DNA from: Bugula neritina
Lineage: Eukaryota; Animalia; Bryozoa
Assembly: GCA_964035545.1 (NCBI GenBank)
Contig: OZ037766.1
Span: 5,756,722-5,820,721 of the forward strand
DNA: 64,000 nt
Reading direction: 5' to 3'
The notes beneath the pieces are model-generated. The model saw nothing but the letters and a program-made list of their open reading frames with translations, searched no databases and was not told the origin of the DNA. The position numbers were made by a program, and so were the translations under genes. This document shows positions 1-64,000 of the stretch, piece by piece; within the stretch, counting starts at the first letter, position 1; every line of letters begins with the position of its first letter.

Positions 1-1081
1 CATAATGCTATATCATATTATTCCGGCAGTGCATATGAAATGCATTAAGTGCAGCAGCCTATTTTGCTTTAATTCTGAAATCAGAACATCATTTCCTGTT
101 TATGTTTTACTACGCACATAGATTTACATTTTTCACAAGTATAGAAATGTGTTGTTTTTATAATTCAGATAAGAAAATTATAACTGACAATGTTAATACT
201 GTACGCTTCAACTCACTAAAATATGTACATAGTTTTATATAAGCTGTATTAAAATATTTTTTATTGATATATATTGTAAGATTTATATGCGTGTATTTTG
301 AGGCTAATACATAATGCCTAGAACTAGAAACAACATTTTAATGATTTTATCATTTAGTTCAAGTAGCAGTTGATTGGTTTACAAACATGTCAGTTTATAC
401 TACTTAGTAGCCTAAGTTCAGGTTTTACTAACAAACAAAGGTATGGAGGGTTTATTGAACTGCCTATCTTTACTGGAGACAAGTACACTAAGGCTAAGCT
501 ATATTGCAAAAAGTAGGTAATTGTTATTTATAAAAGGCGGGCAAGGCAGCAGATTCTGCAAGTGTAAACAGATTTGCGAAATAATGCAAATTGCTGCCAG
601 CGTTATGTTAAAGCTAATGGTGTTATGAAATCAAGTACTTTGTATGCCATGTCAAGTATAGCATTAACCTGCTGTCAAGTGCCAATTACATTTATTCATG
701 CTAGATCAGTGATTGGGTGAAAATAAAGCACACCAAAGTCACAAGCCAATAATTGCATGAATTTTTATTGTGCAAAATTTATTTCATAAGCATGTAGCAC
801 AACATAAAAACATGCATATATACAAATCATTTTGCATTCCATTACTAATTAATATTTATTTATTATATTTATAAGCTACCAAACTGGCTTTGTTTATTAA
901 ACTCAGAATGCCTTGATTATAAATTTTAAAATAAAATCCCAATATTTAATTTGTAAGTGAAATGCTAATTTTTTTTCTCCAGAATGATACTTTTAGAATA
1001 GCTCATTTCCTTATGATGAATGATAATATATAAAAATAAACATATAAACAAAACGCTAGATTAGTATTTTGCAGCTATACC

Positions 1082-1110
1082 GTGAGCACTGTAGCTAATG
1101 CAGTGCTCAC
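1082..1110. other. Short stem-loop (GTGAGCACTG...CAGTGCTCAC)
   Basis: Perfect 10-bp inverted repeat with a 9-nt spacer in otherwise AT-rich non-coding DNA; function unknown. Confidence 0.5.
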
Positions 1111-2727
1111 AGCTTAATAGATGATTAATAATAATCAACTGTAGATGCAGTTTTATGCTAACCTTTTCCTTCACTACATTAAAGATTTATTTGTTAGTTT
1201 TGTTTTGTTTTAACTGCAGTCCTAATGAACAGATTAATTTTTGATGAACTGTGAAATCACAGTAAAGGTAAAATTTGAGTTAGCATATTTAGAATGCATT
1301 GAGCATAGCTTAGTAAAGACATGCATTTACTACTGTAGATATTTGTGAACTTAAATTATCATTGATTAATATCCAACCTTTTGAAAGTTTTCCTCTTAAA
1401 TTCAACCCAATGCATGCAGATTTTGTTAGAAGTTTATAGTTTGTGAAAATTAAATAGATGCATGTATATATGCATATATGTATAAGGCAAATGGGAAGAA
1501 ATGGGCGAATGTTTGGTGGTACACAGCAGAGAAAAGCAGTGCAAGACAAATGCAACAATATTTTCTAAAGTTCTGAGGAACTAATGAAGCATATTTGATA
1601 CTTTTATTTTCCTCCTTTTGTCAAGGTATTGTGTATATGTACTATTAATCTTACTCTAAACAGTCTTTACCATTGCAATGGCTGCGATGTAGTTGACTCA
1701 GAAAACAGCTGAGTGCTGTTAAAAAGTCAAAAGGTCGTGACATTTCAAATGTGATGAAAACATTTGATACCTGCTGAGCAGGAAGATGAGTTTATATACA
1801 TCATGAGATGCGCTGCCGGTGTTGAATATCAATAACTACTTCGAGGGTTGTAACATTGTTTGGCAATTTCCTTTTAAATAACCTATAAAAGTTTTACTGA
1901 TATTCCATAGAATGAGGTAGGCTGACTATTTCTCATAGGTTTAACATAAACAGAACACGCACATTTTATATTGACTTGTTTTACTATCTCAAAGATCTCT
2001 ACAAAATCTCATCAGGATTGCTTATCACCTGTACTTATTTTTGGCACTCTCTCGAAAAAAAATGTACTAGGTATTAACAATATGAGATCGTAAACAAAAG
2101 GGAAAATCACCTCTTTAAAGAAGTCAAATCCAAAATTAGCATTTTGCAAGACACAGGCTATTACCAAAATCAAACGCTCTAATCAGATAGCTGTATAATT
2201 GTACATCTTTGATTGGGCCAACATTAAACTTTTCATCCAATTAATTCAACATAATTACTCGCAGAAAATGCTTTGAATTTACCAATTAATAATCAGTTAC
2301 TGCTCAATCGGTAACTTATAAAAAATAGTGCATACAGATATCCTAATATGCATAACTATATACAGTAAGGCTCAGATTATTGCTACACATGAGTAATAAA
2401 GTTTGTAATTATATTCTATGGCTTTCCATCAACACATACAGTTTGTTATAAAAAAGATCAATATAAAAATATATTAAGCTTCAATATTACCGCTTCAACA
2501 CACAACATATGATTACCATTCTACAGTATTTCTCCTTAGTAATACCAAAAGTAAGCTGGAATAGCAGTTAAAATATAAATATGTAAGTATATAAATATCC
2601 AAAATTTGACCAGATACTGACAGGATATGTCAGCAAACCATTAATCATTTAATTAAACAAAGTTAGCAATTTTCCTTTGAGCAGTATAGCAGATACAGTT
2701 AGTGTTCATCACATTGGTATATGCATA

Positions 2728-5700
2728 TCACTCAAAGGGATTAGTATTTTCACTTTCAAAAGGATTTGAGCCCTCCTCCAAAAATGGGTTAGCTGGCGCA
2801 GAGTGACTGTCGGGCTCATCTTCAAAAGGATTGAACGATTCTTTAGCCTTGGGCTTCTCAAAAGGATTAGACGATTCTTTAGCCTTAGGCTTCTCAAAAG
2901 GATTAGACGATTCTTTAGCCTTAGGCTTCTCAAAAGTATTGGAACTCGCTTCTGCTTCAAAGGGATTAGAAGAAGTTCTACTAGATTGCTGACGACGATG
3001 GCTGGAAGATGGTGCATCTTCAAATGGGTTGAGTGGTTCTTTGGACTTACTCTTAGAGTCCTCAAAAGGCTTGGCTGCCGCTGCTAAATTCCCAGCATGC
3101 TTCCGGTTAGATTGGTCGGATGATTGTCTTTTGTGACCTTTAATAAAGGATAGCCCGGATTCTATGATTTTTCCAGCAGAAGATTGGCGGCTGTGGCCCG
3201 AGCGACCCTTCTTACCAGCAGATGTACCAAGTGACTGTGATGGTGAGGAGCTGAATTTCTGTGTAGCAGAAGCTGACTTTGTAACTTCTTCATGAGCCAC
3301 AGTTTTGGCAGGCGTGACTGATATAACCTGAAAGAGAAGCCATAACAGTCTGTATACCGAGAGATATACCAGGCACTACTATTAAAGTAGCAAACAGAAA
3401 CAACGAGAAACTCAAACAGTGTCATATAGTTGAAACATTTAAATAATTACAAAGTCAAAGAATGTTCTGGAATTTTTCCCGCCTCAATACTCACAGGAAG
3501 GGCTGTAGAACGTCCACTGCTTTTAAGAATATCTCGACTGACGACGTTTGGTCCAGAGTCTCTGCTGAGGACAAAAGAGTCAGAGTGAGGCTTGGAGATG
3601 GGAGCGGCAGCAGGTCGAGAAGAATCGGTAGGTCTCTGTTTACTACGAGTAGAAACTGAATCAGTGTCAGCCATCCCTGAGCCTCCCCGGTGAGCAGATT
3701 GTAGACTGCCTACAATGTTTATAAATGAAACCATTCTATGAAAAATAGTCATATTCTGAATTTTAATAAGGCTCTGACAAAATTATAAAGTACTGATTAG
3801 TAGCAAAGCGCTTGAAAATGTACCATACTAAAGTCTATATTTACCAAGTATTTTAAATATAAAACTATTCAAGAGCTTTACCCAAACACAAGTAAAAATA
3901 CCGGCCATCAATACACGAATAGGTATATTCGGCAGACGTACTGTGAGCAATTGTGCCGGGTTTACTAGAGCCAGTTGTAGCAGCAACTGAGTGACTGTAA
4001 CTACTCGCTCCAGTCGCTGGTCTTCCAGAAGGATTTGCCTCCTTGTGAATGGGGAATGAACTGTCAACAGTAGCAGAACCAAACCCTTCACTGCGGCCTA
4101 GGTCTCCCCCGCCACCGGAGAAAGGGTTGCGTCTGTTGCCAGCCTTAATGTTGGCAGACGAACTCTTATAGGGATAATCTATATCGGCTGCTGGTGTACT
4201 TGAGCCAGTTGAATCTGATACCAAACTCACCTGGCCAACAAACATTTCCAGAGCAGGTTAGTTGTGAAAAACAAATCTGTAGCTTCAAACTTGTAACTTT
4301 GGCATAGGCATAGTTGTAATAGTTTAGTTCTAGAAAAAGTTGAGTTGAGAGTGGAGCAGTTTAGTAAACATTATACAAACCTTAAGCGTGAGCTTTCGCA
4401 TCAGAAGTTAAGATAGATTTTTATATGCTGATTGAATACTTTACATTCTGTAGAAACCAAAACCTTAGTAAATCCACCAGCAAACCCTTACCTCATTGAA
4501 TATACCTTTACCAAAGTATTGAGCTATGACATTGAAACCATCCTTCTCCTGCTTCAAATCTTTAGCAAATGCAGCAGTCAAGTTTACATCTTTACTCCTT
4601 TCATGCTGCCTGATGACTTCCAGCATTTTCCTAAAACAACATTTTCTTTAAAACAAATATCTAACAAAAAATAAATAAATAAATCTAAAAAAATATCTGA
4701 AATAATGAATATAACAAAAAATTTATCTACCGTAAAAACCATTCCAACATTTGCATTGCCAGTATTGTTAAATGTTTGAAGGTCTACTTTTAGCTGAATG
4801 TGGACATAACTCACCTGTTATCTTCCAAACAGACTGGACATTCATTCTCATTCTCAGCATAACTATCAAAGCAACTGAAATAAGAGAAGAACTAAATAGA
4901 TGTATATAAACTTACAGTGTAATTATAATACAATACATGGAACTTACAGTTGATATGATAATATGGCATAAGCTACTTACGGCGTGTGATACGAATGCTG
5001 ACACAGGAAGTGCACGGAGGGCAACTCCAACTGATATTTACACACACAGCACTTAGATGTTTGGAAAACCTGGGGTCTATAAACAAAAGGTTGTGTAACA
5101 AAGATTCAATACTGAGGAAATATTTTGATTAACGATTGAAAAAAAATATGCTGAAAACCAGGTGATAAATAAAAATCACATGGGAGAAAAATCTCGATAC
5201 AAAGAGCACAATAATTCTAGAATTACTTGTTTTTCAGGTCGTGTATTTTCTGACGCAACTTCTGTGTTTCTTCAACATATTCTCTGATGAGTCTCTCCTC
5301 ATCCTCTATTTTCTCATTTTCCTTCAGAAGTCTGTCCATGATGAAAGACTAGAGAAAATAAATTAATGTGATGACATTAATACAAAATACAGAGTATAAT
5401 ACACACTCTGAGAATGTATAATACACACTCTGAGAAGGTATAATACACACTCTGAGAAATACTAAAATATATAAAATTATGAAATTTCACTATCATCAAT
5501 ATTGACCCGTTTCTACTGCACCTAGGGTGAAAACTCCTAGCAATGTCAACCCACCTTTACCACACCTAGGGTGCACACTTTGCTGTTAGCCAATGTCTGT
5601 ATTACAAGCAGCGGGGGAAGCAACTTCTGCTCGTCTATATTTGCCAGAACCTCTTTCATTTGTAGCTTCAAATCATCTTCTTTACCAGCGAAGTATGACA

Positions 5701-8700
5701 AGGCCATGACCCAAACATGAGGGTCATCTTGTCCCCACCGCTTACAGGAAGCTATGACCTCATCATAATCATTATGGTCCATGTGGTATCTCACCACCTG
5801 CTGATACCTGTCATAAAATCAGCTGCCTCAATACATGGGCTAATCAACTCATCATCACATCAATCAAATATACTGTACCAGTCTTTGCAACAGTCTAGTC
5901 TGAAGAGTAAAATACATTGATGTTTAAAATATTTACTACATCAATAAACAGCATTCAATTTAATGTGTTTGTTTGTTTATATAAAAATATTATAAACTAA
6001 AGTATAGCTCAAACTGGAGATACGCACAATCTGCCTTGCTCATATAGATGAAGGATTCCCTTATCAAATCTATAGAGTTGGCAGAGCACCAGAGCCTGGT
6101 CCTTGGCATACATGGTGGACTCCTTCAACAGCTTCATCACTTTCTCAGACTGTTCTACCCTTTCCTAGAAGTATTTATTATATATAATATATTCTATTAT
6201 TTAGTAGATATAATATATTCTATTATTTAGTAGATATAATATATTCTATTACTTAGTAGATATAATATATTCTATTACTTAGTAGATATAATATATTCTA
6301 TTATTTAGTAGATATAATGTATTCTATTATTTAGTAGATATAATATATTCTATTACTTACTAGATACAAGATATTATATTATTTACTAAATACAATAAAT
6401 TATATTACTTACTAGATATAATATACTTTATTATGTACTAAATATACAATAGTATACAACAATAAGAATAACCCAGCTCTGCAGTGAAATGCCACTATTA
6501 CCATCTTCTCAAAGCCTATTAAGATTTGAAAGTTACCTAAATGAGGCAGTTGAACACCTCCACTACAATTCAAAGCTTTTCAATACAAATATCTAGTACC
6601 CAGTAAATAAAGTCATGCGAGAGAATAACAAATTCATAATATTAAGTACCGTAGGCTGAGATTTAGGATCTAGCTTAGCCCAAGTCTGTAAGTAGAGTTC
6701 TAATAGTGTGTTGTATATAACAGCCGCATCAGGAGTTTGCTCTGAGGCTATCATTGCTTCGAGGAAACCAGTTAGCTGTTGTGAGTTATTAACAAATATG
6801 TGTATGAATTCATCTGGTCGAGCTCTGGCTGTTGTGCCTGTAATACACAACTTCTCATATCTGTACAAAACCCACTATACTCTACATCACACTCATATCT
6901 GTACACACTATACTCTACAATACACTCATATCTGTACACACTATACTCTACAATACACTCATATCTGTACACAACACACTATACTCTACAATATACTCAT
7001 ACCTATACACAACACACTCACTGTACTCTCCAAGACACAGTCTCTTGAGCAGTCTAGTGGTCTCCGATGGTAAAGCCTGTATCAATACTTTGCCATATTT
7101 CTTTAAACTACTCTCCGCCTAAAGATTTAAGAAAATTGAAACGTACAAAAACTCAGTTAAAAAAAATGTTATGTTTTTATCACAAACGTTGAGCTAGATG
7201 CTTCACCTAATCTTCTTCAGCTTACTGAATGCAAAATTACAAACAACTGAATTTTTAATCCAAACACAATAGTAATCTGAAGGTGTAGTTATTTTACTGC
7301 ATTTTTATTCTCTTGTTATTCAAATGAAAATCTTCTAAAACCTGATTAACTTTAATGATTGATTTGATTTTTTTTCTTGGGGATAAAAGCATGGAGTTAT
7401 AAGATTGATACGATTCAAAAGACTAAAATCATCTCATGTAACTTAGATAAAACAAAAGTCATTATATTTATAACTAATAAAATTGCACATCTTAAGCAGC
7501 TGTGTGAAATTTAATTTATAGCCACAGAGAAATATTTGTGTGCAATGACTTCATGTTAAACCAAGTTGAAATTATTTTGATTTGCAGTCACATGTATGAA
7601 GTCCTTACTAAGAAAATAATTTTCACTAAATTCAAATAGAGAATTCCAATTACATTAATCTAGTGCATTTAACATTACACAAACACTAAACACATTCACT
7701 CTCTCCGTGTGACAATTACAGTCAAGCAGTAAACTTTTAGTAAATTTAAGTCAATCAAAGATGATAGCAATAAATTTACCTCATGAAAAGGTAATTTCTG
7801 CACATATCTGAGAGCAGCTGGAAAGTCCTTGACATTTTCAAGTTGTATCTTCATGTACCACTCGTGTTGAGAGTGTCTCTCCGCCAGCTGCAGGGCGTGA
7901 CTATGATAATCAGCCTGTCTTAGAACTCTTATAGCTGTCTCCACATCAAAATACACCTCATTGTTTCGATCCTTTTTCTAGAACAGTGACATGAATCAAT
8001 ATGAAGGTAAAAAGCAAAAAACCTTAACCCTGTAATTTAACTCTAATATTATAGCTTTTGTGTGAATATAAATCCCATGACCAACACTGAATAAAGATTG
8101 CACACATTTATTGCAATTTTGCCAATCCTAACTTACATATTAGACAAAGGAGGCTAACAAATTAAAAAGACTTAGATTGTCTTCATATGGTGACTGTGTG
8201 ATGCATATTAGTAGTTGAACTGCGTACATGTATGAACTCATCTAGTTTATCTTGATCTTTCAGTTTGGTATAGCAGTTGAGTAGAAGAGTAGTGTGATCT
8301 TCCGTAGCGTGATGTTTATTGTGTAACTCTTCTAAATATGATGTGAGGTTATGGAGTCTTTGTGCATCTAAAAACTAAACACAGTACATGGGTTATATAT
8401 CTCAGCATGAATAAGTGTCAGAGAGGTGTCAGTAAACTATACACAGTACATGGGTTGTATATCTTAGCATGAATAAGTGTCAGAGAGGTGTCAGTTTGTA
8501 GAGCACATGTTTCTCAATTAAGAGGTTGTGGGTTTGAATCCCATTTCTGGTATAAAGTCTTCAGTACATTTTGCGCTCTACCTTACAGGGTCTGTTTAGA
8601 GTAGGAGAAGCAATACATAAAAACCATAATTAGTTAATTTCATCAGTATGCATGTAAAGGATTCATTTCTGTTTCTTTCATAAAAAGTAGACACATATCA

Positions 8701-11700
8701 GTGAGGTGCATGTAAAATATCACCATGATGACCTTTGGGTAAGGAAGAACATTCAGTTTAGAGACAACAGACCTTACATAACTTGGCTTAGTTAAGACAT
8801 CACTACTCCTCCGTGAGACAAAGTGATTAAATGTGTTTATATTTATATACTTCAAACAATTAAGCTTTCCATATGAAATATAAGCCTTGGTCGATGTTGG
8901 AAAATAACAAAGTCAGTGAATTTGATGTTGTACTCAGTGAACACAACTTCACTTATAGCAATAACTTATAAATACTAAGAGTTATCTACCACCAACATTG
9001 ACAACGTATACTCTTCCACCCGCAATTGTAGTTGAAAGAACTAAAGCAATTTTACCTTTCGAATTACATAAGAAGGCTCCAGTTTGCCGATAGTCATTTT
9101 GTACTGCTCAATTGCCTGGTCATGATCACCACGTCTAAAAACAACGGTAGTTGTAGAGGTTTAACGCAACACGTATAATATGCTGTGTATCATCACCATC
9201 ATTCCAAATTAACATGTGATATAATTAATGTATAATTATGTTTCAATCATACGAAAACATCAAAGTATTTGGGTTTAATCAGTTTTTTAAACTGCAACAA
9301 TAATCTAAATAAGGTTGAGCTGTTCATTTTTTGTTTTAAATTTTTTTGCCTTAACTTTATATTTCAGCTGTTATGAGAAGATATTATTTAAATTCGTTGT
9401 ATTGCAATTTAAAAAAAAGCAGGTTTTGAATGGTTGAAAGAGGCAAATAAATTTAAAAAATAAACATAGATGTGCCAGTATTAACAACTGCTATACATTA
9501 AGATCATCTATATGTATTAGTTGAGCAGTAACATAACAACCACTTACTCTGTGTATAGGTAGTCACCATATAGTCTGAAGATGTCCACTAGGCCATGTGT
9601 ATCATACTTCTGACTCTTAGCTATGCTATAAGCACATAACAGATCTAATATTGCTTACTATACAGTAGCTTTATTAAATAACTTCAACTCTGTCTATAAA
9701 CTCTACCATCTTGCTCGGAGTAACAGGTGAATTGAGCTACCTTCTAATCTCCAGGTCTCAAAAGTTAAAATTTCAATACTTAACAAAAGCAGATATAGAA
9801 AACTTAAAAAATTAATAAAGCTATTTACTATGTAATAGAGTGAGGATTGAAGAAAAATTACGCATAATTGTTATTGATGAACTGACAACACACTAACTTG
9901 ATAGCGGTGATGTACTGATTCTTTTTGAAGAGTATTTCGAGCTTTGTCTTAGTATCTTTCTCTAGAAGTATATACATTTTATTTTCCCCTCCAAGTATGT
10001 AGATGGCGTTCCATTCAAACAAGACATTGGACACTTTGGGAATAGCACCGGAATAAGCAATAAACTTGTTGCGTGAGTCATATATAGTCACTATGTCCAT
10101 ATCTCGATTTCTACAGACATATCAGTGATGTATTTACTAAAATTAAAGCAATATTTTTCAAAATAAAAAAATATTATGTTTTAGTGCTGCAACCAGTAGC
10201 AATACTAGAAGTGAACATTGAAGACCAATAGCTGAAAGGTCCAAAGCAAATCAATTAAAGGCAAACATTCATAAAATTTTGTTTCACGAAATTATTAAAA
10301 GAAGAAATAATCTTCTGCCCTTTTGCAACTCAGTAACAGATATCTTTATTCAATTCCACTGTATTTAAATTAATAAAAAATATAAGATTTAATACTTGAT
10401 ATTATGTCAGGAAATACAGGTGTAACACAATACATACATGCTACTTCTGCCAACAGTAACAATATAGCCTCTGTACCAATGAACTTGATACTTTTCTCCC
10501 TCGAGGGGTGCAGTACCGCCCCTGCCTTCAGGCTGCATATAGTAGACTCCCTGATAAGCAAGTATTAATATACAATAACGAGTGTATAGCAAGTTGACCT
10601 CTCAATTGAAGTGTCATTTAATTTATAAAAAGTGACCAGAAACAAGTAAAATAATAAAATTCAATTTCGAGGTAATATAAAATGTGAATTATAATTACAT
10701 GGGAATAAGATTGCAGAGTTACAACTGAAAAACTTACATCATTCCGTCCAATCAGAAACTGATTGGATAAAAGATCATCAGCTAGTGCAGAGCACTTTAG
10801 TGTACAGCCATAGTTTTCTTTTAGCACCTAAAATTACATGTAAACACAACACTAGAGCCAAGTATAAAGTATATATTTATACAACGTTATAGTGAAGCGT
10901 AGTACACAAAAAATAATTTTTAAATATTATTATAATTGTTGATACAAAGTTACCCTAATTGATAAATAATGTCCAATATTGTTGAAACTAACCATGTTTT
11001 AAAGAAATATAGACATAAAGATTTAAACAAACTATTCAGTCAACAGTTGATGTGTCTAGGAGAGACTTACAGTGTATGTATATGAAAAGCACTTACTTGT
11101 GGAAACTTATCCTTTACAGCAATTTCATAGGCAAACAGTGCGTTTCTAGTAGTGACAAAGAGAAGTTGTGACTTCAGCACTATTCTTATAGCTAGTCCAG
11201 TAATTTCACCACCTCTGTCATCTTCACTGTCTCTTACCACAAACAGTTTAGACTGCCTGCGAACAAACACTTGAATTAATACCAATATATCAAATAAATG
11301 AGCTTAAAATAATTTCTAATTTTCATTTATAAATCAACTTATACACAGTAACTTACAACTAAACACAATTATTTATTATTATCAACTTATTGAACACTTG
11401 AAAAAAAACTTTGAATTCAATTTACTTCCTCAACAGTACAACTTTCAAGCCCACATGACTAATTAATCAAAAATTATTATAAATTAGTGCGACCAGAATT
11501 ATGATTATAGAAGGTTAAAGTCCATGTAAAGGAAACATGTACTAATAATACTTAGACACGTGATAGTGCTATAAAATAAATGGAGAAAACATAGTCTAAT
11601 CACAAACCTTTCTTTGCTCACATCTCCCTTATAAAGTGTGACAACTCCTGACTTATATCCTACAGCCAACAGCTGCATATTTTCATGAACTGCAATACAG

Positions 11701-14421
11701 GATACCTAGAAACAAGAAGCTGCAGAATACATCTGAAGCAGTAAATGAATTCGAAATAGCATTGGATGTCATAAACACTTGTTGCTTTAGATACAGACAT
11801 AGACAATGTATTCCAGCCATATGTAGAACACTTACTTGAAAATCATTTTTTGAAACCAATAAATGCCTAAATCGTTGCATTTAAAACAAATGAGTATTTG
11901 CTTAGAGAATTTATTTCAAGTAAATTGAATACTGATTATGAAACATGCAGCAAGAGGCCATTATTCAGAAATTAGAGCAATTTAGGTATAGAATTTGCTA
12001 TAATGAAAGCACACATTTACAGGAACTGTATTTAAAAAAATATATAACTGCTTCATAATTAAATTTACCTCCGCATGTCCTCCGGTAGCTGAGAGTTTGA
12101 TGATTCTAGAACAATGTGGTCTCCCATTGCTGTCCACCTACAAACCAAAATATTCGAGGCTAGGTTATTATATGATTTACAAAACATAAACATCAGGGAT
12201 CTCCAATAAAGATGTAGTCAGAAACTGAAATAAAATTACTGACAGTAAAGCAAAAAGGTTCATTGTATATTACTAGGTGTAAGACCTCAACCTTTCTATA
12301 AGTACGAGATGAATAAAAAGAATGGTTAACTACAGCTAAAGATAAATGGGATAAAAGAAAACAAGAAATTCAATTGCATACTGAAAATATAGAAAGAGTC
12401 TGAGCTAAGTCCAAGCCACAGTAAGTCAAGTAACTTGGTAATTGACTTGCCTTTAAATTAAAAGATAATTAAATTAAAGATGTCTCAAAGACTTGTAAAA
12501 ACTTGATCAATATTTTTAAGGCAAGTCAAATAATTTATTCAAGTAAATCGACTCAAGTCATAAAATTTCAAGCATCAAAGTCAGCAAGTACAAAAGTCAG
12601 CATGACTTGGACCAAGCTCTGGTGAAGAGTACATACTCGGTCCATTTGCCACACTTTGAGTTGAGGATACTCTGTATCTTCATCGGTCTAGAAAAAATGT
12701 ACAAAATAAACGATTGATACAAATTACACGCAAACTAATGTAAAATATACACATAAGAAATCAAATTTAATTTCAAATGAAAGAAATAGAATGGAAAATA
12801 TAACTCATGTTTAACATATAACAGAGCAGCTACAGCCCTTATTACTGCTAACAAACCCCAACTGTCAGAAGAACGGTGTTTTGTCTCAACTGATGGATGT
12901 GGGATATTGAGATATTGTGGGCTCTAAATGCAGTCATATTTAGCAACTTGTCCAGTATAACAACTGTGCCATCTCTGTCTCCCACCAGAATCTGTCCTCT
13001 CCCAGCAGTGCTGCATGTTATATCAAGCTCCTGCAACACACCAGGATGTTATACCAGAACTGCATGTTATGCCTAGTTGTTACATCACACCAGAGCTGCA
13101 TACTATACCTAGTTCTTACATTGCACATGACACATTACACATGCTTCCTGGATTAAACTCACACAACAACTAGTTCCCACATGCTATCACTAATAGATAA
13201 CGAAGAGATTTGGAAACCAAACAATTCCTTAATAATATAAAAACTGCTTTTTGTAAACCAATTAAATGACCAAATAGAACTAATTGCATATTTTTGAATA
13301 TTCTAACAAGCACAAGAAGTTCCACGGTGCTTTCAACTGGACAACACTACATCAATACATACTTTGAACTTGTCAAAATTGTGTCCTTCTAGTTCTGGAT
13401 CCTTCAGGATTTCACGATCAAAAAAGCTGAATCGTGGTGAAGTGATTGACTGCAAAATGTGAAATACTGTTACAAAATGCCTGTAAACTTTTATTTCAAT
13501 GCATATATTTTGCAAAACAATAGCTCTATCAATATAAAGCAAGTTAATAACTATGGGGTAAGTCTAAACAACATGACAAGTAGCCTCCACAAAAGCTGCA
13601 CATTACAAAACTACTATAGCCAATTTTTTTTAAATATAAAAGCAACTTTTCAATCACCTGTACACCACCATTTTATTATATTTACCTGCTACTTATTTCA
13701 CTATTTAATATTCAAATAGGTCTAGATAAGCAATTTGTGAAGCATTTTCCCAAAAAACAAGCACTTAATTTATGTTAACATATTTAAAACAATTTAAACC
13801 ATTTTTAAAGACAAATGTGACTTACTATTTTTTATCCAGAATATTAAATGAGTTTTGTGAGTATTCAATATTATAATTATAGACCACAAAATAGTGCCCA
13901 GTTAATGATCTTTTAATGCTAATACTAATAGTAACAGTAAAAATTATAAATATAATTACTTTGCTACAGTAGTGATTCGCCTATATTCAGTTTTATAATA
14001 ATTATTATAACCATAATCATAAATTAAATATGCATAAAAATTTTAGTATAAATTAAATACTAACACTAATTTGATAATTATAATCATAAAAATTACAATT
14101 ATGAATTATATTTTATTTATAAGTATAACAAATAGTTGATATAGACATGGTGAAATACAATTCATAATATTAATAATAACAATAATAATATAAAATTAAA
14201 TATTGATAATCATAATAATAATAAATAATTGATTATTAATATTAAATTTATGATTTAATAAATAATTTGCATCATCACAATCATTATAATTGTTGAACTC
14301 AATTTTATTTACAATGAGAATGATATTCATAGTGATAGTTATAATGATAATTATAATGAATTTAAAACAAAATGAAAATCAAAATCATAATGAATGATAA
14401 TCAAAATCATAATCTCACCAT
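2728..14421 (-). CDS. VPS11: Vacuolar protein sorting-associated protein 11 (CORVET/HOPS class C core subunit), multi-exon, with extended NPF-rich C-terminus
   Basis: The spliced translation follows VPS11 colinearly. N-terminus: M|SITSPRFSFFDREILKDP (ATG at 14421-14419, then a GTGAG donor; next exon 13449-13363). Beta-propeller: ITCSTAGRGQILVGDRDG (13030-12857). Middle: LLEKDTKTKLEILFKKNQY, GKLEPSYVIRK|FLDAQRLHNLTSYLEELH, FDVETAIRVLRQADY, DEQKLLPPLLVIQTLA. RING-H2: CCVCKYQLELPSVHFLCQHSYH..C..ECPVC (~5077-4815). VPS11_C: DGFNVIAQYFGKGIFNE (~4630-4492). Three further in-frame exons follow (4230-3942, 3709-3495, 3327-2728). Confidence 0.95.
2826..2940 (-). repeat. Coding 36-bp tandem repeat (~3 copies) encoding SSNPFEKPKAKE in the VPS11 last exon
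   Basis: The + strand unit ACGATTCTTTAGCCTTAGGCTTCTCAAAAGGATTAG is repeated and translates in the ORF 2728..3300 frame as SSN(T/P)FEKPKAKE x3. Confidence 0.95.
5395..5458. repeat. Intronic minisatellite, 22-bp unit x ~3
   Basis: GTATAATACACACTCTGAGAA(T/G) repeated three times. Confidence 0.9.
6183..6440. repeat. Intronic minisatellite, 26-bp unit, ~7 good copies plus a degenerate tail
   Basis: TATAATATATTCTATTA(T/C)TTAGTAGA repeated; starts ~20 bp from the VPS11 3' splice site at 6165. Confidence 0.9.
6855..7019. repeat. Intronic minisatellite, ~33-bp unit x ~4.5
   Basis: CACTATACTCTACAATACACTCATATCTGTACA repeated; fills most of a short VPS11 intron. Confidence 0.9.
8379..8495. repeat. Direct duplication (~55-bp unit, 62-bp period) next to a VPS11 3' splice site
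   Basis: ACACAGTACATGGGTT(A/G)TATATCT(C/T)AGCATGAATAAGTGTCAGAGAGGTGTCAGT occurs at 8379-8433 and 8441-8495. Confidence 0.9.
8486..8610 (+). mobile_element. Probable tRNA-derived SINE remnant in a VPS11 intron
   Basis: A-box-like GTGTCAGTTTGTAGAGC followed at tRNA-like spacing by B-box-like GGTTTGAATCCC. No intact cloverleaf acceptor stem was seen. Confidence 0.45.
12399..12622. mobile_element. Probable small MITE with degenerate TIRs and internal AAGTC repeats
   Basis: Left end CTGAGCTAAGTCCAAGCCAC resembles the reverse complement of the right end (CAGAGCTTGGTCCAAGTCAT). Many AAGTCA/GACTTG motifs lie inside. Confidence 0.45.
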
Positions 14422-14606
14422 TTCAAATATTTTTGCAACCGTTGTCTTCAAAGAATTTAACCAAATTTTGTTTCAAAGAGTCACTTGCAGTTTTTAGTGT
14501 TAGTATAAATACATATATCTTAGTTTAAAAAGGAGAGAGGTTGCAGAGTTTTTTAGCACACACTAACTTAATTTGTACACTAAACAACAGTTTCAGTTTG
14601 CTGCCC

Positions 14607-14617
14607 CTTCCGGAAGT
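14607..14617. promoter_or_regulatory. Palindromic ETS/GABP-type site (CTTCCGGAAGT) in the VPS11/CHD1L bidirectional promoter
   Basis: Consensus CCGGAAGT inside the palindrome CTTCCGGAAG, ~190 bp upstream of the VPS11 ATG. A likely CHD1L 5'UTR exon donor (AAAG|GTAATA) lies at ~14727 on the + strand. Confidence 0.6.
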
Positions 14618-15298
14618 GGAAACTTAGCGAAAGTATAGTCTGAGAGGTATAAAGTTTGTGAATAATTTTGGTCAGGCGAAGTAAATGCAAAAGTAGAACA
14701 AACCTTAATGGCATAACAAACAAAGGTAATACAATACAAATATATTTTCAAGTGTTGGAGTTTTTTTTGTTAATTAATCAAAACAATATTTTAATTTTGA
14801 ATTTTATAACATTATTATTATTATACATTTTTGCACTGATATATAAATGGGATTTACGTAATGGTTTTTGCGCGAAGAATCGTACTCTGTCTGAAACATA
14901 CGCTAAATATTTGCACGACTCAAACAATTGCATTTGCCGTTTCCATTAACTCCAAAATGAAAACTAAGTTTAAAATAAATAGAAGAATTTTAATTTATAT
15001 TGATGAGTTATATAAAGTTTTGTAGATTGAAATTAATTTTCTGTGCAAATTTATTTATTGCAATAATTTTTTTTGTCTTGTGAAGTTTCATTTGCTTTCA
15101 TGTTCTGGTCTAAATTATTAAATTTAATGAAATGGTAAAGTTGAACTCAAAGTCAAAGTGAAAGTAAACTAAAAGTAAAAGTAAAACTCAAACTGTAAAC
15201 TCATAAACTGATAAACTTAACGTCAAAGTGGAAGTATTTATATACGAAGTTTAATACTAATGCTAATAGTGTGCTACTTGGAAATCTTTACTTTACAT

Positions 15299-15407
15299 TT
15301 CACACTATTTTTAACCATTTGGAATAGATTAAACAACTCATGAACTTAAGTCTTAAAGTTAATAAGCTGTTTAATCTATTTCAAATCATGGTTAAAAATA
15401 GTGTGAA
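15299..15407. repeat. ~110-bp imperfect palindrome (fold-back/MITE-like)
   Basis: TTCACACTATTTTTAACCAT at the left end is the exact reverse complement of ATGGTTAAAAATAGTGTGAA at the right end. Pairing continues inward (AATAGATTAAACA / TGTTTAATCTATT). Confidence 0.85.
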
Positions 15408-15995
15408 GTACAGTTACACGTACTAATTATAAAATTTTATATTTATAATTTTGATAATTAAAAATTACTAGTTTACAGCAGGTTACATACTGATACTATT
15501 AGTATTACTTATGCTAATACTGACACTCATAGCCCATAGTGATAACTGATGAGGCATAGGTCATATCATCATCAGGACCTCCTACACTTATAAGTTATAG
15601 GTGTTAACCTACCCACTTTTGGTCATGATAATTATTTAATCTATAAAAAATTTACTACCTAGGCCTAATAGTAATACTAAATACGTAGCTATAAAAATAA
15701 TTAAACCTGCTTGATAGTGATAAGGACTCGCTACTCGAGTTGCTGCTAATAGTAACTGTACATTCTGTTTTTAAAGAAAAAAGCAAAAGAAAAGCATGAA
15801 TTTGAAAGCAGAGAACTTAGTTTACTACTCAATCTTTCTAGTCAGTGAATTTGTTTTAGTATTTTGTACAATTTACAACTTTGAAATCTTGATCATTAGC
15901 TGGAATTTTTTTTATAATTCCAAGTTGAAACTTATCGCATCAAATTTGTTTGCATCGATGTATCAATTTTTTATTATATTGCAAATAGCAACAGC

Positions 15996-18900
15996 ATGGC
16001 AGATATTAAAGTTGACAACAATATTTTAAAGTCTAAAGGATTGAAGAAATCAGAGTTTCTTAGACCTTATCAACTCGAGGGAGTTAATTGGCTTAAAAGT
16101 AAGTATTTTCTCTAATTTATACAATAGACTTATTAAAAGCCTTACTAATTCACGGTAGTATGTATATTGGAAGTTATGTGTTTTGGCTGCGTCTGTAATT
16201 GTGCGTTATTATTTAAGAACTATTCAGGCTTTTAAGGTAATTTTTTTCTTTGGAAATGTATATTTTTTATGTATACCTATAATTGTTCAAACTCGTATAA
16301 TGATGTCAAAAATGTGTTAATGTATTTTGCAATTTGGTCAGTTCTTGAGAAATTTTATTTATCCTATAAATTTATGTTTCAAATTTTATTATTTCTTTAT
16401 GACTTTCATTTTTTTCTTTTTATAAAAATAGAATGCTATAAAAGAGGTGAAGGAGGCCTGCTATGTGACGAGATGGGGCTCGGTAAAACCTGCCAGGCCA
16501 TTTCCTTCTTGCTCTCTATTGCTGATGGTGATAGGCCGATGTCTTTAGTTCTTAGTCCACTTACTGTGTTAGATAACTGGAGACAGGAATTTCTGAGGTG
16601 AGACTGTTATGGATTGATGTCTCGTGTAAGGAAGCGTACAGCTCTGGAATGTGAGCCTGTTTGGTATTGCTAGAGATTTTAGGATTAGCAATTTAGCATA
16701 GATTTAGGTTTTCTGTAAACATAAGGTCTGCCAACTTTGTAGAGGAAGAGATATTAAATAGTTTACAGTTGAACAATTTGTTTTCTTCATTTATGGTTCA
16801 ATTCATACGGGCCTTTAATGTTGCAGTAGGTAAACAGAGTCATACTGATTTCTTGTAGTAATTTTGTCAGTGAGCTCTCAGATACTCTTGAAAACCATCA
16901 GCAACATTATTTTACTTCATTATTTTTTGTCAAAGTTGAGTGTTCATTGTCTGTCACATGTTTAACTATATTTATATGAAGTATTAGATATATTTATTAT
17001 GTAATTCTTGCAGTGTGCTGTGCAAATGGTAATCCTGTATTCCGTTTCAATTTCATAAGGTTTGTGCCGGATATGCGTGTTATCACATATATTGGTGATC
17101 AAGATGCCCGCTCTCAACTGAGAAAGAGAGTCAGGAGAAATGTACCAGATGTTCTGCTCACAACCTATGATATGTGTCTTAGAGATAACTTCTTCTTTGA
17201 GAAGCGTGCATTCAATGCGGTTATTGTAGATGAAGGTCATAGGTGGGTTAAATCTTTCAGCAGCACTAGTATGGATCGCATGTTGGAATCTATCATATAG
17301 CTTAGTTCACTATATTTGCATAAAATGTATTTATGACTATAATGATAATAGAGAATAGTGTAATTTGTTTATTCTCTTTCTTGAGTGGTATTGTTATGCC
17401 ACGAAATTAATACATGTAGTTTCTCCGATGTAAAGCTACCTTTTATTTTAGCATGCCTTTTTATTGAAGCTGATTTTGAAGTTTATATGAAAGAGTAAAG
17501 GATTGAAAGTATTATATGTTTAGTTATGTTGTTCAGTTTTCATTTGCCGTTCAGTATCTATAACGTACATATTTGTGTGTAGGTTGAAAAACAGCGAATC
17601 ACTACTCTATAAGTCTATGGAAATGTACGACAGTAAGTGTTGTGTTCTCCTGACAGGGACTCCAGTTCAGAACAATCTAAGTGAGATGTACTCACTTCTA
17701 GCTTTTGTAGCTCCTAGCAAATTCAAACTTTCTTCAAAAGAAGAATTCATTGAACAATATAAGAATATCAAAACAGACCAGAAAGGTTAGTATGCGAAAG
17801 TGAGAGCAGTTTTGTGTTTTCAGGCTGCAAGTTTGCTAGGTATCAAAATCATTTGGTTTAAATAATTAAGATTATCTTGTTATTTTTCAAACTATGTGTT
17901 TTGAAGTTAATATTTAAATTTTACAACTTTTTTATTTTTCATCTATTCAAATCATAATTCTCCATAGGCGATAGCGCCTAGTAATAAAATAAACAAAAAA
18001 TTGACAAAGGCATTATAAAGCAGTAAGCATTCTACTCTGTGTAAAGTTTCGTCCACTATTGTAGTGTCTGATGACTTGCAGTCACTTATAAAGCCATGGC
18101 TCTTAAGGAGAACTAAAGCTGAGGTAGCCTTAGACATTCCAGAAAAGTCTGAAGTGTTTATATACCACCCTATTTCTGACTTGCAGAAAAAATACTATAA
18201 GGCTATTCTTACCAAAGATGCAGGTGAAGCTTGGATGAAACTGTCACAGCTGATATTTTAATTTGAATTAGTAATAATTCATGGAATCTAATTCGTAATC
18301 AACGTGAATTTCAATTTGTCAGATTGTGTACAAAATTAAGCTAGTATTAAAGATTCTAAACTCATGTTCAAAATTTCTCTAATTTAGTTACAATTTATTG
18401 CAGAGGCTTTTGAAAGTGAAACTTCTGTTTCTAAAACTAAACTGCTGAACATTTTGATGCAACTAAGAAAATGTGTCAACCACCCGTACTTGTTTGATGG
18501 GGTGGAGCCAGAGCCCTTCCAACTTGGTGAACACCTGGTAGAATCATCAGCTAAGCTTCTCACATTGGACAGAATACTGAAGAGTTTAGCTGAAGATGGT
18601 CACAAAGTACTGCTGTTCTCCCAGATGACCCGGATGTTGGATATATTACAGGATTATCTCCACTATAGAGGTACGTGCCCACGCCACAGACAACCTGGTT
18701 GACTTTTTTGTTAAAAAAGAAATATTAATAGTTTGCGATGAGTTCACTAGAAAGTTTTCAGCCCTAGTAGTGCTGTTTTAACTACTGACTTGAGAAGTGC
18801 TTTATCATGACTTGGCTAAAAATTGGTTAATCAGTATTTGTGGTGAAATATACTAACTTATTTTACCAAACTGAAATAATTTTAACTTAACTAACTGCAC

Positions 18901-21900
18901 ACAGAACATGTGGAATATTACAAAATGTTTTGCTCAAAGTCAGAAACAATTTTTAGTGCTTATTGTGTAACTCTTTACTTGCAAATTGAGGTTTTCAATG
19001 CAGTACTGATCATTTGGTGAATTGAATAGACTTGGAGTGTGATGACTAAGTATTAGGTTATGATTTATTCAGGATACACCTATGAAAGGCTGGATGGCTC
19101 AGTGAGAGGGGAGGAGCGATTTGCAGCTATCAAAGGTTTCAACTCCTCTGATGAGACGTTTATATTCCTGTTGAGCTCCAGAGCCGGAGGTCAAGGGTTA
19201 AATCTGACGTCTGCAGACACAGTCATATTCTATGATCACGACTTTAACCCTCAGGTAAGAACTAACAGTGAAATTAGCTAATATTACAGTCAGTTGTAAT
19301 TTTATCAAAACTTGATAATGCTTTAAGTGACTCTTCATCTTGTGTATTATGAATTATATGTACCTTTTCAATTTTATATCGTAGTTATTTTACATTGCCG
19401 GATAAGTTTTTAAAAAACTCACATATTCGGCTAATTGGTGAGCAACACTGATTATTAACAGCTCTAATCTAAAGAATTTATTTATTACTACGTATAGTGT
19501 GATATTATATTGATTTTGTCTTAATCAGCTGATAATTTTTTCATCGGCTCTGTCTTTATTTCTCCAGATTGATTTACAAGCGTCTGCAAGAGCTCATCGA
19601 ATTGGTCAAACCCGTCCAGTAAAAATAATTCGCCTTGTAGCTAAGGCTACAGTAGAAGAAATCATTCTATCTCGAGCTCAAGAGAAACTTAGACTAACTC
19701 ACTCGGTGATGTCATCCAATGCTACTGAGGGTGAGATTTTATTGGTACACTTGAAGACGTATAACTTGTTGATGATGCCACAATTCAATGGTTTCTCTTT
19801 AGACCGAAGCAAATGAATGCTAATTTTTAATCTAAATTTGGCGCAAGAGTCCGCTTACTTTTCACTTAGATACTTTCATTGGTTGAACATTGAAGTTTTT
19901 TTTAGTCAGTAGCAGTTTAACTTTCTAACAGGAAATTTTTTTTCAAATTTTTGTGACAAAGAATCACCATAAGTTCTCCCTACTGTATTAAGTTTTACTG
20001 TAATAGGTTAAAATATCTACGCCGCTAGACTTGTAATAAAAGCCAACTCAACATGCATATCAATATTCCATCACACTCTGCCACTTTCTAGACAGTCTTA
20101 CTGAGCTCTCAGCTCACACGTCCAAAGACCTCCAGAAGATGCTTAAGTTTGGTTTGACCTCATTGTTGGCCCCAGACAGCCATGAGGAGGAACTAAACAT
20201 TGCCGAGATTCTCGGAAGAAGTGAGAATGGAAGGTGGATGACCTTGAGGTCTTCAGCTGAAGATGCAACATCATCAGGGAGTCAGCCAATAGAAACAATG
20301 TATCAGTTTGAAGGTATAATGTAAATTGTATTTCTTTACATTTACTATTGTTAATTCAGCTATTGTTGAATTATTGTTACCTATATTAATGTTTGGTAAA
20401 TTAATATTCTTTTAATTACGTATTTGTTATGGTGTCCACTCATTTACGCATATTCATAAAACTAAGTTATAGTTAGCTCTCCTTCATTACTTTGTAATGT
20501 TTCTTTTGTCACTATTTTGTTAATGTTTCCTCATTCATTCCATATATATTGCAGTTATCCTGGAACAATAAGTGCTTGCAGCATTTTCCAAGGCTTATTA
20601 ACTTGAAATAAAATTACATGTTTTATAAAAGGCTGACCTTTCGAAGCAGTGTGACATGTAATATCAACTGTTTGTAGGGAAAGACTACTCCAGTGCAAGA
20701 AATAATAAAAATGATGATGATGCTTTTGAAAAGTTAGTCGCTGAAGTTAAATCGGCATCACTGACTGAGAGTGGACGACGAATCAGGAACAAAACTTCTG
20801 TTAGTATATTAGATCAGCCACTCTGTTGACAGAAATAAGGAGAGCAATTTGGTTAAAACATCACCTCTGTTGTGTGATTTTGTCAAGCTATTTGATGCGC
20901 TGAGATAATTCCCTTTAGCATATTTAGATGTATGACAGAAAGATTACTGTTGAATACTCTTTATTTTTGAAAGTAATAATAATGTACTTTCAGGCTGCTT
21001 TATCGTCTCTCACTTTGCCAGACATCAAAACACGGAAACCTTTAACAGCCGAACAGCTGGAGCTCAGGAAAAAGAAGAGAGAAGAAACTATGAAGAAGAG
21101 AAAAGCAGAAGTATGTGTTGAGTTATTATCTCTTTTTCATTAATCAATCCGAAAAACTTTCACTTGAATATGAGGCATTGTGGTGACAACTTCCAACACA
21201 CCATAAATTTATTTTCAAAAACTATTTGGATTTGTCTTTAATTTTAAGGGCGCAAGGTAAATGTAACCATTGAGTTAAAAATAGTTATATTATATAGTTA
21301 TATAGTATTTTATAGTTATAGTTATATTATAGTGTTATATTTCAATAGATGTAACTATAAATAAATATTTTTAACACAGGAGTGCATCGTAAATGAGATT
21401 GGAAATTTTTCTTATGCAATTGTGTTGCATAAATAATATTAACTTATTGCTAGGAAATCTGTGTCAAAATGCTATGTTTATTTTATTACTAAATATTTGA
21501 ACATTTATTTTTAAGCTCTTTTCGAAAATTTAGTTTTTCTTATGCAATTCAATTGTTTAAAAAAGTTTTTTTTAGTATCCTTGAACAAGGTTATTTGGTT
21601 ATTTTGTAACCTTATATCTGTAATACTAAGGAAAGAAAACTCGTAATAGTAATTTTAAAATCTCATATTTTGGAAGTTATCTATTCTTTTTTAAATCTCT
21701 GCACAGGCAGAGGCTAGGGAAATGTTGAAAGCGGAAAAAAAGAAAGAAAAGTGGCGGATGGCCGGTTACACTTCCCAGTCTGTTTCCTTGCCTTCTGATT
21801 CTGAAGACTCTGAAGGGAGTGAAAGTGAAGACAGCGAGGATGTAGAATACATGCATTTTGTTACAGGAGATGTGACAACTCCGAATAAATCACGTGCACT

Positions 21901-22675
21901 CATTGTACAGTGTGTTGATGACTCTGGCCAATGGGGTAGTGGCGGGGTATTTACTGCTTTATCCAATCAAACTAAAACACCTGAAGATCACTATGAGTTA
22001 GCAGGTGATTTAAAAGATTTACATCAAGGTGATGTGCATATTGTAGCCTGTGAGGATGTGTCCAGTTATGATAGTTACAATGTAGCTTTAATGGTAGCCC
22101 AGGACCATAAGCTACGAATCCAGCAAACTTTGTTAACTACTTGTTTAAAGAAAATTGCTATTGCCAGCAAGAGATTGGGTGGTATAAGTGTCCACATGCC
22201 TCGTATTGGGTACAGCACTCCTGGGTTCGACTGGTACAGCACTGAGCGACAACTCCGAAAATATTTAGCTAACAAAAGAATTCACACATATATATACTAC
22301 TTCAAGCGTGGTGTTAAACGACGTTCTTCTCCCGTGCCGTCACGCTCCAAACAATCACGAAGTGAGAGCCCTGTGTCCCCTATTCCTACTCCACTGTCCA
22401 GCAACCAATCAAATCACGTGTTAGAGGATATTTTTACTGACCTAGAAATCTTTATTGATTCAGAGTCTGTCAATTTTGACGAGAGTAAGAAACTAAAGCG
22501 GTATATAATAGCATTTGATGGCTCGGTGGCAGCTTGTGAAAGTGATAACACAAGTTATGTAGTCAGCACAAAGTCTGGTGAAGACCCCCACAGCATTCCA
22601 CACGTGACTCCTGATTTTATATATGATTGCATATGCAGGAGTAAAATACTCCCTCATGATAATTATGTCCTTTGA
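15996..22675 (+). CDS. CHD1L: Chromodomain-helicase-DNA-binding protein 1-like (ALC1): SNF2 ATPase + macrodomain + C-terminal BRCT
   Basis: Exons approx. 15996-16098, 16432-16597, 17060-17242, 17583-17784, 18065-18222, 18404-18670, 19073-19254, 19568-19730, 20091-20313, 20678-20799, 20994-21110, 21707-22675. Motifs: [20 protein letters not shown] (Walker A), [66 protein letters not shown], and the macrodomain [29 protein letters not shown]. Confidence 0.95.
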
Positions 22676-24263
22676 GTTGTAACAAAAGGTCCATCATTAT
22701 TCTATAAAGTTTTGGTTTTGGATCATTATAGAATTGATAGCTCTTCCATGGTTTGACAATTCTACCACAAATGTACAACAAGTTTTATTTTAAAATATTT
22801 TTGTATTTTCTTAGCAGTTTTTTTATTTTTTATTATTTGTTGTTCAGAACTAGATATAATTTAGATTTTAACTTTAATGGGTTCCAAATAGTTGCACTGT
22901 TGATATAGTTAATAACTCAATATTGTAAATTTATAGTTAATAATTCAATATTGTAAATTGTGAAAACGATGGTTATAGCTTTATTGTGCAAGACACAATA
23001 TATTATGATATTTACTTTATGTTGTAGCAGAAATTCTTTGAGTGGTGTGCCATAATTGTGTTTCAAGTAGATGCTATAATAAACTGAATTTTCAATCACT
23101 TATTCTGAACCATTGGTTACTGCTAACTTATAATAAACTTTGTAGTTTGGTCTATTCGCTTCACAATTGTGTATTATACACGTGTTGGCTATTTATAAAA
23201 GTGTATCATAGAAAAGAGTTTACCCTTTGCTGTTTGATGATGTAAGCCATGCACCTAACTGGCCATTAAGTCAAATCATAAAAAACACAATCTGCTGCAA
23301 TAGGTGTATAATTCATGGCATTGAAGAAAGTGGCCATTGAGAACCAAACACCAGTTATAAAGCTATAACACAGCTTGCATTATGGTTATTTGACCAGTCA
23401 GAAAGAAGACAACTCTGCGTGCATTTTGGTATCCAGTGTATACTAATAATGCAATGTGCAGACCTATTACAGTGCAAGACTCACTGAAATGGAATATGTA
23501 TTCCAATTCAGTGGTGTGACCTCAACAATTAATGGAACTATGTAGAACATATTTTTCGACACTGATAGCTTCAATGTCGCAAATAGCTACTTTTTATTTT
23601 GCACCTTTTCAAGCTCTTCCAAGATACTTCATTGCAAGACTTGAATTATTTTAATTTATCTATGCGATTGCTCTTCACCTCACTATCCCACGTAATCCAG
23701 TATCATAATACAGCCATGTAATTATTGCACATAAACTGAGCAGCATTTCTGGATATGTATTTATGCACAATGAATGAATAGATGTAATACTTTCATTAAA
23801 GCAGGAAACATGAAATCAAATACTAACATATCTAGTATATGCATATCTTCATAAAACAAGATTCAGTATAAAGAGTACGAAGGTTAAAAAATATACAAAG
23901 GAAACTTTTTACTCAATACAGATTGCTTGCTATAAAGCATATAGCTCTGATTGGAAACGCTTGGATATAGGAAATGAATTGCTAAATCAAGATTATCAAA
24001 CAAAAATAAAGATTGGAAGGAAAAACCTAATCTCAAAATATAATAACTTGAGCCTAAAATATATTATTGTTCAAAGACTAATGCTAATAAATACTAAAGC
24101 ACGAACCAGTTTAAAACAGGAATAAACTAAAGCCAATAATACATTATGCATATTATTACAGTCAGATCTGTGAAAGATATATTTATATATCAGCAGTAGG
24201 AGATAATCACAATAGTAGGTAACAGCCAACCACTCGTGCTTAGCTCAGGGCAAGTTCATTTGA

Positions 24264-27200
24264 TTATTGATAAGGGAGAACTTGTAGCTTTTCCTCAAAT
24301 TCTTTAAGTTCTTCATCAGTGAATTGTTGTTTATCTTGAACAGACTAGAAGAAAAAAGTATATACATTATATATAAATATATTTATTACATTTAATGATA
24401 TAAAAGTTCTCTGTGAATATTACTTTTTATTTATTATACAACTAATGGTTCCATGCTACTAGCATTTATCATGCATATTTATATTTCAAATTCGACAGAT
24501 TTACAAGCTATAAATTTAGCAAAAATAATTAAAATAATTTCCATGAAAACATGATATTATATCAATACCTCCCAGCCTTCATCTTGAGACTCAGCTCCCA
24601 GTGTAGCCTTAAATTCCTCCCAGTCCACCATGCCGTCTCTATTTGTGTCTACTTCAGTGAACACATGCTCTCTCATACGATTCATGTCTTCATTTCTCTC
24701 TACACCATCAACTGTCGAGTTAACAGCCTGGTATATTTTATTCAGCTGCAACAGCACACATTACACTTATGGCAATGCAAAAACTAATTACAGCAAGAGC
24801 AGTGGGCATATAATATTGCTGGAAGCTGCTAACAGCAAAATAAAATGATTCATAACTCAACTTGTTTTATGTTCAACAATTTGAATACAGAATAGCACAA
24901 GATTAGGGCCTAATACTAGATATTTACATTCAATTCTACTGAGGGTGTATGTAAATCTATTCTTATTCAAATACTCCTGAATTACACCAGGTACAGAGAT
25001 ACTTTATATGCCTCTATTACATAACAAACACAATGTCTACCTACCTCTCTCTCAAAGAGAGCTTCAACTTCTGAGGGGTCCAACAGACCATCTCCATCGA
25101 TATCTAAATTATATACAATTACTCTTACACATTCACACCATGATATAACTATAATTATAGAGTCTAGTAAATTACTATTCGGTTCAAACACAGCATGTGT
25201 GTCATTGATAAAGAATGTGACATATTATAGACCAACTGGGAGCTAAAGGTTTCATCACCACCCAATATTGGGAAGTTGATCCCCTTTTTAACATAACCAC
25301 ATTTGGAAAAAGGAAAGTAATAGACGCATATTATTTCATAAGGGATATTACTTCATATTATATATATGTAAACAAATACAAGTAGCTGCAATGGCAGTCA
25401 ATAAAGTTTTAAATCTGAGGCATCTCTCAAAGAGTCAAAAGTGCTCAGTCTAGTGCTAAGCGAGCGGTTGATAGGTTAACTAGACGCCTCTCTCAGGATT
25501 TGTTTAGAGTACACAGAAAATGGAGTAAGAAAGTTACACACCATGAGTCATGAAGAATATTCTAGGATTGAAGTCCATGCCAGTCATGTGATCCGTCTTG
25601 TCCCACACCTCTTTCAGTTGCTCTACACCACCCTATGGAACAATCAGATACATACTAACTGTGGTGAAAACTTACGTTAATAGGAAGTAGAATAGTCGTG
25701 TCTAAACTTGAAACAGGAAACAGAAGTTTTCGCAGCAAATGTGCTGGTGCCACATATTGTTATTTTGCAAAGCCTTTTTTCAATGCAGTGATCAAAATAG
25801 TTTATTAGTCTTCCATTAGCGAAACATAATTTAAAAACAGGATTGCATTATTTGCTCTGATGAGAGGGTTGAAAGAGGATGCTGATGGTCTAACATGTTA
25901 AAGACAGTCCAGCCGGTTAGAAAATGGCCCAGTCCAGGATTTTGCTTACCCATGCCTACATGGTAAGAGAATTGTACTTTTGAAGCAAGGCATTTATACA
26001 CCACAGAGGTGAATAGGGCACCATAATTCTACTGCAGGGGTAAAACAGCCTTGAAATTGAAAATAATTCTACTTACTGGGTGATTGATTTTTGGGTGTTT
26101 CCTTGCCTTTTCGAGATGTTCTTTTAGCTTCTTCTGCTGTTCGGCAGAAGAGAGGTCTCTGAATTTAGTCTTGTAGTCGTATGCTTTACGCAGCTCGTGA
26201 TTTTTGAAGTCGCCTTTTCTCAACTCATCTATTTTTGACATGTGAGTAAGTGTCTGTAAAGCAAGTGTTCACGTGTTACCACACACTAACAGTAACTACT
26301 TATAGTTGTGTTACCACACAGTAACAATAACTACTTATAGTTGTGTTACCACACAGTAACAATAACTACTTATAGTTGTGTTACCACACAGTAACAGTAA
26401 CAGCTTATAGCTGTGTTACCACACATTCACTAGTAACTATAGTTGCGAAATGCAAATTTAAATAAATTTCAGCAGAAACATAATATGCATTAGTAGTTTG
26501 ATACAATCGAAACTTTCTCAAAATAAGTAGACTAACAAATTTGATTTTATTCAGAGCTAAGATTAAACAAAAACTTTCAACCAACCAGTATCATAATATA
26601 GACTAAGTCTCCAGATTAGGACACCATCTAGAGTCTAGACCACAAGATGCAAACTTATACGCACCTTAGTGATCAACTTGTGAAGATCTGGTCCACCAAA
26701 TGATGATGGGTTACTGCTGTCTATGTGATCAATGCCAGTCTTGGGCAACTCTAAAAGATATTTTTGAATCAATCATTAGTTGCAACTGACAAGCAAGTTA
26801 TATATATAAATACTGCATTCATATCCAGTTACTGCTATACTTAAATTAGTTTGTAAATATTTCTAAAATAATGCATTACCTTTTTTACTAGGCTTAATGC
26901 CTGATCTAACATATGTACTATGAGCTTCTAAAAATAAAAGAAACGTGCGGTTACTTTAATAAATTATGACATAGATAATAAATAATAATGAATAATGTTT
27001 TATAAATGAGCATAATAATCACACAACAGTCGAACCAAATCAAAATATAGCGTGTATGTGTATAAGCAACTAAAAACAAGATATATATGAATCGAGAGTC
27101 TGTGCTGTGAATCTGTGATAACTTGTTATACACATGCTGTTTAAGTTTATAAGAAGTAGAGAAAGCATATGCCACTATCTACCTGCACATCAATTATTGT

Positions 27201-28711
27201 CAAGTATATCTAGATACCTCTGCAATATTACAAGTAGATTAGGAAACCCTAGAGGTCGGCTTCTGTAAATATTGTTAGTGCTACGACCACAAAAGCCGGG
27301 TAGTTAGTAAAGTGCTAAAAATGCTAAACTTCAATGCCAATGCTTTGGGTAGTAAACCAATAATTATATTATGCCACGGAACCCCATGTAAAGGCAATAA
27401 CAATGGATATTATAGACTACACCTTCTGCAGACAGTCAATTAACAAGAATACTATACAATAAAAGACAGGTACTTGTTGCTCTCTTCATAGCTTTTTTAT
27501 GAAGATCCTTTAAGCGTCTCACTTCGATTCTCTTCAACTCATCCAACTTTGAGCGAGTTTCAGGGGATGCATACATCAATGTATCAGCAACCTCTTTCTA
27601 GGAATAGTAAGCAAATTATATCCCTCGGTGCAATAAACTTAAAAAAACATTAAATACTTAAACTACATCAATTATTATTATGAATACTGATATCAACAGT
27701 AATATAAATACTTTTAATGCAAATAAAACATATTACCTAGTACGTATGCTGCCAAAATTTAAGAATACAAACATTAATAAATAGATTTGTGTGATCACAG
27801 ACAAATTTATATGAATCATTTTTCGAGCAGGTATCATAAAAGGTTTTAGTGAAAACTAATAACACAACATTTAGTATATTTTTTATACCGTTTGATTAGT
27901 TACAATCATAGTGAGTCCACAGACTGACATATAATATTAGTTTCTCTGTAACTCTGCACAATGACATTTTCTCAGAAACCTAACTAACATTATCTTGCTT
28001 TTTTAAACTTGATGTTGTACACTAGTTCTAATTAAGTGACCAAGCCATAAGTTTACAGGTTACAAGTCTACCTATACTCCTAAAAGATAACAAATTGTTA
28101 GCACATTGGTCTTATACTGGTTAGCAGCTTCAACAGTCTCTCAGTGTGAAAACTAGAGTCAAAAAGCATATCAAAACTTTCTTTAACCACCATGAGTCAA
28201 CATTATTGAAGACAACTGAAAAGATGTTTATTGTGTTTTTTTGAGAAAAAAATTAAAGAGAGTAACACACATTCAAACTAAATGTACGATTGAGAGATTG
28301 ATTGGACACCTCATTAGTGTGAGTAAGAGATTTGGCTGCCTCCTGGAAACTTTCATCAGCCTCTAACAGCTCACTGACTTGTTTCAGATAACGAGAATAT
28401 TCAATTTGGAAATCCTTATCTGCCTGAAAGATAGTCATACAGGCATATAACAAGCCTAGACAGTATATAAAAACTCTATAAATAGTATTTGGTGAAAGCA
28501 AAGTCAAATTCACAAACATATTTAGCCCATCAACACTATGGCCATAGATGGCTGAAAATATGATGTAGTTAGTTTAGTAAGAGCTGTCTTAATAACTCAC
28601 TACATTGTCAGCATTTCCATCGGAATCTACTGTAGCTGCCATTGTGGGCTGCAACATACTAGCTATGTGCAATATCACCCACAGTGATACAATCTGTTGC
28701 AGCACAGCCAT
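24264..28711 (-). CDS. NUCB: Nucleobindin (NUCB1/NUCB2 family; secretory-pathway Ca2+-binding EF-hand protein), ~340 aa
   Basis: Signal-peptide exon 28711-28601, then YSRYLKQVSELLEAD, RSKLDELKRIEVRRL, HIDSSNPSSFGGPDLHKLI, KHPKINHP|GGVEQLKEVW..FNPRIFF, EF-hand 1 DIDGDGLLDPSE (~25103-25045), EF-hand 2 DTNRDGMVDWEE (24745-24569), and last exon FTDEELKEFEE..PYQ* with TAA at 24266-24264. Cannot be assigned to NUCB1 versus NUCB2. Confidence 0.92.
26273..26425. repeat. Intronic minisatellite, 35-bp unit x ~4.4
   Basis: GTGTTACCACACAGTAACAATAACTACTTATAGTT repeated head-to-tail, ~20 bp from the nucleobindin 3' splice site at 26254. Confidence 0.92.
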
Positions 28712-29745
28712 CTCAATCTTTTCTTGACTTTATCAAACTAATTTACTAAAGAAAAAAAGTTGAAAACAAAAGAAAATGTGTGTTGAATAAAAAACTCAAA
28801 CAAAAAAGGGAAAAATATCAATAAATTTGTAACTTCGCAACTTACAAAAACTTATCTCTTACTACCTTACAGCTACTGTAGTACATCCACAAATAAATCG
28901 CTAAAGTTTATAAATAAATCATTATTGTTAAATTTATAAAAAAAACATTAAATATTCAAATTATTATGAATATTTATACCAACACTGCAACAGTAATAAT
29001 CATATAAATACAAAATTAATAATATTATTTTACTAATACAACATTATAATCATTGGTTTACTAATAGCAATAGAGTAAGAGTAATACTTATAATGCAAAT
29101 AACACATATCACATATTTATATTTATATCTAATTTGATATTAGTGCTACTGTTAGTATGATCACAATATTCAACTTTATACCAACTGCAAATAATAAAAC
29201 ATAATTATAATATCAAATAATTTAAATCATATTGATAATTTCAATGATGATAATTAAAAGAATATTAATATGATTTTATTGAAATTGAATATCATAAAAC
29301 GCATATTAATAATCTCACATTGATTATTGATATTAGTATTAACAGTAGAGTACTAGTAGTAGTAGTAGTAGTACTAGCCCGAAGTTTAATACTAGGCTAA
29401 AACTATCAGTATGAGTATCAGTATGAGTATGAGATAGTTTCAAATTCAATATTTATAACAATTATAGAATTAAATCATTATGATTATGATTATAATTATA
29501 TTTATAATTATTAGTATTACTATGAGTATGAGATTACATTTACTATGACTATAAGTATAAGCATAAATAAAAATTCATTATTAATAATAATATTTAATGT
29601 TTATAACATTCAATTATTATGTAAATTCAACTTGAATGAAATTCCAACTGAAAGACTTAGAGCTAAAAGTAAAAGCTGCTGTGATACCCTGATTGGTCTG
29701 AAAGTGGAAGACAAATAAAAGCTCCGACAAAATAAAGAAACGTTC

Positions 29746-29901
29746 TATAAGCAGCTTCAAGTTGGGGGTGATTGAGTGCAATAGTTTAAGATTCTAGAGT
29801 TTGGAGTTGGGGAGTTCCAAGTTCTAACTTAAATTTCTAACTTTGAACTTGAGAAGCTTAAACTACTGCACTCAGCCACCCTCAACTTGTAGCTGTTTAT
29901 A
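29746..29901. repeat. ~156-bp imperfect fold-back (MITE-like or structured RNA)
   Basis: Left arm TATAAGCAGCTTCAAGTTGGGGGTGATTGAGTGCAATAGTTTAAG matches the reverse complement of the right arm, TATAAACAGCTACAAGTTGAGGGTGGCTGAGTGCAGTAGTTTTAAG. TA is present at both ends. Confidence 0.85.
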
Positions 29902-30121
29902 AAACAATTCAAAACTGAAGCTACGAAATAAAAGTTTAATGGAACACCTAAAAACATAGGCTGTGAACTATGTTTGTTCACTTTTCATTTTACGTCGGTA
30001 CAAAAGCTGTTGGCCGAAAGTCTAATAAAAGCAATATTGCTCTATTCAGAGTTGTCTCCTCTAAGCAAGCTCTCTCGATGCATATCGCTATAGTTATTTC
30101 ATGTATATAATATTATGTAAA

Positions 30122-30505
30122 AGCAATATATACAGAGGCAGTAGCACTACACAGATACACGGCTGAAAATACTCAACTGAACTGTTGATGGGCTGTGAAA
30201 GATGGGCAGTAAGACAATGAAGCTGGTGACAATGAGTTGTGCACTCCACCTAAGAGCAGATGTGGACAGGCCGTATGTTAGCAGAAAATAAGTTGGTAGA
30301 CAGGTAGATGAATGTGAAAGGATTGGATATTGCAGTTTGTCAGATTACCTAAAGGAAACTGGCATAGATCGAGACACCATGCACCCTGCATAACTTTCCA
30401 AAAGGACAAAACCGCAGTAAACTATAATGAATGACAAAGTTATAGAGAGAGCTGGTGTTTGGAAAAGAAAGCTAGCTCTGGTTGGTTGAAAATCTATAAT
30501 TTAGC
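30122..30505 (+). mobile_element. Decayed fragment of an R4/Dong-type non-LTR retrotransposon (post-RT region)
   Basis: The broken translation AIYTEAVALHRYTA...TMKLVTMSCALHLRADVDRPYVSRK*VGR..DECERIGYCSLSDYLK...SGWLK follows the recalled R4-clade motif series AINTWAV..RY.A / KTRKLLTM.GALHPRADVDRLYV.RK.GGRG / SW.WL. It contains a stop codon and indels. Confidence 0.7.
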
Positions 30506-30932
30506 ACAGCAGTACTATTTAGAGCCAATCAGGTACAAACATATAAAATCATTCACTATTACTTTTTTTAAGAGTTGTGCATATATTTATAAACATATTC
30601 AAGGTTTAATAATTAATGTGAAGCCTCAATTGCTTAAATTATGGTACTTTGCCATACTTCAATTACAGCTAATAGTTCCACAGTGTTACATAATTGCATC
30701 GGCAAAAAGAAATCAATTTTAGCTATTGAATTCAATTCAACATATGAGAGAGTAAAATTTATTCTAAAAATATACTGTACATTATATAAAATTTTGAGTG
30801 CTATCTTATCAGGTTTTTGTGGGTACTGCCAGATGTCTCTAGCTGAGTAATTTGCATAAGACTAAACAAGTTTCTAACTTTGCAATACTAAATGCGTTCT
30901 TAGAAACAGAATTACACGTGGCTTACTATAAA

Positions 30933-33900
30933 ATGTATTTTAGTTTTCAAATAACATTCTGGGTAACAGCACTAGCTGTTGCTACTTTACTGAAAGGTAG
31001 GCTATAAGGCACGTTTTCAATTTAAAATTGAAAAGCAATGTATTTTTTATCATCAGTTATTTACCTTGTGAAGTTGTCTTTTCTATGAGTATTTTATCAA
31101 CTCTGATCTTGTAGATGTGAAGGGTCTGTCCTTTTCTGGTTGCTTTACCCTAGCACCAGATCTCAAAGTTCCTACGAATGTAGAAGTGCTAGGGTGGAGT
31201 GATAAATCGACGTCTTCGGCTATTAGTGTTAGGTTTTGTGTAAATCATTGCGTGGATAAGAGAAAGAAATATGCTGGAATTGTGGCGGTATAATTATGCT
31301 AAATATTTAATACTAATCTTTTAGAGTTTACTATGAATTTGAGTTTGCAACTGTATTAATTGTTGTGCCTTTTTGCATTGCGTAGGGGAGCTCTAGTACT
31401 AAGCCCGCTTGTGTGTGTGGAACTGAGCGAGCCTTCACTCAGCTAGGAGTGGCCGACCACAGTCAGTCTCAGTTGCCATGTACTCACAGCGTTTGGTATA
31501 TGAAAACATACGTAGCCTACGGTGAGTTGCTTTTGGACTTTGCATGTGAACTTGTCAGCTTATTGTACTCATCCTGTCCAGACAATTTCTGACACATTAC
31601 ACATCTCAGTAAGAGCAACTGCTAGACATTTCATATCTGTTTTATTGCTATGAATATCAGAGATCTATAATATAATATAAGCTAGTGCAGATACTTTAAA
31701 AGTTGGAAACAATAGATTATATTTCTACAACAGAGTCAAAATAGTATACACATTTTGCTGTTGAAGAGAAAACAACTTTTACAAGTTATATAGCTTTAGC
31801 TAATTGATTTGTGGAAATATTTTCACTTATTAATATGAGATTAACAGCATGTTTCTCACTTAAAATTCAGGAGGTATAAGCAGTAAGTAATGGAGAAATT
31901 AAACAAAGCCTATTTTTCAGATAAGAAACATAGCAACAAAGTCATGTTCTTGCAAGCATTTTCAAAATTGAGACAATTAAAGGACTCAAGCTATTGAAAT
32001 TTTTCTGCTACTCAAATGAAATGTATTGGTTGTTAACATAAATAATTGCATGTGCTTAACCAGCTAGGCATCAAGTGGTTTTCTATACAAAATTTGCATA
32101 GTGATCCCATGCATTTTAAATATATACTATGCTATTGTAGCTTTTGGCTGGAATTATATAAACATTACAGCTGCTTCATATCAATTACATTATATATTAT
32201 TCATTAACGTCACCATACACTCTATATAGCTGCTGATAGAAATTTATTTTAGTAATATTTGAAAAATATTATGGATTAATCTTATGTTGTGCAGAATTCA
32301 CTATACATTCCTTATAATATAAGAACAATAATTGTAGGTGATGTCAGCTCACAGAGAGTGGGTTGCTATAGAGAGGTAGATGATGCAAATAACTTAGCCT
32401 CTTCCACTCATACTTGGTTTGATACGTGGATGATGTCCCCCAACTTCTGCATAAAGTACTGCGATGCAAATGGAGCTTCATTCGCTAATTTAAAAGTATG
32501 TCACTTTCATAAAAAAATTTTCTTTGTATTGTATTTTTCCAAAGTCAAAATTTATATAATTAGAAATACTCTATATGCCTTTAATCATAAACCTATTATA
32601 AATAAGTTTAAAATTCGATATATTTTTTGTGCTTTTGATTTTATGCAATATGTTCTTGTAGAAAGGCAATACTTGCTCCTGTGGTATTAGCTTTGCTAAA
32701 CATGGCAGGGTAGATGACTCCCAGTGTAACAAAGCATGTGCTGGAAGTCTTGGGGAAAAGTGTGGTGGAGATCTGGCTAATTCAGTCTATAGTACCACTT
32801 GTAGGTTATCCTTCACTGTTGATTTTATCCTTGAACTTTATTGATTATATTTCTTATATAGACTGGGGCTTAATATTTATTACTGTAGTGAAAATTTAAA
32901 TCTGCTTTGAAGTGTGTCACATAACAATCCTTAGTAGCTTAGTAGCAAATATTTACTCAATTTAAAATGAAAGCATCTTTACAGCATTAAACGAGCTGCT
33001 TAGACCAGGAACTAGCCTGAGGCCCAATGGATTCCAAGTTGGTCAGCCCGTCAAAGTACCTAAAACACAAACACTCATCAAAAATCTATTTGATCTGCAA
33101 CAGGCTATTAACAATCAAGTCCCTAATCAGGATGTACAGAACGTTGGAAACACTCTATTTCAAGGACAGGAGCAGTTGCAGGCTATAATGGGTAGTCAAT
33201 TGTTATCTCAAGTTTCCTTGTTCTGTTCAATGTACAGGTAGAAATAACTTCTGAATCTCAACAATTGAGTGTCGAGATGTTGATTTTCACTAGATTCGAG
33301 TTATTTAGTGTTTGTGCAGACAACTCCAAATTATATACAGAAAATTACTGCTTACATTTATTTGAAATTATTAGGCTTATAAACTGTAAGTTTAATTCTG
33401 AGTTTCCTAATGCACTACCGCAACTAATAATTTTATTTCCTTATTATGTATAGCTCAAGGTCTCAGCCTGTAGATAACACTTATTCATATATCTATAGAT
33501 TTGAAGGCGCCTCTAGAGGCTCTTGGAAAGTCTCAAGGCTTTGGTCTCTCTAACTCTGCAGACACGAGGCAATGGCTTGCCTTTGATTTTCCAGCGGAAC
33601 TTCAAATCTTTGCAGATGTCATCAAAACAGCTCATAATTTTATAGATGTTGTAAGTTTATCTGTTTTCTTAGAAATTAGAAGTACATTTTACCACATGAT
33701 TGGATCTGTTTAATTTAATACAATTAAGTCTATTTTACGTTTGCAACATTCTTGTAACATGCGCAAGCTTTCCCATAAAGTTTTCTAGCTTGTTTCTTCA
33801 TATTGTGGTTTTTGGGATTAACTTATCTGAACCCATTTCTGCTAAACTGCTAATGCCTATGCTATATATCATGTTTCAATGTCTGGCTATACAATATTAT

Positions 33901-36900
33901 GATTTAAATTTTAATAAAAGTTTTAATATTTTGAAGAAAGTAAAAAACCTGATTAATCAAGTTAATCGCTATTCTCGGCTTTCTGCTGCATTGAAACCTG
34001 CAATCAGTGAGACACTAAATAAGTTGATGAACTACGTCCAGAATGGCTTGAAGATCACAGACGTGGAGCAATCTGTCCAAGTTGGTAGGCATTGGTTTTG
34101 TTGCAGCTTTCTATGTTGGAAAGTTTTGTTGTTTCAATTGAAACCAAATATTTTAGTGAACAAGCTACCTATTATTATAAATCTCATCGTAATTCATTGC
34201 ATTTGCATTCTAACTTGAAAACCTGCTTAATTTTTTAATCCTATTATCAACTCATCTATTAATTGTTATATTTACAAAAAAAAATGGTTAAGTTATTATT
34301 TTGAGTAGAAATTTAACTCACATTTGAGCTGAGATAGAAAAAAGTCAACCGTGATGGTAATATTTGTTGCAGCGCAACTGATGATCTCAGCTAGTGGGAA
34401 TTGTCTCCCACTGTTGACATCAAAGCAATCGGAGATGATAAACAACCTAGAGTCTGTATCCCAGTCACTCATAGATGGGCCGAGGGGTACAAAGAAGCTA
34501 ATACAATACTTGATGGACCCGTTTGCTGGCTCAGCCATCACAGCAGTTGCTCCTCCAAATGTGGACAGCAAGAAATGGAAGGGTTAGTTGTTATTACTTA
34601 TATCAGAAGGCTTTTAGGAAGCAGCTGTGGTCTAGGGGTTAAAGTGTGGTCTAGGGGCTAGAGGGTTTGCCTAGGAAGCCAGAAGTCATTGGTTTAAACT
34701 CCGACAAAGGCCATTGGTGGTGTTAGGAATGGCATCCAGTCATAATTGCTCCTGTGCCTCATCTAAATAAGTTCTTAGCCTGATTTAACAAAAAAAACCT
34801 TTCCATCAGGAGTTTCTTACAGGGATGGTGACTCTAAACTTGCGTGAGTTGTTTTTTTGTCGGAAGTATTTTGCTCTACGGCATAGCTTATAGAATTAAT
34901 GCAATTTAGTTTAGTTGGTTAATGGACATAAAGGTAAATCTTTTTTTGTCAAACATTATTTTGCCTCTCACCTCAATTGCAGACAGTATAAAAGAGATTG
35001 AAACTGGCTGGTTTACATTCCTGTCTACTAATGGAATACAGTTTGGGAATCTTGTGTTGAGTCCATATCAAGTGTGTGATGGACCCAGTGGTGGCAACTG
35101 CACGGTAAGGCTTTCTACTAGAACTTAGAAAATATAAAAGATTTTGCTCTTTTCTGTTTAAACTATAATATTTTATTCACACATAACATTAAGCTGAAGT
35201 GTTTATATTGTAGTATTGTTTTACCAGATTCATATCAAAAGAAAAATTCTTTAACCTTTTTGGTAATTGTGTATATTTTATTTTCTGCTCTAATAGCAAA
35301 GCTTCAACAAACTGGTAAATTTTGGATGTGGATTTGCAAATGTAGAGTTGCCTCGTTCTTGACATAATAAGCTAATGTGGCTGTATAATTAATATAGTGC
35401 AATGTGGCATTGCAGCCCTATATATATAACCTATATAGCCCTAAATGTTTAGAAATGCAGTAATTTTCACCATCTTTTTATGCAAGAAAAATAATTAAAA
35501 TTTGTAAAGCAATTTTTTATTTCAAATTTTTCCAATGAAAAAAGACAACTCCAACTTTAAAGATTGTACTCTAGAAACACATTATCTTCACAAGAATTTA
35601 TATTTGAGTATAACAATGTTTTAGAGACTTTACTTTTACCGCGGCATGCAGATTAAAAACATTGAGCTATTATGATGTGCATGGTGTAGGGTAGCTCACA
35701 ACATTAATGCAGTATATTATGTATATTATAGTTGTCTACTAGGCACCAAGAATCAGTTGATTAAACTATGGAATATGTTCAAACAAGCGTTAATTTCAAA
35801 GCTTTGTTATAAATATATTGCATGTGTTCTATAGATGGTTGACATCAGCTTCATTGATTTAGTAAAGAGACCAGGAGACAATGATGCAAAGAAGGCAACC
35901 AGCACCTTCATTAGCGGTTTCAAGGCAGCATTTGAAGCTTTTGATTGGTCTATTTGTATGTAAATTACGTTATCCTATCTTTCACATAATTTTGAATAAC
36001 ATTGTTGATACTTTTGTACTCTGTACACTCCCATAACAGATGAATTAAAATACTAAATACATGCTTAAACTGCTTCAAAATTCTTTTGTTGACAATTTTA
36101 TGGAATTGTCTTGCATGCTTTTCATTAGGCCAAACACAGCTGCTATACATGTATGCTACCTGATTAAAATGCTAAGATAAATTTTGCTTGTTTGTCTATG
36201 AGTTATTAATGTTATTCCCCCTATTCACACTTACCGTACCGTACGCCGTAACAGCAAGTTTTAGCGATTTTTGTTAACATCCGGGATAAATCGTACTCCG
36301 GTATACGTTGCGGTGCTGATCAAGCAGTGCTTGATTCAAAAAATCACGGCGGGCTCCTATTGGGTAGAGTTGATGTGGTACTAAAATTTAAAGAACATTT
36401 TCGCTAGTTTATTTTAATCGCTTATTTTTGATTTAATTTAACCAATTCAAAAGTTTTAAAAGATTAAAAAATCTTTATCCGGCTTGTTTGAATTAAACTC
36501 AGCTTAAAAATCTAACTTTCCCTAATCACAAAATCGAGCAAACCAAAAACTTAAAACTGATTTGGACGGCTTAAATATTCATTATTTAAATTAGTTTGCA
36601 CAATTATTTTAAAAACGGATATCTTTAAAAGAAAGATTCTTTTCATGTTATTGCTTTTATAATTTAGTAAATAGCATTTATATAACATCTTTTGATAAGA
36701 ATGTTGCGAATAATTTGTAAATAATATTCAAAGGCGTTCAAATCACCGCAGACAAGAGTTGGCTTTATTATGATTGGTCACAGCTCAACGTCATGCATTT
36801 TACTTTTACGGCAATGTGTGAACACCCGTTGACAAAATGCAACAGCGTCGCCATTTTATTTTTGCTGTTACGGCGTACGATACGGTAAGTGTGAATGAGG

Positions 36901-37164
36901 GGATTATTCTATGCTGTATTCTTTTGTTTATTTGTTGTAGTTTACAGAAAACTTGACGAAATATCTCGGGATTTCCGATCTATTGAGCAGTACTTGGTGC
37001 AGGCAGGTCTCTCCTCTGCTGTCAATGTTAGAAAGCTACAGGCTCCTGTCACTGACTACAAATTCACTCGTTCATGCGTGACACAGTTGTCTGACCTCTT
37101 ACACCACGTCTGTTTCAGCAACTCTAAACCTGACGACAGCAAAGTCACCAAGATCACATGCTAA
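30933..37164 (+). CDS. Secreted protein with two WSC domains and an uncharacterised C-terminal helical domain, paralogue A (~617 aa)
   Basis: Twelve phase-consistent exons: 30933-30996 (signal peptide MYFSFQITFWVTALAVATLLK; start codon less certain), 31115-31287, 31386-31521, 32338-32495, 32662-32800, 32985-33191, 33499-33650, 33937-34084, 34373-34582, 34983-35104, 35835-35955, 36941-37164. WSC2 is the canonical 8-Cys type: VGCY..MSPNFCIKYC..GNTCSCG..CNKACAGSLGEKCGGDLANSVY. No TM segment seen. Confidence 0.85.
34618..34843 (+). mobile_element. tRNA-derived SINE, copy 1
   Basis: A-box-like TGGTCTAGGGG (locally duplicated), B-box-like GGTTTAAACTC, body AAAGGCCATTGGTGGTGTTAGGAATGGCATCCAGTCATAATTGCTCCTGTGCC. 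Clearly homologous to the reverse-strand copy at 42600-42805. Confidence 0.8.
36215..36903. mobile_element. ~690-bp non-autonomous TIR element (MITE), possibly PIF/Harbinger-type
   Basis: ~40-bp TIRs: left CCCCCTATTCACACTTACCGTACCGTACGCCGTAACAGCAA, reverse complement of right end CCCCTCATTCACACTTACCGTATCGTACGCCGTAACAGCAA. Candidate TTA target-site duplication at 36212-36214 and 36904-36906. No internal ORF. Confidence 0.85.
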
Positions 37165-38026
37165 AGTGTCCGGACTAAAATATCGTTTCATCAAATAAAA
37201 CTGTGAATACACATTTGCCTTTACAGATATCAGAATTAACTTTGTGAATTTCCTTTCACTTAAAATAATCAAATATAATGATGAATTCTTGTATTACGAG
37301 CACTGCAGTCTGCCTGTGTATAATTCTGTCATTCACTTACACCTACCATTTCTTGTAATGCTGTGTGTGGTTTCAGCCTGTGAGTGGAAAATTTTGTCTT
37401 TTGAATAGCTGAGTTTTTTCAAACGAAGGCTTAAAATGACAATTTTTGTACATATAGTTTTAACTTGCATGAAAAAATCCAGAGTTGCCTTAGTTGTAAT
37501 GGTAATGAGCGTGCGTTGCACAGCAGAAATTTTAACAATAATCTTTATTGTAAGATATATTATATTCCAACACAAGGATTGCATTTAATTTAACAGTAAA
37601 AGCATTTAAAATGTGAGCAGAGATTTTGAGTCTGGTTAAGCTGAGGTTTCTAGTTCTGGTTAATTTAAAAGTTGGGTTGGAGCATTAGTGGTTGCCTTAG
37701 TAGGAGAGTTTTCTATAGAACCCAGACCTCACCAAAAGGCTGTTGTATCCACCTCATTGCTTAGACTGGAGATGATTAGCTGTTTCACTATTGTTCAAGG
37801 TTAAATTGATAAGAAGTATATAATAAGGTTGCAAACGTACCACATATAGCTAACTTACCCTATCATCACACTATAATTTTGATAAAAAGTACATCAAGGG
37901 TTACTTCCTGCATGGTAAATTGTGGGTAACAGCATATGGTTGAAGTTTCTGGCTTTAGAATATGCAAGATTTATATCAGCAATAGCCTGTGACAGGCATA
38001 GTTTGTGTATTACAAGCTGCATCTTT

Positions 38027-41000
38027 ATGAAGTATGAAATGATTTGCTTCAGAATATTCTGTCTGCTCCTAGTGATCTGCGGCTCTAACTTGTTTACAGG
38101 TAAATACAGGTGGCATTAAAAAATGTATTAGAATTTAGGTTAGAAATGTTACTTTACGTTTCCAAATATATATTACAAGTGTTCACACATTATATATTTC
38201 AAGTTTCCACATATATGTGTTACAAGTTTCTATGTATATATTATAAGCCACCATTTTAATATGTGAGCATGTGATGCAATAGGAACAGCTGCCAGGACAT
38301 TCTCCGGCTGTTTCACAGTGAAAACCGGAGCCAATCCAATTGATATTGAAAATGCCGGATGGAGCGAATACAGTTTGTCTGAGCTTAGCATATCCAAGTG
38401 TGTGGAAATATGTGCCATCAGTTATAAGAAGTTTGCGGCTGTTACAACGGTACATTTACTTTCCCACTACATATTATCTAAGTTTCTCGATTAATTGATC
38501 AGTGTTCTGCAACTTTTAATATGCATGCAACATTTAATTTTAAAAAAAATAATAAAATGATCAGTTGCCATCACGTTTCAACATCTATCGCTATATCAGT
38601 GTAGATAAATAAATAGTCAGGTCTAAATTTTTTTCATATGTCAACACTTGCATACTACATGTATTTGCAAGTCTAGCTTTAGATTTACTACCCTTTATAT
38701 GTACTAAAAATCATTATTTTACTTTCTTGACTTCAGATGATATTTAGTTTTGTCACTTGTTGAATGGTTCAGGTAGACAATGAAATGGCTGCATGTCACT
38801 GTGGTACAGAACAAGCTTACACTAGACTGGGATCAGCTGACCATATTGACCCTCTCATTCCTTGTCACAATAGGGAATGGTCAATGGAAGTGTATCTTGC
38901 CACTGGTAGCTTAGAATTTTATCTATTTCTTTGCTAAAATTGTGCTAGAACTTATTCTAATTTATTATTAATATAACAATTATATTATGCTACAACGTAC
39001 TATATTATATAGCTAGAATGCATTAAGCCCGTGGTATTGCTTGTTTTATTTTTGAAATGTAAAATTATTTTCTTCAGAAAAATGTTTTCCTATTACCTTT
39101 AAAATTAATCAAGACAACTAAAATAGCATTATTATACCACAGTAAGAGCTTATTGATCCAATAGTAAAGCTGTATTTTTCTAATGCCTCTGTGACCAAAC
39201 TGACAAGCACCTGTGACACTTGCCTGCAGGTGATGTTAGTTCACAGTATGTCGGATGTTACAAGGAAGTGAATGACACGAGTAACATGGCTTCTTCCTCC
39301 AAAAACTGGATTGACAACTGGATAATGACTCCAGAAGAATGTGTCAGATACTGCAAGCAAAACCGAGAGTTTTTTGCTAATGTCAAGGTAAAATTGTTGT
39401 GAAGATACGTTGTCTAACAAAAATTTGATAGTTTTTAAAAATTCCATTGGCTTTCGAGTTGCCGTACCTTACAGAAGCTGATAATTATATTTGATACTCT
39501 AAACATATCCAGGGCTGCTGTGGCTTGCTGTGAATATATTATATTTAATTCTGTGAGCACATTACTATTAAATTTGAAGCCCTTAACTTTAGAATTGAAT
39601 ATCAAATGCCATCATATATTAAAATTGTTGTGCCTTAAACCAATCGCATAATAACTAAAAACATATATACTGCTTTTTATCTGCCACCATGGGTCTTGCA
39701 AACTAAAAATAGACTTAATTTTATCCTATATAACTTCATTCTATTATATAGTATTTTCATCAACCTAAATTTGCTGCTGCTTACATTCATGAGGATTTTT
39801 GGAATCAGTTCTTTAAAACCTGGCAAAACTACATAACCTACATACTATTATACCATGACTATTTAATATGGCTGTGTTAAATGGAGGTAAATCATTCATG
39901 CATTTGACTTAAAAAACAATTTCAAGAGATTTATGGTTAGCCGTGCAAAAATACCAGCACTGGATATACCATACATTGTAAACCCTGATGGACGCTTGCT
40001 TGCTCTCTAATTAATTTAAGTGATATGAAATGATTTTACAAAGTGATTAAGTTAAAAGCTCTAAAAAACTACAGTGTAAATAGATAGTTTCAATTGTAGC
40101 ACGGAGACGCATGTACATGTGGTATTAGCTTTGCCAAACATGGCAGGGTAGACAACTCTCAGTGTAACAAAGCATGTGCTGGAAGTCTTGGGGAAAAGTG
40201 TGGTGGAGATCTGGCTAATTCTGTGTACTTCACTTTGTGTGCGTAAATTTCAATAGCCAATAACAGTAAAGTATCATTCATTTTAGTTTTAGAATTTTGG
40301 CAATACAATATAAAATAAAATCAATGTAGGAAATTTATTTGGTCCAGTATTAGCCTAATTTAAAAACAATATAACTGCAGGTTATATCATGTTCTCAATT
40401 ATTGCATGAATTCATAAATGATGCTTTATTAAGTATAGTCCTATATATAATAAAAAATATTTTGCAATATCACTGTTTATTTGAAAAAGAATTAACTTAG
40501 CAGTTTCTACCTGATGAAACTCTAATTCATTGATTCAAAGGGAAAATATTGTATTATAAATCAATAAGATGCATGCTTCTAAGAACACTCATCAACGTAT
40601 TTCTTTTTAAACAACTTTTTCATTCGAAATTGTTTTCTTTTAAGATATTCCACACACAATTTGCTTTCAATTTCTATTGTAGCTCTGCAAGAAATGTTGA
40701 GAACTACATTTAACCCCACCATAATATTACGCTCTAATCCAGTAGCCAAAGTAGATGTCCCGTATACTCAGGCCTTCATCAATGACATCTACAATGTGAA
40801 ATCTTCTCTAAGTGCTAAGCTGCCAGTCCAAAATGTTCAAATTATTCTGAACCAGATGACCAATAGCATGAAGCTACTTCAGTCTGTAGCAGGTATGCTC
40901 TCCACGTCACTGTTACATAGATAGGCACGGGTATATTATTATGATACATTTAATATTATATGATACATATTCTACATATTATAATATATTTTTTTTATTT

Positions 41001-44000
41001 ATTTATTATACGATACATATTATAATAATTGGCTTTTTAAAATTTGTACCAATTATTTTACCCACTGATCATTTATTAAAACCCGCATGTTTATTTGTAC
41101 TTGCAACTTGCTTATGGTTAAAATAGTGCTATTTGCTATTTTGTTAGGATAGGCTCTGGTGCTGTTTTATGAGTGAATGAATGTATTGTACATTTCAACT
41201 TAGTTTATAGGCTTTTTGCAGCTATCAATGAGTTGACAATACACACACCAGAAATTCTTGTATGCTGAAACTAAATTATTGCATGCTGTTACACTTCAAT
41301 GTTTATTTTTTCTTTTTTCATAGGCATGACTAACACCTTTACGAGGTTTACTCATTCTGACGGTTTTGCTCTTTCCAACTCTGGTTCTGTGAAGCAGCTC
41401 CTCTCTAACGTCACTTACCCTAAAGAGTTGCAAGAGTTTATATCTGTAATAACTCAGGCTCACACATTCATTCACCAGGTATTCATAAGATATTGGGATA
41501 TCCTTCTTTGGATGTACTACAAACAAGAATTAAACTATCTAAAACCATAACTTTTATTGTTTTGTACTAATCATTTTTATCAGAGTAATAATGTAATGCT
41601 ATGCAAGCCAAGTTAAGCTATTTTAACCTGCAATAACTTAAATTGTTATGCAAAGCTTGCTGTTATTTTATTGCTATACAATACGTAACACTTGGGCACC
41701 CATCTTTTCTCAGGACACAAACCAACTGTTAGAAAAAGTTGCTAATGCTACAGAGACTCTGGCTCTACTAAAACCAGCCATAGAAAAGGCCAAAGTTGCA
41801 CTGGTTTCATATTATAAGAGCAATGTGGTTACTCTAGGAGTGGAGAGGGCCTTGCAAGCTGGTGAGGCTTACTTTCTTTTCATCGTTTGTTAGATTTTAT
41901 TGTAACTTGTTTTACATAGTAAACAGAATACAACTTAAAGTTTGACAAGTTATAGAAAATGTTATAATTATATGCAAAGTGGTTCACTTTTTGCAGAAAG
42001 TAAGATAGTTGACACTAACATGTTGTTTGCTTATGCGAAATGTTTCTACTATAGAAATATTTTATCCCTACAGAATAATATAAAACTCACTGGTTCTAGA
42101 AGTATGCGTCAGTATATGCCATGGTGTTATTTGCAATCACTTAAGACATACTCCTAATTTTTAGTCCAATTTATAAATTTTCAATTCACATATTTTCTAA
42201 GCATTAGTTTAGTTGGTATTTGGGGTTTGCTTTATTTCACACAGTTATTCATGTCACAGTATTGCCCAGAAAGGAGGCTGCTGAACTTTATGCTGTATGT
42301 TTCACAACCTTCCTGTTATGCATCTGCAGCTCAGCTCATGGTGTCTGCTAGCAGGAATTGTCTGCCCTTGCTAGCTGCAAAGAAAGCAGTCATGGTAAAT
42401 AACCTAGAATCTGCAGCACGTAAAATGATGAATGGGCCTCACGGAACCACCCGCTACCTTCGATCGCTTAATCAACCCCTTTCTAACCTGTCCACTGTTC
42501 CAATTCCTATTGTGAATACCATAAAATGGAAAGGTACGATTTGCTATTTACCTCCATCAGTTGTATAAGCTGAATAAGATTTATAAAAGCTCTTGCAAGT
42601 TGCAAGTTTATAGTCTCTATCCTTGTGAGAAAACCCTGATGGAAGAGGTTTTGTTGAATCGGGCAAAGGACTTATTCATATGTGGCACAGGAGCAATTAT
42701 GACTGGATGCTCTTCCTAACATCACCAATGGCCTTTATCTGGGCTCAAACCCATGACCTTGTGTTTACAATGCAAATGCTCTAACCCCTAGACTACGGCT
42801 GCACCATCTGTATAAGATGTATAAGACAGCACAGAAATGTGCCATAGTGCCGTGTAGCTTAAGTTTGGCTCTTTTCATCTTATTATGACTTTCTTGCAGA
42901 AAATTTAGCCTACATCTCTCAGTCATGGTTTTCCTTTATGCATACTACTGGCGAAAAACTGATACAATTACTGAGAAAGACATACACATCCTGTCTTGAC
43001 TCAGCTTGCATGGTGAGCTCTTGTTATTCATATGATATGATTTCTATTATTAGAATAGATTTATATGTGCAAAGGACGTTTACTGCAAAATATTTTTTTA
43101 GTACTTTTATTATGTTGAGCTTCTACAAGACATTATAATGCAGAGAAAGATTATTTTAGTGGTTGTCTTTTCCTAGTCAAATGTCATTAGTTAGCATATT
43201 ATTAATTTAATTATCATATATTTAATTTATTGATATCAGTTTCTTGATCAGAATATGGCAGTGAAATGTCAACAACAACATTATACGTTTAATTTATGTT
43301 TTATTTTTTGCAGAAAAAAGTTAATGCAATGAATAGAACCTCAATTAAATTAAATTAACGCAAGCTTATAACAATGTTTATTGTATTTATTGACTATTCA
43401 ATTTTGTGAATTAAAATTAAGGAACTAACTAGTAGCGTGCTATATGATGTAAGGAGAGGAACAATATGTATGAATGTCATTTGGTCGAGACATTTAACCT
43501 TACTTCTTATGTAAATCTCCTTTCTACTTAAGACATAAATGCATTTTTAATTTCCATACTAGCTACTCCAATTCTTGAGATTTTATATTCACCTATTTTT
43601 AGAGTCATGAAGTCCTTCAATTTTTTTTCAAAAGGGCACAAAAATTAAGTTCTGTTGGGGTTCAAAGTGAACATACTCAGTCATGAGGTGCAAATGAGCA
43701 GGCATGCCAAATATTGGCTCAAATAATAAATTAATAACATAATAGGTTTGCAACATACGCAGCTTTTTACAAAAGAAGATATTTTCACGCATTTAAGTTT
43801 TTATAAATGGTCACTAAAACAATGTGTTTGTATGTATCTTTTTTAACTAAAACTTGACTTATCAAACTTTTATAGATGAAAAATACAGTTTGAGTGAAAT
43901 GACATAGCAACTGTTGCAAAATCGTTGATATAGAAGCAAATAATTGAAGCTCTCTCAATAAAAACAACAACCTTCTAACAAACCAGAGATTAATTCCTGT

Positions 44001-45195
44001 TAGCTAGTGCTGTCAGTGCTGTACCCCCAGACTGTGCCAATAGTAACAAAATATTCTGAATCCACTCTTGTAATTTCTTTTTGTAATTTCACTACAACTA
44101 AAACTTTGTTAAAGTCATAATGGTGCTGGACAACAATCATATGAATCATTGCAGACATCTGCAGAGGAGAGCTTTGCTAAAGCAGTGAATACAGTCAACC
44201 TCGCCAAATCGGACATGAGTAGATTTATCTCCGAGAATCATGTACTGTTCTCAGCTGTAGACTGGAATAGTTGTAAGTATTGGTACCCCTATTGTACCGG
44301 TAAACCTATTGATGTGTTTAGAAAGTCATCTATTCAACTTACTAAACTTTAAAGCACGCATCAGTACCTTTCTCTCACATTAATCTGTAGCAAGTCATGG
44401 CATTGGTAGAAATTTAACACATCATTTCAGAAGTAAAAAACTCAATTTAGTGATTATTGATGCAGTAAAATGTATTCTCTATGTACGCCAAATAAAGAAT
44501 CAGTAAGTGCGGTGCAGGTTACAGAGCAGCAAAGTAACAAGATAGATTATAGTTCCAGATCAGTTATCAGCTGCAACTGTTATTATACCTAGTACGTAGT
44601 TATCAATAGCTGATATACTCTTCTTTGTCATTCAATAAAAAAAATGCATTTTATCTATTTATATCCTTCAACAGAAGGAGCTCAAAATTTCAATAGATTT
44701 TTTTAAAAATATTTTTATGTAGATATAAAATAGTTTTCATACATGAAATAATACTATTACCAAGAAGTGCTTTGAATATAGTGCAATAATGCCTACTTGT
44801 GTTTGAAAATTAGTCCTGCATGTCTGTAAGAGTTCTTGTATATAATCTGAAATATTTTTGTTGCGTTGATTATTTTAAAATAACAGTTTTTGTCCTTGCA
44901 AATGTTACTTATGATCTTGATGAATTTTACAAACATGGCTGCAGTTTGACGTGATGCACCTTTCTATGCAGATAAAGCTAAGTTGGCAGAGATTAGTGAT
45001 GATTTTGACGCTGTTACAAATTATCTTCACACGACTGGCATCGCCACAGCTGATGATGTCTACAAGTTAACAGAATCTTTGACTAGTCTCCAATTCTACC
45101 AATCTTGTGTCTCCGAAATATCCACCATGGTGAAAAATGTCTGCTACAAAACATCATACCCTGACGAGCTAGAAGTTAAGCCTGTAACATGCTAG
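38027..45195 (+). CDS. Secreted protein with two WSC domains and an uncharacterised C-terminal helical domain, paralogue B
   Basis: Same 12-exon structure and intron phases as paralogue A: 38027-38099 (signal peptide MKYEMICFRIFCLLLVICGSNLFT), 38283-38449, 38773-38906, 39230-39387, 40100-40238, 40684-40892, 41324-41478, 41714-41861, 42330-42532, 42900-43012, 44155-44291, 44972-45195. WSC2: YVGCY..MTPEECVRYC..ACTCG..CNKACAGSLGEKCGG. Shared C-terminal motifs AQLMVSASRNCLPLL, GPHGT, KWK, and terminal VTC*. Confidence 0.85.
42600..42805 (-). mobile_element. tRNA-derived SINE, copy 2 (same family as 34618-34843)
   Basis: The reverse complement reads GGTGCAGCCGTAGTCTAGGGGTTAGAGC..GGTTTGAGCCC..AAAGGCCATTGGTGATGTTAGGAAGAGCATCCAGTCATAATTGCTCCTGTGCC..CTATAAACTTGC. 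Confidence 0.8.
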
Positions 45196-45584
45196 CTGTC
45201 TCTCATGTGATAATCTAAAGTTGCATGCGGAAGTTGATTTATCTTGAATTTTTGTCTCACCTATCCCCGCTTTGTTTTGTTCGGGTAACGGGTTGATTTA
45301 TCTTAAATATATGAATGTTATAATATCCAAATATATAATGTACATCAATGCATGATATTTTTCCAAAGTAAATACATCATTTCTCATTTTAAGCAACATA
45401 GGAAAGTTTAGTAAAGTTCAAAAGATTTTGTTAAAAATATAATAACCAATGTTTATTTAAAATGCACAATACATAATATGAATAAGGGAATTGGCCTTTG
45501 GAAGCCTTCAATTAATAATCCACTGATACATAAGTTATAAAGGACTTTGTTAGTTCAAACTCTTTTTTATAGAAATTATCTTGA

Positions 45585-45875
45585 AATATATTTCCCTGAG
45601 AACCGGCTTGCCTTATATGTGAGTTAGCATAAAATTACTAAACTAAAAATTTTGTCTATAACTGGTGAACTTGGTAGAAGCAACTAACTGAAATTAATTA
45701 GCAAGTAAATAATTATTTAATGGAAATAAGTATATTATATTATTTCTTTGAGAACCGACTTGTGTTATGCTAATAAACAAGAGATTGTTTATATTTAACA
45801 AAAATCAAAGCAAACTTAAAAACTGGTAGTTGGTAAAAGAAAGCAAGCAACTAATCAAAAGGGTGAATAATTAAC
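45585..45875. repeat. Diverged two-copy tandem duplication (~150-170 bp period) between convergent 3' ends
   Basis: TGAGAACCG(G/A)CTTG and AACTGGT(GAAC/AG)TTGGTA..AAGCAACTAA each occur twice in the same order. Confidence 0.55.
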
Positions 45876-46052
45876 TGTTTTTCTGCATAAAAGTATAGTC
45901 CTGTTATAAACATATTATATATGACCTCATTTTTGACTTTATCATATTATTCCTTAAATTTATTCATTGCAATGAAAACAAAACACATATAACAAACACT
46001 AGTTAATGTAGTTTTGTAAAATTTATAATGAAGTAACAACATGAAATCCAAT

Positions 46053-49000
46053 TCATTGAGATGCAAGAGAATTGATTGAGAGTGATGAGCAGCTACTGCT
46101 AGACCCAAGGTGAAGGTCAGTCAAGTTGCTATCATCATGCATAGTGGTTTTCGCTGGCAAAATTGTCTCATAAGAATGTCCTTCTAATGGTAAAGCATTC
46201 ACTTCATTCCTAGGTTCCTGTGCATTCATGGATTGGGCTTGAATGTATGCAAAGCAGTGCAGATCATCTGTCAAACTCGCCTCATTCTGGGCGTTGCTCA
46301 ATGATTGTTGATCATGGTCTAAAATGTTTGTAAAACAAGCAAAATATTTATTTCATTTATTATAGCAGTATGCAGCTTTGTAAATTTCCCAATATAAATT
46401 CAATAAATTTTTCCCAAAAATTTTTAAAAAGAATTTGTGATCTTACCTGGTGTGTTTTTAATATTGCAGTTTTTTCTATTTTGGAACCATTTTCTTTTAT
46501 GAGCTATTAAAAGTGATAATACTGTGAGTGTTGTCAGAAGCACTAAAAGTGTGATCAGAATTGGCAAGAGCCACGAGTGAGTAGTTGGCAAAGACTCTTG
46601 TTTCACTGAAGTGTTTAGCACATCATCTGGATGCTTTTCATCGATGATTTTAGCACACAGAGGTTTGATTCCACACTGATTAGTTCCTTTATTTTTAGCT
46701 GAGTGCACCAATGACGGTTTTGATGGATAAATTGTATTGTCTCTTATATCGTACAGAGTTTCATATTTTGTGATATTTTCTTTTCTTGTGATGGTATATA
46801 CTGTGTAGTCTGGAGGCAGTTCTCCTGATCCGTTAAATGGTTGAATAGTATTATAAACACCGGTCATTGTTGAAGGTATTTTCGCTGCTTTTATTTCATC
46901 AAATAGTATTTTTCTACCACTGCTGGTGTGGAATAGCTGAGAACATTCGATATCGGTTGGTGTGAAGCACTGTTTTGCTTTTGCTACTCGGTAGCCATTG
47001 GCAAACAATAGACCGGCCAGAAGAATGTTTTTAACAACCTGATCGTCGTTGAAATTCAACACTTTTTGAGGCTGATTTGAGAAGTGATAGTTTGTGTCTT
47101 TTAAGCTTAATGAAGGATCACAGGGTTGTTGTTGAGGGTTCTGCTGGTGTGGAAGAAAGCATTCAAAACGATTTTGCCAGAACTTGATGAAGTAATAGTT
47201 TTTAGCATTATTTTTCGGATTTTGTAGTTCAACATAGTCTTGAAAATCATTAATGCCTTTCGAATTTAGATCAATGTAGTTATTGACATAGGTAACTGTC
47301 AAAGATCCAATTACCCCATCCTCTACTCCATTTATTATTTCTTGCATTGAACCCCAGCTTGCGCCTCCAACAAAAAAATGCCCATTCTGTTTCCAAGGCG
47401 AGTATAAAGACAGTTCTTGTAGGATCAGCCTTAACATTTGATGTTCTGCAATAATTACAAAAGGCTTAGGCAAACAATGCTTCGATTTGTCATCGTTTAA
47501 TTTATTTTTTATGTCTCTTGCCACTGTTACTCCTGAGGATTTCGTTAATCCTAAATTCTTGATATAAGAGACACAAATTCCTTTTTTCTGAGCATATCTT
47601 AGAATAGACTCTTTACTATCTTCACCATAAGCCGACTCCGTATAGAGTAGTCCTATAGTATCCCACCCATTTTTAATTAGAATGTCAATTATTACAATTG
47701 CATCATATTGAGTTGAAGGAGCGGTTTTAAGAAACATTGGGAATTGTGGAGAGTGTCTCACCCAGTCACTAGTGCCAGATTGAGAAATCTGAATTATTTT
47801 ATGAGGCTTTAAATAAGACTGTATTAGCATGGATCCATCAGCCGATCCATCCCCAATATAGACAGCAATATTTCTAACTGGCAGTTCATACTTCTTCCCC
47901 TGTGTGTCCACCAAACTCATCATGTTTTCATTCTTAAATAATTTGCTCATGGTTGATTGTATCCGAAAATGAGGATTGCATGTTTCAATAAAAAGAGTAC
48001 TGAAGTCAATGCCAGTGATGTTTCTCATCTTATTCACTATGTAGTAGAATGCCTCCATTCTTAAAAATCCAGTATTTGTAACTTGCTCACCGCAATGATG
48101 ATCTTCAAGTTGGTAATCTAGTTTATGTGAAAAAGCAATAATGTAGGAAGAATTATGTCTTTCAAAAATATACTGGGGGTATTTTTGGAAGCATTTAAAC
48201 CCACATGTTGACTTTTCTGTGCATCTCGATTTTATCTGATTACTTCTTAAAAATTGTGAACTCAACTCCCATGAACTGCTGTTAGAAAAGTATCCCACCA
48301 CATCAGAAGTAAAGTTATTCTTTACCTGATTGAGAGTGTATATTAAACCTGAAGAGTCACCTATATAGCCATCATCTAATTTTAATTTCGAAAGCCTGTT
48401 TTTTATTACGTCATTTATACTTGAGTATACAGTTTGTGTTTGCTTTATCTGGTCACATATGCCATCTGTGTCAGAACAAAGTTGTTGATAGGAAAACTTG
48501 AATGCTGCAGCATAAGTCAAGACAGCCTCCACCATGTTAGACGTGTAATCATCAGGAATATCGCAATATTCATTATGCTCACTCTCACACTCTAATTTAA
48601 ACTTTTCTATCATTTGAGTTACGTCTGCTGAACCATTGAGCTCTCCAGTCATCCGTGCATCAAAGTACTGCTTAAGCTCCACCTGCTTTGACTTATCAGA
48701 GAAATGAGACACTGTATACAGATTCAATTTATCTGAATTAGTTGAAGTGGCAAACAAATCGAGTAAATGTTCGGATATTCGGAGGGCATCAGAGGCCAGA
48801 ATAACTTTTACAGGGTTTGCTGTTCTCTTCTTTATCCGTTCCAAGTAGTGCTCTATTAGGTTGTTACCTGAAAAGTACAAACAATTAAAAAGTTGCCAAA
48901 ATTATAACCTTTAAACTTTAAAAAAGCTAACTAGCTAATTTGAGTCTATATTTATCTCAAAAGAAAACTATTTTTCCATTTTTTTGCCACTTAAACAAAG

Positions 49001-52000
49001 ATGTAAATTAACAAGATTAAAATACAATACTTGTACTTAGCATTATAAGAAGCTGTAAAATTTTTATTCTCTACTTATAATAGCCATTTCAAAACATAAG
49101 CAACACGAATATGACAGAGCAGGACCAAAGTAATGACAAGCAAGGTCAGCTGCTAATCAAGTCAAGTACCAGTCCTATGGCAACAAAATTTCATGCAAAA
49201 TTGCCTATAGCTCAACATGTGTAACAGGATAAAAATAGATTGGTTAGATTAAACAAGCTTATTATAAACCAAATATGTACAAAAACTTTTTGAGTAGATA
49301 GACAAAAGTCAACTAACTCTCACCAGCATCGTTCTGGCCAAAGTAGATAGTAGCATTTGTTTCGTCTGTAATCATCTCATAGGTTACGTGTCTAAAATGT
49401 GCCCCTAAATTTTCTGGAGAGACTTTCACTTTTAATACTTTTGAAATACAGACTCCTCTAGCCTCAGCATAGTCTTGTACAGATTGAGCTCCAGCTACGC
49501 CATAGTCATCATCTGTGTGCACCAATGAAATGTAAGTCCATTCCATCTTCAACACCATCTCAATGAGTGCCTGGAAAGTTAAAGAAAACAGTTTTGCACT
49601 TTTCATTTTAATTTTAACCCAAATACCTAAAGTCTATCGTGTATAATATGTTTTGTGGTGAGCTCATGTATAAAAGTTGCAATACTAAAAATATAATATG
49701 TTAACGCCAATATAGTTCAATGCATACAATAAATCCATGCAAAAATATTATATACCATAAACTTTTCCGAGGCACAAATTAAGTTGGAAATAAAACTTGT
49801 GTGGCCAGCCCAAGTTGGGAGTACTTTAAGTTAGAAAGGTGCGAGTATCTGAAAGTATACTGTCACTTAGAAACAAATTCTCAAAGCTTAGAGAAATGTT
49901 GCACCATCAGTTTTGTGGAAATTACGGTTATTGAATTTGGTTTAGGGTATCTATGTTCATTAGACAACACAGTGTTGCAGGTTATACTAAGACACCGATA
50001 AGTAATTCAATTCAATATGGTGCTGGCTCCAGTTACTTTAATCTTAAGCTTTGGTTTAGAATTTACTTAAAGAAATGCTGCTTTATACAGCTAGGTTATA
50101 TAATAGGCAGTTGTTAAGTTTTAGAAAAACTAATTTGGCCTTGAAAAGTTTCACTAGTGAAACAGGGCTGTTTTTTTTCTAAAATGACTAGACTAGAAAG
50201 ATGAACATTAAAAACAGAGTAAGTGCATCATCACCAATTAAATAAAGCAATTAATTTATATTTGAACGCATATACTACATTATTTATATACCTGGTTTAA
50301 CCTTGTTGTAAATAAACATCTCATAAAAGTATTTATAATAACGCAATGGCCTTTCAAGTGGCAATTAATTTGGTGCTGTCTCATACCAAAATGCAAATTT
50401 CACAACACTATTTTACACTTTATGTTTATAGATTGTAGAACGATTTTTATACTCATTTTCACTGCTTATAGTTTGCAGCTTTACCTTTGCCTGCAAGAGG
50501 TCAGATGGAATAGTTCTCCATAGTGTTCCATATCTAGTCCTATCGGACAATTCAGCTAGTGTAGCAGTCGGTGTGACTATTGGTACATCCATATGGTGGA
50601 GAAATGCAGCTGTTTCACGAGTGTTGGAGCTATACAGAGTGCCAACAAATCCTAGAATAATAGAACATCATGCAACAAGTGCCAGATCTACATATGAGAC
50701 TTCATTTCTATTGTACAAATGTTTGCCTGTGTATTCTACCTATAGCCAAACAATAGCCAAAGCCATTGGATTACAACAATTGGCAGTTTAGCTTTAATGG
50801 CTTAAGGTCATTTGCAGTAAATCTTGGAAAACAGTCTCCAATACTCCACTACCCACCCAGACATAAGAAAGGATAGATGTTTAAATTTTTCAGCAATTTC
50901 GAACTTATTGAACTAGCATAAAAAGCCTGCGATTTCTAATTACTTCAAACTGCTTTTGATTTAGAGTGAGGACCTGCCTATACATTTAATTGGGTACCAG
51001 AAGTTGTCTCCTAACATGTTACATCACACTCTCTAATGCTATTGATGACTGTAGTTATCACGGTAAAGATAGATTAGCAGTGACATGGACTCACCCAGGT
51101 TGATAAACTGATCTGCTACTGAGCAAGTTGTAGCTGGCACAATCCATGTTTCTTTCCTTATTTTTGAGGCAGCCGACCAAACTCCCATACTTCTATTATT
51201 GCATATCTCTTCCACATTGAGCTCTACAGTGTGAAGAGGGAAAGTTTGTATAGCAATTGTTGTTGGTATTATGTTTTGTGACCTTTCAGTGACTAATATT
51301 CAGTTATTGCCTTGAACTACACAACCCCCTCCCTTCTGCATATGAACTCAATACCATATATTGAATATATTTCCTTGTTTTTCTCCTATTCTGAAACTGG
51401 GTAGTCTATCAACTAGCAGATTTAAAAGTATCTTCCACTTACATTCTAGTTTACCTAACTTTCATTATTTATTTGTTAGGGCTTATTTTATAAATTTCAT
51501 AAACTTTATTGCTATGGGTGAAAGAAAAAGAATTTCTGCTAAAAAGACTTTGAGTTTACTAAATAATTAAGGTTTTTGAACAGCAAAAACTAAAATTTAA
51601 AAAAAAATATTTCAATCAAAATTTGTCACTTTATTGTGCATCAGCCACATATGAACAGTTTTAAAAATATCTGGTTGAGCTAAAATTTTTATCAATAAAC
51701 TTATAAAAACACTTCTTTAAAATTGGCAACATGCTACTCAGAGCTTCCTGCCCTACCAACCATTACACGGACACACCTGGGTTAAAAACAACTTATTTCT
51801 ATAACTAAAAATATAAAGCATTGAGATTATTTACAGTGAAAACTATAAAAGTTTGCATATTAATTAAATAGTCTCAAAGGCTGTTTATGTTTTATATTTT
51901 TATATAAAATCAGTTAATTGTTTATTTTTCAACTCAGAATATAGGTGACTCATTAATATACTTGAAAAGTTCAAAAAACTATTTTAAAATTTTTTTTAAC

Positions 52001-52425
52001 ATGCTTGAAGCTGTAAATTCTGAAACTTTTAAATAATACTTAATATGTAATTTACCATAGTCTATCTCAGCAACTTTGAATTCAGAGTGATTTCTATTTG
52101 CTATACCAACAGCATACTCAGCAGCTAGCGCCATTGACAGCGTCAAAGCTGAGGGGGGCTGAGACGGTCTGCAAGTATCCAGCTCTGATACCTCCAGCAG
52201 TGCTGTAATGTGCACTTTACTTATCCTTCCTCCTAACAAAAAGAGTACCAATTTCAAATAAATAATTTTAAGAAACAATTTTCAACAAGACAGCTCAACT
52301 CAATACTAGTTACTACACTTATATAAATTATTTATAAACTTGCCTACTTCACCAGTGCATTGTTGAAAACTTTCAAATACTTGTAGTTGTAGTAGAAAAA
52401 GCAAGAACTCCGCAATGTGTCCCAT
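46053..52425 (-). CDS. Type I single-pass membrane receptor with two tandem mGluR-like Venus flytrap (ANF_receptor) domains and a non-catalytic cytoplasmic tail (~1162 aa)
   Basis: Exons 52425-52344 (signal peptide; GC donor), 52232-52056, 51223-51095, 50651-50485, 49570-49324, 48867-46447 and 46318-46053 join in frame (3489 nt). VFT1: GFVGTLYSS..TPTATLAELSDRTRYGTLWRTIPSD..MEWTYISLVHTDDDYG..GVCI..LASD. VFT2: GFLRMEAFYYIV..IETC..YIGDGS..IIQISQSGTS..FPMFLKTAPS..GWDTIGLLYTESAYG..GICVS..KFWQNRFEC. One TM segment, WLLPILITLLVLLTTLTVLSLLIA, followed by HKRK. Confidence 0.85.
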
Positions 52426-53081
52426 AACTTGTCTATAGCTCTGTACCATTACATAATATATAATATTATTTACAATTTCAAGATTTCTGCACCATTTACT
52501 GGACTATACCTTGTAAACTGCTGATTGGTTACAGTATTTAGCTTTCTATTGGACCATCAAGTAGAAGTGGTTATATTATTATCGAATCAAATTAAATCTG
52601 ATATAAGCTAGATTTGTATCACCAGGGTAGAGGAAATGCTTCATTATCCACCGCCTTATAATGATTGATGTACTTTAATACAAGCATATAAGTCTTGTTG
52701 AAATGTATAAACATGCCAGAAGTGTTATAATGCTACATTCTATTACATATACAGTAATAAGGAAATGGATGATTAGTATTTGTATGTGTCAGTGATTTAG
52801 TTTTATTGATTGTTTGGCAAAAGTTCAGGCCAAAAATATTGACTATAATAAAGCTTCAAGGAAACAGTTTTTGGGTGACACCAGCTAGTCTTTATTCGAG
52901 TTACTGCAGAATACTTATAGATTTTATGACTAATGCATCGATTTGGCCAGCAATTATTATATTATTATATTCTTGCGTTACTGCAATTTTATGTATAAAA
53001 CCCACTTCCATAGAATAAAGGTTTCCGCACTTTTGGAGCTTCCTTCATTACACACAGTGATGTTTTGGCAATTTGAGAAGT

Positions 53082-53094
53082 GTTGCTAGGCAAC
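53082..53094. promoter_or_regulatory. RFX X-box-like motif GTTGCTAGGCAAC
   Basis: Matches the X-box consensus GTNRCY-N(0-3)-RGYAAC. Lies in the divergent region between the VFT receptor and the CAP-Gly gene. Confidence 0.55.
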
Positions 53095-53242
53095 TGGGTG
53101 TCTTCAACTAAGGGATTTAAGGGAGCGGTTGTGAGAAAAACAAGATTATAAAAGTCTATTATTAACCAACCTTTCTCGGATCATCATAACAGCAACCTAA
53201 TACAGTGTGGTCACCTGATGCAGTAAATTGATTAGCATAATA

Positions 53243-53248
<6 letters not shown>

Positions 53249-53314
<66 letters not shown>
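53249..53314. repeat. (TA)n microsatellite, ~32 units
   Basis: Uninterrupted TA run. Confidence 0.98.
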
Positions 53315-53320
<6 letters not shown>

Positions 53321-54249
53321 TAGTGCTTATAAGTTATATACTGAATTTAAACTAAACTTTAAAGCAACAAACTTTTCTTTTAGGATATAGCAGCAGCAAA
53401 CTAGACACTAATGTAGCAGTGACAGAAAATTTTCAACATCCTAAATGTTGCAGTTTGACATCAATTTCATGAATTGGGATCACATGGGTTATATATAATA
53501 GTTTCATGAAGAAAGAGTTATTTGTAAGAATGCTTCTTAACTTATAAAAAGTGTTTTTGTTATTCCTTTACTGACTAATTTTCTGAGACTAATTCAAACT
53601 GCTGTTGAAGCTTTCTTGGAATCTGCAAGAGTTATTATCTCTGTATGCTTAAAGCAGTTTAACTCTTTTTCTGTTTCCAGCAGAATTTATTTTCTTAAAT
53701 ATGAAAACTATTTCTTTACACACAAAAATAATAGCTGCATTTTAATGATATTATGAATTATCTGTATTTAAAGTGACACCATAAGCAGAATAATATGGTT
53801 AATGTCCTATGTAAGTTAAAAGAATTAAAAATACATGATATTCTAGTAAATATTACATAACATATAAGTTGTTTTTTGACTGAAAAGCATGAACCTCAGA
53901 TTTTATATATAACACATAAAAATATGATACATTTAATTCACAGCTGAAAAAAATGGATAAAATTTGTAATTAAATAGCAAATTATCTAGATCCACTTTTC
54001 TGCACAAAATTTTCCTTGCACAAAATAGCAATATACTAAAAAAATATGACGCTGACAAAACTGGTTTTCAAATTATATATTGTATTACCAACACTATGTT
54101 TAGACTACAAATATTGTCCAAGTAAAAATCTGCAATAAAACCCATCAACCATTTTACAACCAATAACATATTACCATGCACATAGACCTGCATTGTGAAG
54201 ACTGTACTATATTCATATACATCAGCACTCAATTTCTTCTTGTTTGTAT

Positions 54250-54378
54250 CATATATAGTATATACTATATTTATAGGCTATACTATATACTATACACTGT
54301 ACGACACCACTTTATACTATACTATATACTATGCTATAGCTATAATATACTGTATACTATACTATATTATAGTATATA
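54250..54378. repeat. Degenerate (TATAC)n low-complexity tract
   Basis: Repeated TACTATATAC-type units. Confidence 0.75.
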
Positions 54379-55144
54379 AGATTCATGTATGTAGCTACTA
54401 ATTTTTTCGCAAGTTTCATGCAGTCTTTTCATTGGTAGATTCTAAGTTGGTTTTTAAACACCACAAACAAAGTTAATTCTCAGAAATTATGAAATTGAAT
54501 TACAAATCAAAGAATGTAAAAATTGATTGCTGAAATACTTCAATATATTTAAATATAGTGTATTTTTAACAATCAAGTCTAAAAATTACTTTTACATGCA
54601 TAGCATGTCTATGCTATAAAATACTAGCTGCTGAGGCTGCATGCATTAACCACTCCAACCAAACACCACACTTGCGTTACACATTTCAGTTATATAGAAA
54701 ACATTAAATTATTTGAAAGTAGCCTATTTATTTTCCAAGGAGTAAAAATCTAAACAATAAGCTAGAGTTGCTGAACGCATTAAAAAAAAAACACAAGCAT
54801 TAGATCAGGCAAATAATATAATGCAATTGTTAATGATACATTTTAATTAATTCGAATTCAACTTGGACCTTGGAAGGACTGCTTCAGTAGGTGCCACATA
54901 TTACATTTTGGGGTTGTTTCCTCATGAGTGAAATCGCAATAGTATAAATTGTATAATCAGTCACTATTGCCTATTAGACTATTCAATCATAAGCTAAGAT
55001 AACAACCTTTGTCTATTGACTAAGAGATTTCAATTACATTTAAATACAAAGCCATTCGATCGATAATTCTTTTTGCAATGAACGAGCTCTGGCCTTTTAA
55101 CCAACAGTAAAGCATACAATAGTGAATGTCTGTAGTATCCGGTT

Positions 55145-55158
55145 GTAGCCATGGCAAC
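55145..55158. promoter_or_regulatory. RFX X-box GTAGCCATGGCAAC
   Basis: Perfect match to the ciliary X-box consensus GTHNYY-AT-RRNAAC, ~175 bp upstream of the CAP-Gly gene ATG at 55333. Confidence 0.7.
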
Positions 55159-55332
55159 AACACGCCATAGCATTCACTATAGCAGGTACTATACAACCCG
55201 ATGCCTTAAGTTAGTATACTCGCATGGCTACCATTTCTTCTATGGACTAAATCATTAGGGAACTCGAAGTTTAAAAACCCATCAGTATTTTAAGAAATAA
55301 GTCCCTCTTTTAAATTTCGTTTTTATTACAAA

Positions 55333-58300
55333 ATGTCTGTAAAAGGAGAAGCTAAATCAGCAGCAGGTAAAACTGAGCACACAATGAACACAGCTGCACG
55401 TTCCTCTCAGGTACTTTTTCATGTTACTATGTAGAGTTCTAGTAGAATAGCTGTAGTATATAACATATTATGTATTAATAAGTATATAGGTAGTTAATAG
55501 ACTTTAGCTCGTAGCTCCTTGGTAGGCCCTGTAGAATCTAATATAAGCATATATGCTGTGCATGGCTTTTTGAAATGTGCTCTTGCTGTGGTATGATTTA
55601 AACATGCTTGTATCTGCCACATAATTTTAATAGTTTGGATGAAATCATAGAAAAACAGCAGCTGTGGTTTGCAGTGCACAGTCTAGCATCCCTGCTTCTA
55701 ACCCAATATTCCTTGTAGTTATCCAGAACCTTGACTAGATTAGGACTATAGTGCATTCTACATGTGAACAAATTTCTTACAGCAATTCTGATATGCATGC
55801 ATTGTAGCATTTGCATGAGGAACGTCTTGCGCAGGAAGTACTTGCCGTGTGGCGAGACAATTTCGACCCTTCTCCGAATTCCGCCTCTCATTGGCGGAAG
55901 AAAGCTGCGGTGAATCAGGAGTGCACAGTGGTACACCCAAATGCACGACATGTATTTCACTTTATCCCACTGCACTTTGCTAGCACTTACAAATCTTCTG
56001 GAGTTATCTTGTCTCAAAATTTAGCACCAAAGAGTAATGCAGTACTCCATATGACATCGCCTGACACACTTCATATGCAGTATTGAAATATTCATATACG
56101 AGTATATCAATCTTAGCTATCAGAGAGTTGTGTACTTAAGCCATTTTGTTTTAAAATGAATTTTTCGTAATCATGTCTTGGATTGATTTGGAATTTTTGA
56201 TTGCCTGCTGATGGCGTTTTCAGTTGGCTCTAGAGTCTGAAATATATTTATAAAAGTAATAGTAATTACTGCTGACCTTTATTGCATGCTGCTCTTAGCT
56301 GCTGCCACACACAGCTTAATCACTGAACTGGCTTAAAAGTTTAAACTTTTGAACTCACTAAATGATGTATGTCACGAATTCTTGAAGTCAAATTGATTAC
56401 CAACTGGTCTTGCTAAAACTTTCTAGCTAATTTTTGTTTCATAAACAAGAATAAACTCCAGAAGTATGCCTGAGTGATAAAACACTGTCACATTTTCTCT
56501 CCGCAAATACTTTAACAAATTCTTGCTTTAAGTTTCCTAAAGAAATAAAATAGAAATTTCCTTTCTTGAGTGAGCCACTTTATATAGATTGTGCAATGCT
56601 AGCTAACTACTAAATCAATATTTAAAAAAAAAATATTTTGATATAGTTGTGAAATATTTTACTGCATTTCACATTTACAGGTCTACACAATGTCATAATA
56701 TTCTCACATTATACTTCAAATGTGGATTTCTAGATCGTTCTGCTGCTAAATACTTAATTCTGCCTTTTCAAATGTCCTAGAGTGCATCTAACTCTAATTT
56801 ATGTGAAAAAAATATAAAGTGCAAGCATCAAAATTTTAGAGCGAAATAACTGTCACATAAACTTGCTCAGCAGCAAAAAATAACATCTTGTGCTATTCTC
56901 CTCACCTCACATATCTCAGCTCTGTCCTGTTTGGGTAACTGGAATAACATCTTCTGCTATAACTAATCCACAATCTAATCAATGCTTACAATTTCTCAAT
57001 GCATTTTCACTATTTTATGACATCAGACTTGCAAACCAATTTCTTTATCAACTGCTTATTTACAATTTGCTACAGCAACCTTAACACAATAAATGCAACG
57101 TATGTCCTCTTAGATTTGTATTAAGAAAACAGTTGTATTAGTACTTTTATCACATTCTAACTCAATGCAAGCTTTAACTCATAACTGACTATCGATGTGA
57201 TGTATATTACATAACAATATTGACTAGTTATCACCTATTGCTGTGTTATGGACAATTAAAGCTCAATATTTTGTAATAGGTTTTAAAAAGTGACACTCAT
57301 AGAAGACTACGCAGATTGATAAACTCTGAAGGTGTAACATTTTTCAAGAGTCAAGAATACACAATAATATTCAATTTCTGCAAATAAGCAGTATTTTATA
57401 ATTTAGTATTTGCTATACATTGGCCACAAGCTGCAACCACAGTGATAAGTAAAGTCTGCCTTTTTAAAATTAAATTACTAGCATTTGGCCAGTGTACTCT
57501 GTTAGGAGTTATGTCTGCTTGAAGCTATGTGGAAGGGACGAAAGCTATCAAAGCAGTGCATAAATTTATAGTCAGATTTTAAAATGAGTCCTTGGCTCTA
57601 AACATCATCCCAAAACTTCAGCAGCTATATAATCTTCGTAGAAACAAGTGGAGGTTGATCCATTTGACTGCACCTGTGGACCATGCAAACGGTTTTGGAA
57701 AGAAAATTTCACCAACACGACTATACTCAGTGAACCAGTGATAAAACGTGCTCAGAAAACATCCACAATGTTTCGTCCTGACCAAGCAGACTGGAGGGTG
57801 AGAGTTGGTGACAGGGTCATCGTCAATGGCAGACATACAGGTGAGAAATCAGGTATTGATTGTCTTTATCAGCAGTAAATAGTATGACATTCATTTAAAG
57901 GTCTTTTGACATATATTAATTATCTTGAGCTTTTCATGTTCCGTTCAGCATTAAATAATGTGTACTGTAAAATGAATTCTACAAAATGGAATATGCAAAG
58001 TTAAGATACTAACCAACACCTATATGGCTACAATCTATGATGATCTTCTTTAGTACAGAACTCATTATACAAATATCCTTGCTTCTTTAATAATAAAAAA
58101 GTGATAAGTGTTAAAATATGCAAAAGACGAAATCTTCTGTGGAAAGCTTACATTTTAGAACTGAAAACAGGAAATATATTTAAGAACATGTGAGGTTATT
58201 CTAAAATCACGTTGGTGAATATTTAATTAGCTTAATTGTTTTGGTCTCCGCATATGACGTTTAATGTTATGTTGTAAGAGCCCAGTCTTATGAATACTAT

Positions 58301-61114
58301 ATTATGATGCAGTGATTAAATGCATACTTTAAGAAGCATATCATATTTTTTGTAGGTGAAGTAAGATTTGTTGGTCTACTAGATGAAAATGTTATAGCTC
58401 CAACGGTGTACGTAGGAGTGAAGTGTGATGAGAACTGTAAGTAAACTCTATTGTTACATGGTAGCTTTCTAGACACGATGTATATACGTGTTGACATTGA
58501 ACACTGAATACATAAGCATCTCAAGATGAAAGGTAGAATAACACTAATTCTAAAGAAACTTTATAAAAAAATTGACCGACAATGAAATTAAGCAATCACA
58601 TTCTAAGCCAAACCAAAGATTAAAAACTCAAGCTAAAAAATTTACATGTTAAGACAAAAGCATGCGTTGACTGAAGCAGTGATAGCAGGTGACCTTGTGC
58701 ATAGTTTGACAATCTTCAGGGCATGAGGACAAATTTTTAGGCTTGAAGCATTTGTTAAAACTAAATCGCTTCTTGTATAAAAAATCTTCAAGCCTGCTTA
58801 TTATTCATGTGGATATATAGCGAACAAATGAAGAAAACTGAGTATTTATATGACAAAACTATAAAAACGAAAGCCAGTACCAAAGGATATTTACATATTG
58901 TTGACACTCATTGTGTAATAATTTCTAGTGGGTTCCACACATAATGGGGTTATGAATGGCAAACGTTACTTTCATTGCCCAAGAGGCCATGCTGCCCTAG
59001 TTCCTTATACGGATGTGAGACGGCTGAATCCTGCAGAAGTAAGACCTCCACTCACGGGGAACTTCATGTTTGACAGCTACTATGATGTAGTCAAAACTCG
59101 AGCTTTGAGAAGGCAGAAAATGGAGTAAGTAATCAACTGTAGACATAATCAATTTGAAAGAAATTTTCTCAACTGCAGTTATTGTTTAATATATTTATGT
59201 TTAGCTAGAAGTTGTTAATTGGAGCATGATTTTGTAGAGCAAGCGAAGAAGCAACTAGACCAAAACCGGTAAAACCACCATCACGAATACGAAAAACTTA
59301 CACTGTTTCGGATGAGAATGACGTAGCATATAAAGTATGTAGTTCTCCCATCTAGATTTATTGTATAAATTTAAATATGCAAATGCGAAAATTATGAAAA
59401 TAATAACACAAAATGCTACTCACTAATAATTGATATACATGTATAGTTCTAGTCACTATTTTGGCTAGTCTACAGATTGATATGACATGATTATATCCGA
59501 TTTTTTGCTATCAAAACATGTAATTTCAGTCCAGAAACTAGTTTATGTCACAAAATACATTGCAGGACATGATAAAAAAGCTGACAAAAGAGGTATATTT
59601 CTCCTTTCTTGTTTTATGTTGTCACATTTTATTTATCTGTTTGCTTCAATATAAGTACTAGTAGTTGTAAATGGACTTTAGAACTATATAATTAACTACA
59701 AATGACTGTTACTTTCAAGAATTAAACAAAAATTGTATTCTTATCTAGAGATCCAACGCCTGTAGTTATTTGCTGAATATGAAAATGATCTACAGTTTAG
59801 TTAAGAAAGTAGACAATATTTATTGTTGCTAAAATTACATTCAATCATTTTCAGACAAATTCCTCGACACACCTGTTTTAATTCTGCCAGGTTGAAATTG
59901 TACAAATAGTTACAATTGTTATATTAAATTCTTAATGGAACCAGGTGCATAATGCAAATTTTAGCATCTGTCAACTTTAACTTAATATCAACCCCACAGA
60001 GATATTCACTGCTTCATTTTAAACTATTGGCGCTACAATTCACTAGATGTTATAACTATAATTATACTTTCTTTTTTCTTCATTCCCTGCTAACATATTT
60101 TATGATTCACCATAAATAAGTTTTGTATGTTTGATCAAACTTTTAATAACGTTTATTCTTTCTTATTTCACCTAACTAATTATGTTTTGTGATGAACCCA
60201 GACATTGCTTACTCCACCTTTTACCTTACCTACAACCAATTATATGTTTATTATTAAACTGATAAGCAGCTGAAGAAACATATTATGTGAACAACTTGAG
60301 TTGGACGCTTAAACACACCAGAAACTTGATGTGTACAGCAAGCATTGAATATTTTCTGATCACTGCCAATTTATAGCAGAGGACTGAATGCTGTTATGTT
60401 GATAATACCACTAATAATTAGTTTCTCACTTTAAACCAGGATTCGCAGAGAGAAGGAGGCACCCAAGTGTATCACTATGCTAACAGTACTGTCAAGGTGA
60501 GAACAGGTGGGCCTCCGAAGGCAAAGGTTGATCCTCAGGCTAGGAGATTTGTTAAATGGAAGGAAGAATTTGGGGGTGGAGAAAAAGGAGATAGATTAGT
60601 TAAAACCCTCAAAAAACTACACGAAGGTAAATGATTATATAATATCTTTATATACTAAGTCAAATTAGAATTTCTGCAACTTTAACAGAAATAACTTATT
60701 TTTTTTGTTTATTAGTAAATAAAAACAAAGTACTACATTGATCAAGAAAACTACAAAATTTACAGCAAATAATTTATCTCCGAGTTTACATTTACACCAA
60801 TTGATAGAAAATGTGATCTTTAAAGTTGATGTACTTTAAAAAACCATATTCACTAACAGGGCTAATTTCACCTAAAGATATTAGTAGAACTATATGTTTA
60901 TTGTCTGTTAGCATTAAACAAAGGAAAGGAGTTGGAGAATGAAGAAACTGAGGAAGAGGAAGAACTATCAGATGAATATGACGAGGATCAATTAACCGAC
61001 AGACCGCCTACACAACATAGCAGTAAATCTCCCACTAGAGTAGGGGACACTTCCACTTCGCAACCTTCTAGACAGCCTAGCCCAATGAAGAGTGTGCAGG
61101 GGAACCCTGGTTAA
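55333..61114 (+). CDS. CAP-Gly domain-containing protein (uncharacterised, probably ciliary/microtubule-associated)
   Basis: Exons approx. 55333-55410, 55808-55930, 57642-57840, 58356-58436, 58929-59125, 59238-59334, 59566-59592, 60440-60626 and 60912-61114 join in frame. CAP-Gly pattern: VGDRVIVNGRHTGEVRFVG..YVGVKCDENLGSTHNGVMNGKRYFHCPRGHAALVP. Acidic, Ser/Pro-rich tail. The 5' exons are less certain. Confidence 0.8.
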
Positions 61115-61782
61115 CACTCTAACATATTTTTCGTCTTATTAAAAAGTTTTTATAATTAACGGGAAAATTTATAAATTAGTTTTGATAGTATAATGAGCTT
61201 TTGCATAGAAAACATTAACTCCATATTATAGAAAAAAGACCTAATCATTTTATTAATGTATTTTTAATTATTAATAGAAATTTCATTGTTAAAGCATTTC
61301 AAATGAGAAACAATAGAAATTTATTTACACTGATAAGCAAGCCTTTCAAACTTTATACATAATAGGGGATACTTTGACCAAAACGTATGCAATTTTTTTA
61401 ATTTTCATATTTTTGTAGAATGAAATTCATAGAAAATTCTATAACCAGGTGTATTAATTGTAGGCCACATAACACTCTTTACAAAATAAAACATTAGCCA
61501 ATATAAAACCTCAAGTCTTTCATGTATAAGAAAAACAAATCCATTCAAATGTTCGTTACTCCCAGAACTATTATTTCATGGACTTACAAATTCAAATTAT
61601 ACAGAAAAGATCTCTCTCTGTAAAAACCCCCCATTAGCATGCAACATAACCAGCTTTCTGCTTTAATAATACAATGAGTACATCATGTATGATACAAGCA
61701 ATCACCATTTCATTCTTGAACAAAATTCTCCTACTGCCTCAACCAGTTAGGGTTTATATGGATACATTTTACTAGTACCGAG

Positions 61783-64000
61783 TTAAAATGAATATTGCTG
61801 GCTTGGCTGGTACAGCCTTCGCTCCAATTCTATAGTTTTGGGAGGATAACCGTCTAATTCCACAACAAGATATTCAAATTCTAGCTTACCATCAGAATTC
61901 TAAAACGTGATACAGATGAGAAATATACTTCATATTAATACTACTGCAGTGATACAGAACGTTAAGAAGTAGCAGGCAGTTAAAATCACATTGTTTCATG
62001 AAAATATTTGAACTCCAAACTTATAAATTAACAAAATTTAAGAAACTTTGTTAAGAAAAGTTCAGCAAATTTAAAAAAAATGCAAATTCATCTAAAATCA
62101 AAAGTTTTCAATACATATCCTACGGAAATATAGAATAATTGTGACGGCAATATAACTGAATATTAATAAAACTAATTTTGTGTATTAGAACCCGTATAAA
62201 TAAGTATCTTCACAGCCTACAATACCTTAAACATTTCAGCATTGACCGTGGCAGTTCTAAAAGCACCAGCAAGGTAGAATTGAATCCTAGTATGTTCTTC
62301 ACCAGAGTTGGTCATAAATGTGTTGGAGCTGCAGAAGAACACTGTTTAGTGAGTTTGTATTCAAATATCTGATAGTTTTATAAATCCACATAATATAAAG
62401 CAGGTAAAACATGTGGCAAGAATTTTCAAGAGTTATAAACATAGATGATGTTTTTTATAAATAAAAAATCTGTTGAAGAGGTGAAATTTTTAATTGACAA
62501 TTTGTTGAATAAGGCACAAAAACATATTGAATGACAATTGGACCTACTGAGAAAGTCAATGTGCAATAGGCAATGACTGCTGAGATTTATAATCAAAACT
62601 AACTAAGTAGCAGAAAAACTCATCAACATCAAAGTTCCTGCTAACAAATCACTAAAAATCTACTTACATGACATGTTGCCTCCTCCCTCTTCGATTTGTC
62701 TCCCCATGAGCCTTCACAGGCTGGCCCAAGGCATCCAACACCTATTAGATATGCAGGAAATGACAATTACACGATTAGGTACAATAACATGTGCATTAAA
62801 ATACAACATATTAATTAGACTACTGATACTTGTTTTGCTCACCTCCCTGCCTTTGTTTCACTTGCTTAAAGTTTTAGCCACGTGGTAAACTAATAATTTA
62901 GAACTTATTTTTAACCACACATACTAAAACATACTTTTTAAAATATCATTAGTAAAAAAGCAAATTGGCTTTTTATTAGTTTTTACAACTGAATGTAATG
63001 AGTTCCAAAAAATTATGCTTGCGATTAAAGTTTTGATATGTTTATCAAACTTTTCGACTTAATTCAAAATTTCGTTAAAAGTTTTTTCAACTAAACAAAC
63101 AAGATAAAGTAGAAACATTATGAATACAAATACTATTATAATAGACATAAAGTTGTCTCCCTTATAAGTAGAAGATAACTCTATAGATACAAAATAGTGT
63201 AGAAAATTACCTTGCAATGATGGTAATATAAAAAGAACTACAATGTTTTTAACAATTGCATGTATCTAATAGCATATAAACATAGCATAGCTGATGAAAA
63301 TTGGTGTTTCCAACACCCATCTGACAGTTGCTGTTTAATGACTTATAGTCACTCTCAACAGTCGCCCAACTATAATAAAAAACTACTGTGGTGTTGACCA
63401 TAATCATTATTATAATGATTATTTCTCAGAAAATATCTCATTTTACACTGGAATAATTCTTAAAATTGACATGCATACATAGAGTTTATGACTATTGCTG
63501 TAACTTAATAAGCAATATTGCTTCTATTTTGAATAATAAAAGTTGCAAATCATTTATAGCAACTTTGATTAACTTTTTCACAACTCAGTTTGGAATGAAC
63601 GGTATGATTACTAAATGATGTTTTCCAATAGAATAATAAATAAGACAACTCTACAAAGCCAGGTGTTGGTCACATAATAAAATGCTGTTGGATTAACACT
63701 TCAACTAGAATAATTGAGAGAAAATACTAACCTTGGTACTATTTAAGCACTTTGTAAAAGCTTTACTGTAGACAGCATTTGAACCAGATGATCCAAATAA
63801 CTCTGAGCCAACAGCATAGAACAATATACCTGCAGGTCATAACACTAGAGTGATGTCTTGCTTTAGAAAAATAATATTATGGTTACAATAGAATACAAAA
63901 ATATAGAACTACTTTCAAAATTACGCGTCTTGTTTTTAATTTACATTTGCTAAAGTTTTATATAAAGATATGACCAACCTGTAACTCCAATGCCAACAGC
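61783..64000 (-). CDS. TIMM21: Mitochondrial import inner membrane translocase subunit Tim21 (5'-truncated by the window edge)
   Basis: Exons ~64000-63979, ~63829-63733, ~62741-62668, ~62328-62226 and ~61899-61783 translate as AVGIGVTG|ILFYAVGSELFGSSGSNAVYSKAFTKC..VLDALGQPVKAHGETNRRGRRQHV..HTRIQFYLAG..EFEYLVVELDGYPPKTI, matching the Tim21 signature GE..RRGRRQHV. Confidence 0.92.

What the first reader, a model, noticed from the sequence alone, without database searches (positions are those of the whole stretch)
46053..52425. Single-pass receptor with two tandem Venus flytrap domains and no signalling enzyme or 7TM
Seen: seven in-frame exons give signal peptide - VFT1 - VFT2 - one TM - ~105-aa low-complexity tail ending at TGA 46055-46053. 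Only ~860 bp remain before the convergent WSC gene stop, so there is no room for a 7TM, kinase or cyclase domain. Established: class C GPCRs have one VFT plus a 7TM (mGluRs via a 9-Cys domain), Venus kinase receptors have one VFT plus a Tyr kinase, and natriuretic peptide receptors have one such domain with or without a cyclase (NPR-C lacks it). Inference: this double mGluR-type VFT, catalytically empty architecture fits none of these. It could be an amino-acid sensor acting through adaptors, a co-receptor, or a decoy/clearance receptor of an undescribed invertebrate family.
Basis: partly seen in the sequence, partly recalled or inferred. Interest (0 to 1): 0.85.

Follow-up and report, generated by a model that had tools for sequence, protein, structure and literature searches.

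The report
Double Venus-flytrap single-pass receptor gene
This bryozoan (Bugula neritina) gene encodes a membrane protein with two glutamate-receptor-type ligand-binding "flytrap" domains on a single membrane helix and no signalling enzyme, and it belongs to a conserved family in molluscs, brachiopods and bryozoans that I found described in no paper.

Summary
Seven GT-AG exons on the minus strand (52425-46053) give a 1159-aa protein: signal peptide, two mGluR-type Venus flytrap (VFT) domains, one TM helix and a 107-aa tail. No 7TM, kinase or cyclase is in the gene, in the window, or (for 7tm_3) within megabases.

The gene is under purifying selection. Against a sibling-lineage copy, dN/dS is 0.16 and all exons are indel-free while the introns are full of indels.

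It is not a one-off. B. neritina has at least 16 paralogues, and the scan flagged the same design at 7 or more other places in this genome. The same architecture occurs in Watersipora, Lingula and many molluscs, always labelled "uncharacterized" or mis-named mGluR.

A domain tree shows VFT1 is the counterpart of repeat 1, and VFT2 of repeats 2-4, of 3-5-VFT class C GPCRs. Those GPCRs were also absent from the papers I searched.

In this paralogue VFT1 keeps all five alpha-amino-acid pocket residues, while VFT2 has lost three.

Caveats: no RNA evidence could be obtained, and the donor of the tail exon is AT rather than GT in the sibling lineage.

Verdict: a real gene, a new variant of a known kind. 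The function is inferred: a small-molecule sensor or co-receptor.

The parts
52353..52425 (-). Exon 1: ATG at 52425 (G at -3, G at +4) and the signal-peptide-like segment (aa 1-23). A second in-frame ATG at 52449 has a weaker context.
   Evidence: both ATGs are conserved in the sibling contig L007
52056..52232 (-). Exon 2: start of VFT1 (lobe 1 N-terminus)
   Evidence: gap-free and 95% identical in L007
51095..51223 (-). Exon 3: VFT1
50485..50651 (-). Exon 4: VFT1 pocket residues S134, T157 and D177 (equivalents of mGluR1 S165, T188, D208)
   Evidence: Pfam ANF_receptor E 2.6e-6; gapless alignment to mGluR3 chains
49324..49570 (-). Exon 5: VFT1, including Y205 (equivalent of mGluR1 Y236)
   Evidence: Pfam E 3.9e-8; gapless alignment to mGluR5
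46447..48867 (-). Exon 6 (2421 nt): C-terminal half of VFT1 (D291), Cys-containing linker (C480, C486, C490), all of VFT2, stalk, TM helix and the first 19 tail residues
46739..48073 (-). VFT2 (aa 530-974). Pocket positions read A607, T630, T650, Y678, A767, so 3 of the 5 signature residues are lost.
46505..46573 (-). Single transmembrane helix (aa ~1030-1052)
   Evidence: hydropathy; AF2 helix at residues 771-803 of the large-exon model
46445..46446 (-). Intron 6 donor: GT here, AT in both sibling-lineage contigs
46053..46318 (-). Exon 7 (predicted): 88 codons of Ser-rich tail with YETIL (aa 1121-1125), ending in TGA at 46055-46053
   Evidence: The frame is open and indel-free in the sibling. 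dN/dS is 0.45 on 11 changes, which is inconclusive.
45959..45964 (-). AATAAA, the likely poly(A) signal, about 90 nt after the stop

Best explanation
This is a real, selectively maintained gene of the bryozoan Bugula neritina. It encodes a type I single-pass membrane protein whose ectodomain is two stacked mGluR-type Venus flytrap modules.

It belongs to a conserved lophotrochozoan family with the layout signal peptide, VFT1, Cys linker, VFT2, one TM helix, and a non-catalytic, fast-evolving tail. That family is the sister architecture of multi-VFT class C GPCRs.

The mechanism below is inferred. The membrane-distal VFT1 keeps the five residues that hold the alpha-amino and alpha-carboxyl groups of amino-acid ligands in mGluRs, so it probably binds an amino-acid-like small molecule. 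It is not necessarily glutamate, because the Arg78 position looks unconserved by eye and this was not computed. By analogy with mGluR and NPR dimers, VFT1 closing on its ligand would change the geometry of a VFT dimer. In this paralogue VFT2 has lost 3 of 5 pocket residues but is still under purifying selection, so it would act as a relay or spacer module. The change would pass through the single helix to partner proteins or short linear motifs in the tail: a YxxPhi motif here, and a conserved C-terminal -ISRV class I PDZ ligand in molluscan members. No enzyme or G-protein-coupling domain belongs to the protein itself.
For: Gene model. Seven GT-AG exons give 1159 aa with one TM segment.

Selection. 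The comparison is with sibling-lineage contigs L007/L008. There are 0 gap columns in 3480 exon nt against hundreds in the introns. The stop codon is the same. dN/dS is 0.163 overall, 0.17 for VFT1 and 0.13 for VFT2.

Fold. Pfam ANF_receptor hits. Best solved relatives are mGluR5/3/1 at E 1e-22. The AF2 model matched by Foldseek gives TM-score up to 0.87.

Nothing further downstream. No 7tm_3 within megabases. The other minus-strand ORFs in the window belong to unrelated genes. The independent assembly L007 is collinear through 45049.

Family.
- 15 of 15 tested homologues have 2 ANF_receptor domains, 1 TM and no other Pfam domain.
- They come from Watersipora, Lingula, Haliotis, Pecten, Aplysia, Lymnaea and others.
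- An mRNA-sized Logan contig carries an uninterrupted 1099-aa ORF of the same design.
- B. neritina has at least 16 paralogues, each with one TM after VFT2.

Tree. All VFT1s group with repeat 1 of the multi-VFT GPCRs (SH-aLRT 99). All VFT2s group with repeats 2-4 (SH-aLRT 95).

Pocket. VFT1 reads S134, T157, D177, Y205, D291, all kept. VFT2 reads A, T, T, Y, A. Both sets are identical in the sibling.

Tail. 17 of 30 family members end in [ST]-x-[VIL], mostly -ISRV, against 3% expected.
Against:
- No full-length spliced product of this gene turned up in the protein collections.
- The intron-6 donor is AT in the sibling lineage, so the tail exon may be dispensable or not spliced there. Read-through would end the protein 7 codons later.
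- The tail shows no similarity to any other family member and lacks the PDZ ligand.
- The ligand, dimerisation and partners are all inferred, not shown.
- The residues that read the glutamate side chain do not appear to be conserved.
- The VFT2 pocket is degenerate in this paralogue.
Confidence: 0.45

Rival explanations
1. Auxiliary or heteromeric subunit. The protein does not signal by itself. Through its VFTs it pairs with 7TM class C GPCRs or with paralogues, as GABA-B2 and T1R3 do, and tunes their ligand range or trafficking.
For: - The VFT2 pocket is degenerate yet constrained, as in non-binding partner subunits.
- There are many paralogues in tandem arrays, plus 7TM class C genes in the same genome.
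- The VFTs are homologous to those of the multi-VFT GPCRs.
- Class C VFTs are obligate dimers (established knowledge).
Against: - No partner is identified and there is no linkage to a 7TM gene.
- VFT1 looks ligand-competent.
- Molluscan members carry their own PDZ ligand, which suggests autonomous scaffolding.
Confidence: 0.2
2. Clearance, decoy or uptake receptor in the manner of NPR-C. It binds a small ligand and removes or buffers it by endocytosis, without transmitting a signal.
For: - The architecture is catalytically empty with a short tail.
- A YETIL (YxxPhi-type) motif is conserved in the sibling.
- Precedents exist: NPR-C, and the 7TM-less glutamate-binding SmGBP on the schistosome surface (PMC3206071).
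Against: - The tail exon may not be spliced in the sibling lineage.
- The VFT here is mGluR-type, not NPR-type.
- Two stacked VFTs and at least 16 diverged paralogues are more than simple buffering would need.
Confidence: 0.12
3. Adhesion or synaptic-organiser type molecule. Its VFTs bind proteins rather than small molecules, and its tail docks to scaffolds.
For: - A conserved -ISRV PDZ ligand in the molluscan subfamily.
- VFT-like amino-terminal domains of iGluRs mediate protein contacts (established knowledge).
Against: - The window protein and the Watersipora protein have no PDZ ligand.
- VFT1 keeps the small-molecule pocket motif.
Confidence: 0.08
4. Incomplete gene model or decaying gene. 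Further exons (7TM or kinase) are missed, or the locus is a pseudogene fragment.
For: - No RNA data.
- The donor of intron 6 is mutated in the sibling.
- The VFT2 pocket is degenerate.
Against: - dN/dS is 0.16 with zero exon indels.
- There is a stop codon, an AATAAA and a convergent neighbour 858 bp away.
- No 7tm_3 within megabases.
- The downstream ORFs belong to other genes.
- Full-length homologues in many species, including an mRNA-sized contig, end the same way.
Confidence: 0.04

Closest known systems
Uncharacterised double-ANF_receptor single-pass proteins of Lophotrochozoa (e.g. Watersipora subatra XP_067948068.1, Lingula anatina XP_013389729.2 and XP_013382567.1, Pecten maximus XP_033746774.1, Aplysia californica XP_005105500.2)
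   Same: The layout is the same: signal peptide, VFT1, Cys linker, VFT2, one TM at about aa 1020-1070, and a tail with no Pfam domain. VFT1 and VFT2 each fall in the same clade as the corresponding domains of these proteins.
   Different: Identity is only 17-30%. The window protein lacks the -ISRV PDZ ligand of the molluscan subfamily and has a degenerate VFT2 pocket. None of these proteins has a described function.
Multi-VFT class C GPCR-like proteins (Tubulanus XP_074641006.1, Sinanodonta KAL3856574.1, Saccoglossus XP_002735016.2, Branchiostoma XP_035691717.1, Octopus XP_052832771.1)
   Same: The window's VFT1 groups with their repeat 1, and its VFT2 with their repeats 2-4. All are mGluR-type VFTs.
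   Different: They carry 3-5 VFTs, a distinct membrane-proximal VFT and a 7TM domain. The window protein has 2 VFTs and one helix.
Metabotropic glutamate receptors (class C GPCR)
   Same: The VFT fold and sequence are closest to mGluR5/3/1. VFT1 keeps the S/T/D/Y/D amino-acid motif.
   Different: There is no 9-Cys NCD3G domain and no 7tm_3, and there are two VFTs instead of one.
SmGBP, the truncated mGluR of Schistosoma mansoni (PMC3206071)
   Same: Both are 7TM-less mGluR-type VFT proteins of a lophotrochozoan. SmGBP is membrane-associated, surface-exposed and binds glutamate.
   Different: SmGBP has one VFT (488 aa), no C-terminal TM helix and no tail. Its sequence relationship to this family was not tested here.
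NPR-C (natriuretic peptide clearance receptor)
   Same: It has an ANF_receptor-type ectodomain, one TM helix and a short non-catalytic tail.
   Different: It has one VFT, of the NPR type, which binds peptides. No NPR chain is among the 60 best solved relatives listed.
Venus kinase receptors; bacterial BvgS/EvgS
   Same: VKR is a VFT on a single helix that is activated by amino acids (PMC2680970, abstract). BvgS has two VFTs in tandem (PMC4352136, abstract).
   Different: VKR has one VFT and a tyrosine kinase. BvgS is a bacterial histidine sensor kinase, whose VFTs are, from my own knowledge and not tested here, of a different periplasmic-binding-protein class.

Membership tests
Class C (glutamate-family) GPCR | ANF_receptor-type Venus flytrap ectodomain | tested here: met
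   Pfam E 6e-23; PDB mGluR E 1e-22; Foldseek TM-score up to 0.87
Class C (glutamate-family) GPCR | Nine-cysteine NCD3G domain between the VFT and the membrane | tested here: not met
   No PF07562 hit. The stalk has only two Cys (C996, C1002), and the inter-VFT linker only C480, C486 and C490.
Class C (glutamate-family) GPCR | 7tm_3 heptahelical domain | tested here: not met
   One hydrophobic segment only. No PF00003 hit in the gene. The nearest 7tm_3 matches on this chromosome are at 2.77 and 17.3 Mb, against the gene at 5.80 Mb.
Venus kinase receptor | Intracellular tyrosine kinase domain | tested here: not met
   The tail is 107 aa with no Pfam hit.
NPR-C / natriuretic peptide receptor | A single NPR-type ANF_receptor domain | tested here: not met
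   There are two VFTs. The closest solved relatives are mGluR, CaSR and T1R, not NPR.
NPR-C / natriuretic peptide receptor | One TM helix and a short non-catalytic tail | tested here: met
Lophotrochozoan double-VFT single-pass family (undescribed; defined here) | Signal peptide, two ANF_receptor domains, one TM near aa 1020-1070, no other Pfam domain | tested here: met
   Window model; 15 of 15 homologues
Lophotrochozoan double-VFT single-pass family (undescribed; defined here) | VFT1 and VFT2 each fall in the family's VFT1 and VFT2 clades | tested here: met
   VFT1 clade SH-aLRT 99, VFT2 clade 95, bryozoan sub-clade 100 (quick IQ-TREE search, no bootstraps)
Lophotrochozoan double-VFT single-pass family (undescribed; defined here) | C-terminal class I PDZ ligand (-ISRV), a feature of the molluscan subfamily | tested here: not met
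   The window protein ends in -SLASQ and the Watersipora protein in -PEKIE. This is a subfamily trait, not a trait of the whole family.
Amino-acid-binding VFT (mGluR-type pocket) | Equivalents of S165, T188, D208, Y236 and D318 of mGluR1 | tested here: inconclusive
   VFT1 keeps 5 of 5 (S134, T157, D177, Y205, D291). VFT2 keeps 2 of 5. Binding itself cannot be tested with these tools.
SmGBP-type truncated mGluR | A single VFT without a C-terminal membrane helix | tested here: not met
   The window protein has two VFTs and a C-terminal TM helix, against the description in PMC3206071.

The most novel reading that the evidence does not exclude
The double-VFT single-pass proteins are a third, undescribed way of using class C flytrap modules, next to 7TM coupling and kinase/cyclase coupling. 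They would form a lophotrochozoan-wide family of small-molecule (amino-acid-like) sensors that signal through scaffold docking or partner receptors. In bryozoans the family would have expanded into a tandem-array chemoreceptor repertoire, for example for larval settlement or food cues. It would derive from, or be ancestral to, multi-VFT class C GPCRs.
Probability: 0.3. Interest if true: 0.8.

Novelty: new variant of a known kind. Interest (0 to 1): 0.6.

Why it matters
Venus flytrap modules are known to signal through a 7TM bundle (class C GPCRs), a kinase (VKR) or a cyclase (NPR-A/B).

This is a conserved family with two stacked mGluR-type flytraps on one helix and no catalytic or G-protein-coupling part. 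It is under purifying selection and has expanded to at least 16 genes in a bryozoan. That raises the question of how flytrap closure is read out without any of these effectors.

It also ties in multi-VFT class C GPCRs, which I found described in no paper. Both families offer natural test cases for how tandem flytraps cooperate.

The molluscan members are already mis-annotated as mGluR5 or mGluR6/7/8, so a proper family definition would also improve annotation.

Tried and rejected

2. Joined sequences. Following the operators' note, I sent neither the spliced 1159-aa protein nor any exon-junction string to any remote search or fold tool. Remote searches were done exon by exon, by reference. The joined model was used only inside local scripts. 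A junction-pattern scan of metagenome or transcript collections was therefore left out.

3. The first word-indexed homologue search found only 2 hits. The exhaustive HMMER search was needed.

4. Tail homology. Local blastp and tblastn of the tail against family tails and paralogue loci gave nothing significant.

5. A shared intron position after the TM helix in paralogues L002 and L003. No GT[AG]AG donor was found, only plausible downstream tail-like open frames. Inconclusive.

6. The 733-bp length difference in intron 4 as a transposon. Rejected: the stretch is single-copy in the genome and has no terminal inverted repeats.

7. Hidden 7TM, kinase or cyclase exons. Rejected.

8. Pseudogene. 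Rejected on dN/dS and the indel pattern.

9. Literature. Seven full-text searches found no description of eukaryotic double- or multi-VFT receptors (one search was for the organism). Subscription-only papers are not covered.
Full report
**What is there**

On the minus strand, seven exons are all flanked by GT-AG: 52425-52353, 52232-52056, 51223-51095, 50651-50485, 49570-49324, 48867-46447 and 46318-46053. Together they make a 3480-nt reading frame of 1159 codons with no internal stop.
- The ATG at 52425 has G at -3 and +4. A second in-frame ATG at 52449 has a weaker context. Both are conserved in a sibling lineage.
- Hydropathy gives a signal-like N-terminus and exactly one TM segment (aa ~1030-1052). 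A 107-aa Ser-rich tail follows.
- The stop at 46055-46053 is followed by AATAAA at 45964-45959.
- The last ORF of the convergent neighbour ends at 45195, which is 858 bp away. That neighbour has a WSC-domain exon at 39220-39402.
- Upstream there is about 5 kb without convincing coding ORFs, then a plus-strand gene with a CAP-Gly domain.

**Domains**

All remote searches were done exon by exon, by reference.
- Pfam ANF_receptor hits the large exon (E 6e-23, profile positions 13-254). It also hits exon 4 and exon 5 independently (profile positions 73-127 and 108-158). So a first VFT is split over exons 2-6, and a second lies wholly in exon 6.
- No NCD3G, 7tm_3, kinase or cyclase model hits any exon.
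- A local HMM built from family VFT2 sequences finds two domains in the joined model: aa 89-432 (93 bits) and aa 530-974.
- The closest solved relatives of VFT2 are mGluR5/3/1 (E 1e-22), then CaSR and T1R2.
- Exons 4 and 5 alone align without gaps to mGluR3 and mGluR5.
- An AF2 model of the large exon has mean pLDDT 74.5, about 85-90 over VFT2, and a TM helix at residues 771-803. It matches mGluR VFT crystal structures at Foldseek E 1e-28, with TM-score by target up to 0.87.
- An AF2 model of the closest full-length homologue available by reference (Watersipora P0003:1-1100) shows, by secondary structure and pLDDT, two well-predicted alpha/beta regions and one long helix. I did not run a fold search on that model.

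**Organism**

The genome handle has 216,009,554 bases. The Darwin Tree of Life assembly of Bugula neritina is given as 216.00 Mb (PMC11480708). An earlier agent's note names the same species.

**Is it a live gene?**

Two JGI metagenome contigs (L007, L008) carry a copy that is 93% identical at the protein level. They are most likely host DNA in B. neritina metagenomes and come from a sibling lineage.
- The contigs are collinear with the window from 53200 to 45049, so there is no assembly break at the 3' end.
- All seven exons align without a single gap, and the stop codon is the same. The introns carry hundreds of gap columns, including about 730 bp in intron 4.
- dN/dS is 0.163 over the whole CDS (dS 0.17; 115 synonymous and 76 non-synonymous changes). 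It is 0.17 for VFT1 and 0.13 for VFT2.
- This rejects a pseudogene.
- The tail is less clear. Exon 7 has dN/dS 0.45 on only 11 changes. The intron-6 donor is AT rather than GT in both sibling contigs. If it is unspliced there, the protein would end 7 codons after the exon, with a tail of about 26 aa. Either way the product is single-pass with no effector domain.

**No hidden effector**

- A whole-genome 7tm_3 scan scored all 22 candidates. The nearest on this chromosome are at 2.77 and 17.3 Mb, while the gene is at 5.80 Mb.
- The larger minus-strand ORFs further downstream in the window belong to unrelated genes, with rabenosyn-type NPF and VPS11 hits.

**A family, not a one-off**

- Within B. 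neritina, a profile of the large exon finds at least 16 loci: C1 2.64 Mb (2 copies), this gene, C3 3.65 Mb, C5 2.02-2.06 Mb (5), C5 1.52-1.54 Mb (2), C5 5.38 Mb, C2 15.67-15.70 Mb (3) and C4 10.95 Mb. Each has a single hydrophobic helix right after VFT2.
- First-stage readers of this scan had flagged the same design at 7 or more other places in this genome.
- An exhaustive HMMER search of 1.84 billion representatives gave 1050 hits. About twenty of the top 150 are 1100-1750-aa proteins with two VFT matches and one TM near residue 1020-1070.
- 15 of the 15 scanned have two ANF_receptor domains and no other Pfam domain.
- These proteins come from Watersipora (Bryozoa) and Lingula (Brachiopoda). 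They also come from Haliotis, Batillaria, Bulinus, Patella, Aplysia, Lymnaea, Pecten, Solemya, Sinanodonta, Potamilus and Saccostrea, and from Argopecten, Ylistrum, Mizuhopecten and Pinctada.
- All are named "uncharacterized" or "hypothetical". The exceptions are an automatic "Metabotropic glutamate receptor 5" in Mizuhopecten and an ESM Atlas cluster auto-named "Metabotropic glutamate receptor 6/7/8".
- One member (P0056) sits as an uninterrupted 1099-aa ORF on a 3671-nt Logan contig with short flanks. This looks like an mRNA, so the architecture is not an artefact of genome annotation.

**Relationship to 7TM receptors**

The same search found 1800-2900-aa proteins with 3-5 VFTs followed by a 7TM bundle. 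They occur in a nemertean, a bivalve, an octopus, a hemichordate and amphioxus. The Polypterus "CASR" giants look like fused tandem gene models.

I built a maximum-likelihood tree of 86 VFT domains (quick IQ-TREE, SH-aLRT only).
- Every VFT1 of the single-pass family falls with repeat 1 of the multi-VFT GPCRs (support 99).
- Every VFT2 falls with repeats 2-4 (support 95).
- The membrane-proximal repeat 5 and the ordinary single-VFT class C receptors lie elsewhere.
- The window's domains fall in bryozoan sub-clades (support 100).

So the VFT1/VFT2 duplication predates the family, and the single-pass and multi-VFT 7TM proteins are sister architectures. Which of them is ancestral is not resolved, because the tree is unrooted.

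**Pocket**

The residues were mapped by direct alignment to solved mGluRs and by MAFFT.
- The window's VFT1 has S134, T157, D177, Y205 and D291. These are all five equivalents of mGluR1 S165, T188, D208, Y236 and D318, which hold the alpha-amino-acid moiety.
- The family's VFT2 consensus is S, T/S, D, Y, E.
- The window's VFT2 is A607, T630, T650, Y678, A767. That is three losses, seen in no other bryozoan paralogue examined, and they are identical in the sibling lineage.
- The position of the glutamate side-chain ligand Arg78 does not look conserved. That judgement is by eye from the family consensus, not from a computation.

Inference: VFT1 is the ligand-competent module for an amino-acid-like molecule, and VFT2 of this paralogue has changed or lost its ligand.

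**Tail**

- Tails are 48-674 aa long, hold no Pfam domain and cannot be aligned between members.
- 17 of 30 members end in [ST]-x-[VIL], mostly -(E/K)(K/R)ISRV, against 3% expected. The members are related, so this measures conservation and is not a count of independent events.
- This is a class I PDZ-ligand pattern, restricted to molluscs.
- The window protein ends in -SLASQ and has only a YETIL (YxxPhi) motif, which is conserved in the sibling.

**Mechanism (inferred)**

By analogy with mGluR and NPR dimers, ligand closure of VFT1 would reorient a VFT dimer. The change would pass through VFT2 and the helix to partners or to linear motifs in the tail.

The rival readings are an auxiliary subunit of class C receptors or paralogues, an NPR-C-like clearance receptor, and an adhesion or scaffold molecule.

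The nearest described precedent is SmGBP. It is a 7TM-less, surface-exposed, glutamate-binding single-VFT protein of Schistosoma (PMC3206071).

**Novelty**

Seven full-text searches found no description of eukaryotic double-VFT single-pass receptors or of multi-VFT class C receptors. The library lacks most subscription journals, so this absence is not proof.

I rate the finding as a new variant of a known kind. It uses known modules in a conserved arrangement that no paper I found describes. Its members are already in databases without a name.

**Not done**

- There are no bootstraps or AU tests on the tree.
- There was no sequence comparison with SmGBP, VKR or NPR, because none was available by reference.

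Noticed in passing
window 46445-46446 versus L007 and L008: The donor of intron 6 is GT in the window but AT in both sibling-lineage metagenome contigs. The tail exon nevertheless stays open and indel-free there. This may be a lineage-specific loss of the long tail.
   Followed up: partly
proteins P0010, P0012, P0015, P0016, P0018, P0020, P0021, P0026, P0037, P0041, P0043: These are predicted class C GPCRs with 3-5 tandem VFT domains before the 7TM. They occur in a nemertean, a bivalve, an octopus, a hemichordate and amphioxus. Their repeats 1, 2-4 and 5 form separate clades. I found no paper describing them.
   Followed up: partly
C-termini of molluscan family members (P0032, P0038, P0050, P0055, P0057, P0078, P0178-P0184): They share a conserved C-terminal -(E/K)(K/R)ISRV, a class I PDZ-ligand pattern, at the end of tails that are otherwise unalignable.
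   Followed up: partly
window 49571-50484 (intron 4): This intron is about 730 bp longer than in the sibling contigs. The extra DNA is single-copy in the genome and has no terminal inverted repeats, so it is a plain indel rather than a transposon.
   Followed up: yes
window 52452-52457: A minimal uORF (ATG TAA) lies just upstream of the two candidate start codons and is conserved in the sibling contig.
   Followed up: no
window 36895-37164 and 44983-45195 (+): The last ORFs of the two tandem WSC-domain genes end in similar Cys-containing C-termini (...KITC* and ...KPVTC*). This belongs to another first-reader note (s1-472651).
   Followed up: no
window 57648-59128 (+); 21722-22675 (+); 16269-16601 (+); 6593-6868 (-); 2728-3300 (-): The neighbouring genes are a CAP-Gly domain gene, a BRCT-domain exon, an SNF2-related exon, a VPS11-like exon and a rabenosyn-type NPF exon. 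All are ordinary housekeeping-type genes.
   Followed up: partly
L006 (ENA metagenome contig ERZ27296354): A 30%-identical VFT2+TM large exon (P0002) lies on an 18.6-kb marine metagenome contig next to an RVT_1 fragment. It is probably host DNA of another bryozoan-like animal.
   Followed up: no
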